Below are positions 1 to 64,000 of a DNA stretch of 64,000 bases, piece after piece; position 1 is the stretch's first letter, and each line of letters opens with the position of its first letter. Both the position numbers and the translations under genes were made by a program. This stretch comes from Nymphaea colorata (Eukaryota): assembly GCF_008831285.2 (NCBI RefSeq), contig NC_045138.2:13330001-13394000 (forward strand), in the 5' to 3' direction. The notes beneath the pieces were generated by a model that saw nothing but the letters and a program-made list of their open reading frames with translations, searched no databases and was not told the DNA's origin.

Positions 1-211
1 TGTTATTGCTTATGAGCTTTAGTTTGGAAGTGGTCCTTGTGGTACTCATGAGGGTAAGGTTCTACTACAGGTAGAACAGCTAACAACTATTGATTGTGGT
101 CTTTATGTTGTTGGGGTGTGTAGGTTATTCTGTTGTTCATTGTCTCTTTGTTGTTTTTTTGTTTGCTATTCTTGGTTTACAAGTAATTGTTTTGTTGATG
201 TGGTTTTGCAG

Positions 212-3200
212 TGACAAGCTCTATAAAGAAATACGGGATCTCAACTTCGAAGTTGTTGTTCAGGTTTTGTTCGTAATTGTTTTTTATCCCCATTTTGAGC
301 CTTTCTCCTTCAACTTTGTTGTGATTATTTGGGAAATGGAAATTGTTGATGGCACTTATTTATACTCATACTTTTCATTTTCCACTATACGAATGTAGGT
401 GTTGCGTCAAAAAGCAACATCAATGAAGCAGGATTACACGGAAGTGACTACCACAGTAAGTAAAAGAGTATATTTGAAAGTGATTTTTAAAAGGGTATAT
501 TTGAAAGCGCTTCCCATGTTGAAGAGAAGTCAAAAGTGGAAGCAGAAGTTCCTTTGTCTATTTTCTACATCCGTCTTAGTCTGGAAAACCTTTTATTTTG
601 TTTTTTTATTTTTATTTTTATTTTTATTTTTATTTTACGTCCATTTATAGTTTTATGGTTTTCTGAACTTCTGAGGAAAAAGTGTTGAGAAAGATGTTTC
701 TTTGTGTAATGTGAATATTCTAGAGAATTGCTTTAATGTCATACTTTTGGTAAAATGATATTAGAACATCTTAGTATCTTACCATGTTGTATAAATGTCA
801 ACTTTTTCCATTATTTACAACACTTTTGGATCTATTTTTATTATTGGCATTTATGTACCAAATTCTTTCATATTTTGCCTCCTCTCAACCCAAAAATCCT
901 TGGCTAGATTCAGTCACTGAGCCATGTGGTACTTGCTGTGTGTTTGCACATGTAGGATTCACCCTTATCTATCACTTTTGTCAAAATTATTTGTTATTCT
1001 TGCAGAGCCAGACTGTGGCTGAGTTGAAAGATTTTGTGAAGAAACTCAACTCCCTCCCAGAAATGACTGTAAGCTGGTCCCTGTATTTCAAATTTATTTC
1101 ACAGGGAAATGTACTGTGTATTTTATTTTATTTTTATTTTCTCTTTCAGAGGCATATAAACCTTGCTCAACATTTGAATACATTCACATCGAAGCCATCA
1201 TTTCTTGGAAAGCTTGATATGGAACACACAATTATAGAAGGACAAGGTTATGACATGTGAGTAGTTTATCTTGCAATTTTGCAGTTTATTGGACCTTTCT
1301 ATGTTCTGCTAACTTTGCAACCCATGTGACGTGTGTGTAGAAATGTGTAAGCCACAACATGCTCACATAAAAGATCTGACGATACAAAAAACAGAAAGGC
1401 TTCACTCAGATGTGCACAAAGGCACCAACATAAGGATAAAATAGATAAACTATATTAATCAAAGCTTAGCCCAATCTTCACAAACCAAGGCGAGTAAGCC
1501 CCTCTATATATACAAGAAAAGAGGACAAACGAAGCTTGCTGCCAATGACTGGACTGCTAGTTGTTGGAGCTAGCCCAACACCTAGTTCAGTTTTGGGAAA
1601 ATACAGGAGGAAGATAAAAATTACATAAACAGGAAAATATATGTAAACCTAGAATGCACACCGATATTATTATATAATAATAATAATAGACATGGTTAAC
1701 TGGACTTGTTATAGCTGGCGATTTAATTTGGTATTTTGGAACAACACCAGCCAGTGCGACAGGGGTGTGGAGGCCTTTAAGAGTCTGTGTTACTTCGCAT
1801 CCGTCCATTTTTGCTCGCATCAGTAGGCGGCATGAAATGGCTGAGAAGGACCTGCAAGGCTGGGTTTTACTATCTATGGCAGATAATGCAACATCAGCCA
1901 TTTTTTGACTATTGAATGGATGAAAGTTGGTCCATGTTTTGTTCAGTCTCTTGTGCTTTAACCTTTGTACTGTTTAAGGAATTGATATATTCTTGCTTCA
2001 TCATGTTCTCTAATTTCTGATCTCCGTCTTCTCATTGTATTTGATAACGGCTTGTAATTTCTTTGCCTTCTAATGAATCCATCATCCCTACTTGCTTGAA
2101 ATTCCTAATAGGGTTAAAAAATTGCAGCTGTTTTGAGTACATCGAGGAAATGATCCACAAGCAGGAGGCTATTTTTGATGTTCTCCGCTTGCTTGTATTA
2201 TTTTCAATTACAAACCTTGGGTTGCCAAAGAAGCACTTTGACTATTTCAGGTAATTCCAGCTCTTGTGCACATTTTGTGTCACGGCGTGTGTATGCCATG
2301 GGTTTGGCAAGTGTAGGCTTATATGCATGTTTTACATGTATCTGCATTGGGTATGGGTCTTTTGTATCTAAATGTTCACATATGCAGGTGTTTGTGTGTG
2401 CAGATTGGTGGTTGTTGTGTTCTTGTGCGTGTGCATGTGTAGAATGTAGTCAAGCAATTATAAGCAGAACAAAATGATCAGAAAAGCCAGACACGTCTGT
2501 ATTTTGTCCACAAGGTTTTGTGGTAACACTATGTTGTCAAACTGGGTCTCCCCAATCATCTATATGAATATACAAGGTGTTTGCTGCATAATGTAAAAAT
2601 TTGAGAATCAGCATCCGTTGCTGCAATATCCAGCAGTGCAGTATCACAACAATGTCAAACAAAAGATTTTCACTTGATAGATTGGATAACTCCATTTCCA
2701 TTGGCAAGCCAAGCCATTACCAGGCAGTTTTTGCTTTCTCAGTATATCTAATAAATAGTGCACTCTGCATCATAAAATACAATGCTGCCATCACTATATA
2801 ACAAAGAGGTAGTGCACTCTACATCATAAAATGCAATTATTTTACCATCGAAGAGGTTTCTCAATAAAATTATTTCTCTCATAAGCTGTTTTTTTGTCTC
2901 AAATAAATTCCTTGAGTACTTTTGGACTCCACTTTCATTCATCACCATGCTTCACATAGCATGTAAAACAAAAGAAAGGAAAAAAAGAAAAAGGTCAAAA
3001 GAGACCTGCTGTTACATACTCTTGATTTTTGTCTAGGTTAGTTGGCAACTGATGTCTTTTCTTTAATATTTTCTTCGTATAACTTTATTTATCTAAAATT
3101 CAGTTTGTTGTTAAATCATTTCAGTTGGCTGCCTTCTGGTATGTGTGTGTGTGTGTGTGTAGTGATTAAATAGTTAACCCTTGAGTTCCATGTTTCCTCT

Positions 3201-3909
3201 TATGGCAAAAATTAATTTGAAAGATGTGATCTACTAGTTCATGTAACATTTTAGATTATATCATTTCAACATATAAAGAAGGAAAATCAATTGGATAAAA
3301 AATAAAAAAACATCCAGTGCATCAAAATTTGATGTGTTAAAAATCATGTTTATATTTCCAAATGACATGATTCAGAGTATGATTTCAATATAGGACTAAA
3401 CAATGAAAAAGGATCCTTGTTCATTATTTAGTCTTATATTGAAGAGAAAGGAGTCAGGAGCTTTGGAGGAGTTATAAAAAGAGAGGTGGGGGTTCATAAG
3501 AAAGCATAGTTATTAGTCTAATATGTGGTCCATGTGACTAAAAAATATTAGACTAATTTTGATTAATGAAATAATTTTATTAATAACAATAAAAACGGCT
3601 ATTGGTCATAAAGTCTGGCCTGCTACCCAATTGCGGGCCCTGGACTTGGTTCAGGGCCAATAGAAATTTCCAATTTTGAATTGGATTTGATTGAGAACTT
3701 AGAAATTAGATTTGGATGGGATATGTTTCTGAATTTAAAAGTCCTATTCTACTATAGATTTTTCTTTTTTGGCATTTAAATCCAAATTTGAACCCAAAAA
3801 AGTCAGACATGGTAAAGGGTTCATCCAACACGAACCTGGCCCATTGACATCCCTATCTATGTATGTGCATATACATACAGACATGCATACACATACATGT
3901 ATACATACA

Positions 3910-3959
<50 letters not shown>

Positions 3960-6900
3960 ATTAAATTGGTTTATTTCCTATTTTGTGTATATTTTTGTTT
4001 CTGTTGTTAATGTTCCTTCTACCTTGCAGCTTTCATTAAACTTTATATGTAGATTCTCATCGTTTTGTAATTTTATGAGTAATAACATGGTATGAATTTT
4101 TCGACACCTTAGTCTGCTTCTGTACTTGCCATGATATAATCTACAGGAGTCTTGTACAATTCTCTAGTTTACTTATACTAGCATTTTTGTTTACTCAAAT
4201 GCTTGTTGTGCATGCATAATAGACCATTTGGTGCATTAGTTGTTCCACTTTGCTGTGTTTGTTGCCATGTCTACTGTAGTGTTTCTCATTTGAATATCTT
4301 CCTTATTGTCTAGGAGAGAGATTCTTCACAGCTATGGATTTGAGCATATGGCCACCCTAAACAATTTAGAAAGGGCTGGGTTGCTTAAGAAGCAGGTGCA
4401 TGCATCGGAAAATTTTCCTTATTCAATAATAATGAGAATCTTATGTGAAAATCTCAAAAAGAAACGCTTGTTTTCTTTTATTAATAGGGATTTGGAACTT
4501 GTTCTGTTATTGAGGTCAATTAATTTGCAGCTTGTGATTGGAAATGAATTCATTTCTGCAGGAAGCTAAAAGCAACTGGTTGACAGTCAAGCGTGCACTC
4601 CAACTTGTTGTTGATGATACAGACACTGCCAAGTATTGCATTTTGAAAGCATTAAAATCTAGAATAGAGGGGGCTATAAATATTTCTTTCTTTCACTTTT
4701 TCATATTTTTTTATGTTTGCTTTGGATATATGTTCATTGCTTTTTATAGTGATTTGTGAGGCTCATTCATGATTAATTTGTGCTTAGCTGAGTCCAAGTT
4801 TTGCCTCTTTGGCAGATTGCTGGATTAAGTTCAGATGTACTCTCAATCATCAATTTTGATGATAGTATTAGCTAGATTTCTCCCTTGGAGAACTTAAAAT
4901 AGTTAGTTTAAGAAGCTTGATAAGAGTCTTTGAGTTATACTAAGGCACTTTTAAGCTTTGTTTTTAGTTTTCTTTCTGTTTCATATACAATGAAGTACTT
5001 TCTTGTGCCACCACTGATATTTTTTTCTTTCACTAATGGGAGATTGTAGCTAATTTTGCTTTAGCATGTATTTTATGCAAGACCTTCTTCATGAAATCCT
5101 CTTGTTTGTTGTTACTTTTCACAGTCCCAATGATATTGCATATGTCTTTTCGGGATATGCACCACTCAGCATTCGACTTGTTCAACATGCAATAAAATAT
5201 GGATGGTAAGTTTGCCTTTTGTTTTTTGTCCTGAACATTAACTATTGAGTCTAACACTTTTCATCTGTTTCTCTTCTGCATTTTTTATTTTGAAAGGTGC
5301 CCTTCCATTTAAATGCATAGTTCTAGTTCTCATACTTATTTTAAGGGTCTATGTAATGGTTGAACCTGACGAAGTCGAAGATGAGAACCTTCGGTGAAGA
5401 TAAATGTTACTCTCATCACCATGTTGATGCAATAACTGCTAATGGTTGCATTATGGTTATGAATTTTTTTAATGCTGCAAAAAGCTCATACATGTATGCG
5501 GTTCAGTTGGTGAACTTTGTTTTTATGCATGTTACATTTGTGATAACCAAATTTCACGTGACTCATCCTTTTGTAATTGACTGAGGTGGCTATCAGGCGT
5601 GCTATTGATGATATCCTCAAATTATTGCCTGGGCCTCATCTAGAGTTTAAGAGAGTAAGTGATTTTATTCCAAATTTTTAAGTAGATTATCTACGTTAGG
5701 CTTTCAAGAATTTTCACGTCATTCCCTTTCATTTAGGAGGATATAAATCTTTGACCATGAGTTTTCTATTGGGAAAATCCCAAGTGTTATTTTTTTTTTT
5801 CTTGTTGTTCCAAAATGTAATTCCTTTCCTGAATAACGATATTACTAGCCATCATTTTGAACAGGACTTAGGTTTACATATGAACTGGCTAAAGACTATA
5901 AAATCTGTCATACTAGTAATTCAGCTGTTAAAGACTATAAACTATCATGTGAAGCAGCTTAGTTAATTACGACACTAAATCAATTTGCTAAGTGCACAAT
6001 GTGTTTTCACTATGATAGTATGGGTCAATGAGGCTGCAGTACTATGGTGATCTCTTCCACCAGCTGAGACTTAGCAGGCCATTTTGTGAGAACTTGTGGT
6101 ATAAAGTAGGCAACTACATGGAGATTTCCTGTAGATATGTTATACTCTACTGAAGTTTCAATTTTGACAAGTACATTGCACTAATTAAGCACTTACGTTG
6201 AATTTAATTTTATGCAGGATGTATATTCCAGTGCCTCTTCATTCGAGACAAGAATTGATGCACCTGTTGGTATGGATAAGTATGTTGGCAAAACCTTTAA
6301 AAATTATATAGCCCACATTATCATTGAATGCTTGTCACCAGTTTAGACGAGAATTCCTGAAACCTCAAAAGAAGCATTTGTGTTCATTCTTTCTGTCTAA
6401 GGAGATAGTATGGTTACTCACTATTTTATTGATTATATGATACATAATAATTTCCTCGTTATTTGATTCATTTAGGGTCTTAATCCTGCATTCTATCTCG
6501 TGCAGACATGTTTTCTTTAACTTTGATTGTTGAGGAATGCATTATTTTGCATTCCTGCAGAGTTTTGTCTGTTTCTTTTCATTCAAAAGTAGTACCTGTG
6601 ATTCCCATCTCTATTTTATAATTTGGTGTTGTGGAACATCTATGCTTCAATTTTGATAAAATTTTAGGTTACGTGCTCCTTAGAAAATAATTTTTATTGG
6701 TAATTACTGATTTTTGTCTAAATTTATATAGAATGGTGAAACACTGAGTGAACCACCTTCCTGAGATTGTCTGATGTTATTTTGCATTTGTTGTCCATTA
6801 TACTCTTGTTTCCAACTCTGCATCTTTGGACAGGGTTGCTGATGGACGCCGTTCATTAGTCTTGGTTATATTTATTGGGGGAGTGACGTTTGCTGAAATT

Positions 6901-9132
6901 TCTGCACTTCGTTTTCTTAGTGGACAGGTATGAACTGCTGTAACATATATATATATCCTTGATTGTACGTCACTATACAAATATTATTGTCATGTTAGTC
7001 ATATGTTATTGATGATGTAATGTTTCAGATAGATCCCTTCTGAAGACATGCTTTGTAACACAAATATAAATTTAGTTATCTGAACGTAATGAATGCATAA
7101 AGATGGAAAAAAAAATTGAAAGATGCCAAAACCAAGTAAAGAAGCAAAAGAGTGAACATTTTCTTGTGCACGCGAATGGTAGGTCAAAAAAGTAGCATTG
7201 TATACTAGAATTCTGGTGCTTGGCGCAGCAATGAATTGAGAGTAGAATAATCAAAAGAAGCAATGCAGGGAGGCAGGAGAATTCTGGTTTGACTAACATA
7301 ACGTTCTTTGTACATCTTGCTCAAGACTCAATAACCATCTAGCTTCTCTGGAGCTTAGAGTATGTGGCACCCTTACTGGTTTAACGAGAGCAAAGCAAGT
7401 GATTCTGCATTGTCATGATCATTGACCAATCTAGTCAGAGGCAATGTAATGCTAGTCATTGGCATGCATATCCTATGTAATCCCAGGAACCAGTTGATAT
7501 GCATGGTCTATAGGTGGTTGAACAGTAAACACTTCCTTATCAGCACTTCGACTCACTTGAGTGCTCACATTTACTCATTTATGTTGTTTTGCTTTCGCAC
7601 TTAGTTATGAATATCCATGATATTTTGAAATTATCCTGATATTATAGCCATTTTGAACCCAGCCAAAATATCCTGACAAAAATGAAACCTTCACAATATT
7701 ATCCTTAGATATTGCTGATAATTTTTCCAATTTTCATAAAGGTCCCCGGACCCCGTTTTAATAATTTTTTAGCATGTGAATCTTTCCATTTTGTTTTTTT
7801 TTCATGTTTTTAGAAAATTTTTCTAATTGCTTCTTTATACTTTTGCTAGAAAGACATTGGAAAATATATTTTCTCATAACATTTTCATTTGTTCTTTATA
7901 TTTTTCAAGTTCTAAAGCTCCAAAATTTGTCATATTTTTCCCAAGAGAATCCACAATTTAAAATACATTCCTCAACAAAACTTTGCCGAGAATGATAGTG
8001 GTGACTATGCTTTCACAATTTCTTAATTTGCAAGATGTTTCATTTTGAACTCGTTCTTTGTATGCGGTAGTGGGACCCTCCAATTTTTCATCAGATTTTA
8101 TTACACATAGTTAGTATTTTCAAAGATTTGCATTATAAGGCCTTTCATTTTCTAGAAACACATACATGTGTTAGTACCCGGTTATCGATTCGGATTGGTT
8201 CCTAGTTGGGGCAGACCCAATAAGGCTTTTAATAGGTCGAAGGCACTGAGGGAGGGATCATCTGTTAATTGAAGTCCTTTACCTCTGGGAGGAAAGTGTG
8301 TGCGTGTGGGATTGGGGTTGCTTTGTAAGGGTTTTCAAGTTAGCAGGTGGTTGGCTAACAACATGCTTCTAGATGTATGGCTGTATCCATGTCATTTTTT
8401 GAGACCTTGCATTGTACCAAATGTATTAGCATCGTTATTCATGAGGCGTAGGATAGACAATAACATAAGTATGACTCCTGTCCATCCAATCAGCGTGAAT
8501 GGTTCCTGATGGGGCTTCTTGGACTGACATCAATTTGTAGCGTTCATTTGATGATACTCGGTACATATTAGATCACTTATGGAGCTCTTCATGTTTAGTT
8601 GGACATAAAAGTGGATCTCCATCGGTTGACCATTGCAAGATAAAAAGTTAAGGCTTTGCAACACACAAACCTAAATCTCAAAAAGTTGGGAGTACTGAAT
8701 CCCTTCAAGTTCCATTGTAATGTTTGTATGGACATCTAGGACAAGTCAGGATGACATCTGTTCAATTCTAAGTCACACTGGTGCGTTCAATTCTAAGTCA
8801 CACGGGTGCGCCAACTATCACACCGGTGCGGGTGTGGCTCGGCACGGCACCCGACTCGGTCAAGCCGAATCGGGTGCTGCTGACCGCACCCATTCTTCTT
8901 TTCTCTTGTTTTTTTATTTTTATTTTTTTTCCTTCTCTTATCTTTCCCTCTCTTTTTTTTCCTCTTCTTATTTAATAAAACATTGAATTTTGTATGGGAT
9001 TAAGGTAACCTTGATAAAAAAAATTAAAAATATAGAAAAATGAACTTACTTATATAACAAATAACATATATATATATATGTGTGTGTGTGTGTGTTTTCG
9101 CCGCACTTGCACTTAATTTTTTTTGGAACTTG

Positions 9133-9176
<44 letters not shown>

Positions 9177-9221
9177 GTGTGTGCTTTCGCCGCACCTGCA
9201 CTTAATTTTTTTTGGAACTTG

Positions 9222-9255
<34 letters not shown>

Positions 9256-9599
9256 TTTTGCCGCACCTGCACTTAATTTTTTTTGGAACTTGCTGCATCC
9301 TGCACCCGCACCTCGCACCCATGTGACATAGGTTAAATTGTTGTACTGCACCAAGCACCACTACCCCCTTTCCTCCTTTTTTGTGTTCTTAATTTCATAA
9401 CGTGCTTAAAATCCAGAATCATTATTTCTTAGTTGGATTTTCTTGTACAGCCAATAAACTGGTATTGTATTTGTTACTTTAACCTTTTCTTTTTTTATTT
9501 TTCCCTTTTCAGGAAGGAATGGCATTCGAATTGATTGTTGGTGCAACAAAGATACTGAACGGTAGAACCTTGCTGGAGACGTTAACTGAGAATTTGTGA
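212..9599 (+). CDS. VPS33: Vacuolar protein sorting 33 (Sec1/Munc18 family, HOPS/CORVET subunit), 3' part only; the 5' exons lie upstream of the window
   Basis: GT-AG exons 212-263, 399-455, 1006-1068, 1150-1256, 2128-2250, 4314-4395, 4562-4632, 5125-5205, 5597-5654, 6218-6279, 6834-6927 and 9513-9599 (TGA) join in frame. They give [27 protein letters not shown]...RHINLAQHL...[15 protein letters not shown]...[10 protein letters not shown]...[19 protein letters not shown]...[11 protein letters not shown], matching the plant VPS33 C-terminus. Confidence 0.95.
3384..3443. repeat. 60-bp loopless palindrome in a VPS33 intron
   Basis: ttcaatataggactaaacaatgaaaaagga|tccttgttcattatttagtcttatattgaa: 27/30 positions complementary around a central GGATCC. 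Confidence 0.85.
3871..3959. repeat. (ATAC)n-(AT)n compound microsatellite
   Basis: Direct reading of tandem ATAC units followed by AT units. Confidence 0.9.
7600..8009. mobile_element. Degenerate non-autonomous hAT-like element (MITE) in the last VPS33 intron
   Basis: Flanked by an 8-bp near-duplication, ctttcgca (7592-7599) / ctttcaca (8010-8017). The termini cttagttat...gtgactatg form a degenerate TIR and the interior is AT-rich. Confidence 0.5.
8793..9331. mobile_element. hAT-type MITE with 18-bp TIRs and 8-bp TSD, carrying internal tandem units
   Basis: Left TIR ctaagtcacacgggtgcg versus the reverse complement of the right end, ctatgtcacatgggtgcg (16/18). TSD gttcaatt (8785-8792) / gttaaatt (9332-9339). 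Three copies of gccgcac(c/t)tgcacttaattttttttggaacttg are each preceded by a (TA)n(TG)n tract. Confidence 0.8.
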
Positions 9600-12009
9600 T
9601 GGAGGCAAAATCAATAAAAAGGATAAGAAGTCACCTCCTCTTTTGATGACTGGCAGCCTCCTTTTGAGACTGAACGTAACGTTCCTCGTCTAGGTCTGAT
9701 CTGGTTTGGTTTTGTGAAACGCAAGATGGCAGTGCAAAATGCTTGAGGACTGCCTTCTTGCGTCGTGTGTATAAATGCAGCTGACGTGCAAGAGAGAGTC
9801 CATTCCTTTTATATGACGGATAAAAGTTTTCGGGAAAATATTGTCTCGTCTGTCTTCCTAGGCATTTCTTTTTGTTCTGCTGTCAAATTTTCTGAAGAAC
9901 AGGCCATGGGTTTGATTGTGATAATGGATAATCTGCGTCCCCTATCAACCCAAGGCGCAAGGAAACGGTACTTTTTTCTTGTCAGGTTTGCCTGCCCTTT
10001 TCAATTACAAAATTCATCACGATACCGTGTGCCTACTGCATGTGACTTCTGCCTAATAGTCTGCAGCTCGCCTCCGGTGTCTAGCCCATAGTGCAGTGAC
10101 GGAACTGTGTTCGTAGATGCCTTGCTTGCCTTGCCCGTCGAAAAATGGTCAATACTTGCACGCCACAAACAAAAATGTAGAGGCAGAGTGGCTGACAGTC
10201 ACTGCCAGTATCTTGGTTCTTTACGTTTTTTTCTTGAAAGAGCACTTTTTATTATATTTGGTCTTTTTTACAGAAAATCATATTTTAAGTTTTGGTCGTA
10301 GATTAGAAAACCTGCTCAAGTTTGGATTCTTTTCATTTAACTGCCAAATTGTCGCTATATTTGCAAGTTTGGTGGATCAAAACTTTTTTGGACGTTTGTC
10401 TGACAAAAGTTATGCATGGCCTTTACTGCAAATGATGGCCAATAATTGCCGAACAGTTAGCTTCAAACACGGAGTTCTCTTGATTTCAGTAGACGACGTA
10501 TGGGTGCATCTTTTTGAGTTTTATTTGTGAAGAACGAACAATGTTGTCAAAAGTGACAAAGCTGGATTCAGTGAACCGGCTATGTTGAATCAGAATAATT
10601 TGTTGATGGTAAAAGTTATTACTATATCTGTGCTTTTCAAAATCAAAAGTAAAAAAAAAAAAAAGAAGAATTTAAAAGAATAGAAAAATAATAAAAATCG
10701 TCAAGACGTGACACGTGCCAACAGCAGTGGAACAAGCTATTGAAGTAAAAGTTTCTCAAAATGGATAACATGCTGCCTCACTGTAAAGCAAGGCAGTGGC
10801 AGCTTCAACCTTGGACCAAATTCATCCGCTATTTTTTTGAGGCATGGTGAATTATTATCCTTTGTTAGTATATCAGTAACCCTGCTTAGTCTATGTATTT
10901 CTCGAGGTCGCGCCTGTGAATCCCAGAAATGATAAATTATGTGGATAGTACGCAGTCTGTCCAGAGCCTAGCAAAATGAAAAAGACACGTTCTTTTCGGT
11001 GCCGGCGATATGCTGATTGAATAACGGTAGCAACCTGTCCTGTAGGAGATGATGGTTAGCAGACCGCCCGATTCATGTGAATTGCCGAGTCAGCGACCAA
11101 GAGAGTCGCTTTCGGGTCACCGGTGCTTACACGCAGCTATGAAACTCCAATCGGTCGAATGAGCGCAGAAAAACTCGAAGTATAGAATCGTTTGTATGGC
11201 CGACATGCTCCGCACCGCGACCTACCGTTGGAGTTTCCAAACCAAAATGAAACATGAAGGGAACATAAGACCGACTTCCCGCCTTCTCTCGAATTCCTGC
11301 AGTCGGCGGACGAGAAGGGAAATTGCGAAAAGAGAAAATGAAACTCGCCTGTTAATTTAATTTCTTTTGTTCCCAGCGGCGTAAGAGAAGCAGGGCTTGG
11401 AAAAATGGAGCGATTCATCAGATGAAGGTGCGGGACTGCAGGATAGGCTGCTTTTTCTCCGCCGTGTCGACTGGGCGAGAACTACCACCCGTTATCGCCT
11501 CTGGGGGCCAAACTGTAACAAAATATACAGGAAGACGGGTTTCCAAGGGGTCGGGTCGGAAACGAATGAATGACAAGCGAGGGCTGTCCATCTTCTCCCC
11601 GACCCTTCGGCTCCATCCCCGGCATTTTCCGTTACGGCTCACAGGAACGCATGACATACGGGATTCACGACAGAAGGGGTGATGGTGATGAATGGCGGGT
11701 CTGGGATCGCCACCAGCCCTCTCAAGACGCCGCAGAATGACGCACTCCGCTTTTCAATGTGGGATACCCCAAAACCGCAGGCTGCTCTGTCCGGCCCTCA
11801 TCCTTTTGCCGTCGCTATGGAGAGAGAGAGAGAGAGATTGCAAATTTTGCCAGGAAAGTGCACAAACTAGCGAACACAAAGTCTACAGCTGAATTTTGCA
11901 CAAACTGTTCGCTTTTGTTCATCAGAATTTTGAACTTTAGTCCTCCATTGCGAGTATCAAGTTTTGCCTTACCTGACAACAAATTGGAACTTGACAAAGA
12001 GAACTTCTA

Positions 12010-12110
12010 ATTCTCAACTCCAGGACAAACAGAAAACTTGTACAAATGGAAACTGGAAAAGATTTGTGATTCTGAACTCCAGGCCAAACAGAAAACTTGT
12101 ACAAGGAAAG
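12010..12110. repeat. Two ~60-bp tandem units downstream of the OTU stop codon
   Basis: attct(c/g)aactccagg(a/c)caaacagaaaacttgtacaa occurs at ~12010 and ~12069. Confidence 0.75.
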
Positions 12111-12461
12111 TAAAATGACAACATTGCATATTCTGAAAAGTACAAAAAAGATTGTCCATCTCCCTTGATTCACAAGTAAATGGTTCGTGACAATCGAGAC
12201 AACTCGAAAAGATTTATTTATCGAAAGATACAGAGAAACGGCTGGTTTATCTTTTCCATTTTATCGAGTCCTAGCAGAAGAAAAATGACATCTACATAGC
12301 AAAGGAGCAAGTTCCTTCGCATCTCAAAAGCCTTTCGGAACTGCAAAAAACCCTATCTTTTTTAGGTTGAATTAAAACGGGACATCAGCTAACAAAATTT
12401 CCTAGACTTGAAATGCGCAAGTTTCTCGCAACCATTCGATGCGAAGGTGCAACTTCATCAG

Positions 12462-14955
12462 CTAGAAAACTTCCAGGGCATCATAATGCCCGTATCCATG
12501 AAACAATACCGTTATCGGGCTGTTTCCTTTACGGTATTCCTGTCCGTAGCTTGCGATGCTTACCAAGTCCCCCGAGCTCCCGTCCATCATGAACACTGAT
12601 ATCGGCTTCCTGCACTCACATAATTTAATTCCCCGGCAAAATTTCAGTAAAAGACAATATGAGTTACATATTATATTTTATGACTTGCTCATTAAACAAC
12701 CCAACCTTATACCGCCGATCGGCAATCATCAAGAATGGTTCCCCCTAAATTGCAGCAGCTAACAACTAAATAAGTAATTTTAGAAGATTTAGAGTTGAAC
12801 TCACTGAAGAACATGAGAAGCCATCAATAGTTCAGGTTCTCCACCCCAGGCATGTGGCTGCTGGATATTCTTCACATAAGACTCAAAATCTCCCTCAATG
12901 AACCTATAGAGAATGAGTAATAAAATTAAAAGAAACGAAATAAAATCTCTTCTACCATGTACAAAGTAGAACATCTCGACGACTATGAATGAAACTAGGA
13001 ACTGAAGCTCACCATTCGGTTTCTTCACGCCTCTTCAAGAGCTCATTTGCTACCTATTCACGGAAATGGTATTTAATCAGGATCCTTTTCTTCGTTCGAG
13101 AAATTAGTAATGTTTAAAATGCCTGTAAGTTGTAAAGGATCGCTAATAGAAAATAAATAGAGCTCTTCGGAATACTTACTCGAGCCCTTAAATCATCAGC
13201 AAGTTCTTTCTGGAGGGCTTCATCTGGAGCTGCTTTTCCATTTCTTAAGCAATCTCCGTACGCCACAGCTCTGAAGAGACACCTACCATCTCCAGACACA
13301 CCTAAGAAAACAAACAAATTTTGGGTTACTAAATAAACACATGCAGCTATTACTGCAGATTGCAATGACAAGAAAAACCAGTGCTCGACCGACGATCCAA
13401 GTTCAGAAAACTCAGCCGAGAGAAAACCAGTAGCCCATCTTATTTTCCCCTGAATCGAGGAACAGCAAAGCATAAGAAGGATTTGAACGCGTCCGGCACG
13501 TCCCGAGACGAAGGAAACCATGAGAATCGCGAAAAAGTGGAAATACGCATCTTATCCACGATTAATTTTTAGGCGGACATGACAAAATCATCAAATTTCA
13601 GAGAATAAATTCGGCCGGTTCCAATTGAAAATTGCAACAGGGATTCAGTTTTAGGCAGTAGTTTTGCGCGACGCAGTTAAGGCCAAAAGGAATGAAAATA
13701 CGCGAGCCGCAGAGGAGATGAAGCTCGAGCGGTCTCAGGCTCGTAGGCCATAAAACATGTCAACAATGAGATCATCTTTTCTGCAAAAGACGGAATAATG
13801 CGCAGAATTTTTTAAGAATAAGCAATGGGAAGGGACTTCTTTCCAAAATAAGCGAAGCACTTTTTCTGCCCCCAAAGCAGCAGTTTATTGACAATGGATG
13901 GCTGGAACAAACAGGGCTATAAAATTGGGCATTCGTTAAACAGAGGACAGCCGAGTGGGAAGGAAAGGCAGAAGAATCAGTCGAGAATCTTCCGAGTATC
14001 TCTGAAAGGAAGAGATGCAGGGTCGTATGCACGTGGACCGGAGTGGGAGAAGGGAAAGAAAGACTGGGAAAAGAGATCGGACGCGATAAGAGCCGACCAC
14101 CCACGCGGCCATTTCTGGGATGGCGAAGTCACCGTATTTGCGGCGTGAACGTAATGAAACTCGTAGCTGAGAGCAGGCGACGATGGCCATGGCCGATGGG
14201 GCATGGGAAGGGAATATCGTCATTCCGAGAAATTGCAAGGACAATATAGTCATCTCGGGCGATCTCGAGGCCCTCGCCTGCCCTTGACTGAGCAACATGG
14301 ACTTTTCTGCGCCAGTGCTGGCGCTGGCGTCGTCATCCGACGGAGGGAGGGAGGGAGGGCGGGAGAGGAAGAGGAGCGCGGTTTTGCTTACCGGTAACCT
14401 TGTAGGGTGGCGCTTGGGCGAGGTCCGCTGCTGCTGCATGAGGAAGCAACGACGGCGTGGTCGCCCTGTCGCTCTCCCTCTCGGCGGCCTCGCTCCCACC
14501 GGTTTCCTTTTCGGACGAGACGCCATCGTCGCGCCCGTCGATGGGAAGATCGAAGGGCAGGAAGCAGGAGCAGACGCCGAAGAGCAGCCACGCGGAGTTG
14601 GAGCCGTGGAGCCACCTAGCCGGTCGTGCGTCCCAAGCCACATTCCACGAGCCCTCCTCCCTCACCAATCGCCCGACGATCGCCCGCCGGCTCCGGGCGG
14701 AGGTCCCCCGGACGACGGCAAGATGCCGTGCCAGATGGAGACAACGGCAGGGCAGCCGCCGGTGCTGCCATCGGAGGAGCGGAGCAGGCAGGAGCTGGAG
14801 TGGTGTCGGCGCCGGGACTGGGAGTCGGAGCTGGGGAAACGGGCGAAGGAAGGGGGAGGCTTCTCGGCGTACCTGTGGAGGGAGCGATGGAAGGAGGAGG
14901 CGAGGAGGACGGGGAAGAGGAGGGGTTTGGGGCGGGAGCAGAGGAATCCGAGCAT
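12462..14955 (-). CDS. OTU-domain deubiquitinase (At3g57810/OTU4-like clade) with an apparent 1-nt frameshift in exon 1
   Basis: Exons 14955-14392, 13301-13180, 13053-13013, 12903-12805 and 12609-12462 (TAG). Catalytic motifs GDGRCLFRA, WGGEPEL and GYGHYDAL are intact. The N-terminus MLGFLCSRPKP...RRRHHSSSC...SIWHGILP and the block EGSWNVAWDARPARWLH lie in different frames, and the summed exon length is 974 nt (3n+2). Confidence 0.88.
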
Positions 14956-17550
14956 GAGAGTAGCGGATATTAGTGCGGCTGCTGGTCTACAGCTCCCCAA
15001 GGGAATGGGTGGGAGGGGAGAAGGGAGAGGGAGAGGGACGTCGCCCTTCCTTCTCGCTTTACATACGTGATTCGGTTCAGGTTGGCCCACTCTGTCTCTC
15101 ACACGTGTGAAGGTGGGGGCGAATGGCGCAGGCAGAGAAGGAGAGGGAGAGGGAGAGGGAGAGGGAGATGAGGAAGGAATCTGTCGCGATTATTCGGTTG
15201 TTGCTCTGCTTCAGTCTGGCCTTAAATGAATCGGATACAGACAGTCCATTACCGATTTGATTGGATTTGTTTTGGAACTCATTTCGGTCGGTCGGATCTG
15301 ATAAAATTCTTACTCGATTGCTAACTGAACTCGAATTTGGTACGCATAAATAAAAACAAATTCGTGCTTCGCGTTTGACCGAGTCTGATATCTCATTTCC
15401 TTTCCTCCTATAAATAAACGTCAGATCTTATATTATGCTGGCTAGATCTGAATTCGGGTTTTAGAAAACGGGAAGAGGGCGGAGAAAAAAGAAAGAACTC
15501 GGGCGGGTCACGACACGAGTGATACTGTGGGAGGGAGAGATGGCTGGCTGAGAAGAACTATCCACGGCAGCAAGCAACTATGGAAAAACGTCCTAGTTAC
15601 TACTTTTCCCATCGCCCGTCTTTCGAGTCTCTCTCTGCCACCCACAAATGTTTTTCTTTCGGGCGACTTTTCCAATACAATTAAATGTAAATTCTTCTTT
15701 CCACAGGAAAGATTGCAGAAGAGGAACGGAAGGAAGGGTAGCAGAAGAAGAGGAAAGACAAAAAAAAAAAAGAAAAACATGCGGTTGGTGGCTCCAAAAA
15801 ATGTATGGAAGCTGACACCGACTCGATCGGATTCCGGTGTCCTGAGACTTTCAGGTGAGTGGGCCCTGGGCAGGGAAGCATATAGAATGAATGGAAAAGG
15901 TTTGGAAAACTTTCCCAAGGAGGAAGGGAAGAGCGGCCATCTCACCTGAAGCATCAAACATTAAAATGTATACAGCAAGGTCATCTTAAGAACACAATCG
16001 AACGTTTAACATGGAAATCAAATATTCGAATACAGGGCATGCGATTTATATAATTCTTGTATTTAATTATTATGAGAGAGTTAGAAACCACCCGTTCGAG
16101 GCCCGAAAGGCCACTTAAGAATCAGCAATTATTCTTGTTGAGAGGAAATACTACAGCAATTATTAACCCATGCATGACTCTCAACTTAATTTTAAAGCTG
16201 CATCAACTCTTTACCCATTTAAACCTTCCCTCATCTCCTCCTCTTTAATAAATTAAAGAGAAAAAATTTCATCTCATTTAAAGCTAGCTATATGTATATA
16301 TATATACACCCGGCATGAGGTTTGGTAGGATAATCTATCACTAGAAAGAAAGAAAGAAAAAGGCCAAAATGGTGGGACAAGAGCAAGAAAAAGTTGGGGC
16401 CAAGGCAGTCCATATGTTTAAAAGCGGCAACTCTTTCTTTCGCTTGTTGGGTTGGATGAAAACGAAACGAAATCAACATCAGCCGTCCGTCTTGTCTCAT
16501 CGTTTTAGATCTCCCCCTCCTGACGACCTATGATATGATATGTTGTTGCCTTGGCAATGGCCACCACCTAATTATTCATTGTCACGAGTTAATGGCAACC
16601 CGTACACTTAATTTCAAGAGTCGATTCAATATGAAATTGAAGCTGCTGCTGCTGCCTCCAGCTCTTCTCATAGTCAAGTGCCGGATTAGACGCGCGATTC
16701 GTCTTAAAAATGTATTTGCCCATGGATCTCTCCCTTTGGCTTCAGCTGCTGATCAGTTGAGTTGTTGGTGGCAGATGGGATGGTAGCGCACCAGCAGGGT
16801 GGTTCAATTTTGTGAGCATCAGTGTTGGACTTGGGCGTGCACGCTTTTCCAAGCATCACACAAAAGTTTGACACATAACAGGATGAAAAGAAAAACAAAG
16901 GGAATGAACAAACTATGTTCATAGAGGAAAGAAACAAGTCATTTCCTTTTCCATTTCTCTCCATCCAAATACCATGCGTCATCGACATTTGCTTTCTATC
17001 CATCTCCAGCCCCGTAAGTGCCAAGAAAATTGGTTTGAATCACTAGCAAAACATTTTGTTTGTAAAAAAACACAAGAACAATAATGATTTTTGCATACTA
17101 ATAGCTGGGGATACTAGGTCCATGGCCTGACTAATCCAATTCAGTTTCTGATTCATCGCTCGTTTGGTAGTTTAGGACATGGAGTTCCTTCACTGAACTG
17201 CCTCCTCATCTCCCACCGGGCTGAGATTATCAAAGAAGCAATAGCTTGTTTGCATCCTTGACTTGTTGTCTCCGTGGGGGTGTAATGTAAGCGGGCAGGG
17301 CACCGAGCTCAACCGGCGGCGAGGCCTCCAACTTGAGGTCAGCCTCGTAATTTGTGTTAAGTTGGAGCCCAAATTTAATTGCCGAGGATGCAGGAGAAGG
17401 ACTAGCTCTCGGCGGCCGCGGCATCCTCCGCTCCACTCCACCATCCCCTTCTTATCCTCTTGTAATTCGAAGCGCACCCTCCCGCTCCCGCTCCCGCTCT
17501 CTCTCACACTCACAATCTGCCGCGAAGTGGAAGGACACACCGAGAGGAGA

Positions 17551-20500
17551 ATGGCGGACGGTGAAGCGAAGGGCTCCGGCGAAGAGCCGCCCCTGCCCTG
17601 GTCTGGCTATGAGGAGGACGAAGAGTCCTCCGATTCCGACATCTCGTGGGAGGGGTGGGACGAGGAGTACGACTCCGAGGACGCCGAGGACGTGGCAGTC
17701 GCCCGTGTTCGGGAGGGAAAGGCCGTCCTGCAAGCAAAGAGCCCCGAGGAGAGGCGGAAGACCACAATCCGGCGCTTCTTCCGGGCGCTGGACGACCCTA
17801 GGGTCCGGGAGAGGGAGGAGGAAGAGGACCGATACCGCATCTACCCGGAGGATATCTTTGACTTCCCCAATGACCCGGAGAAGTGGAGGGAGGAGGACCT
17901 GCAGGAGTACTGGAGGGACGCTCCGCTCGAGATGGCGCAGCCCGGCTGGGACCCCGTCTTCGCCGACGAGGAGGATTGGGAGGCTGTTGTCGACGAGCTC
18001 AGCGCCGGCCGCGACCCGCCTATCGCTCCCTTCTACGTTCCCTTCCGCAAGTACTTCCCCGTCATCCCCGACAACCACCATGACATCGCCACCCCCAAGG
18101 CCGTCATCGAGGAGCTCGATCGCATCGAGGAGTTCCTCAAGTGGGGCAGCTACATCTTTCCTGACGGTAGCTCGTGAGTACCAATTTCTTCTCTTCCTTC
18201 ACCACTCCATTTGTGATTCGTCTGTTCTACAATGAATTAGCGGTCCTTTTTGTCCTACTGGAATAAAAGAACGTGCAAAGTGGGGTCCGGATAAGTGATT
18301 AGCAGGTCTGAGTGCGCAAAATTTTGGAGGAAGATTCCGTCATCTATAAAAGTGGATTCGTAGTGGCCCGCATTCCAGGCATCACCTGTCATTGCATTGT
18401 ACATTGCTTTGGTTGATGACATAGGAACTTGTTCCGCGCTTCTCAGTTTTCTTCTGCGTTCCCAATTGACGACATTTTTTTGGGAATTTGATTGGATTAC
18501 TGAATTTCGTGACGTTTCCAAATTAAGGTATAGCGCTTTCTTAGCTGTAGATGATGTGGGTTCTTACATATGGAACCAGGAGAGTAACTATCCAAGAAAA
18601 ACCGTTGGTGGTTTGTGCTATTATGTACTGCTCTGGGTTGTGTTTGGATATAACCATTCATCCAGAGAGAAAACGGGAGTTAAGGTTTATATTATTGACC
18701 ACAGTGTTATACCCAATCACGTAGTTGAATGTCTTATCCTGTGATTAATGTTTCATAGTAACTTACTTTTAAGTACCGTTTGTGGAATATCAGGTACGAA
18801 GGGACTGTGTGGGATGATCTGGCTCATGGTAAAGGGGTATATATCGCTGAACAGGGACTCGTCAGGTAATCTCAATTGCATCTGTTCTTATTGCTAGTAA
18901 TATTAGTGCCAGTTGATTGGTCACAGCTTCCTGCTTGCGTTTTTATCTTTCCATTTCTTCCCCTTTTAAGACTGCGTTATATTTCTTTCTTTGCTCTAAT
19001 TAAAGCTCAAACACTCAGTCTTTTTTATCATTACGATTCCTCTTTTCTGCTTATGATGTTATTCCTATCAGTATTCTGTGTTCCTAATCATGGGAATGAG
19101 TTTATTAAGTGTTTTTTCCTATAGCAAACTTTTCGTGGGCACATACTGGGGATTGCAAATTGTTAACTGTTTCTTCATGCCAGGTCTGCCTTTGATGGTA
19201 TGAACAATATTTAGTCCACTTTTCGATTAGACTTCTAGTTTTACCCATATTGAAGCCTAAAAGGCATGTATCTGCTCAAAAATTCTAAATATGTTTATTC
19301 ATTTGTCTGGCTGTAACTTATTCTCCTGTCAATCTCGATATTGGCTAATCTAAGCTGAGAATTTTATAGTGTCTTTCCCAGTAAAAGTACTTATTTAATA
19401 TTTAAGTCCGTTTGATGGTTTAGTGGTTCTTTACTGTTATCTGAAATACAAAACTTGATCTCATTCCACTAATCTAAGACCCAATGTTGATTCTAATACG
19501 TGATTTGTTGCTCAGAGTCTCCCTTGGCACTGGCTTTGATTCATAAAAGATGTTTGTATACTGGCAGATATGAGGGAGAGTGGCTTCAGAACCAGATGGA
19601 GGGTCATGGTGTGGTTCAGGTTGATATTCCTCAGCAGGAACCTCTGCCAGGTTCCAAGTGCGTTTTCTCGTCATACTTTACTTTGTTCATGCATTTCAGG
19701 GGTAGAAATCTATGAATATTTAAACTCAACTATTCTTTCTCAACCTTTTTCAATAATCTCCTGAGTGATATGGACACTCACTTTGTGAACTGCTTCTAGA
19801 CTTGACGCTAAGTGGCGAGCACAAGGAAAAGTTATGAAAAGAGATTTCATGGACGATGAAGATAGAAAATGGCTGGAGATGGACATAGAGGACAGTGTGC
19901 GTTTAGCCAATACTGAGTATGACATTCCATTCTATGAAAGTAACGAATGGGTGAGACAGTTTGGGAAGAAACCGTGAGTTTCGAACCCTATCACTTTTCG
20001 TCGCTGAACAATTTTGGTTACTTCATCTGCCTTTCCTGCACATGCATTTCTGGTTTTTTTTTTTTTTTTTTTTTCTGGATGACATATTTCAGATCATCAA
20101 GCTTTCTGTGTATACTAGCTACAGTGTAGTTAAGATCACACTATTTTTCTTCTTCAAATGACTTTGCCGTGTTACTATACAAGCAAAAAAATGAAAGGTT
20201 GAACTTTCATATATTCTCAGTAATTTTTTGACATTCTACTGATCAATTCTGATTTGATATTCTGTTGCATTGAATGAAATTTGGTTTGCTTGGAATATGA
20301 CCTTGATTGATACACTTTGTACCAGGGAGAAAGGTCGCTACAGATATTCAGGACAATGGAAGCATGGTAGAGCACATGGCTGTGGTGTTTATGAAGTTAA
20401 TGAGAGAGTGACCTTCGTAGGTGTCTAAACTATAATTTTTGAGTCACATATATTATCTAGGGCTTGGTTTCTGGAAAGGTTTTCTTCCTCTTAGTAACTA

Positions 20501-23500
20501 ACGAATATCTCTTGTTATTACTTTTCTTTTTTTTGAGCTTGATAAATTATCACATGTGGTGAAACTGCATGACTGTTTTTGTAGAAATAATTGCTGAGCT
20601 ACTTTCCTTATACAGGGAAGGTTTTACTTTGGAAACCTTACGGAGGACTCTTGGAGATGCCCACCTGAAATAGCTATGGTATTTCTTGTCTTATTTCTAA
20701 TTTTTATGCTACGTCATGTGGGTGCGGGTGCACACACCAGTGTGGAGCATTTATCAAAAAACTTGCATGGGGGGACATTGCTATGAATAAGATCTAAAGC
20801 AACAAATACATGTAACCGTTATTTTTATTCATATAAAGTATAAATCATAGTCGTAGAAAACGCGTTTTTTTTTTGAAAAAAAACGCGATAACTTAAATGA
20901 CCGTTTAAAACTTAAAAAGAACACATTTTTTTTGAAAAAAATGCATTAAAAACACGTTTTTAACGCGTTTTTTTCACCTTTTTCATTTTTTTTCAGTTTT
21001 TTTAATGCCAAACAGGTTTTTTTTCATTTTCTATTTTTTATTTATTGCAAATCTACTTACCTTGTGATGTTTCTGTTATTAGTTTCTCACTTATTTTATT
21101 TTTTCCCTATTTTTAATTTTTCAAAATTTTGAAAAATTTACCGTATTTTTCTTGTTTTCTTTCCGTTTTTTCAAGTTCACTGTATTATACCTGAGAAAAC
21201 CTCGCCGTTTAAAACTCCGAGGCGTTATTTGTGAATTGTGACTATGGAGTATGGACTATAAATTACTAGTCAAAAACTAGCAAAATATATTTAAACAATA
21301 CAAAAAATAGGTTCAATCCTTCCAGGCATGTATTCACATAGCTTCTATACTGTTCAACATGCAACTTTGAATTTGAAGATGTGTCATATGACAGTTGCTC
21401 TTTTTTTCCTTTTTTTTCTCTATTTAGATGCATGCTTCAATAGCTGAAGTTGCTGCTGCAAAGGCCCGGATGTTTGTATACAAACCAGATGGAAGTATGT
21501 ATCACTTCCCTTAAAGTGTTTGATTATGCCTGTTATTTACTATTGCTTGTTTATGATATAATTCGTTATTCATATGATGCATGTTTGGTTGACTACTGCC
21601 AGTTATCAGTTTGCAATTAAGAAACAACAAAGTGAAGACTCTTACAATAGGATAAGAGCTGTATATGCTCAAGCTGATTCTATTCATGGTCTATGATTCT
21701 GCTGTGTCTGCTATTGTAGATTGATGTAAGATATCCTTTTTAAGAATGTGCCTGTGAGGAAGAGAATTTGTTAGAAGTTTTCTTGCATGTTTCTGCTTTT
21801 TAGGACATCTTTTCTGTGGGCCAGATTTGGAGAAATCTGCCTCTTTTTGTCAGAATCCATGAAATTAAGTTGTAGTTTCATTGGCTTGCATTTTAGCTGT
21901 AAACTGAAAGATCAGTTGCTTTGTGAAAAAGGTTCTAACCTGTTGTTCATCAGCTACTTTTTGTGAAGATACACACATGCATGCACATGCACAAGTTCGC
22001 TGATACACACATTTGCTGCTTTGGTTCCGATTGTAATGTCATAGGGTCACCAAGAATTGGTGGATGCATTTTTTTTTTTTTAGCTTTTGCTGATCTTCTG
22101 GTGATGGTTGTAAGTGGAATTAAATTACTATTCCAAGCCTGTTCCATGAGTAAAGCTTGTCAAGGATGGGTTCTGCTAGCAGTATTATGAAATGCTCTTG
22201 AAGTGCTGAAACTTCTTTCCATTCCATGATTTACAGTGGTAAGGGAGGAAAGGGGCCCGTATGGAGATCCTCAGCATCCCTACTTTTATGAAGAAGAAGA
22301 CACATGGATGGCCCCAGGGTTCATCAATGAATTTTATGAAGTAAACAAGCATACCGCTGTCTCATCTTGTTTCATCCTTTTCTTTCATGCCTCACTGTAG
22401 GTTAAAGAGAAAGGCTTTGATTTCAGGTTCCAGACCTTTGGAAAGGCTATGTCGAAGATGTTGATCAGGAAAGAGAAATGTGGTTGAACTCCTTCACTAA
22501 GTCACCACTTAGACTTCCCATGCCAGCTGAACTTGAACACTGGTGGTCAAAAGGTATTTTATCTATAGATAAAGATTTGCTTACTTGGTTGCACTATATT
22601 CCGTTATTGCGAGGCCATCCTCAACAAGTCATGTAAACGTGGAGAAAGATCTAAGTTGGGCAAGATTTTTATTTATTTATTTATTTTTGGGAGGTGGATG
22701 CTGTTGTGTGTTTGAAACAGCCGCACATTGACGTGGTTGTTGACCTGTAATTGTCTCGTGATGCAGAGATGTTTGCTTAACCCATTCATATAATATTTTC
22801 ACTTTCCAATGTGAAAATTTTGGAATTGAATGGTGGAAAATATTTCCTACGGATTTTACATAAAATGAGGGTGTTGTGGAGAATTCACATATTCAGAATG
22901 TGTAGAATTTTATGCAATACAAGATGCGAAATTCTGTAGATATACAAATTGTCTCATCCAGAAATTCAAACAGTTCTCTCTCCAAGATTTTAAGGACCTA
23001 GTTACGAATGAGCACATCCTACATATTGCATCCTCAGATTCTCGTTGTACCTTTGAATGTTTGAAAATGTCTGCCTTGTTTTCCTTCTTCTTCAAACGAT
23101 CTTTTTCAATCTGTTCTTGTGTTTGACTCCTGGAGTCTTGTTGAATTTTCTGACGAAATGGACCATGTTCTGAGAAATTTATGTTTTCGGCACCATGATA
23201 TTATTACTAATTTCTAGCGGATCCTCACACATAGTCCCATCTAATGATTAACTTGTGTAAATGCATGAAAAGTCGCCAGCATCCGATGCATTTTAATGGC
23301 TTAATTATATGCTTTTGATGTCCATTAATTCATTTGTATTTCTTACAATTTCTGGTGTGCTACTGCAGATGAAGACCCTGAATTCATACTTGTTAATAAA
23401 GAGCCGGAGCCTGATCCTGAAGACCCTGCAAAACTTGTTCACACAGATGACCCACTCATATTGCACACACCAAGTGGAAGATTCATCAACTTTGTCGACG

Positions 23501-24447
23501 ATGAAAAATATGGAGTTCGCTTGTTCTGGCAACCGGAGGTGGGAGATGAGGATGAGATAGATCCTGAGAATGCCAAGTTTCTCCCTCTCGGTTTTGATGA
23601 GTTCTATGGGCGAACAACTGTTGTCAGGAAGAAAAGCAAATTGTTGGGCTTTGTACAAGCAGCGGAACGTTTCATAAAACCTGCAATGAATGTGCTTGAA
23701 AAGTGGTGTGAGGAACAAAAGAAAGCTTGTGAGATGAGACTGAAGTTGATAGATCAGGAGCTTGAGCTAAAAGAAGCTGAAGTTTGCCTTAAAGAGGCAA
23801 TCGAAGAGATGGAAAAGGAGTTGGAATTAGAACAGAAAGAGGAAGAGAAAAAAGCAGCAATGCGTAGCAAGGAAGTAAAAGAAGATTTTTCACCCACTGT
23901 TGTTGAAGGTGATGCAGAGATCGAAGCAGAAGAAGAGGAGAGTGCTGAAGAGGTTCCGTGGAGCTTTGGTTCTGTCTCTCAAGATCAACCTGAGAGGGAG
24001 CGAGAAGAGGCTGACAAGGGCAAAAAACATGGGAATCCATTTCCATTTGCTTCATTTTCAACATCTCTTACTTCATGCAACCTATCTTTTGCGGTGAGTT
24101 CTCTATTTGCTCCATGTGTCCATGCATGTGTACAACGTTCTAAAGAAATTGGTCAACAGGTTCCGTGGAAGAAAGGATGGCTTGCATCTCCAAAAAAGTT
24201 TGCTGCTTCACCCCATGATGTGTCCAGGTCTCCTTCTGAACCAGTCAATACCACAAGTTTGTCTTTCGCTTGGAGTAGAAATGTGAACATCAAGGCATGC
24301 TGTGGCAAAACGAAGATTGGCCAGAGAGAAAAGAAATTTCACCAGCTGCATTCTTTAGCTCAAACTCTGATTGGAAGGAAGATGGCGCAAGCCAAAGCAG
24401 AACCAGCTCCTGACTGCCACCTACTCTGCCTGCAGGTACCTTTGTAG
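17551..24447 (+). CDS. TIC100: TIC100/EMB1211, MORN-repeat subunit of the chloroplast inner-envelope 1-MDa TIC complex
   Basis: Exons 17551-18173, 18794-18865, 19568-19657, 19800-19973, 20326-20416, 20616-20678, 21428-21494, 22237-22340, 22427-22553 and 23369-24447 (probable extra intron at 24094-24159) join in frame. Acidic N-terminus, PPIAPFYVP, MORN repeats YEGTVWDDLAHGKGVY, YEGEWLQNQMEGHG and YSGQWKHGRAHGCG, and FLPLGFDEFYG. Confidence 0.93.
20846..21246. mobile_element. MITE-like insertion in a TIC100 intron, adjacent to a fragment resembling the TIR of the element at 8793
   Basis: Ends catagtcg...tgtgactatg are inverted and there are subterminal aaaacgcg/cgcgtttt repeats. The upstream ctacgtcatgtgggtgcg (~20709) resembles the 8793 TIR. 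The TSD is not clean. Confidence 0.45.
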
Positions 24448-25232
24448 ATTATCTGGGTGTATTTTTGACCAATTTTGCTCTTCTCTTTTGTAATTTTTTG
24501 GGGCCTATGCATCTACTGCCAACGTTCAGACATCCACAATGAGTTGAATTTCTTTCTGCGTCTTTAATTGAGGGAGTTCGGAGCTGTAAATGTCTGGAAA
24601 ACGTCAGTTTGTGGGTTCAGGTGCTTCCTTGCTAGCGTTGGGTCCTCTTGTGTTTTGTTATCGTGTACAGGAGGGATGTCCCTGTTGTCTCCTCATGCCT
24701 GACTGTGACATAGGAAGCCAATCTACGAATTGGGAAGGGAAGGAAAGGGTAAAATTATCGAGGCCAAAATACTGTTTGTGCTAACGGAATTTGGGTTGGT
24801 TTACACGGCGATGGGGATGAGGTGGATCATGGATGCCTCCTAACCAGGACGCGAGCTTACTTCCATTTTGAACCCTCGCCGCTTGCTGGGTTTCCCTTGT
24901 CTGCCTCGTGCGTAAGTGGCAGCATCAGGAGAGGGTGTGGTCCGTCCAAAAAACTATCTTTCTATGGATTGCTGATAAATATGGGAAACAATACTGCTAA
25001 AAGCTATAAGATAAATATTTCTTGGATTCATTTGTTGACCTCGCCATTTTACTTTTATGAGGATTGTTATCGTGCCCAATGCAATTAAGGTCAGGGAACT
25101 TCCTGGAGGGCGTCTTATTAATCGGTCCAGTCCTTTTGGGGGTTTCTCCCTGTTTGAGGTGGTTATTAAAACCCGCCAAATTTTCGCCGTATTTCTGTCT
25201 GCTGCTGCTAAGGGTAGGTACCATGGCGAGGG

Positions 25233-25680
25233 CTTTTCTGCGACTTCCGGGGAAAAAGGTTACCGTCTTCCAAGCTTTTTCGTGTTTGGTGGTATCAAGG
25301 AAAAACTCGGGGGATGCTCCGTCGAGCTAGGGTTTCGGCGAGGTGTGTGGGGGTTGTGGAGGGAACGAATTGGAGGGTAGCAAGCATTCAAGGGAGCAGC
25401 GGTGCTCCTCCCGGATTGCGGAGAGGCGGCGCGGTAGAGGAACGGCAGAGATTCAACAGGGTGGGAGGCGAGAGTGGTCGAGTGTCTGGTCACGGCCATA
25501 GCGGGGCCCTTGCTGGCAGTTTTCAGCGCACTCAAAGCCACTGGCCATAACGCCCGTCTATCGAGTTCACATCCACGGGAAGAGGTAGCTTCCTGATTCG
25601 AACGTCTTCTGAGGCAGAAGTTAGCCGCATTTTAGCCCCAGGAAGATGGAAGGTATCCAGAAAGCTTTTTGATGTTTTTA
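25233..25680 (+). mobile_element. Degenerate LINE ORF1 (DUF4283-like) 5' fragment
   Basis: The frame of ORF 25314-25550 continues past its stop as RPSIEFTSTGRGSFLIRTSSEAEVSRILAPGRWKV, resembling the plant L1 ORF1 pattern G.G.FL.R...E...IL..GPW. The segment is GC-rich within AT-rich intergenic DNA. Confidence 0.55.
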
Positions 25681-25836
25681 TTTGCCCAACCATTTGAGTC
25701 ATGGTGGTCTGATTTGTAATCCGTCATAGAAAGTTCAACGCGGCACAGTCATCCTCCTGCATATCTTCTATTTGGATCCATGATATTGTGCAACATTCCT
25801 GACAATTTTTTTTTTTTTTTTGAATGTAGTGTTTAA

Positions 25837-25960
25837 GTGCCGTTTGACAGCAGGGATACAGTAATAGTAGTGTCCGACGAATCTGTCTCAAATACACTAG
25901 TTAATATTTGAGACATGTTCATAGGACACCCACATAATAATCTGTCCCGGTTCAAATTAT
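25837..25960. mobile_element. Small palindromic MITE remnant (Tourist-like)
   Basis: gtgtccgacgaatctgtctcaaata ... tatttgagacatgttcataggacac form an imperfect stem inside tttga...tcaaa ends. Confidence 0.5.
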
Positions 25961-28676
25961 CTGAACACCAGGCTACCACATCTATTTCTCGTTGAAAACG
26001 AATTGGTTAATGCATATCCAAGAATTTGGGACTTTTATTGATCTACTGTCCCAGTTTTTACCATCAATATTGGGTTGCTGAGTAGTTATTTGTCAGTTCG
26101 ACTGTGTAAACATTTTTATTTTTTATTTTTTGTTAATAATGGGAGGAGGCCTATGCTCTAGCGGCACGGGGAGTCCGTTGGTGGGGGCTTGGATTTAAGC
26201 TGGGTTGAATGTCCGTTGGTGGGGGCCCAGATTTAGGCTGGGTTGGTTCATCTGTTAAAATTTTTTGGGACAGATTGATGAAATACCAACATAATGTTCC
26301 TAATGTCCTGTGAAAGATGTGCCTATCTCCCCCCACACTTACGGACTTGGAGGCAACCAACTTTGGCATGGAGCCAAGGCTATCCCCATAGGACTCCGTT
26401 GGGAAAGACAAGCAGCAGCTCAGGCTGTAGAAGTTGTAGCCAATAACAAATCATCTACGTTCGTTAATTTTTTCCATTTTTGTTGGCAGTGAAAGGAAAG
26501 TTTTCCTTCTTGCTCAGTCAATGAGGCGGCTCTTTGAAACTTAAGTGCATGATAAATTCAATTTTAGAGTCAAGGAGCAATTTCCCTGGTATGGCGCCCT
26601 TTCTGTCATAAGGCATAATTAGTTCTGTTAAAGTCAGGTGGTGATTTGTTGTTTACTAAAAGGTTAAGCAGTTTTTCATGACCCTTTCAGATTGCTTTTT
26701 ATGAGCTTACCACTTGGTTAGAATTTCAAAAATACTCTTAAAGGAAGGCCTTCAGTTAAATGATGAAATATTGGAGCACGCCAAGACTTGTATCTTTCGA
26801 CATTTGTCATTTAACTTAGAAATTACTCTTACTTTTAATAAAGTTCCAGCATTTAATTAGAGGTAAGTTTGTCATTTTACATGCGAATATTTTTTTTATT
26901 CCAATTTTACCCTTACAGGCGTCTTTCATTTTAGTTGAAAGGCCATTTTGGCCATTTCGAGAATATATGAACTGCCGTCTGTGCCTATCAAAAGGACAGA
27001 AATGAGAACTGAAAAGAATTTTTTTTTTGAGGAAAATGCACACTATTGTCAAAATGGTCGAACACGGGCTCCGTGCTGCCCATCTAACTTGGAATTGACA
27101 TCGTAAAATTAGGTTCACTTTCGAAAGTTAACTAATTTTCAGAAAATAAGACACATGAGGCTCATATTTAAGATTGTGATTGAAAGGTGGTCTTCTTTTC
27201 CTTTGAAAATATATTTAATTGTCAGTATGAGATTGTGATGCGGAGGAATCTTGATGACACGGAGGTGAGTATATGTGGGTGCATATGCATCTACACCTGA
27301 AACTTAGAAGAAAAAAATTCCAATTATTCTCCTGTTGAACTCTTGGCCTCTTTCAACATGAAATATTTTAAATGGTTTTGCTCTTCAAGACGCTGACCTT
27401 TTGAACTTACATTGTACTTTTAACAGAGCTTCATTAAAGCATGTTCTTCAGACTTTGTGAACTGAAGGAAGAAACTTTTGAATTCAATATGCATATCAAA
27501 CCATTTAAGAAGTCTCCTTTTTTGAGTTGTAGTTGTAGCCCTGAGGAATTTGGCACACGAACTCGGGCCAGTGCTGATGGGCATTAGACGTTGCGCAAGC
27601 CCGAGGAGGGGGCAAGGTAGCCTTAGAATTTTACACTTTCTAGTCTCTCAACCCTATTTCTTCAAGTCAGAAAATGAAAAAAAAAAAAAGTCTTACCCAT
27701 GCCAAACTCAATCACATAAAATGATTCTTACCTACCTTGATGTCTTAACATACGTCTAATGGGCATCATTTCTTATTTGGGTGTGAAGAAATTGAACCCG
27801 TGACAAAGTTACTGGACAGCATGAAACAATTCCTTGAAGGCCAGAAAAGAATTCAACCTGCAACGCTTGGTCGTTAACTCAATCTTCAATTTGAATTTCC
27901 CCAGAGACACTGTAATCTGAGGAAGTTCTTTCTGTCAAAACTCAAAAGCGTCCAAAAAGTATAGTATGTGTGCAAAACACATTTTTTCGCTAAAAGCAAG
28001 TTAAGTTGTAAATCAATATCTCCATGAGAATCTTTTAAAGAAGTTTCAGTGAATGTCACAACACCATCATTCTCGAGCACACGCCGTGGTTTTGAGTTTT
28101 GTTCACCAAGCTGGTAATGAGAAAACTTTTTCAGGTGTCTTTTTCTTTCTTCTTGGTTTGGCTGGTAATTGGTATTCAAATGGAGGCCAACTTAGTTATT
28201 TAAGAATGTTCACGCTAACTTAATTTTAATTTGATTATTAAGAATCTGGTTTACCATTCGACGCCTGGAATCTGGTGTGACGTTGATCGGCCAAGTGCCG
28301 AATTCAGAAAGAACAAAGAGAGAGAGCGAGAGTGAGAGAGCGCCAATGCACGTGACATTTGTCAAAAAAGAGAGCAAAAAGTGCAGGGGGGGTTGGCTTT
28401 CCCTTGACTCCAGTGCCCGAGTTGGTCGGTGTCCAAAGACACCATCTTTCCTTGGCGAAGGGCCTTCTTTTTCTACTTTTATTGTTATCACTTCCTCTCT
28501 TATTGGAACCCTTCTCCTTTACGAATGCAGGAGCTTGAACCCAAATAAATTTTATTAGATATCTGCTGCTGATGTTATAAGGAACACAATAAAGCGTTAC
28601 AGTTTACCAGTTACCACGTTAAAAGGATAGAGAGAATGCCACAGTTCCTTCAACGCTTTTGTTTTTCCCTTTTCCA

Positions 28677-28697
28677 TCTCTCTCTCTCTCTCTCTCT
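28677..28697 (+). promoter_or_regulatory. (CT)n / GAGA tract near the likely 5' end of the ROS1/DME transcript
   Basis: CT dinucleotide run about 550 bp upstream of the ATG, retained in the duplicate (~45110-45145). Such tracts are typical of plant 5' UTRs and BPC/BBR sites; function is inferred only. Confidence 0.4.
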
Positions 28698-29242
28698 ATT
28701 CCTTTTGTCCCCGTTTGCCGGAGACTTCAGGTTGCTTCAGATTGAACTCATCTCAAATTTCTGCTCCTGCATCGGCGTTGCAGCTACTACACTGTACAAG
28801 GCTTCATTTCTTCTTGACTCTTCTTGATCTTGCAAGTTCTTATGTGAGCAAGGCTTTGTAGATTCTGCATTGCCGCAACCGCATAACTCTCCAAAAGGTC
28901 TCTCCCTCTTTTTTTCTCATAACCTGCATGGTTTTCTACGCGATTTTCCCTGTTGGACCGAGAATTAACTTAATGCATTGCTGTTTTTCGTGTTTGCTAA
29001 CGCCACCCCACCATCACTGCACTTTAGCTCGGTCATTCAGTTTTCTTTTGGGGACAAATGGGTGGACTCTTCCTCCAGTTTTCCGTTTTCCTGTAACCTC
29101 GCCTCTCTCTCTCTCTCACACACACCAGAGAAGGAACGGAAAAGAAGACAAGGAAAATTTTTAAAAACCAACTTCCACATTTCTCATGTGGTAAGAAGAA
29201 AAATACAGAAGCTGCAGAGCAGGAACTCGTTTGAAGAATGCT

Positions 29243-32200
29243 ATGAAATCGAGCAGTTCTGAGAAAGACATTTTCGCTGGGGAAGTTCAGAGGTGTTCTC
29301 CGGATGTGATGGAACTTGGAGGCAGACTGCCCCTTTCAGAAGACAATGGCGTCCGTGGGTTCCCAGGGTTGGACTTCCAGACCGGCTGGGTCCCTTTTCC
29401 TTGCAACACAGGGATCAAAACAACTAGTTCCAGCAAAACTCAAGTAGTGGATGCTCCATTAGCCCCAGTGACACCAGAGAAGACCATAACGAAGGAAAAT
29501 GTATTAGATAGCAGTGCATCCAAACCCATCGGCCTGTGTACCCGCATTGAACACTGCATGAAGGAATGGGTTCATCCACATGACGGTGCAACCCCATCAA
29601 ATGTCCCTTCTGCCGATAGCAAAGATGAGCCAAGCACTGAGCAACACAATAGTAAGCTCCAGGTTGATGATTCTCAACAGAGTCTTACGGAGATACTGGT
29701 GAAGGGAAGCATCGGCACTGAGAAGGCTCTTTCTGATGGCATACACTTGAACAGGACACCACCTCAGAAACCAAAGAGAAAGAAAGTAAGGCCGAAGGTG
29801 GTTAAGGAAGGCATGCCTAGAAAAAGTCCAAACAAGGAGCAGGCAAGCCAGAGACAAGAAGGAACTCCCGTACACGGAAGGCACACGACCACAGGTAGAA
29901 AGAAGCGCAAAGATGCTATAACCACCACCACCTTGGATGTAGAGGAGTCCGTTTGTTTGCCGAATGCTGCTCGCGTTGCTTCTTGCAGACGATCACTGAA
30001 TTTTGATTCTAATGCTGAGGCCTGTAATGATAAATTAGGTTCCATAAGTCAGCATGCTGCTGAAAGAGGAAGGCCTACTGCGGGAAACCCCAGCGAACCT
30101 GCTGTAGTTGATGTTAACGGCTCCTTGAATAATATACTCGCTTCTCATCTTTGCTTCTCTCAGAATTCTTCACCTTCTCTACTCAAGAGAAAAGCTTCAT
30201 CAAGGTGGAACGCAAAGAATATGGCTCGCAAGAAAAACAGTGTAGATAATGGATATATTAGGGAAACGCATCAGGAACATTTTGTGAATAGCCATGAGTC
30301 TGCAGACATGCCACGATGCGGTCTGCAAAATCTTTATGACACCAGCCAGCAGGACGATACAATCATGTCAACTGAATCTCAGAGCAGCATACAGACATCC
30401 ACTACAATCTCGACGGGTCTGGTTCAAGTACAACTCCACACAAAGGGCGGACCATGTTCTATGGATTTACAAGAGCAGCAGAACAGGCACATACAAACAA
30501 GTAGCAATCTCAGACCTCATCCGTTCAAAGAAAGTTTCACGGACAGGGAGACAGAAGCGAGTCCTCAGGAACAGCAATCATATGTAATGTCTAGCACTCC
30601 TGCCCAGAAAGGTTCCGCTTGGGAGGTTGGAAGTGTCACAACAGAAACTAGCAAGAAGGTTGTGATCTCGCGATCAGGTAGGCAGAAAGCAGCAGAACCA
30701 AGCAATCATGTACACAAGGAAACCTCTTTGAAACTGTGCGAGAAGCAGCAAAGTCTCATTACTCAGTGTCATCCAGGGGAAAAGTACTTTAATTTTCAAA
30801 ATGGGCAAGAAGGCAATGATATGCTCGTCAAAATACAAGTGAAGGCAAAAAGAAGTCCAAGGAAAGCACCTATTCATTCTCATCACCCTAGAACTTTCTT
30901 TGCAATTAACCACGGTTTCATGCCACAAAGTTCTATACAAGAAAGAGAAGATGACATTGCCTGCGGTCCCCAAACTTGCCAAGAAGCCCTGCTCTTGGAT
31001 AGACTTGCTCAAAGGATAACCAAGAAGCGCAGAAAAGGGATTTCTCACGCCGTGAAATTTGCATCTTGCACTACTGTAGATAGACCTGAAAATTGCACTC
31101 ACCAAGGCCAAGAGTCCCATGGAGTGTTAAATAGTAATCTTGTAAATCAACATGAAACCATGGCAATAAGAGCCACACATTCGGTTCATGACTGCGGAAG
31201 TAGTAGCAACTTGAAAGAAAATTTAACCCCAATGTTCTCCTCAGAGGTAATCTCATTTATGAAACCTATTGATGAGATTGTCAACAGGCTAAGATCTCTA
31301 CACATTCGTGAAAGGGATGTGAATGCAGCAGCTGTACCTCAAAACGCATTAGTGCCTTATTCTGCAGCCGGAACAATTGTTCCTTATGCTGTAACTTTTA
31401 AACCCTTGAGAAAGAGGCGTCCACGACCAAAAGTGGACTTGGATGAAGAAACGAACATCGCTTGGAAGCTTTTGATGGGAATTGAAAGTGCAGGAATAGA
31501 TGGAACAGATGCCGATAAAGAGAGATGGTGGGGGGAGGAGAGAAGAGTATTTCGAGGACGAGCAGATTCATTTATAGCTCGAATGCACCTCATACAAGGT
31601 ACCAAAAACAGCACTGCTCTCTATCCATCTTTCACTCCTCTCTGTCCATCTTTCATATTAATCTGCCACTCCCGAAAATCCATCCTCAACATGGTCCCGC
31701 AAAAGCTGCTATTTCAGACGATTTCATGATGCTAGTATTCCCTTACATGGCAGGCTTTTACATTGAATTACTGTACCAAGTATACAGGAAGCTTCCGCAT
31801 ACTGCATCACACGTCCAGTTGAATAAGCTGTTAAAGAATTACGGATAATATCACATACACAAACAAATGTTGAAGTTTAGGTGATGAAAAAGATTAAAGT
31901 TGTCCAGTTGTTTTACGCGAATGTGTTCAATTTTTTAAGTTCTATAAAACGACAATAAAATTAATGACAGCTTTTCCAATAAGTTTGATGTCAATAAGGA
32001 ATTGAAGGCAAGGATTAGATGTTATCATAGCACCGTTCCTGAGACATGTCAATCAACAGGACCTTCAAAAATATTGCAGCTTATAGTCCTGTGATTAAGG
32101 ATCAATGGATATAATACACAGTCACACAACAGATTCTACAAAATATAATTGACGGTATTATGACCGTTGGAGGTTGACATGCTTTTTGCAGGTGACAGGC

Positions 32201-35200
32201 GCTTCTCCCAGTGGAAAGGATCTGTCGTGGACTCCATAGTTGGAGTCTTTCTTACACAGAATGTTTCGGACCATCTCTCAAGGTGTGTTGTTGTTGTCGA
32301 AAGGCCAAACTAACAAATTAGAACTCTAACAAAAATGTTATACCATGGCTTCTTCAATGTTTTTGCAGTTCTGCTTTCATGGCACTTGCAGCACGCTTTC
32401 CTCTAAATGAGGAAAGTGGGACTGCAAGACTTGGCAATAAGAAAATCGACACATCTCCTCAAGTGCAACAGTTTTCTACTGGAGATCTAGATGAAAGCGT
32501 GACCAACTTGAATAATTTCCCTTTGAGAAAGAGTCCTGAGCTTGATCACAGTTCTATGAAAGTTGAAGAATCAACCTTTCCGGACACAATTGGCAGAGTG
32601 GAATTTTATGACAGGGATACAACAGGTCGAGAGGAGACGTACACTAAGATCGTGCATACCAATGAATGTGAAACAGGTCAAGACTCACCTGGTAGCAACA
32701 GCAACAAGCACTTCCAATCCATTGTTGACAGCAATATACCACCAACAGCATCTGAGGAGGAGAATTTGCTCTGCTTTTCCGTAATTTCCTCCCAAAATTT
32801 GACTGATTGTACCACTCAGGCTGTTAATCAAATTGGATCAAGTCCAGAGTGTGCTACTCCAGCAGATGAGTTTATGAACAGATATAAAAAAGGCTGTTTT
32901 GAGCGGCGATCATTCTCAGAACTTTTGTGCATGGCAGAATCATCAATGTTCAAAGGTCTATATGCAAACATGAGTCACTGTGGGTCACATGGAGAGCAGT
33001 TTCGGAACGCTTCTGACCAGTTGCTGCATGAAAAGCAAAAAACAAACTTGGATAAGGTAAAAGTTAATAACCTATTTTTTATTACAATATCAAGCAGTCA
33101 TGGTATTATGTGAACTGGAAATCTTCATACAAATTTCTCGATTTGTTCTTAGAACATCTGAAAAACTAATTCCGTAGAAAGACAATGAAATATTTCAAAA
33201 GCTATAGTGCCCTTCAAATAGAAAAAATTATTCAAAACAATTGGAGAATGTTTTGCAGACAGAAAAGAGATCATTGATTTGGCAATTATGAAACGCGGCT
33301 GCGAATATGCAACAACTTTTAACAATTTTCTGATTTTAAAAACTCATATTCACGTGTTGGCATTGATGGTCACTTTCTTTCTTTACATGCACCTAAAGTT
33401 CCTCTTTCCTGCTTCCATTTACATTATTACCTTGAGATTCCTTGCTCATCGGCACACAGTAGCCTTTATATTTTTTCCTTCAGTTTGGCTGCCACTAGTT
33501 CCTACTTATGCAAGATAATCTCTGAAAAGGAAATTAGAATAAAGCATACGGTGCCACCATCCTGGCTCATGCATTGGAGAAGAAAAACGGACACTAACTG
33601 ACGAACAACTAAAATCCTTGCAGGTTTCAGGAGCAGGGCCTTCACTTGAAATAGACAATTGCTCTAAGATAAATGGTGAGAGCAAGACTTCATCAGCCGA
33701 AGCCACATCCTCCGTCACAATCTTTGTACAGGAGGCACATAGAATCAGTTCCCTGGACAAAGCGACAAATACAGATTTACAGTCTAAAAGTTCTCAAGAT
33801 GGGCACTGCTTGATGGTGAAAGGAAGTTTGCATTTTTCCAGCAAAGGGAGGGAAACTGTGGACGTGGATTCATTAGAACAAACAAAACGAGTTGAGAACC
33901 AGAAACCCTTGGAAAGCAAACTTGCGACTGTTTCCAAGGATGAAGCTGTTAAACATAGAAATAAACCAAGAAGAGAAGTCCTCAAATCAAACAAGGGGAA
34001 GGGTGAAGCACTTAGCACAAAGGAGACATGGGAACCCTTAAGAAGACAGCTAATGGAGAAGTTTGGCCTTAAAGAAAGGACTTCTGACAAGAAAGATTCA
34101 TTGGATTGGGAAGCAGTGAGACATGCAGATGTCAGTGAAGTGGCTCAAGCGATCAAAGAAAGAGGAATGAACAACAAGCTAGCTGCAAGAATACAGGTAT
34201 CTGGCTGGTAACCAGATTCCAAGGGTTTGCTTACATCAACATCGTTTAGGCAATATATTAGAATCACCTAAAATCACCCAACGAATTTTTGGATGGAAGA
34301 AAGAGTCTGTTTACATAAAGTGCATATTCTGTTGAATAACATATGCCATAAAAAAGGAGACCTAATTGCTCTAGGTGGCAACAGAATATACCATCTAGAC
34401 TCACGTGCCAAGGTGAGTACAAGTGCCCAGGCCACATTAAAGCATGATAATAAGCACCTAGTGGTGGGCCAATAAATGGCTGTATCAAGTAAGATGATGA
34501 GATGTTTTTTAAAAAGTATGTCAGTAATGGCTCCAAAGCACTAAGTGACCCTTCAATAGTTTTATGCACATTCTTCAAAACCTTGAGATTATTAACTATT
34601 CTAAATAGAAAAAAATACGGGATATGTCTATCAGAGGGAAAAAGATTATTCACATATAATGCCTATCTATGCAGGAATTTCTTAACAGACTGGTTGAAGA
34701 CCATGGCAGCATAGACCTGGAGTGGCTAAGAGATATTCCACCAGATAAAGCAAAGTAAGCAAAATTAATTGACTGTCTATTTATCAGGCAGTCAGAATTA
34801 GTTTTGATCCTCTCCTCACATGCAGGGATTTCTTATTGAGCATAAACGGGTTGGGACTCAAGAGTGTTGAGTGTGTACGCTTATTGTCTCTTCAGCAGCT
34901 TGCATTTCCTGTAAAAGATATCTTACATAACCTACTTAATAGATTCTGATAACATGAGAAGGATAGTGGGTTCTCATATATTTTAACTTTTTTTTTTTAT
35001 CTGCGACCAGGTTGACACAAATGTTGGCCGGATATGCGTGCGACTTGGTTGGGTGCCACTGCAGCCACTTCCAGAATCACTTCAACTTCATCTTCTGGAA
35101 ATGTGAGAAAAAAATTGTCTATGCAACATCCTTATGGTAGAATCTTATTCGAATAGATATACTGGAAACCAATCATTTCTACTTTCTCTTCACATGTTAG

Positions 35201-38200
35201 GTACCCTGTGCTGGAATCCATTCAGAAATATCTGTGGCCAAGGCTGTGCAAACTTGATCAGCGAACACTGTAATTGCAGAATATAATTCTTGGACATACG
35301 TGTTTGTCATGCACAAATGGAAAGAATAATGCATTACTTTTGGAAAAATGGAGTTTTATTCACCATTTATTCCTGGAACATATGTCGCATGGATACATTG
35401 TAGTCCATAGAGGAATAGCACTGCGTTGATATATTTAAATATGAGCAGCATATAATAGAACATGGTACAGGAATGAATTGCAATATCCATGTGACATAGC
35501 CTGGAAACAAAATGCTACTTTTTTACATACCGTCTCTAACCTTAATATGGTAATGCAGGTATGAACTCCATTATCAGCTAATAACCTTTGGCAAGGTAAC
35601 CTTGTGTAACATTCATTCCACATTTCATGCAAATAACAACTGCCTAATAATCTCAGTTAGCATTGCTGTTGCAGGTCTTCTGTACCAAAAGTAAACCAAA
35701 CTGTAATGCGTGCCCCATGAGAGGAGAGTGCAAGCATTTCGCAAGTGCATTTGCAAGGTTAGTGTTAGTGGAATGCAATTATACCCTGTGTCAATGCAAA
35801 ATATTTATGAATACATGCATCCTAAACTGTAACAAGTAACTGCATGGACCTAGGGAATCAAACTATGCAGAACATCCTATAGAAAGAGTTGTCCCGACTG
35901 CATCTGGCACAGCAAAATGTGGCCAACTCGTCATGCAATATGAGATAAAATTCCATGAAGGATAGAAATGAAATCATGCAGAGCGTTAGGTCAGGACATA
36001 CATGAGTTCACTGACTCAAGCTTAAAATCCAAATCATGCTGAACTTATCTTCAGGCATGGACTCATCTAGCTACATTTATAACCCGGTTCTCCATTTGAA
36101 TAGCCAATCAGATTTCTAGCATCAGACTCATCTTTTGCAGTTCAAGAAGTGAAAACTGCAAAAGGACTTCTTAGGCAATGATCAGGCAACAAGTAAGCAA
36201 TACCTCCCCATCCCCCAAACCATATAAAGCATAAATTATTTGACTTCACAGATTCTACATAGCGTGGGCCCATGTTTGTGTTTGAAAACTTGTCAGTAGA
36301 AATGAAACATATAGAGTATAGAAAAACGAGTTTACATTAGCAACAACTTTGGTGTCCCTTTTTTTTCCAAGTCAACAGAAGCATACCATTGGGCAAGCCT
36401 TCACCTGCTATTATCAATATCTGCAGCCACCAAAGAAGGATGTGCATGAACATGTGTAGAATATTGTCTTCATTCAGGAAGTCACGATTCAGAGACATTA
36501 ATAATGCTAATATGTTGTCGCAGTGCAAGGCTTTCCCTTCCAGCACCAGAAGAGAAAAATTCAGTAAGTTCGTCTCTTCCTTTCATGGATAAGCAAGGAA
36601 CACCAAAGGTCTGCATCCATCCAGTAGCATTATCCCTGGGAGTACCTTCAGCAATTGAACGTCCAGTTCTCCAAGAGGACTCTGACATCAGCAAGTGTGA
36701 ACCGATCATTGAAGAACCATCAACACCGGAGCCTGAATGTGTTGAAAGTTCAGAAAGTGTAATTGAAGACTTTAATTGTGATGACCCTGATGAAATTCCC
36801 AGTATTAAACTCAACCTGGAGGAGTTCACTCTGCAAGTGAAAAACTATATCCAAGAGAAGGATATCAAACTCCAAGATGCAGATGTATCAAAAGCTTTGG
36901 TTGCTTTGACACCTATGGCTGCTTCAATTCCAACACCCAAGCTCAAGAACATGAGCAGGCTGCGGACAGAACACCATGTGTAAGTTCGGTGCACTAACAA
37001 AAGAGATTTTACAGCATTTCTCTACATGACTTTCTTTGTCATTCTTCTCTCCTGCAGTTACGAACTTCCAGACAACCACCCTCTTGTAGAAGGGGTGAGC
37101 AAACCACACCGAATACCACCTTCATCTCTTATTTAATAGTTTCATTCTTGAGTTGATGGCCTAACTCATCCAAGTGCTTCCAAAAACTACAGTTGGACAA
37201 AAGAGAATCGGATGACCCATGCTTCTATCTTCTTGCCATATGGAGTCCAGGTTATAACATTTATGTCCATTGGCACTTCCATAATCCACACAGTCCCTTT
37301 TATCACCATAAGCTAATATCTATCTCTATCTGTTACCATATGCATCAGGTGAGACTGCTCAGTCTATTGAACCACCAAAGACGTGCTGTGATTTTCAAGC
37401 TTCAGGTAACCTGTGTGACAAGCAGACATGCTTTTCATGCAATGCTGTTCGTGAGACAACTTCTCAGACAGTTAGAGGCACACTACTGGTGGGTAACAAC
37501 CAATATTTAAGCTACTTGTTCAATAAGATGTACTACTCGACATAGTAGGCTAGCAGCTATACTCTTAATGCTGAAAAAAGATAATGCCCTTTGTTATCTA
37601 ACATACATGGAATAAATTTTCAATTGTACAGATCCCTTGTAGGACTGCTATGAGAGGAAGCTTTCCGCTTAATGGTACTTATTTCCAAGTAAATGAGGTA
37701 AGACACCCAATCCTTTGATAAAGTAAAATGTATGGTAAAGATATTTAGTAGCATCCACAAACCTTTATAGGGAACTGTCGTTTGATCTCATAGAAGAATT
37801 AAAAAACATTTCACGTGGAAATAAATGGGCTTCATAGTTACTTCATGGATGAGCGAGCACAAAAGGAGGCCTTAGACAAGACACAACACAGAGGAATAAG
37901 ACTCTCATCCTTCAACGTCGGCCACTAATTGAATTAAACGAATTACACAGGACAAACAGCTTCACCTTCTCATTTTCCTGATATTATTTAAGTAGTTATG
38001 AGCAGCACAAAGGGACATGTTGGTGCTGCAATATTTCTCCTACAGATATTTGAAGTCTTGTGTAGATTCGGTTCTGCAATACCATCTTACATTACAAAAG
38101 AGGATATCAGGAGGGATCTTGAGACATTTTCAAACATATGATCCCTCACAAATTTTAGAAATTTGTCGTTACATAAAATTAAAATAGATACGAAAAAGGA

Positions 38201-39618
38201 ACACATATAAATCATACAGTTAAAAGCAAAATTTTGTTTTAAAACATGACACTATAACCACGTTAGGATTTAGTAATAATGACATTACAAGAAGGCAAGT
38301 TGTTGCAGATATTGTTCTTGAATGGGTCCTGAGATATAGTATTGTAGTCACAACACATTAAAAAGTGGAGATACCGTATCATAGTGGCTATACATTCAAA
38401 ATAGCAACATTCGTTATGTCTAGAGGGCTGAGCATGTGTGCATCATTATATGCATGCAGCTGCTGTTTTCTTGAAATGTCAATCCTTTTGACTAGAAATA
38501 CCATGGATTTTGAAACCATTTAATAGTCCTGATAGCAGCAATTCACCCTATGCAGGTATTTGCAGATCATGAGTCTAGCTTAAACCCCATTGCTGTACCA
38601 AGAGCACTGATTTGGAATCTGCGAAGGAGGACTGTCTATTTTGGAACGTCGGTAACAACCATTTTTAGAGGTAAAAAAGCATTCAAACAAACTTGCACAT
38701 TAAATATGAATATCACATTTATTGTTTTGTATGATAAGAATCTAACGCCTAATATTGATAAGGTATGACAACCGAAGGAATTCAGCACTGCTTCTGGAGA
38801 GGTACGATGTCTTCTTGCTCAGCATTGGCTAAAGCATAGGTTAAGAGCATTCATGTTACCACTTATAGGCACCAAAATAAAATTTAACTTTAATAGAGGA
38901 GGAAAATGATTGCAAAAAAGACATCTCCTTATACATTCTAGAAGACAAAGTTACTATTAGCTTATGGACGGTAAATTACTAGATATCACAATTGACAACC
39001 ACCCACGTGATTGCAGGTGTAGTCCAGGCACCGGACAACCATCCAATCTGGTCGACTGTCACTTTTATGAGTATATAAATGTCCAATAAACATTTTACAA
39101 GACACCGGACACAAAATAGCATGCTAATCATACGAAAAATAGTTTGAATCAAGGGTAGACGAACCATTGTTTACATGAACAATTTCCTATTAAAAAGTAA
39201 GAAGTAGATGACAGAAAGGCGGTGAATGAAAAAGTTCGTCTTGGTTTTCCAATGAAGACTTAATACTGGATGTTCAGAGGATAGAGGCACAATTTTCTAT
39301 TAGAACGCAAGTTACAGAAAGGGGAATGACAAAGTTCATATTGGTTTTCCAAATCAAGACCTAATGCTGGATATTCAGATGAAAGAGGCTGTTCTTATGT
39401 ATTTCTTGTCTTTCTAAGTCAAATTGCATGTTCATGCTGCAGGTTTTGTCTGCGTTAGAGGATTTGACTTGAAGAAGCGGGCACCACGTCCTCTAGTTGC
39501 CAGGTTTCATTTCCCAGCAAGTAAGCAAACAAGAAACCAAAGAACCACAACAAGAAAATTAGATGAACAAGCAGCATCGGAGAATTTTCCTGACATGTTG
39601 AATAATCAACAAGACTAG
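29243..39618 (+). CDS. ROS1: ROS1/DEMETER-family 5-methylcytosine DNA glycosylase/lyase, intact, ~1746 aa
   Basis: 18 exons sum to 5241 nt in frame: 29243-31598, 32192-32282, 32369-33056, 33624-34196, 34675-34754, 34826-34910, 35011-35102, 35201-35269, 35559-35595, 35675-35757, 36524-36979, 37058-37094, 37193-37250, 37349-37488, 37632-37697, 38556-38670, 38763-38801, 39443-39618. Motifs: domain A (RPKVDLDEET...FRGRADSFIARMHLIQGDRRFSQWKGSVVDSIVGVFLTQNVSDHLSSSAFM); HhH-GPD (GLGLKSVECVRLL...FPVDTNVGRI); Fe-S cluster CTKSKPNCNACPMRGEC; permuted CXXC; C-terminal RRM-fold (IPCRTAMRGSFPLNGTYFQVNEVFADH). ROS1 versus DME assignment and the exact start codon are not resolved. Confidence 0.95.
39231..39389. 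repeat. Diverged ~100-bp-period tandem duplication in the last ROS1/DME intron
   Basis: aaagttcgtcttggttttccaatgaagacttaatactggatgttcagagga versus aaagttcatattggttttccaaatcaagacctaatgctggatattcagatga. Confidence 0.7.
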
Positions 39619-41995
39619 CGAACAGGCGTATTGACTAACAAAGTTGTAGTTTGACAATGCATACTTAGTAAAGGATTAAGCTAGACTTATCTTACCCCCA
39701 TTGAAGCAGCAACCATCCTGTGAAAGGGCCCATGTTCTGTGTATATATTAGTGACCTTAATGTTTAGACACATTCTCTGTAAGAGCCTTTGCTTGTCCAG
39801 CTCAAAAGCAATACGCCAGCTTCTTTCCTTTGACTTTTACAAGTACAAAGCAATGTATCCAGTTCATCACATTGTGCATGTTCTGTACAATAATATGAAT
39901 AAATCTGATTGGCCTGTGTATATTGTTCTTATGGTTCACCTAAGAATGAATCAATGTATCTAACCTTAAACAGGTTAGCGATATTTAAGAAAATGTTGCA
40001 GTTGTGGCTGATTATGTCTTCAATAGCTATCTCTATTAAATCATCTCTAGTTGCTGTTTCATGGTAGCATTCGACGACACTAAATAAGGTTCCACTACAA
40101 ATTCAGTATGCTGCACAACAACAAAGCTCTCCGGCTTCTGAATAGTCATTAGGAGCATGAGCATGTGGTGAGCAAAAAGCAAGAGAGGGTTGCCTTATCT
40201 CACCATTCTAGCCTGATCTTTTTTTACGTCCGTACTCACCCGAAGCTTTTCCCCATCAAAACTTTCCTCGTTATACAAAAATAAGCAGCTATAAGTATGT
40301 AGTATATTATCAGCAAAACTTCAGGAGTACGGGCCTGTCATCTTATATTGATATTTGATAGAGACCAGGGAGTAAGTAAGAACAGATACTCTTTCAATTT
40401 TCAGCTTATTTTTCGTTCTTGAGTATAAATACTCTTCTAAAAGCCCAAAAAGATGGAAAACTTCTACCCACGAAACAAGATCCACTCCCATATTGTAATT
40501 AAATTCAGAAATGACGTCACGGATAGATGGATGTCTTAAGTGTATAGATTTTTGTCGACTCTTTTTCACGAAGAAATTGCAAGTTTAATTGCATGTTTGG
40601 CACTAAAATCGTCTTTGACTTTTCTGGCACGGCCTATGTGGCATGGCAAAAGATAACCTCCCCGTGGTACCAAACGACCCTCAAAGGACAGGTTACCCAA
40701 GTCCCTTTCCAAATAATGAAGATAGCAAAATGCATGTCTATGTGAACCCTTTGCGTGTGCGTCAGTGGAGGTTGACGCTTAAACCAGATACGCCACCAGA
40801 AGATAATGCGGGTCCTCCAGAGCTTGCTCTACAGAGTGGATGTTCCCCAGAAATGGTTTGAGCAGTAACGGCTCTCCTACATATGTAACAGGTGTAAGAT
40901 CAAGGTGTAGACATGGCCATGTGAATGAGATCGCAGAGTTAACAAAGGACATGCTCAAAAGATATCGGACTTGGATTCATCAGCAGATTGGGATGAAGAT
41001 CAATCTGTTGGCCAAACAAAACACACTGCATATTTATCTACTAATCCCCATGATAACTGCATCAACGCTCATGTTGTTGGCTTGGTTCATAAGGACTTAC
41101 TTATCAGAAATGAGAAATGGTAACTGCACAACCATCCAGATGCTTGGGTAGGATCAACGACGAAAAGATTTTGTGGGTTTAATGTATGGAGGAGTGTATG
41201 AATAGAGAATTTGACGATGTGTGGTCACTTAATGTTCTGTTCCGCTAGACAAGAAAATTGACTCATTGAGAATCAACTACTCAAACAGGAAACAAGAGAT
41301 TCCGAATGAATGGTGAAAGAACAGACAGCATACAATCGCTTCGTGAAGTTATTAGGGTATGTCCGGAACAGAGAATGGTTCCTGAGAGGGAGAGGAATGT
41401 GCTGAACAATATTTATGTCTTAAAATGCATGCCAAATTGATTAGCAACTGGAAATATACAAACTCTATGATAGAAAAGCTGCAAGATATGTAGTTCCTAG
41501 CAGTATGCCATTTGTAACAAGATTAGCCTAGGAAAATTCCAGTTAATCCCTGATGGCCACCGCCATACGGATAGAAAAGAAGCTAAATAATCAATTTGGC
41601 CACCTGCTAAAAATGGATGGAGATAAAGATTCAGAGAGAAAGAGAGACAAAGGCCACTCACCTGTGGTGTTGTACAAGGCTTTTGACTCTTTGTATTGAT
41701 CAGTGTTCTTTTGTGTCTCATCCATGTTTCTCTTACTCCATCATCGAGGAGGGAAGGAAGGAAAAAAAAGTGGAAGAGAAGAAACCTTCCCATCCCCCTT
41801 TTTCACGTTTATTCTTTTTATAGTCTTTCTTTTCTTTTCCTTTTCATTTTATTTTTTATCGGTTGTTTAATATATATATATATATATATATAATAAATTA
41901 TTTAAATGACACTTTCTAAAATTAAGTTTTTTAAAAAACTGAATTTAATAAAAAAAAAAATTCAATGTTAAGTAGTTTTAAAAATTGTTTTGTAT

Positions 41996-42174
41996 GAATG
42001 GCCGAGCCAAAAAAATTTTGTTGAAGGGGCATATGTTTAAAAACATTTATATTTGGTAGGGCACCTATATATGTATAAAATTAAATCTTAAATTGATCAA
42101 TGTAAAAATAATCTAATTTTAAAGAGCTGGAGTGGGCAACTGCCCACCCTGACCCACATGTGGGTACGCCACTG
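41996..42174. mobile_element. CAGTGGCG-type MITE; a second copy at 49487-49703 lies inside the segmental duplicate
   Basis: Right end gtacgccactg and degenerate left end gaatggccgagcc (caatggtcgagtc in the copy). The 8-bp flanks are ttttgtat / gtttgtgt. Confidence 0.55.
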
Positions 42175-45100
42175 GTTTGTGTGTTTGGGTAAGAGATTGG
42201 CACATGATTTTGTAAGCAAAACCACATTTTACCTCAAAAACTTTGTCATCCAAATGCTCTTTTCTAAAAAAGATTCAATCCAAGGGTGGACCAGAATCAC
42301 TATCTAAAGAGAAGAATAAAATATAAAAACCAACAAAATAAGATTTATAAAAAACAAATTTTACCTTTTAACAATAGGAAAAATACTGTAAAATGAAAAC
42401 GAAAATGCCCCAACCTTACCGACTTCAAATCCAAGGATGACGAGACCAAATGGAAGGGAAGAAGCTGTTTTGAGGACAAGAAAATGAATGAAATGGTACA
42501 ATGCCTATTAAGACCTTCTATTTGATTGTAATTGCTCTCTTCCTCTTGCTCTCATCTCTCTTTACAATATGCTAGCTGAACTTGAATAATAAATTGTCCA
42601 CTCATAATCCAAACAACAATTTGTTTTCTCTCATTCTCTACAGTAGATAGAAGAGTGGACCAACATTTTCAAAATCGGTTTCTGACTCAAATCTGCGGCC
42701 TTTAATGATTCAATGAATCGGTCAATTAAATCATTTGTGAATTGGATGGACATAACAAAGTGTGTTTTTTATAAAAAAAATAAATACTTAAAAAAGGTTA
42801 GCAAAATAAAAAAAATGAAGTAAATGCATAACACCTTCATAGAAAAGAAAAGATGCCAAAAATGAAAAACAATAAAAAATTGACGTAAAAAGTGCCATGA
42901 ATTTATTAGGTCACCCAATATACTTAAAAAAAAAAACCTCCATCGTGATAGCAGGCACTAAATATATAGTTACAATTTCTAAATTGGCCTTGGGGTATTT
43001 ACTGTGGATCTGCCCGGACCCTGGCTTTTTTAAAGTTAAGGTTTTGAAATTTGGCATAGGCTTTTCAGAGACCCACATCTGCCAAGGGGACTAAAACGAA
43101 CAAATCATATGAGTCTTTCTTTTGGAGATGATTCTCTAGTTTTGTCCAAATCATTCCTTCTTACTTTTCCATCGACATTTCCTTCCCCTCCTCCATCCAA
43201 ACACCCACTCCTCGTAAATGTTGAGCGCTTATTTATTATTTTTCAAAGTTGGGTGCTGCTTTGTTATTATCTCAAAAATGATATTTTTTTACCAATATTA
43301 TACATTTTTGTGTAAAGTATGTTAAATAATAAATTAAATACAATTTGTAGTATTAATTGAAATAATAGAAATATTTGTTCACAATATAGCCTTCTTAAAC
43401 GTTTTTTAAATATATATTTTTAAGTATGAAACCGTAAAACAACAAAGATATTATATGATAAAGTTCATCTTTATTACCAAGCGGTTAAAATGCCAAGCAC
43501 AAACAGAGTGTGGGACAAGACGCAAAACGACGATAAAAGGTTGCCGTCTTCCGGAAAACACAAACAGCCAAGTTCATCTATCAATCACTCTTTTCTGCGA
43601 CTTCCGGGAAAAAGGTTGCCGTCTTCCAAGTTTGGTGCATATCAAGGAAAAACTGAGCTAGGGTTTCGACGAATTCAACAAGGTGGGAGGCGAGAGTGGT
43701 CGAGTGTCTGGTCCATTAGATTACATGAAATACTAACATAATGTTCCTAATGTCCCGTGAAAGATGTTTCTAATTCCAATTGTTCTCCTGTTGAACTCTT
43801 GTCCCTTGAAATATACTATTAAATGGTTTTGCTCAATGGTTTTGCTCTTCAGACGCTGACCTTTTTGAACTCACATTTTACTTTTAACAGAGCTTCGTTA
43901 AATCATGTTCTTCAGAAGGAAGAAACTTTTGAATTCACTATGCATATCAAACCATTTAGGAAGTCTCTTTTTTTGAGTTGTAGTGAGGAATTTGGCACAC
44001 TAACTCGGGCCAGTGCCTGATGGACATTAGACGTTGCGCAAGCCCGAGGAGGGGGCAAGGTAGCCTTAGAATTTTACACTTTCTAGTCCCTCAACTCTAT
44101 TTCTTCAAGTCAGAAAATGAAAAAAAAAAAAAAAAAAAAAAAGTCTTACCCATGCCAAACTCAATCACATAAAATGATTCTTACCCTACCTTGATGCCTT
44201 AACATACGTCTAATGGGCATCATTTCTTATTTGGGTGTGAAGAAATTGAACCCGTGACAAAGTTACTGGACAGCATGAAACAATTCCTTGAAGGCCAGAA
44301 AAGATGTCAACCTGCGACGCTTGGTCGTTAACTCAATCTTCAATTTGAATTTTCCCCAGAGACACTGTGTAATCTGAGGAAGTTCTTTCTGTCAAAACTC
44401 AAAAGCGTCCAAAAAGTATAGTATGTGTGCAAAACACATTTTTTCGCGAAAAGCAAGTGAAGTTGTAAATCAATGTCCCCATCTTTTAAAGAAGTTTCTG
44501 TGAATGTCACAACACCATCATTCTCGAGCACACGCCGTGGTTTTGAGTTTTGTTCACCAAGCTGGTAATGAGAAAACGTTTTCAGGTGTCTTTTTCTTTC
44601 TTCTTGGTTTGGCTGGTAATTGGTATTCAAATGGAGACCAACTTAGTTCTTTAAGAATGTTTACGCTAACTTAATTTTAATCTGATTATTAAGAATCTGG
44701 TTTACCCTTCGACTTCTGGAATCTGGTGTGACGTTGATTGGCCAAGTGCCGAATTCAGAAAGAACGAAGATAGAGAGCGCCAATGCACGTGACGTTTGTC
44801 AAAAAAGAGAGCAAAAAAATGCAGGAGGGGTTGGCTTTCCCTTGATTCCAGTGCCCGAGTTGGTCGGTGTCCGAAGACACCATCTTTCCTTGGCGAAGGG
44901 CCTTCTTTTTCTACTTTTATTGTTATTACTTCCTCTCTTATTGAAACCCTTCTCGTTTACGAATGCAGGAGCTTGAACCCAAATAAATTTTATTAGATAC
45001 CTGCTGCTGATGTTAAAAGGAACACAATAAAGAGTTACAGTTTACCACGATAAAAGGATGGAAAGAATGCCACAGTTCCTTATAACGCTTTTGTTTTTCC

Positions 45101-45500
45101 CTTTTCGATCTATCTGTCTCTCTCTCTCTCGCTCTCTAATCTCTATTCCTTTTGTCCCCGTTTGCCGGAGACTTCAGGTTGCTTCAGATTGAACCCATCT
45201 CAAATTTCTGCTCCTGCATCGGCGTCGCAGCTACTACACTGTACAAGGCTTCATTTCTTCTTGACTCTTCTTGCTCTTGCAAGTTCTTATGTGAGCAAGG
45301 CTTTATAGATTCTGCATTGCCGCAACCGCATAACTCTCCAAAAGGTCTCTCCCTCTTTTTTTCTCATAACCTGTATGGTTTTCTACGCGATTTTCCCTGT
45401 TGGACCGAGAATTAACTTAATGCATTGCTGTTTTTCTTGTTTGCTAACGCCACCTCACCATCACTGCACTTGAGCTCGGTCATTCCTGTAACCTCGCCCT

Positions 45501-45533
<33 letters not shown>

Positions 45534-45772
45534 GCCGGAGAAGGAACGGAAAAGAAGACAAGGAAAAATTTCTAAAAACCAACACTTGAGCTCGGTCATT
45601 CCTGTAACCTCGCCCTCTCTCTCTCTCTCTCTCTCTCACCAGAGAAGGAACGGAAAAGAAGACGAGGAAAATTTTCTAAAAACCAACTTCCACATTTCTC
45701 ATGTGGTACTGAAAAAGGGGGAAAGAAGAAAAATACAGAAGCTGCAGAGCAGGAATTCGTTTGAAGAATGCC

Positions 45773-48462
45773 ATGACATCGAGCATTTCTGAGCAAGACA
45801 TTTTAGCTGGGGAAACCCGAACCTTCGGTTCAGACGTGTTGGGCTCCTGTACACGGAAGGCACACGACCACAGGTAAAAGGAAGCGCAAAGATGCTATAA
45901 CCACCACCACCTTGGATGTAGAGGAGTCCGTTTGTTTGCCGAATGCGCTGCTCGCGTTGCTTCGTGCAGACATCACTGAATTTTGATTCTAATGCTGAGG
46001 CGTGTAATGATAAATTAGGTTCCATAAGTCAGCATGCTGCTGAAAGAGGAAGGCCTACTGCAGGAAACCCCAGCGAACCTGCTGTAGTTGATCTTAACGG
46101 CTCCTTGAATAATATACCCGCTTCTCATCTTTGTCTCTCTCAGAATTCTTCACCTTCTCTACTCGAGAGAAAATCTTCATCAAGGTGGAACGCAAAGAAT
46201 ATGGCTCGCAAGAAAAACAGTGTAGATAATGGTTATATTAGGGAAAAGCATCAGGGACATTTTGTGAATAGCCATGAGTCTGCAGACATGCCACGATGCG
46301 GTCTGCAAAATCTTTATGACACCAGCCAGCAGGACGATACAATCATATCAATTGAATCTCAGAGCAGCATACAAACATCCTCTACAATCTCGACGGGTCT
46401 GGTTCAAGTACAACTCCACGCAAAGGGCGAACCATCTTCTATGGATTTACAAGAGCAGCAGAACAGGCACATATAGCAGTCTCATACCTCATCTGTTCAA
46501 AGAAAGTTTCAGGAACAGGGAGACAGAAACGAGCCCTCAGGAACAGCAATCATATGTAATGTCTAGCACTCCTGCCCAGAAAGGTTCCACTTGGGAGGTT
46601 AGAAGTGTCACAACAGAAACCAGCAAGAAGGTTGTGATCTCGCGATCAGGTAGGAAGAAAGCAACAGAACCCGCAATCATGTACACAAGGAAAACTCTTT
46701 GAAACAGAGCGAGGAGCAGCAAGGTCTCATTACTCAGTGTTATCCAGGGGAAAAGTACTTTAATTTTCAAAATGTGCAAGGCAATGATATGGCTCGTCAA
46801 AGTACAGGTAAAGGTAACAAGAAGTCCAAGGAAAGCGCTTATTCATGCTCTTCACCCTAGAACTTTCTTTGCAATTAACCACGGTTTCATGCTACAAAGT
46901 TCTACACAAAAAAGAGAAGATGACATTGCCTGCGGTCCCCAAACTTGCCAAGAATCTATGTCCTGGATAGACTTGCTCAAAGGATAACCAAGAAGCGCTG
47001 CTCCTGGATAGACTTGCTCATACAAGGTACCAAAAATAGGCACTCCTCTCTATCCATCTTTCACTCCTCTCTGTCCATCTTTCATATAAATCTGCCACTC
47101 CTGAAAATCCATCCTCAACATGGTCCCGCAAAAGCTGCTATTTCAGACGATTTCATGATGCTAGTATTCCCTTACATGGCAGGCTTTTGCACTGAATCAC
47201 TGTACCAAGTATACAGGAAGCTTCTACATACTGCACCACATGTCAAGTTGAATAAGCTGTTAAAGACTTACGAATGATATCGCATACACAAACAAAATGT
47301 TGAAGTTTAGGTGATAAAAAAGATTAAAGCTGTCCAGTTGTTTTACGTGAAAGTGTTCAGTTTTTAAGTTCTATAAAACAACAATAAAATTAGTGACAGT
47401 TTTTCCAATAGGTTTGATGTCAGTAAGGAATTGAAGGCAAGGATTAGATGTTATCCTAGCACCGTTCCTCAAACATGTCAATCAACAGGACCTTCAAAAA
47501 TATTGCAGCTTATAGTCCTGTGATTAAGGATCAATGGATATAATACAGTCATACAACAGATTCTACAAAATATAATTGACGGTATTATAACCGTTGGAGG
47601 TTGACATGCTTTTTGCAGGTGACAGGCGCTTCTCCCAGTGGAAAGGATCTGTCGTGGACTCCATTGTTGGAGTCTTTCTTGCACAGAATGTTTTGGACCA
47701 TCTCTCAAGGTGTGTTGTTGTTGTCGTAAGTTCTGCTTTCATGGCACTTGCAGCACGCTTTCCACTAAATGAGGAAAGGGAGACCGCAAGACTTGGCAAT
47801 AATAAAATCGACACATCTCCTCAAGTACAACAGGTTAAGACTCACCTGGTAGCAACCGCAACAAGCACTTCCAATCCATTGTTGACAGCAATATACCACC
47901 AAGCTGAGGATGAGAATTTGCTCTGTTTTTCTGCAATTTCCTCCCAAAATTTGACTGATTTTACCACTCAGGCTGTCAATCAAATTGGATCAAGTCCAGA
48001 GTGTGCTACTCCAGCAGATGAGTTTATGAACAGATATAGCAAGATAATCTCTGAAAAGGAAATTAGAATAAAGATACCGTGCCACCATCCTGCCTCATGC
48101 ATCGGAGAAGAAATACGAACCCTGCCTGATGAACAACTAAAATCCTTGCAGGTTTTAGGAGCAGGGCCTTCACTTGAAATAGACAATTGCCCTAAGATAA
48201 ATGGTGAGAGCAAGACTTCGTCAGCGGAAGCCACATCCTCCGTCACAATCTTTGCCCAGGAGGCACATAGAATCAGTTCCGTAGACGAAGCGACAAATAC
48301 AGATTTACAGTCTAAAAGTTCTCAAGAAGGGCACCGCTTGATGGTGAAAGGAAGTTTGCATTTTTCCAGCAAAGGGAGGGAAACTGTGGACGTGGAATCA
48401 TCAGAACAAGCAAAACTAGTTGAGAACCAGAAACCCTTGGAAAGCAAGCTTGCCGACTGTTT
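45773..48462 (+). pseudogene. Truncated ROS1/DME paralog lacking the glycosylase, Fe-S and C-terminal domains
   Basis: The ATG is kept at 45773 but reaches TAA after ~35 codons because of a ~570-bp deletion, and further stops follow (e.g. 46474-46476). Intron 1 is retained (donor 47027, acceptor 47618). Homology to the parent ends at parent position ~33935, so exons 5-18 are absent. Confidence 0.92.
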
Positions 48463-49129
48463 CACTCACACGATTTCCACTCAACTATTTAAGAAGAGAG
48501 ACAGAGGCCAGGCAGCTCACCGGTGGTGTCTGTATGACTCTCTATATCTACATTGATCCATGTTTTTTTGTGTCTCATCTCGGTTTCTCCTACTCCTCCA
48601 TAGCGAGCTAAGGGAAAGAAAAAAAATGAAGGAAAAGGACGATGGGAGGTTCAGGGCGATAGAATGAACAGGTTCCTAAAGAAAAACCTGAAAAGTGCAT
48701 GGTTTTGTTCTTCTTCCCCTCTTGACGATGATGGAGGAGTAGGAGAAACAGGGATGAAACACAAAAAAAGAACATGGATCAATATAGAGAATCAAAAAGT
48801 GTCTTACAGACACCACCGGTGAGCGGCGAGCGGCCTCTATCTTTCTTTCTGGTGAGCAGCCTCTGCCTCTCTTTCTAATAGTTGAGTGGAAATAGTGTGA
48901 GTGGAAACAGTCGCAAGCTTGCTTTCCAAGGGTTAGGGTTTCTGGTGCTCAATTATTTTTGCTTGTTTTGATGAATCTACGTCCACGGTTTCCTCCCTTC
49001 ACTGAAAAAATACAAACTTCCTTTCACTATCAAACAGTGCCCTTCTTGAGGGTTTTTAGCCTGTAAATCTATCTGTTTCTTTGTCTAGAAAACTAATTCT
49101 ATGTGCCTCGTGTGCAAAGATTGTGAGGA
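48239..49129. ncRNA. Long inverted repeat (arms ~48239-48625 and ~48703-49129, loop ~75 nt); candidate hairpin RNA / proto-MIRNA with ROS1 exon-4 sequence in the stem
   Basis: The reverse complement of 48903-49129 aligns to 48239-48462 and to parent 33711-33935, e.g. cttggaaagcaagcttgc and gaggcacatagaat. The inner stem pairs ctcaccggtggtgtctgta with tacagacaccaccggtgag, and gtttctcctactcctccat with atggaggagtaggagaaac. The inverted repeat is certain; transcription is not shown. Confidence 0.6.
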
Positions 49130-52100
49130 ATGAGGAAGATTGTGAGGAATGAGGAAGGATTCTCCTCCACCTTTCTCTTTTTTCTTCTTTCTCTTTTTTT
49201 CTTCTTTCCCTCCCGCTGATGGAGGAGTAGGTTTCTCTTTTCCTCTCGCTGGCTGACGGATGAGTATGAGAAATAGAGATGAGACACAAATTCTTTTTTA
49301 TTCATCGGCTGCTTGTTTTTGGGTGACCACCTTCCGAAAAAGGCTCGAAGGCCTCCCCATTCTCCCTGCCTCCGGGGTCCTGACATCGGCTGCTTGTTTA
49401 AATAACACTTTCTAAAACTCAATTTTTTGAAAAACTTAATTTAATAAAAACAATTTTTTTAAGTAGTTTTAAAAATTAATTTGTATCAATGGTCGAGTCA
49501 AAAAAATTTGTTGAAGGGGCATACGTTTAAAAACGTTTATATTTGGTGGGGCACTTATATATATACAATTAAATATTAAATTGTTTAATGTAAAAATAAA
49601 CTAATAAAATTAAATATTAAATTGCTTAATGTGAAAATAAACTAATTTTAAAGAGCTAGAGTGAGCAACTGCCCACCCTAGGCCACATGTGGCTACGCCA
49701 CTGGTTTGTGTGTTTGGGTAAGAAATTGGCACATGATTTTGTAAGCAAAACCACATTTTACCTCAAAAACTTTGTCTTTCAAATGTTCTCTTATAAAAAA
49801 AAAAAAAAAAAAAAGATTCAATCCAAGGGTGGACCAGATTCACCATCTAAAGAGAAGAATAAAATATGAAAACCAAAAGAATAAGATTTATAGAAAACAA
49901 ATTTACCTTTGAACAATAGGAAAAATACTGTAAAATGAAAACGAAAATGCCCCAGCCTCACCGAATGGAAGGGAAGATCTTAGTATAAAAGTTTGTTTTG
50001 AGGAGAAGAAAATGAAAGGACATGAAGGAAATGAAATGGTTTAGCTTGGTTTCCCCTTTCTCTCCCTTGCTCTCATCTTTCTTTCTTTACAATATGGTAG
50101 CTGAAGTTGAATAATAAATTGTGCAGTCATAATCGAAACAACAATTTGTTTTATCTCTATCAATCTCTACAGCAGTGGACCAACATCAGTTTCTGACTCA
50201 AATCTATATTACGGGGCTGCTCCATCCAAGTTCAACATGTAAAGTTAAGGTTTTGAAATTCGGAGAGCCCACCTACCATCTGCCATCAAGGGAGGGGACT
50301 AACTAAATGAATGAGAATGAGAGGGATTAAGCACAATGAGATCCAAATCATTCCTTCTTAACCAAACACGCTTTTCCATTTTCTTTTCTCCATCCAAGCA
50401 CCCTCTCTTCTCTTGTAAATGTTGAGCACTCATTATTTTTCAAAGTTGGGTGCTGGGTGGTTGTTATTATCTCAAAAATGATATGTTATTTATTTGCCAA
50501 TATTATACATGTTTTTTGTAAAGTATGTTAATTAAATACAATTTTTAGTATTAATTGAAATAATAGAACTACTGTTGTTAAATATTTGTTCACATGTATG
50601 TATAGCCTTCTTAAACGTTTTTTAAATATATATTTGTAAGTATGAAACCGCAAAGATATTATAGTTCATGTTTATTATCAAGCGCCAAGCACAAACGGGA
50701 CAAAACGCAAAAACGATGAGAAGAAGGAAAGAAACGGGCATTCCCCACTTGACTTCTACTGCGTCAACTTCGGTCCTTGTAAGTAAAAACGAAACTAGGA
50801 ACCGGTTTTCTATCGGTCACTTGTGCATCAATGTCGGTCGGTTTAACTCCTATGTTCGAATAAAATATTAATAATAATTTCATTTTTCTTCTTGTTTGTA
50901 AACTACAATTCCCATGGATGGAACGAGGGAAACAACCTGATGAATGTCTACAAACCGAGGTTTTCAACCCTTTTACTATCTGCGCTTTATCATACACATG
51001 TGATGTGACGCCTGCCCTTTTCTTTAATTGGTAAAAGATTATATTGTTAATTTATAAAGAAAATAGCTATTTTCTGGATTTTAGGAAACCAAATATCATG
51101 CAATTATTGGGACATTACAGGGTTCGAGATTGTTGTCTATTTTTCTTTTTTTTTTAAAAAAAAGGAAAATAGTTCATTTTCACTGAAAGCCAACAACTTT
51201 CTGTCAATTAATCAACAAGAAGACAGCATTAAATATATGTACACTGGCAGGCACAGATCGAAATTAAATTTACGAAGGGGGACCATTACATATTATATTC
51301 TATAAGCAAATTAAAGTGGGGCCAGTACTGTTTGTTTGATTATAAATGTCGGAAAATGCCCCAAAAACATACGTTAAAAAAATTCATGACAATAAAAACC
51401 ATACCTATGGTTGAAAGATACTTAAATTTTGCACCATTACTCAAAACAACCATTTGTCCATTAACCTAATTAGGCTTAAGATGGGGTCTAGATGATAAAA
51501 TACGGCCCTTAATGAAGATAAATTGCCAGTTCCTTAGTTTATGTCAACTTTCTTAACTATACCCGATATTATTATTAACTGGGGATTAAAATGATTATGA
51601 TTTTCCAATTAACGGTCTACTTTTACTGATTTAACAATGTCAAATGAATATTGCTGATTAAAGTGGGCTTTTAACAATATGAAAAGCTACATGTGTACAT
51701 TGTTGTTGTTGTTGTTAGTTCTTCAAGTGTGTTTTGAAAATTTTCTTTGCAATTTTAGAAAGAGTCGGTAGGTAGAAATTTTTGATTCTTGTATGTGTAA
51801 CAAGAGTGAGTGTGTAACATGCATAATTGGGATTCGTATGTGTTCGTTGCATAACTAACTAAATAGATGCTATGGAGTTAGAAAGACTCTACAAGTTGAA
51901 GGTCTTCAAACAATGCATTTTAAAATATTTCCGCAAAGCGAAGGGAGGTCCCGACAGTGGGCATCATGTTTAACGGGAGACAGGCAATTAATTTATGCTT
52001 CTAAGAGTTGCCAACTCTTTTTTGTACAACCTAAAGTCACTGACTGGTAAAGTTAAGAAAGTATGGTGAAGTGAAACCCTGCTCACCCCAACCAAAGTAT

Positions 52101-52944
52101 GGCCAAAATTTGATACAGAAGAAATGAAAATGCACACTGCTCTCTATCATTGGATCCCGTTGCTTGCAACTGGATGCTGCGTGCATTGCAACTTCTCTTC
52201 TTCTTCTGAGTTGTTCAGTTTTGGCGTTTTATATATTATATTGTGCAACAACAATTATTTGAACGCATACTTATCCAATGGAGTTTTTCGGGTCCCTACC
52301 TTATAGCCCCTGTGACAAAACAGTCTTTTCTGCTTGCTTACCTTTTCTCGCGATTTTTTACAAACATGGTGGTGGTGGAGGTTAGAAGCCATCTTCGAAA
52401 ATTGTCGCGAATAAATAAAAGTTCTATAAACTTAAAACAATCTATGGATACCATTCTTTTTTCTTTAGGAGCTAAACCTTCATAGTTTGACATTGCGTTT
52501 ATACGTTTGTTATGCCAGATGCAACATAAACTTTCTACAAGAATAGAATAGGCAGATGTTTTCTTGTAGAAATAAGGCGCACTTCTTACAATGGAGCAAT
52601 TTTGGTAATTGTTAATCATAATAACAATCTTCTTCAAGTGAAAGAGAAAGATCGATGAGATCAGAAGTAAGAATTTTGCAATAAAATCCGCGGCAATTTG
52701 GAAAACGGACCAATAAAACCCACTGCAACGGGAGGGATGCGGGACCCCTCTCTCTCTCTCTCTCCCTCTCTCTGTCACCATCGTCATCGCCAGCATTAAG
52801 CATAGTCTAGTCATTGCTGCTCCTTCTCTCTCTCTCTCCAACCAAATCTCACTCTCTCGTTAAATCAAGTACTCAGATCCACCAGCCATGCCTCTCTGAA
52901 ACCTTGCCGCAGTTGTTCCCTGTCCCCGATACAGGCAGAGAGAG

Positions 52945-55900
52945 ATGGCATCGTCGTTTCCTCCCAAGCGTGCCCGGCCCGGTCCCTGGCCTCCGACCAG
53001 CCACAACGATGCCAGTGCCACCACCACCACCAAAGGCGCAATGGCCCCCTCCTGGGCCAAGCAGTCCGGCTTCAAGGTCCGCTTCTCCGGAGAGCCCGCG
53101 GCTGGCACCCGCGATTCCGGTCAAGCTGTTGTTCTCCCATCCCAGGAGCACGTGGTGCAGACTGATTTGGAGTCCGGCCGTCCTCGCTCAACCCCTTCCT
53201 CTGCCACCGCCGTCGCCAATGGCGTCCCTGAACTGGAGAAAATGCAGCCCGCCAGCGCCCGGTCAGCGGGTACCAAAAGGCGGGATTCCGACGTCACCGC
53301 TCCCAGGAGCGCCCGCGTGGACCCCTTGCCCCGTCCACCTGGCCGCCAGGACGAGCACGAGCCCTCCCCGCGCATGCGGGGCGATGATCGATCCTCTCCC
53401 CGCAGCTCGTACGTGAAGTACGAGCTCAGGGACTCTCCAGGACTCGGTAAGATCGCTGCGGCCGCTTCCCATTCTCCCCAACTCGCCAGTTCGCATTGAG
53501 AAACCTACAGCTTTTACTTCGATTTTCTGATTCTATCCTATCCCCAGTACCCGTTGTGCTCTATGGAATACAGCATTACGTTTCCATGGTGGGTTCATTG
53601 ATTCTGACACCTCTCATCATCGTACCGGCAATGGGAGGCAACAATGTGAGTTCCTTTTTGTGAATTATTGGATCATCTAATATAACTTCTGCTCTTGACG
53701 CGTCAAAGGATCCGATTGATGTTGCACTTCATTGTTGACAGGATGATACTGCAACCGTGGTTTCAACCGTGCTGTTGTTGTCCGGAATAACGACGCTCCT
53801 GCACACTCATTTCGGATCGAGGTTGCCGTTGATACAGGGCCCATCATTTGTGTACCTTGCTCCCGCGCTCACGATAATCAACTCAGATGATTTTCACGGG
53901 CAAAACGGAGCTGTAGGTTCTACAGTTCCCTTGTACATATCGTATCCGCTTCTCTAAACTTTTCTTTGTTCGCCATTCCATTTCTCTTATGAGGTGCAAT
54001 AACTGGAGACGCCTCTTGCAATTAATTTATTTTTTCTTGTTTCAAACTTTCTATCTTAATGAAGGAACAGGATCTTCTCTATGTGCAAGAATACTGGAAC
54101 TTCATATTACTTTGCCATTTGAGAATCTTGAATCGTTGTCTTCTTCTTTCTTCTTGTTCTTATTTACCAAGTGGGTACAATACCGAATAACCAAATATTT
54201 AGGCATAATTTCGTTGCTAGAAATAAACCTAGCATGTAAACTCATTTTTTCTGGCTTTAAGGAGGAGTTACTTACAAAAGAATTTGAAATTACTGTTGCC
54301 CGTTCGTAACCGTACGGTGCCTGCTTTATCTTTGAAATGTCTCCAAGGTGCTGAAGACTCGTATATTGTGTGTTGATTTTCTAGATAAAAGGAATCTATA
54401 TTGGATATGATTTCTTTTTTTCTTTCTCCACCAAATTAATCACTCGCCTTTGTGTCAAATGATTGTGTAATCCGAGACAGCTTTAGAAACTGGGATAAAG
54501 GCTGGTCGTGGAAGCTCCCGCATAGAGTTGTTGCTTGTTGGTCGCCTCATTCTGGATACTCTTGGACCAGCTACTGATAATCACCTTCGTAATCTATTAC
54601 CTCACCAATTAGCCCGAGCCCTTCGTCGGTCAGATTCCTCCTTTTCCTCCTCAGCTCCATGGTTTAACAGCATTTGGTTCTAGCTTTTGTCGACAAACCT
54701 CTCTAAGAAACTTGGCAAAATAGCCCCATAACTTTGGAAGAAGAGGTGCCTCCTCATAAAAGGGGCAGCAGCAGCGACCAGGTCTGGGCTCTATGGCAGA
54801 TGGAATATGTCTCCTTATGTTTATCAGCTTGTTGACGAATTGGTCCCTAAAAGGCGAATGTTAGCTTGGAAAAATATGAGGAGAAACAATGACTTTGCAT
54901 TCTCCAAAATTATGAAGAATTTGATCGGTGATTTTCCAATATCGTAAACCTACATTTGCAATGGGATAATTCAAGAGTCAGTTCCTGTAGAATCATATAT
55001 ATGGATCATATCCTTACGGTTAATTTTGCAGAACAAGCGAAAATTGGCTAAAAACTTCATTGTGCACACACACACACCCCAAATGACCTCTCTCTTGCTA
55101 TACACACACACACACACACACAGAGTTGAAGGTTCTTCTTGTTTTTGTTGCTTCATGATTCTTACCGGATCTCTAATGCTGTATTCTACATTCTGCATTG
55201 TCTGCCTAGTGGTTGTATAAAATGAATCTTTAGCTGTATACTTTGTGCAGAGCTTCAAGCATATCATGAAGGCACTGCAGGGAGCTATATTAATCTCTTC
55301 TGCATTTCAAATGGTACTTGGATATAGTGGCTTAATGGCAATTCTTTTGAGGTGAGCTTCTCTACATGCTGGAAATTCAGTAAAAATACATGTTCTTTGT
55401 TACAATTAATGTAAGCATGCAATTGACACTCTTATTGGTTATACATGGTGTTCTTGGTTTGCTGTAAATATGTGAACATTAACCCTATATTAAAAGGATG
55501 ATGTTCTTGCTTTTGTGAATAAATATGCAACTAATGAATTTGTCTTTCATTAAAGATATTATATGCTTTTCTTGTGCAAGTCCCTTGTCTGTTTATATGA
55601 AATAATTGCGTCGGCTATGCCCTTGCATCTCCAAAATAAAAATTCTGTAAATATATCTATGTATATATAATTCATGATTGCACGGACCGCAATTTTATGC
55701 TTGTGTCTGTTTAATTGCATCACTTCCTGTAGGCAACTCTCTCCTGTTTTGGACATTTTATGCCCTTGCTATCATGCCTTGTTAAGTTGAAACCTACTTA
55801 CTTCTTCATAACCAATTGTGGAGACATAATATATCCAAGTATCAAGAGATTGCTTTTTATCTTGTGTCTGCTGTATCACAAGTTGATAAGGATTACTCTT

Positions 55901-58145
55901 AAATGTGGTTCAGGGTTTGGCTTACCAAATTCTATAATTTTGAGTGCACAAAATTTATCGGAGAAGCTTCTCACAACAGCTGCATTTGAACTGTTAACGT
56001 CCATGAGCCAGATCAGTTTACAACAAATAAAAACTAGGTTTTAGCTGATAAAAAGGACAAAAGGTGGAACATGAAGTACCTCGTGCATTGTCAAATTTTG
56101 AGAACTTTCTAAGAAATTACACTAACTTGAGAAAGGGGATGATTTGATTTGGCTGCATTTGTCAGTTGTGTCTTCATGCCAAATGGTCTTAGCGATTTGA
56201 CTCTCTTTCAATTCTGCTGTATGTAGGTTGATCAGTCCGGTTGTTGTAACAGCAACTGTGACTGCTGTTGGCCTCTCCTTTTATAGTTATGGCTTCACTG
56301 AAGTTGGTAGCTGTGTGGAGATTGGTTTGCCTCAGATATTATTAGTGATCATATTCGCTCTTGTAAGTTGCAGCCTTTTACTTCCAATTTTTTTTCTCGT
56401 TGATGATGCTTTTACATAATGGCTATTTACTTTTATCTTTTTGATACTGGTAGGCATCTATAGTCATCTCAACATAGGCTGCAGTTCTATGCAGTGATAT
56501 GTGCTATTTTCCCTTTTTCTTTTGCAGTATCTCCGCAAGGTGTCCGTTTTTGGCCATCGGATATTTACAATATATGCAGTAAGTAAATACTCTTCATTGA
56601 GATCATCACCTCTTACCCTATCTGTGCTTTAAGAATATTGTATGGTTCAGATACATGGCAATTTGTCAAGCAATAATTAGTGGATGTTAACCATTTTTTT
56701 GTTTGGCTATTTTGCAGGTTCCCTTGGGCCTAGTAATCACATGGGCATATGCTTTCCTCCTTACAGAAGCTGGAATTTACAGCTACAAGGGTTGCAACTT
56801 AAACATTCCTGAATCAAATATAGTATCAGAGGCTTGCAGAAAGCATGTACCAAAGATGAAGAGCTGTCGTGTTGACACTTCACATGCACTAAAAGCTTCC
56901 CCATGGTTTCGATTTCCATATCCATTTCAATGGGGTACTCCTGTCTTTCATTGGAAGATGGCTCTTGTGATGTGTGCGGTATCAATAATTGCATCAGTTG
57001 ATTCAGTAGGTTTCCTATTTTTGGATCAGGGGATAAAACTCCACTTTTTCCTCTTATTTTTCTTGCATGAACTTGTCTCTGTGTACTGCTTTCAGCTTCC
57101 GTGCTTAGTGACAGGCTGACAGCTTCATTTTTTCCTCTCATATATGCTGAATGAGTTTGGGTTTCCCACAGGTTGGATCATATCATGCATCATCGTTGCT
57201 TGTGGCGTCAAAACCTCCAAGTCCAGGTATTCTAAGTCGCGGTATTGGTCTAGAAGGGTTGTCAAGTGTCTTGGCTAGCCTGTGGGGCACTGGAACTGGG
57301 TCAAGTACACTAACTGAAAATATACACACTATAGCTGTCACTAGAATGGGCAGTCGCAGATCAGTGGAACTGGGAGCATGCATTTTGATTATACTGTCTA
57401 TGATTGGTAACTACTCACTTGTCTCCTAGATGTTTTCTCTAACTCGTAAAGTGGCTGAGAAATGGCCCATATTATTGCTTTTCTGACAGACAGATTTACC
57501 TGTTGCCTGGCAGGTAAAATTGGAGGATTCATCGCTTCAATTCCTCTAGTCATTGTTGCTGCCCTCACTTGCTTTATGTGGGCCATGCTTGCAGCCTTAG
57601 GGCTTTCAAGTTTACGATATAGTGATGCCAGAAGCTCTAGAAATATTGTCATTGTTGGGCTCTCACTGGTCTTATCTTTATCAATACCAGCTTATTTTCA
57701 GCAGTATGGGAGGCTGCCAAGTGCTAATCATTCTGTACCCGGCTATTTTCTTCCATATACGGTGGCGTCTCATGGACCATTTCGCACCAAACATGATGGA
57801 GTATATTTTCTTACCTTTTGCCTATTTATGTGTTGATTGCTTTATCGAGATCCAATGCCCAGTGGTCACAAGTCATTAGATGTTCAAGTCGCATTCTTGA
57901 GCACTGTTTGGTGTCTTATGCAGGTGAACTATGTGCTGAACACACTGCTCTCATTCCACATGGTGATTGCATTTTTAATAAGTGTCGTTCTAGACAATAC
58001 TGTCCCTGGCAGCTCCCATGAACGTGGTGTGTATGTGTGGACTCGAGCAACAGCTGCAAGGCAGGAAAGAGATGTTGCCAAAGATTATGAGTTGCCTTAC
58101 AGATGTGGTGGGGTTTTCGGATGGGTAAAATGGGTCGGCTTATGA
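52945..58145 (+). CDS. NAT12: Nucleobase-ascorbate transporter (NAT/NCS2), NAT12-like, ~696 aa
   Basis: Exons 52945-53446, 53548-53645, 53742-53912, 55251-55351, 56227-56362, 56528-56578, 56718-57005, 57172-57406, 57514-57800 and 57924-58145 total 2091 nt in frame. Long hydrophilic N-terminus (MAPSWAKQSGFKVRFSGE...KYELRDSPGL), TM1 QH motif (GIQHY), clade signature ENIHTIAVTRMGSRR, and LDNTVPGS. Confidence 0.92.
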
Positions 58146-60716
58146 GGTGAGTTGAGTAAATTTTTTATACCGCACCCAAAACCTCATACATTTGGAACTT
58201 TATGGTGGTTCAAGTTGGTTGCGGCAGGGGTCGTTTGATTTGAGATTCCAGACCGTGTACCGCTGGGGTTGGAAGTCTTGCACACTTTTATGTTATTTTG
58301 GATGGTCCTCTCTGAAAGAAGATCACCGTATATGTCCTGTAGCATTGTGCTTGGGTAACTATGGATGAGCGGTTGAAATGAGGTTTCTGATCATTATTTA
58401 TGGGAGCCCAAATGAGCTGAAGTTATGGTGGAAGGGGTTCATAGAAAATAAAAGGAAAGGAATTGGTGGGTGTAACATATTTGTATGAATACGAGGAAAA
58501 GAAGAGCAAGCAACGTAATTAATGTAGTTTTAGGGGATTTTGGGCTACATTCTTGGAATTAATTGGTTTTATGTAAAGGATAAAAGTTCGTGGGCAGAGT
58601 GAGTGTCTTTTAAACTGGAAGGAACTGGTTTAGCATCAAATAAAAAAGTGGCATTCTTCCTGCAGCATTTTCTTGATCTTGTAAATGCCTATGTTGTTTT
58701 GCATAGATCAAGTACCTTCTCCAGCTCCCCATGGCGCCATGCCATCTGGGAGGCTTCTCGGATGGGAGGTCTTGAAATTTCAGTGCGTTTTATTGTTGGT
58801 TTCCGAACTGGATTGCGACTGTTTGGAAGCCTTCTGTCTACATGGTTTTTGATATTTACTTTTTTGGCAAAGACGTAGCCAAATGTTGACTGGTTTAAGG
58901 GTGGGGCTCATCTCCCTGCGAAGCGAGTCGCAGTCGCCCCGCGTCTCCCTAGTCAAAAACTAAAAAACACGGCGAGTTTCTGGCCGGGCAAGACAGCAGA
59001 CCCCGTTGATCATGGTTTTCATGTAACAATAAAGTTGAGAGTGGCGTTCCAATTCCATTGAAATGTACCTCACCGCCTCGAATCCGACGAAGTAACGATG
59101 GGTCGAAGATGTAAAAGAAATCTTGAGCTCTCGTACCCGACTATTCTATTTGTCAAACCTAGATGTGGATTCGCGGGGCTCATAGATGAGCATCGGCATG
59201 ATTAATCTAATGGACCGGCTTACAACCTGCCGCATTAAAAATAATTTCGTTTCTATATGGTACCGACCCCGGTATCAATCTATTTCCTTCAAATTAAAGG
59301 TGCTGGAGCTGGGTCTATGTGCTCTCTTTATCTTTGACTAGAAACCCCTAAGAACTTGCTAACTCATATTTCCGAGTCACCCTGTGCTTTTCGTTCCCAG
59401 CTGCCTGGAATCAACCCAAAAATCATGTCTCTAAGTAGAACCTGATTTCATCGATCCCAAGAAGGTTCATTTTTTAACGAACTCGATGTATAAATCGAAA
59501 AAGGACTTATTCTGCATAGCGGATATTATGTTTTGGGGCATGGAGAGAGGAATTTACAAGGAGGAGGAAAGGGCATGAGGGTATAGATAATTCCAACTCC
59601 CCGAGCAGAGGAAACCTAGTTTTGGGGAGACAGAAGCCGTTTCTGGCAATCTGGGATGAGTTTCTTGAAGTGGATTTGAGTTTTTGATGGCGATCAGCAG
59701 CAACCACTATGAGCTCAGGAAGAGATGAGTTTGTTGCCAATCCGAAGCGCAGCGGTCTATGTTGACTTGGGGGGGGGGAGGGGAAGAAGAGAGAGGAAGT
59801 GGGTTGGTTGTTGTAGGTGGTGATCGCCCGCACACGCACACAAACGTTTTCAGGTTTTCTTTCTTCCTTCCTTCCTTCCTTCTAAGTCAATTTGTACAGA
59901 CATGGGATGGGTAGGTGCACAACTTTGACACTGTCCTCCCCCTCCTACCTCTCTCTCTCTCCTCCTTGCTAGTCTGTTACCGAATTGCCCTCGAGGACAT
60001 TAACCATAAGCAAATTTTGTTTTAAATTTTTTGCTGGGAGAGCCTTGTTAATATATCTCTATCTATCTATCTATCAAGGAAGCATCTGTAAGTGATTGCT
60101 TCAACGATCGGTCAGGTGAATGGAAAGCATTGACAGAGGGTTGATTTATGTGATGGAGAAGAGGATTAGCCGTTTATTATCATTGACAGACAGACAGGTG
60201 GGGAAAATGATTTCTTTCTGCTGCAATAACAACTATTGGTTAAGAGAATGGAAAGCATTCCAAAACGTTGTCTTTTGGTTGTTCCAGAGAATGGCACATC
60301 GATGAGGATCTTATTAGCAAGCGTTTGTGTTGCTAAAACAAACAGAGAGTCGATTAAGTTTTCTGGAGAAAATCTCGTCTCGTCGGTCAGAAAAGTGCCA
60401 AAGAGCCTGACGTGACGTGGGAGGGGAGGGGAGGGGAGGGGAGGGGAGGGGAAGGGAGGTGGAAGAAGAAATGCTCTGCCACAACTACCGGAGACGCCAA
60501 CATCTTTGACCTCAGCAAAAAATCAATCGTCCTTGTACAGAAACGTAATTCCGCGTGGGAGTTGGCAGCTATAACATCTCCTACCAAACCCCACCCTCTC
60601 CCCTCAGCTTGGCACCACCATTGCCATCCCAGCTTCCCTTCTCCCCCTCCTCCTCTCTGTCTCCAGGGGAAGCGCCACACAAAACAAAACACAAGGAGAA
60701 AGGTCGCGCTAACGCA

Positions 60717-62039
60717 ATGCAGTCGCTCTCCTTCACCAATTCCATATCGCTGGTCGAGCATCACCTCATCTTCTCCAGCGGCCACCACCCGAAGAAGCAG
60801 CCCTACCTCTCCATGCCTGGCCACAGGTGTAAGATCCACTGCGTATACCGGCCGCCGGATCCGACCAGCTTCTCCGGCGGGGCGGGTGGCCCCAGCCGAG
60901 CTGATTGGCAGAGCTCCTGCGCCATCCTCTCCAGCCAGGTGGCCGTATCCCAGCAGCAGGAGACCGAGAAGCCGGAACCGCCGCCGCCCGCACCCCCTTC
61001 GCCGTCCCTCGATCTCACCAAGGTTAACGGCCACGGATCCCTCGACCTCGTCCCCCTCTCCTCCAAGCTTCCCAAGCCGCTCACCATAGCCGATCTGTCG
61101 CCGGCCCCGATGCACGGGTCGGAGCTCCGCGTCGCCTACCAGGGCGTGCCCGGCGCGTACAGCGAGGCGGCCGCTCAGAAAGCATACCCGAACTGCGAGG
61201 CCATCCCCTGCGACCAGTTCGAGGTGGCTTTCCAGGCGGTGGAGCTCTGGCTTGCGGATCGCGCGGTGCTCCCCGTCGAGAATTCCCTAGGGGGCAGCAT
61301 CCACCGGAACTACGACCTGCTCCTGCGGCACCGCCTCCACATCGTGGGCGAGGTGCAGCTTCCCGTCCACCACTGCTTGCTCGCCCTCCCTGGCGTCCGC
61401 AAGGAGTACCTCACCCGCGTCATCAGCCATCCGCAGGCCCTCGCGCAGTGCGAGCTTACCCTCACGAAGCTCGGCCTCAACGTGGCCCGCGAGGCCGTCG
61501 ACGACACGGCCGGGGCGGCCGAGTTCGTCTCCGCCAACGGCCTGAGGGACACGGCGGCCATCGCCAGCTCGCGCGCCGCGGAGCTGTACGGTCTGAACGT
61601 TCTGGCGGACGGCATCCAGGACGACTCGAGTAACGTGACGCGGTTCGTGATGCTGGCGCGTGAGCCCATCGTCCCCCGGACCGACCGCCCCTTCAAGACC
61701 AGCATCGTCTTCGCCGAGGACAAGGGCACGTCCGTGCTCTTCAAGGTGCTCTCCGCCTTCGCCTTCCGCAACATCAGCCTCACCAAGATCGAATCCCGCC
61801 CACACCGCAACCGACCCATCCGCCTCGTGGACGACGCCAACGTCGGCACCGCCAAGCACTTCGAGTACATGTTCTACGTCGACTTCGAGGCGTCCATGGC
61901 GGACGTCCGGGCACAGAACGCTCTCGCCGAGGTCCAGGAGTTCACGTCCTTCCTCAGAGTCCTGGGCAGCTACCCCATGGACATGACCCCTTGGTGCCCC
62001 TCCCGCGACGATCCTCCCAACTCCCGTCACCCCCAATAG
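60717..62039 (+). CDS. ADT: Plastid arogenate dehydratase (intronless, ADT3/ADT6-like), 440 aa
   Basis: The first in-frame ATG is at 60717, followed by a Ser-rich transit-peptide-like N-terminus. Motifs [43 protein letters not shown], and an ACT domain with KTSIVF...LTKIESRP...FLRVLGSYP. Confidence 0.95.
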
Positions 62040-63322
62040 AGCCCCAGTTACTCGATTCCCTATATATCTGGACGTCCTTCCACCCATCATCAGGTCTTTC
62101 GATCGGCTAATTCATCAGCCCACCGAAGACAATAAACAACACAAAACCAGAGCAATCCGATGATCATGCGGCTGCGTCGATTCTTTAATTGTCCATGTCT
62201 TGCATCAAAATTTGATAATGAACACTATTTATTTGTCACCACTATGTTGTTAAATTACCGCCGTTTCTTTTGTTGGTAGTTTTTCGTTAAAAATGTCACT
62301 GCAACTGTACAACAAATGATCATTGAGGGAATGAAGCTCAAGAAGACGAGGGAGATGGTGGAACTGCGAGGGCCGGACGGGCAATGGTTTAAATCTCTGT
62401 ACTTCTTTTGGGGAAAAGTTTGTTCCTTCTCTGATCTCTCTCTGTTCTTTGTTTTCCTTTGTTTGGGTGAATTTGGGGGAGAGTTGGCGCCGACACCTTT
62501 TCTTCGGCAGCCCTGATCGTCAGCGTTTTGTTCCACAAAAAAGTTACTGTTATGCTCACTACTAGAAGTATGGAATCCAAAAACCGCCAGACAGCAATAT
62601 CGTTATACCAGAAACAAATGGGGAAACGAAACTTCCCTGCTTCATTGATCGAAAATATGCTGGCATATCAGAGATGTAAATGCTTCGCATGGTTCCGTAT
62701 ATCCTTTACCTCTTGGGGCTGAGGATAACTCTAAGCTGCGAAATAATACAGAAATTTAATTTGTTATTGGTGTTTCTCAGATCCTGCAAAATGTTGTTCC
62801 CTTCTTTGAGCAGAAGGGCTTACATTCTTGGCACGTAAACAGTGGGAAAACAGGTGTTACTAATTTTGTCTGGACCATCTAGGAAGCTGCAGGAAGATGA
62901 TAACAGAGCTAAAATAGTCTGACCATGAGAGTGCTGCTTCATTTACTTGCTTGAAAGCTGGCCGGAAAAGATGAGCAAGCGAATGATGGCTGACAATCGT
63001 CTGATACGAGACGAGGGATGCATGACGACAGCCATACAAACCAACAGAAAACTTAGTATTTCGTTCGATAAACTTATACAGAACTGAAGATAATACAGAG
63101 AGTTCATTTGTTCTCTAAACCTGGCATGCTTGAAGTTAAGGCCAAAGCAGCTTGCTGCAGCCTTGGCCCGATGAAGTTTATTGCCAGGCTTAAAGCAGAT
63201 TTATATATGTCTGTAAACTATATCGGACCCAAACAACATGTATTGAATTCATGTTTGGGGTACGATGGCATGGAGGGCGATGAGAGTGGGAGGGGTGATC
63301 TCCTAATGTGTCGAGTACCAAC

Positions 63323-63422
63323 ATCATCAAAATTAAGCAGTGATTAGAAATTATGATTAAAATGATGGTAAGATCATCAAAATTAAGCAGTGATTAGAAA
63401 TTATGATTGAAATGTTGGTAAG
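63323..63422. repeat. Two-copy 50-bp tandem repeat
   Basis: atcatcaaaattaagcagtgattagaaattatgatt(a/g)aaatg(a/t)tggtaag occurs twice, 48/50 identical. Confidence 0.9.
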
Positions 63423-64000
63423 GGGGGTGGGGTTGGTGTCGGAGGGTCTTCCGAATGCATACACAGAGGTTGGTGAGACCCGTGGGGTTGGGTGTGGAAG
63501 CTGGAGAGATCCAAATGAAAGGTGTAGTTGTAGTGGTTGGTGGGACGTGACGCCACATTGTCCCTTTTGAAAATTCAACCTTCTACAGCACACACTGACA
63601 CGGGCGACCTGATGAGACCGACCCGATCCTGTGGGGTTTGTGGCTGCTGGGGAGGTGAGCGTCGCCATGGTCAATCGCTGTTTCCCTGTACCTTCCTTCC
63701 GCCATGTCCATCTTTAGTTTATAGTGTTGCTTTACTCTGTACATCGGGAGAAAAAGACCCCATTACGTTCTTTCTGAGAGCGCCCCCACACGCGGTCCCC
63801 ATGTTTGACTGCCCCTCTTTTTATTCATTTCTCTTTCTTCTTTTCCTTCTTCTGGGAGAAAACGGAGGAAATTTCGTTGATACCGGCCGGCGACGACAAG
63901 GCACCATCCAGAGTATACTTGTCATACAATTAAAAACTGTATTGTATACAACAAGATCTAGTACGCATCCTAATATATAGGAGCCGCCAAGCAGTTCCAT

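Follow-up and report, generated by a model that had tools for sequence, protein, structure and literature searches.

An antisense RNA with a terminal hairpin, most likely pseudogene-derived, beside a ROS1-like DNA demethylase gene of Nymphaea colorata

In the window analysed here, a stretch of 64,000 nt of N. colorata DNA, a truncated paralog of a ROS1-like gene ends in an inverted repeat that carries part of an exon of the intact gene. Does such a locus act back on the demethylase, and through which RNA? The original prediction was that transcription from a duplicated promoter, or from the opposite strand, runs through the hairpin and yields small RNAs against the adjacent gene, forming a lineage-specific methylation rheostat. 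The intact gene (the parent) and its surroundings comprise:

25200..25652, plus strand: CpG-rich stretch, putative first leader/promoter of the parent and start of the duplicated unit; fragments recur at 43590-43715
29243..39618, plus strand: coding span of the intact ROS1-like 5-methylcytosine DNA glycosylase gene, from protein match, domains and mapped exons
31828..32688, minus strand: intron of the parent, the same as the copy's, with donor CAG/GTGAGT and acceptor conserved
33624..34196, plus strand: coding exon 4 of the parent, of which 33715-33936 is copied into both hairpin arms
41636..41786, plus strand: repeat copy in the 3′ flank of the parent, related to the inner stem by profile match

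The proposed ROS1/DME type of the parent was borne out as ROS1-like. Its exon-1 peptide is 100% identical to the RefSeq N. colorata ROS1-like protein, the translation of exons 1-4 reproduces 1236 of 1236 residues of isoform X1, and all exons were mapped; the HhH-GPD, Perm-CXXC and RRM_DME domains are present and the catalytic motifs intact. The CpG-rich stretch (GC 0.58 and CpG o/e 0.95 at 25200-25499) would be the first leader or promoter of this gene. Downstream lies the shortened paralog:

43590..50727, plus strand: tandem duplicate of about 25233-43540, by sequence comparison

This copy has undergone at least nine deletions, some of them within the antisense exons described below; the catalytic exons are missing and exon 1 is frameshifted. 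A 316-aa remnant ORF has no Pfam match, and it was rejected as a coding gene: its 6 matches among 1568 candidates were distant, all fell on a short conserved stretch and none came from water lilies. Divergence from the parent is 4.3-6.5% throughout, left hairpin arm included, and synonymous to non-synonymous changes number 23:64 in a frame-correct count; with the deletions in the antisense exons, these figures give no apparent sign of constraint on the copy. Informative sites (9 versus 2 versus 1 in 615 codons) date the duplication before the N. colorata/N. thermarum split, and by this count the copy has persisted since, so that "lineage-specific" was too narrow a term. As for the copied promoter, an upstream copy 95.6% alike does exist, but it is located 1.9 kb upstream of the ATG; the likelier first-leader sequence (25200-25650) is kept in the copy only as 41-63-bp fragments.

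The inverted repeat at the end of the truncated paralog is real and spans 48243-49126:

48243..48463, plus strand: left outer arm, exon 4 copy, 94.5% alike to the parent
48464..48901, no strand assigned: loop and inner stem, the latter with 142-146 pairs and made of repeat sequence and short filler, inside the observed RNA
48902..49126, minus strand: right outer arm, inverted exon 4 copy, fast-evolving, mostly outside the observed RNA
49117..49290, minus strand: 19-bp tandem duplication at the end of the arm, followed by one more inverted piece of the inner repeat

Folding of 48200-49170 gave −548 kcal/mol, against −270 +/− 5 for shuffled sequences (z −58.6, 0 of 20 shuffles as good). The arms measure about 410 and 437 nt, where ~390-430 bp had been estimated, and the loop 37 nt in the plus-strand fold or 84 nt in the minus-strand fold rather than ~75. 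That the outer stem comes from exon 4 was correct, although the 221-bp copy of 33715-33936 is part and not all of the exon; the match of the inner stem, noted at ~41640-41770, extends over 41636-41786 (profile E 3e-43). The whole hairpin is 885 nt long and irregular, with 199 exon-derived positions paired. No Rfam family reached threshold within 40000-52000 (2 chance-level matches).

Reads were mapped to 45700-49160 for four of the 24 listed runs. X19 (6% of one raw-read run, from an unstranded library) gave 221 reads there; X20 gave a single read and was uninformative; X3 is a DNA run with another organism label, from another study; X14 consists of RNA-like contigs of a second organism. The informative RNA runs are X19 and X14. 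Variants of the mapped runs are represented by 40 of 271 letter differences, 12 of 35 indels and 18 of 59 loose ends. From the mapping, the following RNA was delineated:

47846..48947, minus strand: first exon of the antisense RNA, probable start at about 48917-48947, inside the right arm
47231..47845, minus strand: GT-AG intron of 615 nt, or 589 nt with the other acceptor (6 + 3 X19 reads)
45850..47256, minus strand: second exon, acceptors at 47231 and 47257, 3′ end approximate, from spliced reads, depth and splice consensus

Transcription from the opposite strand, the second option of the original prediction, was thus found, as a minus-strand spliced RNA in both X19 and X14. The X19 joints 47230>47846 (6 reads, 6 starts) and 47256>47846 (3 reads) have CT..AC ends, which correspond to a common donor, CAG/GTGAGT, and two canonical acceptors on the minus strand; since the library is unstranded, the strand call rests on these splice sites. 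Both joints recur in X14, in one contig each, together with a third CT..AC joint, 46076>48172. No antisense joint was present in the DNA run X3, and there was no plus-strand intron among those listed for X19 and X14 on 45700-49160.

The letters that distinguish copy from parent assign much of this RNA to the copy, to which 141 of the 221 X19 reads are at least 99% alike. Copy-type reads are frequent on both sides of the intron (15 of 21 at 46893; 7/7 to 10/10 at 48078-48125) and rare within it (1 of 4-5 at 47764-47803; depth 0 at 47324-47555). Of the 80 read-site counts at seven exon sites, which are not independent of one another, 46 were copy-type and 34 parent-type; in X19 the copy RNA reaches about the level of the parent-type RNA. 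Some of the nine joint reads may be parental, as the parent has the same splice sites. Three X19 reads link parent-type letters (31811-31827) to the donor side of the 31828..32688 intron, and the parent likely makes a cis-antisense RNA of its own with that intron. Parental RNA was found in X19 alongside that of the copy and the gene is intact, hence the parent is not silenced. This co-expression was seen in bulk and does not imply the same cells.

The extent of the RNA bears on the hairpin. In X19 the depth falls from 18 to 3 to 0 toward the right arm and an X14 contig ends at 48917, which would place the start at about 48917-48947, a position taken from this one contig end and from the drop in coverage of a single read run, dips in depth being a weak type of evidence. 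Depth was 0 at 48948-49160 in both runs, while the left outer arm was covered about 8-20 fold. The prediction of one RNA with the whole ROS1-derived hairpin was therefore not supported in these two runs: with coverage ending at about 48920-48950, the RNA folds only the repeat-derived inner stem plus 14-37 of the 199 ROS1-derived pairs. Nor did the reads of X19 and X14 on 45700-49160 show transcription from the duplicated upstream region: 0 of the 221 X19 reads cross 45700, and copy-type letters at 45777 were absent from both runs (0 of 2 reads). What the original prediction had missed is the body of the antisense RNA, ~2.4 kb long with a longest ORF of 108 aa, which shares long, near-perfect complementarity with ROS1 exons 1, 3 and 4 (567 of 2439 21-mers perfect to parent exons) and is far more complementary to ROS1 mRNA than the hairpin is.

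We conclude that the locus most likely produces a pseudogene-derived antisense RNA with a terminal hairpin. It combines a non-coding duplicate with an RNA from the opposite strand that is complementary over long stretches to the parent mRNA and occurs together with it in a bulk sample. As to its effect, we tentatively prefer, as the leading one among several possible readings, that this spliced, non-coding RNA damps ROS1, either in a duplex with the ROS1 mRNA or through the small RNAs that it seeds. The deleted tandem copy would be transcribed backwards from a start inside the right arm of the terminal inverted repeat, Dicer-like proteins may cut the 5′ inner stem, the sense-antisense duplex or both, and ROS1 output would be lowered; the outer right arm would be mainly methylated DNA upstream of the start, not RNA. 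Survival of the copy since before the species split speaks for this damping, as do the rice and PIN2 precedents described below; the unsilenced parent and the lack of constraint on the copy speak against it.

Nearly as likely, though also doubtful, is a neutral relic: a decaying duplicate with a secondary inversion, from which a repeat-derived start produces antisense RNA with no measurable effect on ROS1. Neutral-looking divergence, the deletions and the presence of parent RNA all agree with this, as do the antisense splice sites, which are inherited from the parent, so that splicing requires no selection. New small-RNA loci from coding genes are moreover described as often deleterious and short-lived (10.1101/2024.07.25.605110). 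A neutral copy is less easily reconciled with its age, with an RNA level about equal to that of the parent-type RNA and spliced in two organisms, or with its kilobase-long, 95% complementarity to a co-expressed mRNA, which is a known siRNA trigger (PMC2708354).

It is rather unlikely, though less so than the circuit discussed below, that RNA across the whole 885-nt hairpin is diced, in at least some tissues, to siRNAs or a young miRNA directed at exon 4 of ROS1, as originally predicted. Here the divergence of the arms is relevant. The gene-derived arms are mutually 87% alike (28 differences in 217). The left arm differs from the parent at 12 positions in 220 and keeps 75 of 201 21-mers perfect; the right outer arm has 23 private changes and 0 of 205, and is mutating about four times faster. 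C>T/G>A changes affect 13 of 94 C/G sites of the right arm, compared with none of the 94 left-arm sites (p 1.6e-4) and 4 of the 94 parental ones (p 0.04), and 10 of the 13 lie at CHH sites. Neither their share of all changes (13/23 versus 4/14, p 0.17) nor the share of transitions (18/23 versus 126/211, p 0.11) was significantly above background. The changes, mostly C-to-T/G-to-A, are those expected of methylated DNA, with a signature that seems only partly distinct. There was no wobble bias toward either strand (10 G-U pairs each), and in the inner stem the asymmetry is opposite (left 8, right 2 in 85 columns) but falls within a poorly aligned patch. An older right arm, with the left one refreshed by gene conversion, is disfavoured, because 1 of 15 right-arm-private residues agrees with Victoria, whereas at 13 of 15 the parent or the left arm does.

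The CHH-rich excess would fit long-term methylation guided by small RNAs from the complete hairpin. On the minus strand, such a hairpin would pair all of its exon-derived positions, form perfect helices of up to 36 bp, and have the well-matched left arm as its ROS1-antisense arm. The observed RNA, however, leaves 48948-49160 uncovered while including the left outer arm, and with an end at 48917-48947 it loses most of these pairs; a plus-strand hairpin would yield right-arm guides, none of them perfect to the parent over 21 nt, and transcription of that strand was not seen. Eleven further runs, whose kind is unknown or a guess (41-100 million contig letters from 3 studies), contain 76-91% of the words of 48440-49400, although the stretch ending at 48917 accounts for only 48% of these words; this is a lead and not evidence, but if any of these runs is RNA, a longer transcript exists.

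Although inverted repeats are often mis-assembled, an inversion absent from the plant is effectively refuted: the arms differ by 13%, 0 of 931 31-mers are common to the arms and the rest of the window, three contigs of the DNA run X3 tile 48371-49160 with 0 differences, one 494-nt contig of the RNA-like X14 crosses the left arm, the loop and the inner part of the right arm, again without a difference, and 13 of the 24 listed runs contain at least half of the words of the inverted repeat.

At Antirrhinum SULF and Mimulus YUP, an inverted repeat formed from a partial duplicate reportedly silences the gene it came from. The same is described for Populus ARR17, Salix PISTILLATA and Diospyros OGI/MeGI, which share with our locus an incomplete gene duplicate in inverted-repeat form, homologous to an intact gene; siRNAs and silencing were measured for them (PMC13097978). 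The present locus differs in that its gene-derived right arm is mostly outside the observed RNA, half of its stem is repeat-derived, and its progenitor, at a distance of 15 kb in cis, remains expressed. Pseudogene-derived antisense RNAs and nat-siRNAs are reported from rice (PMC2708354), including inverted pseudogene pairs read on the minus strand (185-nt duplex at 83% identity). There too a duplicated pseudogene is antisense to its functional parent; unlike in those rice cases, the evidence here is a spliced long RNA and not small RNA, the parent is an adjacent DNA demethylase, and antisense body and terminal hairpin lie within one unit. As in young MIRNA genes (Allen model; 10.1101/2024.07.25.605110), the fold-back contains target-gene sequence and its arms diverge over time, but it is an irregular 885-nt structure, has no Rfam match and no known precise miRNA/miRNA*. 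One version of that model has the locus driven by the co-duplicated promoter of the target, which the two samples, with reads from 45700 on, do not show. The element would seem to belong to an established kind, and its target is unusually interesting; a literature search at listing and abstract level, with most subscription papers outside it, found no description of it, and the supplements of 10.1101/2020.04.25.061721 might list it.

In the Arabidopsis ROS1 rheostat (PMC4380477, PMC7544125), transcription of the gene is raised in cis by a methylated, transposon-derived sequence on its 5′ side. The N. colorata locus would likewise couple demethylase level to DNA methylation, but its position is 3′ of the gene, the exons that it matches are coding, and it would act through RNA to lower ROS1. 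Instead of an RdDM target just 5′ of ROS1, we found the hairpin 9-10 kb 3′ of the stop codon, with matches to exon 4 and the 3′-flank repeat and none 5′ of the parent. A ROS1-dependent antisense lncRNA is described at Arabidopsis PIN2 (10.64898/2026.09.25.754583), where exon-derived sequence similarly acts as a methylation-sensitive antisense promoter; there the target is PIN2 and interference is in cis, while in N. colorata a separate copy gives rise to the RNA, which matches ROS1 itself. A self-limiting circuit can be imagined on these lines, which we consider improbable: the duplicate would have lost the sense gene, kept the antisense exon-intron unit of the parent and placed it behind an inverted, methylation-prone exon 4 copy, so that ROS1 would demethylate this arm, switch on the antisense RNA and be turned down. 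If true, it would be an RNA-based negative feedback, in design unlike the Arabidopsis promoter rheostat.

The locus is readily testable, since copy, left arm, right arm and parent each carry diagnostic letters and small-RNA libraries of N. colorata exist (10.1101/2020.04.25.061721). If neutral, it would still clearly exemplify a hairpin in which one arm mutates at about four times the rate of the other. How plants balance methylation and demethylation has been worked out in depth for a single circuit, that of the Arabidopsis ROS1 promoter (PMC4380477), and the endosperm of the water lily, an early-diverging flowering plant, is reported to bear signs of glycosylase-driven demethylation (PMC12619087). 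If regulatory, a spliced antisense RNA as abundant as that of ROS1 would represent a second, differently built control point.

The intact ROS1-like gene (the parent) was named by its match to a RefSeq product, the 783-residue exon-1 peptide being 100% identical to the N. colorata 'DNA glycosylase/AP lyase ROS1-like'. Its protein contains HhH-GPD, permuted CXXC and RRM_DME domains, and the catalytic lysine and aspartate motifs are retained, as is the iron-sulphur motif. RefSeq isoform X2 lacks 12 residues between the lysine and aspartate motifs (1280-1291 of X1; window ~34877-34913) and may be inactive for that reason. An N. thermarum ortholog belongs to the same protein cluster, and Victoria cruziana has one ortholog and one more distant paralog. 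About 145 N-terminal residues of the Victoria ortholog (its residues 30-174) are missing from the N. colorata protein (window 29309-29395). The features of the locus are:

29243-31598, 32192-32282, 32369-33056 and 33624-34196, plus strand: parent exons 1-4 (1236/1236 residues of isoform X1 on translation)
43590-50727: the deleted tandem duplicate (the copy)
48243-48463 and 48902-49126: left and right outer arms of the inverted repeat, derived from exon 4
52900-58145: xanthine/uracil permease-family transporter gene (PF00860), neighbour of the copy
60549-62039: prephenate/arogenate dehydratase gene, single exon (PF00800), neighbour of the copy

Self-comparison of the window showed that ~25233-43540 is duplicated head-to-tail at 43590-50727, where at least 9 deletions have shortened the copy. 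Divergence from the parent is 4.3-6.5% in seven 5′ blocks, and 5.8 and 9.7% in two 3′ flank blocks. The copy breaks off in exon 4 (parent 33936) and switches to a repeat found at 41636-41786, in the parent 3′ flank. Since 9 of 12 informative residues unite parent and N. thermarum against the copy (Victoria as outgroup, 615 codons), the duplication predates the N. colorata/N. thermarum split; 2 residues unite parent and copy, and 1 unites copy and N. thermarum. A 316-codon frame (47606-48556) stays open through three deletions and continues into the hairpin; it has no Pfam domain, matched no annotated water lily product, and lies partly in the antisense intron. The organisms of X14 (contigs with RNA joints) and X3 (a DNA run), each under another organism label, carry further ROS1 pseudogene copies: a second exon-4 copy with other frameshifts (indels at 48227, 48255, 48386; aligned to 48147-48440), reaching depth 38 in X14, and several other rearranged joints were seen in both. 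For the hairpin's unique parts, only the window's own type was found there (90% cut-off).

Transcription of the copy was followed in X19, unstranded raw RNA reads with the species label of the window (~6% of the run). Of 221 reads aligned to 45700-49160, 141 were at least 99% identical to the copy. Joints with CT..AC ends were 47230>47846 (6 reads) and 47256>47846 (3 reads); on the minus strand, a common donor, CAG|GTGAGT, is joined to two canonical acceptors. Both recur in X14, with a third, 46076>48172, and none is present in the X3 DNA. Copy-type reads flank the minus-strand intron and nearly none fall within it, a pattern that would not arise from a sense transcript, and the joints listed include no sense intron from the copy. 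Together with the minus-strand splicing, this indicates that RNA from the copy is predominantly antisense. Across seven exon sites, 46/80 read-site counts carry copy-type letters and 34/80 parent-type letters, in overlapping reads with 40 of 271 letter rows listed. Of the two sources of RNA originally predicted, the opposite strand was thus supported. The duplicated promoter was not: none of the reads extends across 45700, and the two at 45777 are of parent type, which leaves no sign in X19 of sense RNA from the copied upstream region.

X19 depth is ~17-18 at 48600-48831, 3 at 48832-48947 and 0 beyond, and an X14 contig ends at 48917. This suggests a start inside the right arm, less securely than the splicing is established, as it involves two samples and dips in read depth are weak evidence. 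If they are RNA, eleven further runs would count against such a start as a general rule, containing 76-91% of the words of 48440-49400, of which the part up to 48917 makes 48%. X3 depth is raised at 48716-48831 (24 versus 4-11 in adjacent bins), which points to probable further close copies of the inner repeat elsewhere in the genome; these may also inflate RNA depth in that bin. The transporter gene starts ~4 kb from the putative antisense start, in opposite orientation.

The body of the antisense RNA is complementary to parent exons 1, 3 and 4 at ~95%, with 567/2439 perfect 21-mer matches; its longest ORF has 108 residues. In the simplest active mechanism, it would either pair in trans with ROS1 mRNA or have its 5′ stem diced, giving rise to small RNAs against ROS1. 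Dicer-like proteins are established to be fed by Pol II hairpins and double-stranded RNA, as outlined in PMC7544125, and they are predicted to process this RNA. Antisense damping of ROS1 is the reading we hold tentatively. The copy might instead be decaying debris without function, which is nearly as likely: its decay looks neutral (synonymous:non-synonymous changes 23:64), deletions fall inside antisense exons and the parent is still expressed. Against debris, and for function, count an RNA about as abundant as the parent's, antisense splicing in two organisms, the copy's age and the extent of complementarity.

The original prediction placed the silencing activity in a complete ROS1-derived hairpin. 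The inverted repeat itself, made of exon 4 and repeat, was verified by self-comparison and folding: at 48243-49126 the exon-4/repeat junction and neighbouring sequence recur in inverted form, with -548 kcal/mol, z -58.6 and 0/20 shuffles equally stable. The full stem has 199 exon-derived and 142-146 repeat-derived pairs. An RNA starting at 48917-48947 still folds its inner stem (z -23.9) but holds only 14-37 exon-derived pairs, so the ROS1-derived hairpin is mostly missing from the observed RNA, and silencing by the full hairpin is unlikely. Right-arm guides would have 0/205 perfect 21-mer matches to ROS1 and left-arm guides 75/201; by these matches, therefore, effective targeting of ROS1 would require minus-strand RNA.

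The arms are uneven. Across 219 alignment columns, private changes number 23 in the right arm, 7 in the parent and 5 in the left arm, where two alignment-end artefacts would raise the count to 7 (23 vs 5, p 0.0009; 23 vs 7, p 0.005). Outgroup residues indicate that the right arm is fast-evolving rather than old. C>T and G>A account for 13 of its 23 changes, with 10 of these at CHH sites; this is a hint of long-term non-CG methylation upstream of the putative start and only a hint, since the spectrum does not differ significantly from background (p 0.11-0.17). For PIN2, an exon is reported to contain an antisense promoter that depends on ROS1 (10.64898/2026.09.25.754583). A negative-feedback loop, in which ROS1 would demethylate the right arm and so switch on its own antisense RNA, seems improbable here.

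An assembly artefact can be dismissed, because three X3 contigs tile 48371-49160 and a single 494-nt X14 contig runs from the left arm through the loop into the right inner arm, all with 0 differences; the inverted repeat exists in the plant. Other effects of the copy make a small remainder. The exon/repeat junction is common to both arms, so the inversion came after truncation. A short tandem filler at that junction (48455-48490), a tandem duplication of 19 bp without mismatch where the right arm ends (49117-49154) and a 16-bp direct repeat nearby (49303-49399) look like template-switching repair.

Three X19 reads connect parent-type letters to the same minus-strand donor (31811-32688), and the parent carries conserved versions of the antisense splice sites. 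The intact gene therefore likely has its own spliced antisense RNA, whose exon-intron structure the copy likely inherited; alternatively, these reads come from an allele of the copy bearing parent letters. In X19, sites in exons 1 and 3 had 2-7 parent-type reads, whereas 48287, 48397 and 48417 (parent 33759, 33869 and 33889; exon 4) had 0/20, 0/8 and 0/10. This shortfall, a lead from one sample, could reflect cleavage, mostly antisense parent RNA, early polyadenylation in intron 3, or an artefact of filtering or sampling.

No published description of the locus was found in titles and abstract openings. It shows the testable features of the rice pseudogene-derived antisense loci and would work like them as they are outlined in PMC2708354, being known here from a long spliced RNA. 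It also resembles, and may belong with, the partial-duplicate inverted repeats of ARR17, PISTILLATA and OGI (PMC13097978), and it resembles young MIRNA loci (10.1101/2024.07.25.605110), as far as these accounts describe them. It differs from the Arabidopsis ROS1 rheostat, which PMC4380477 presents as cis-acting methylated DNA located 5′ of the gene. The water lily locus is thus of a known kind, real and expressed, and directed at a central epigenetic enzyme, with a function that is predicted.
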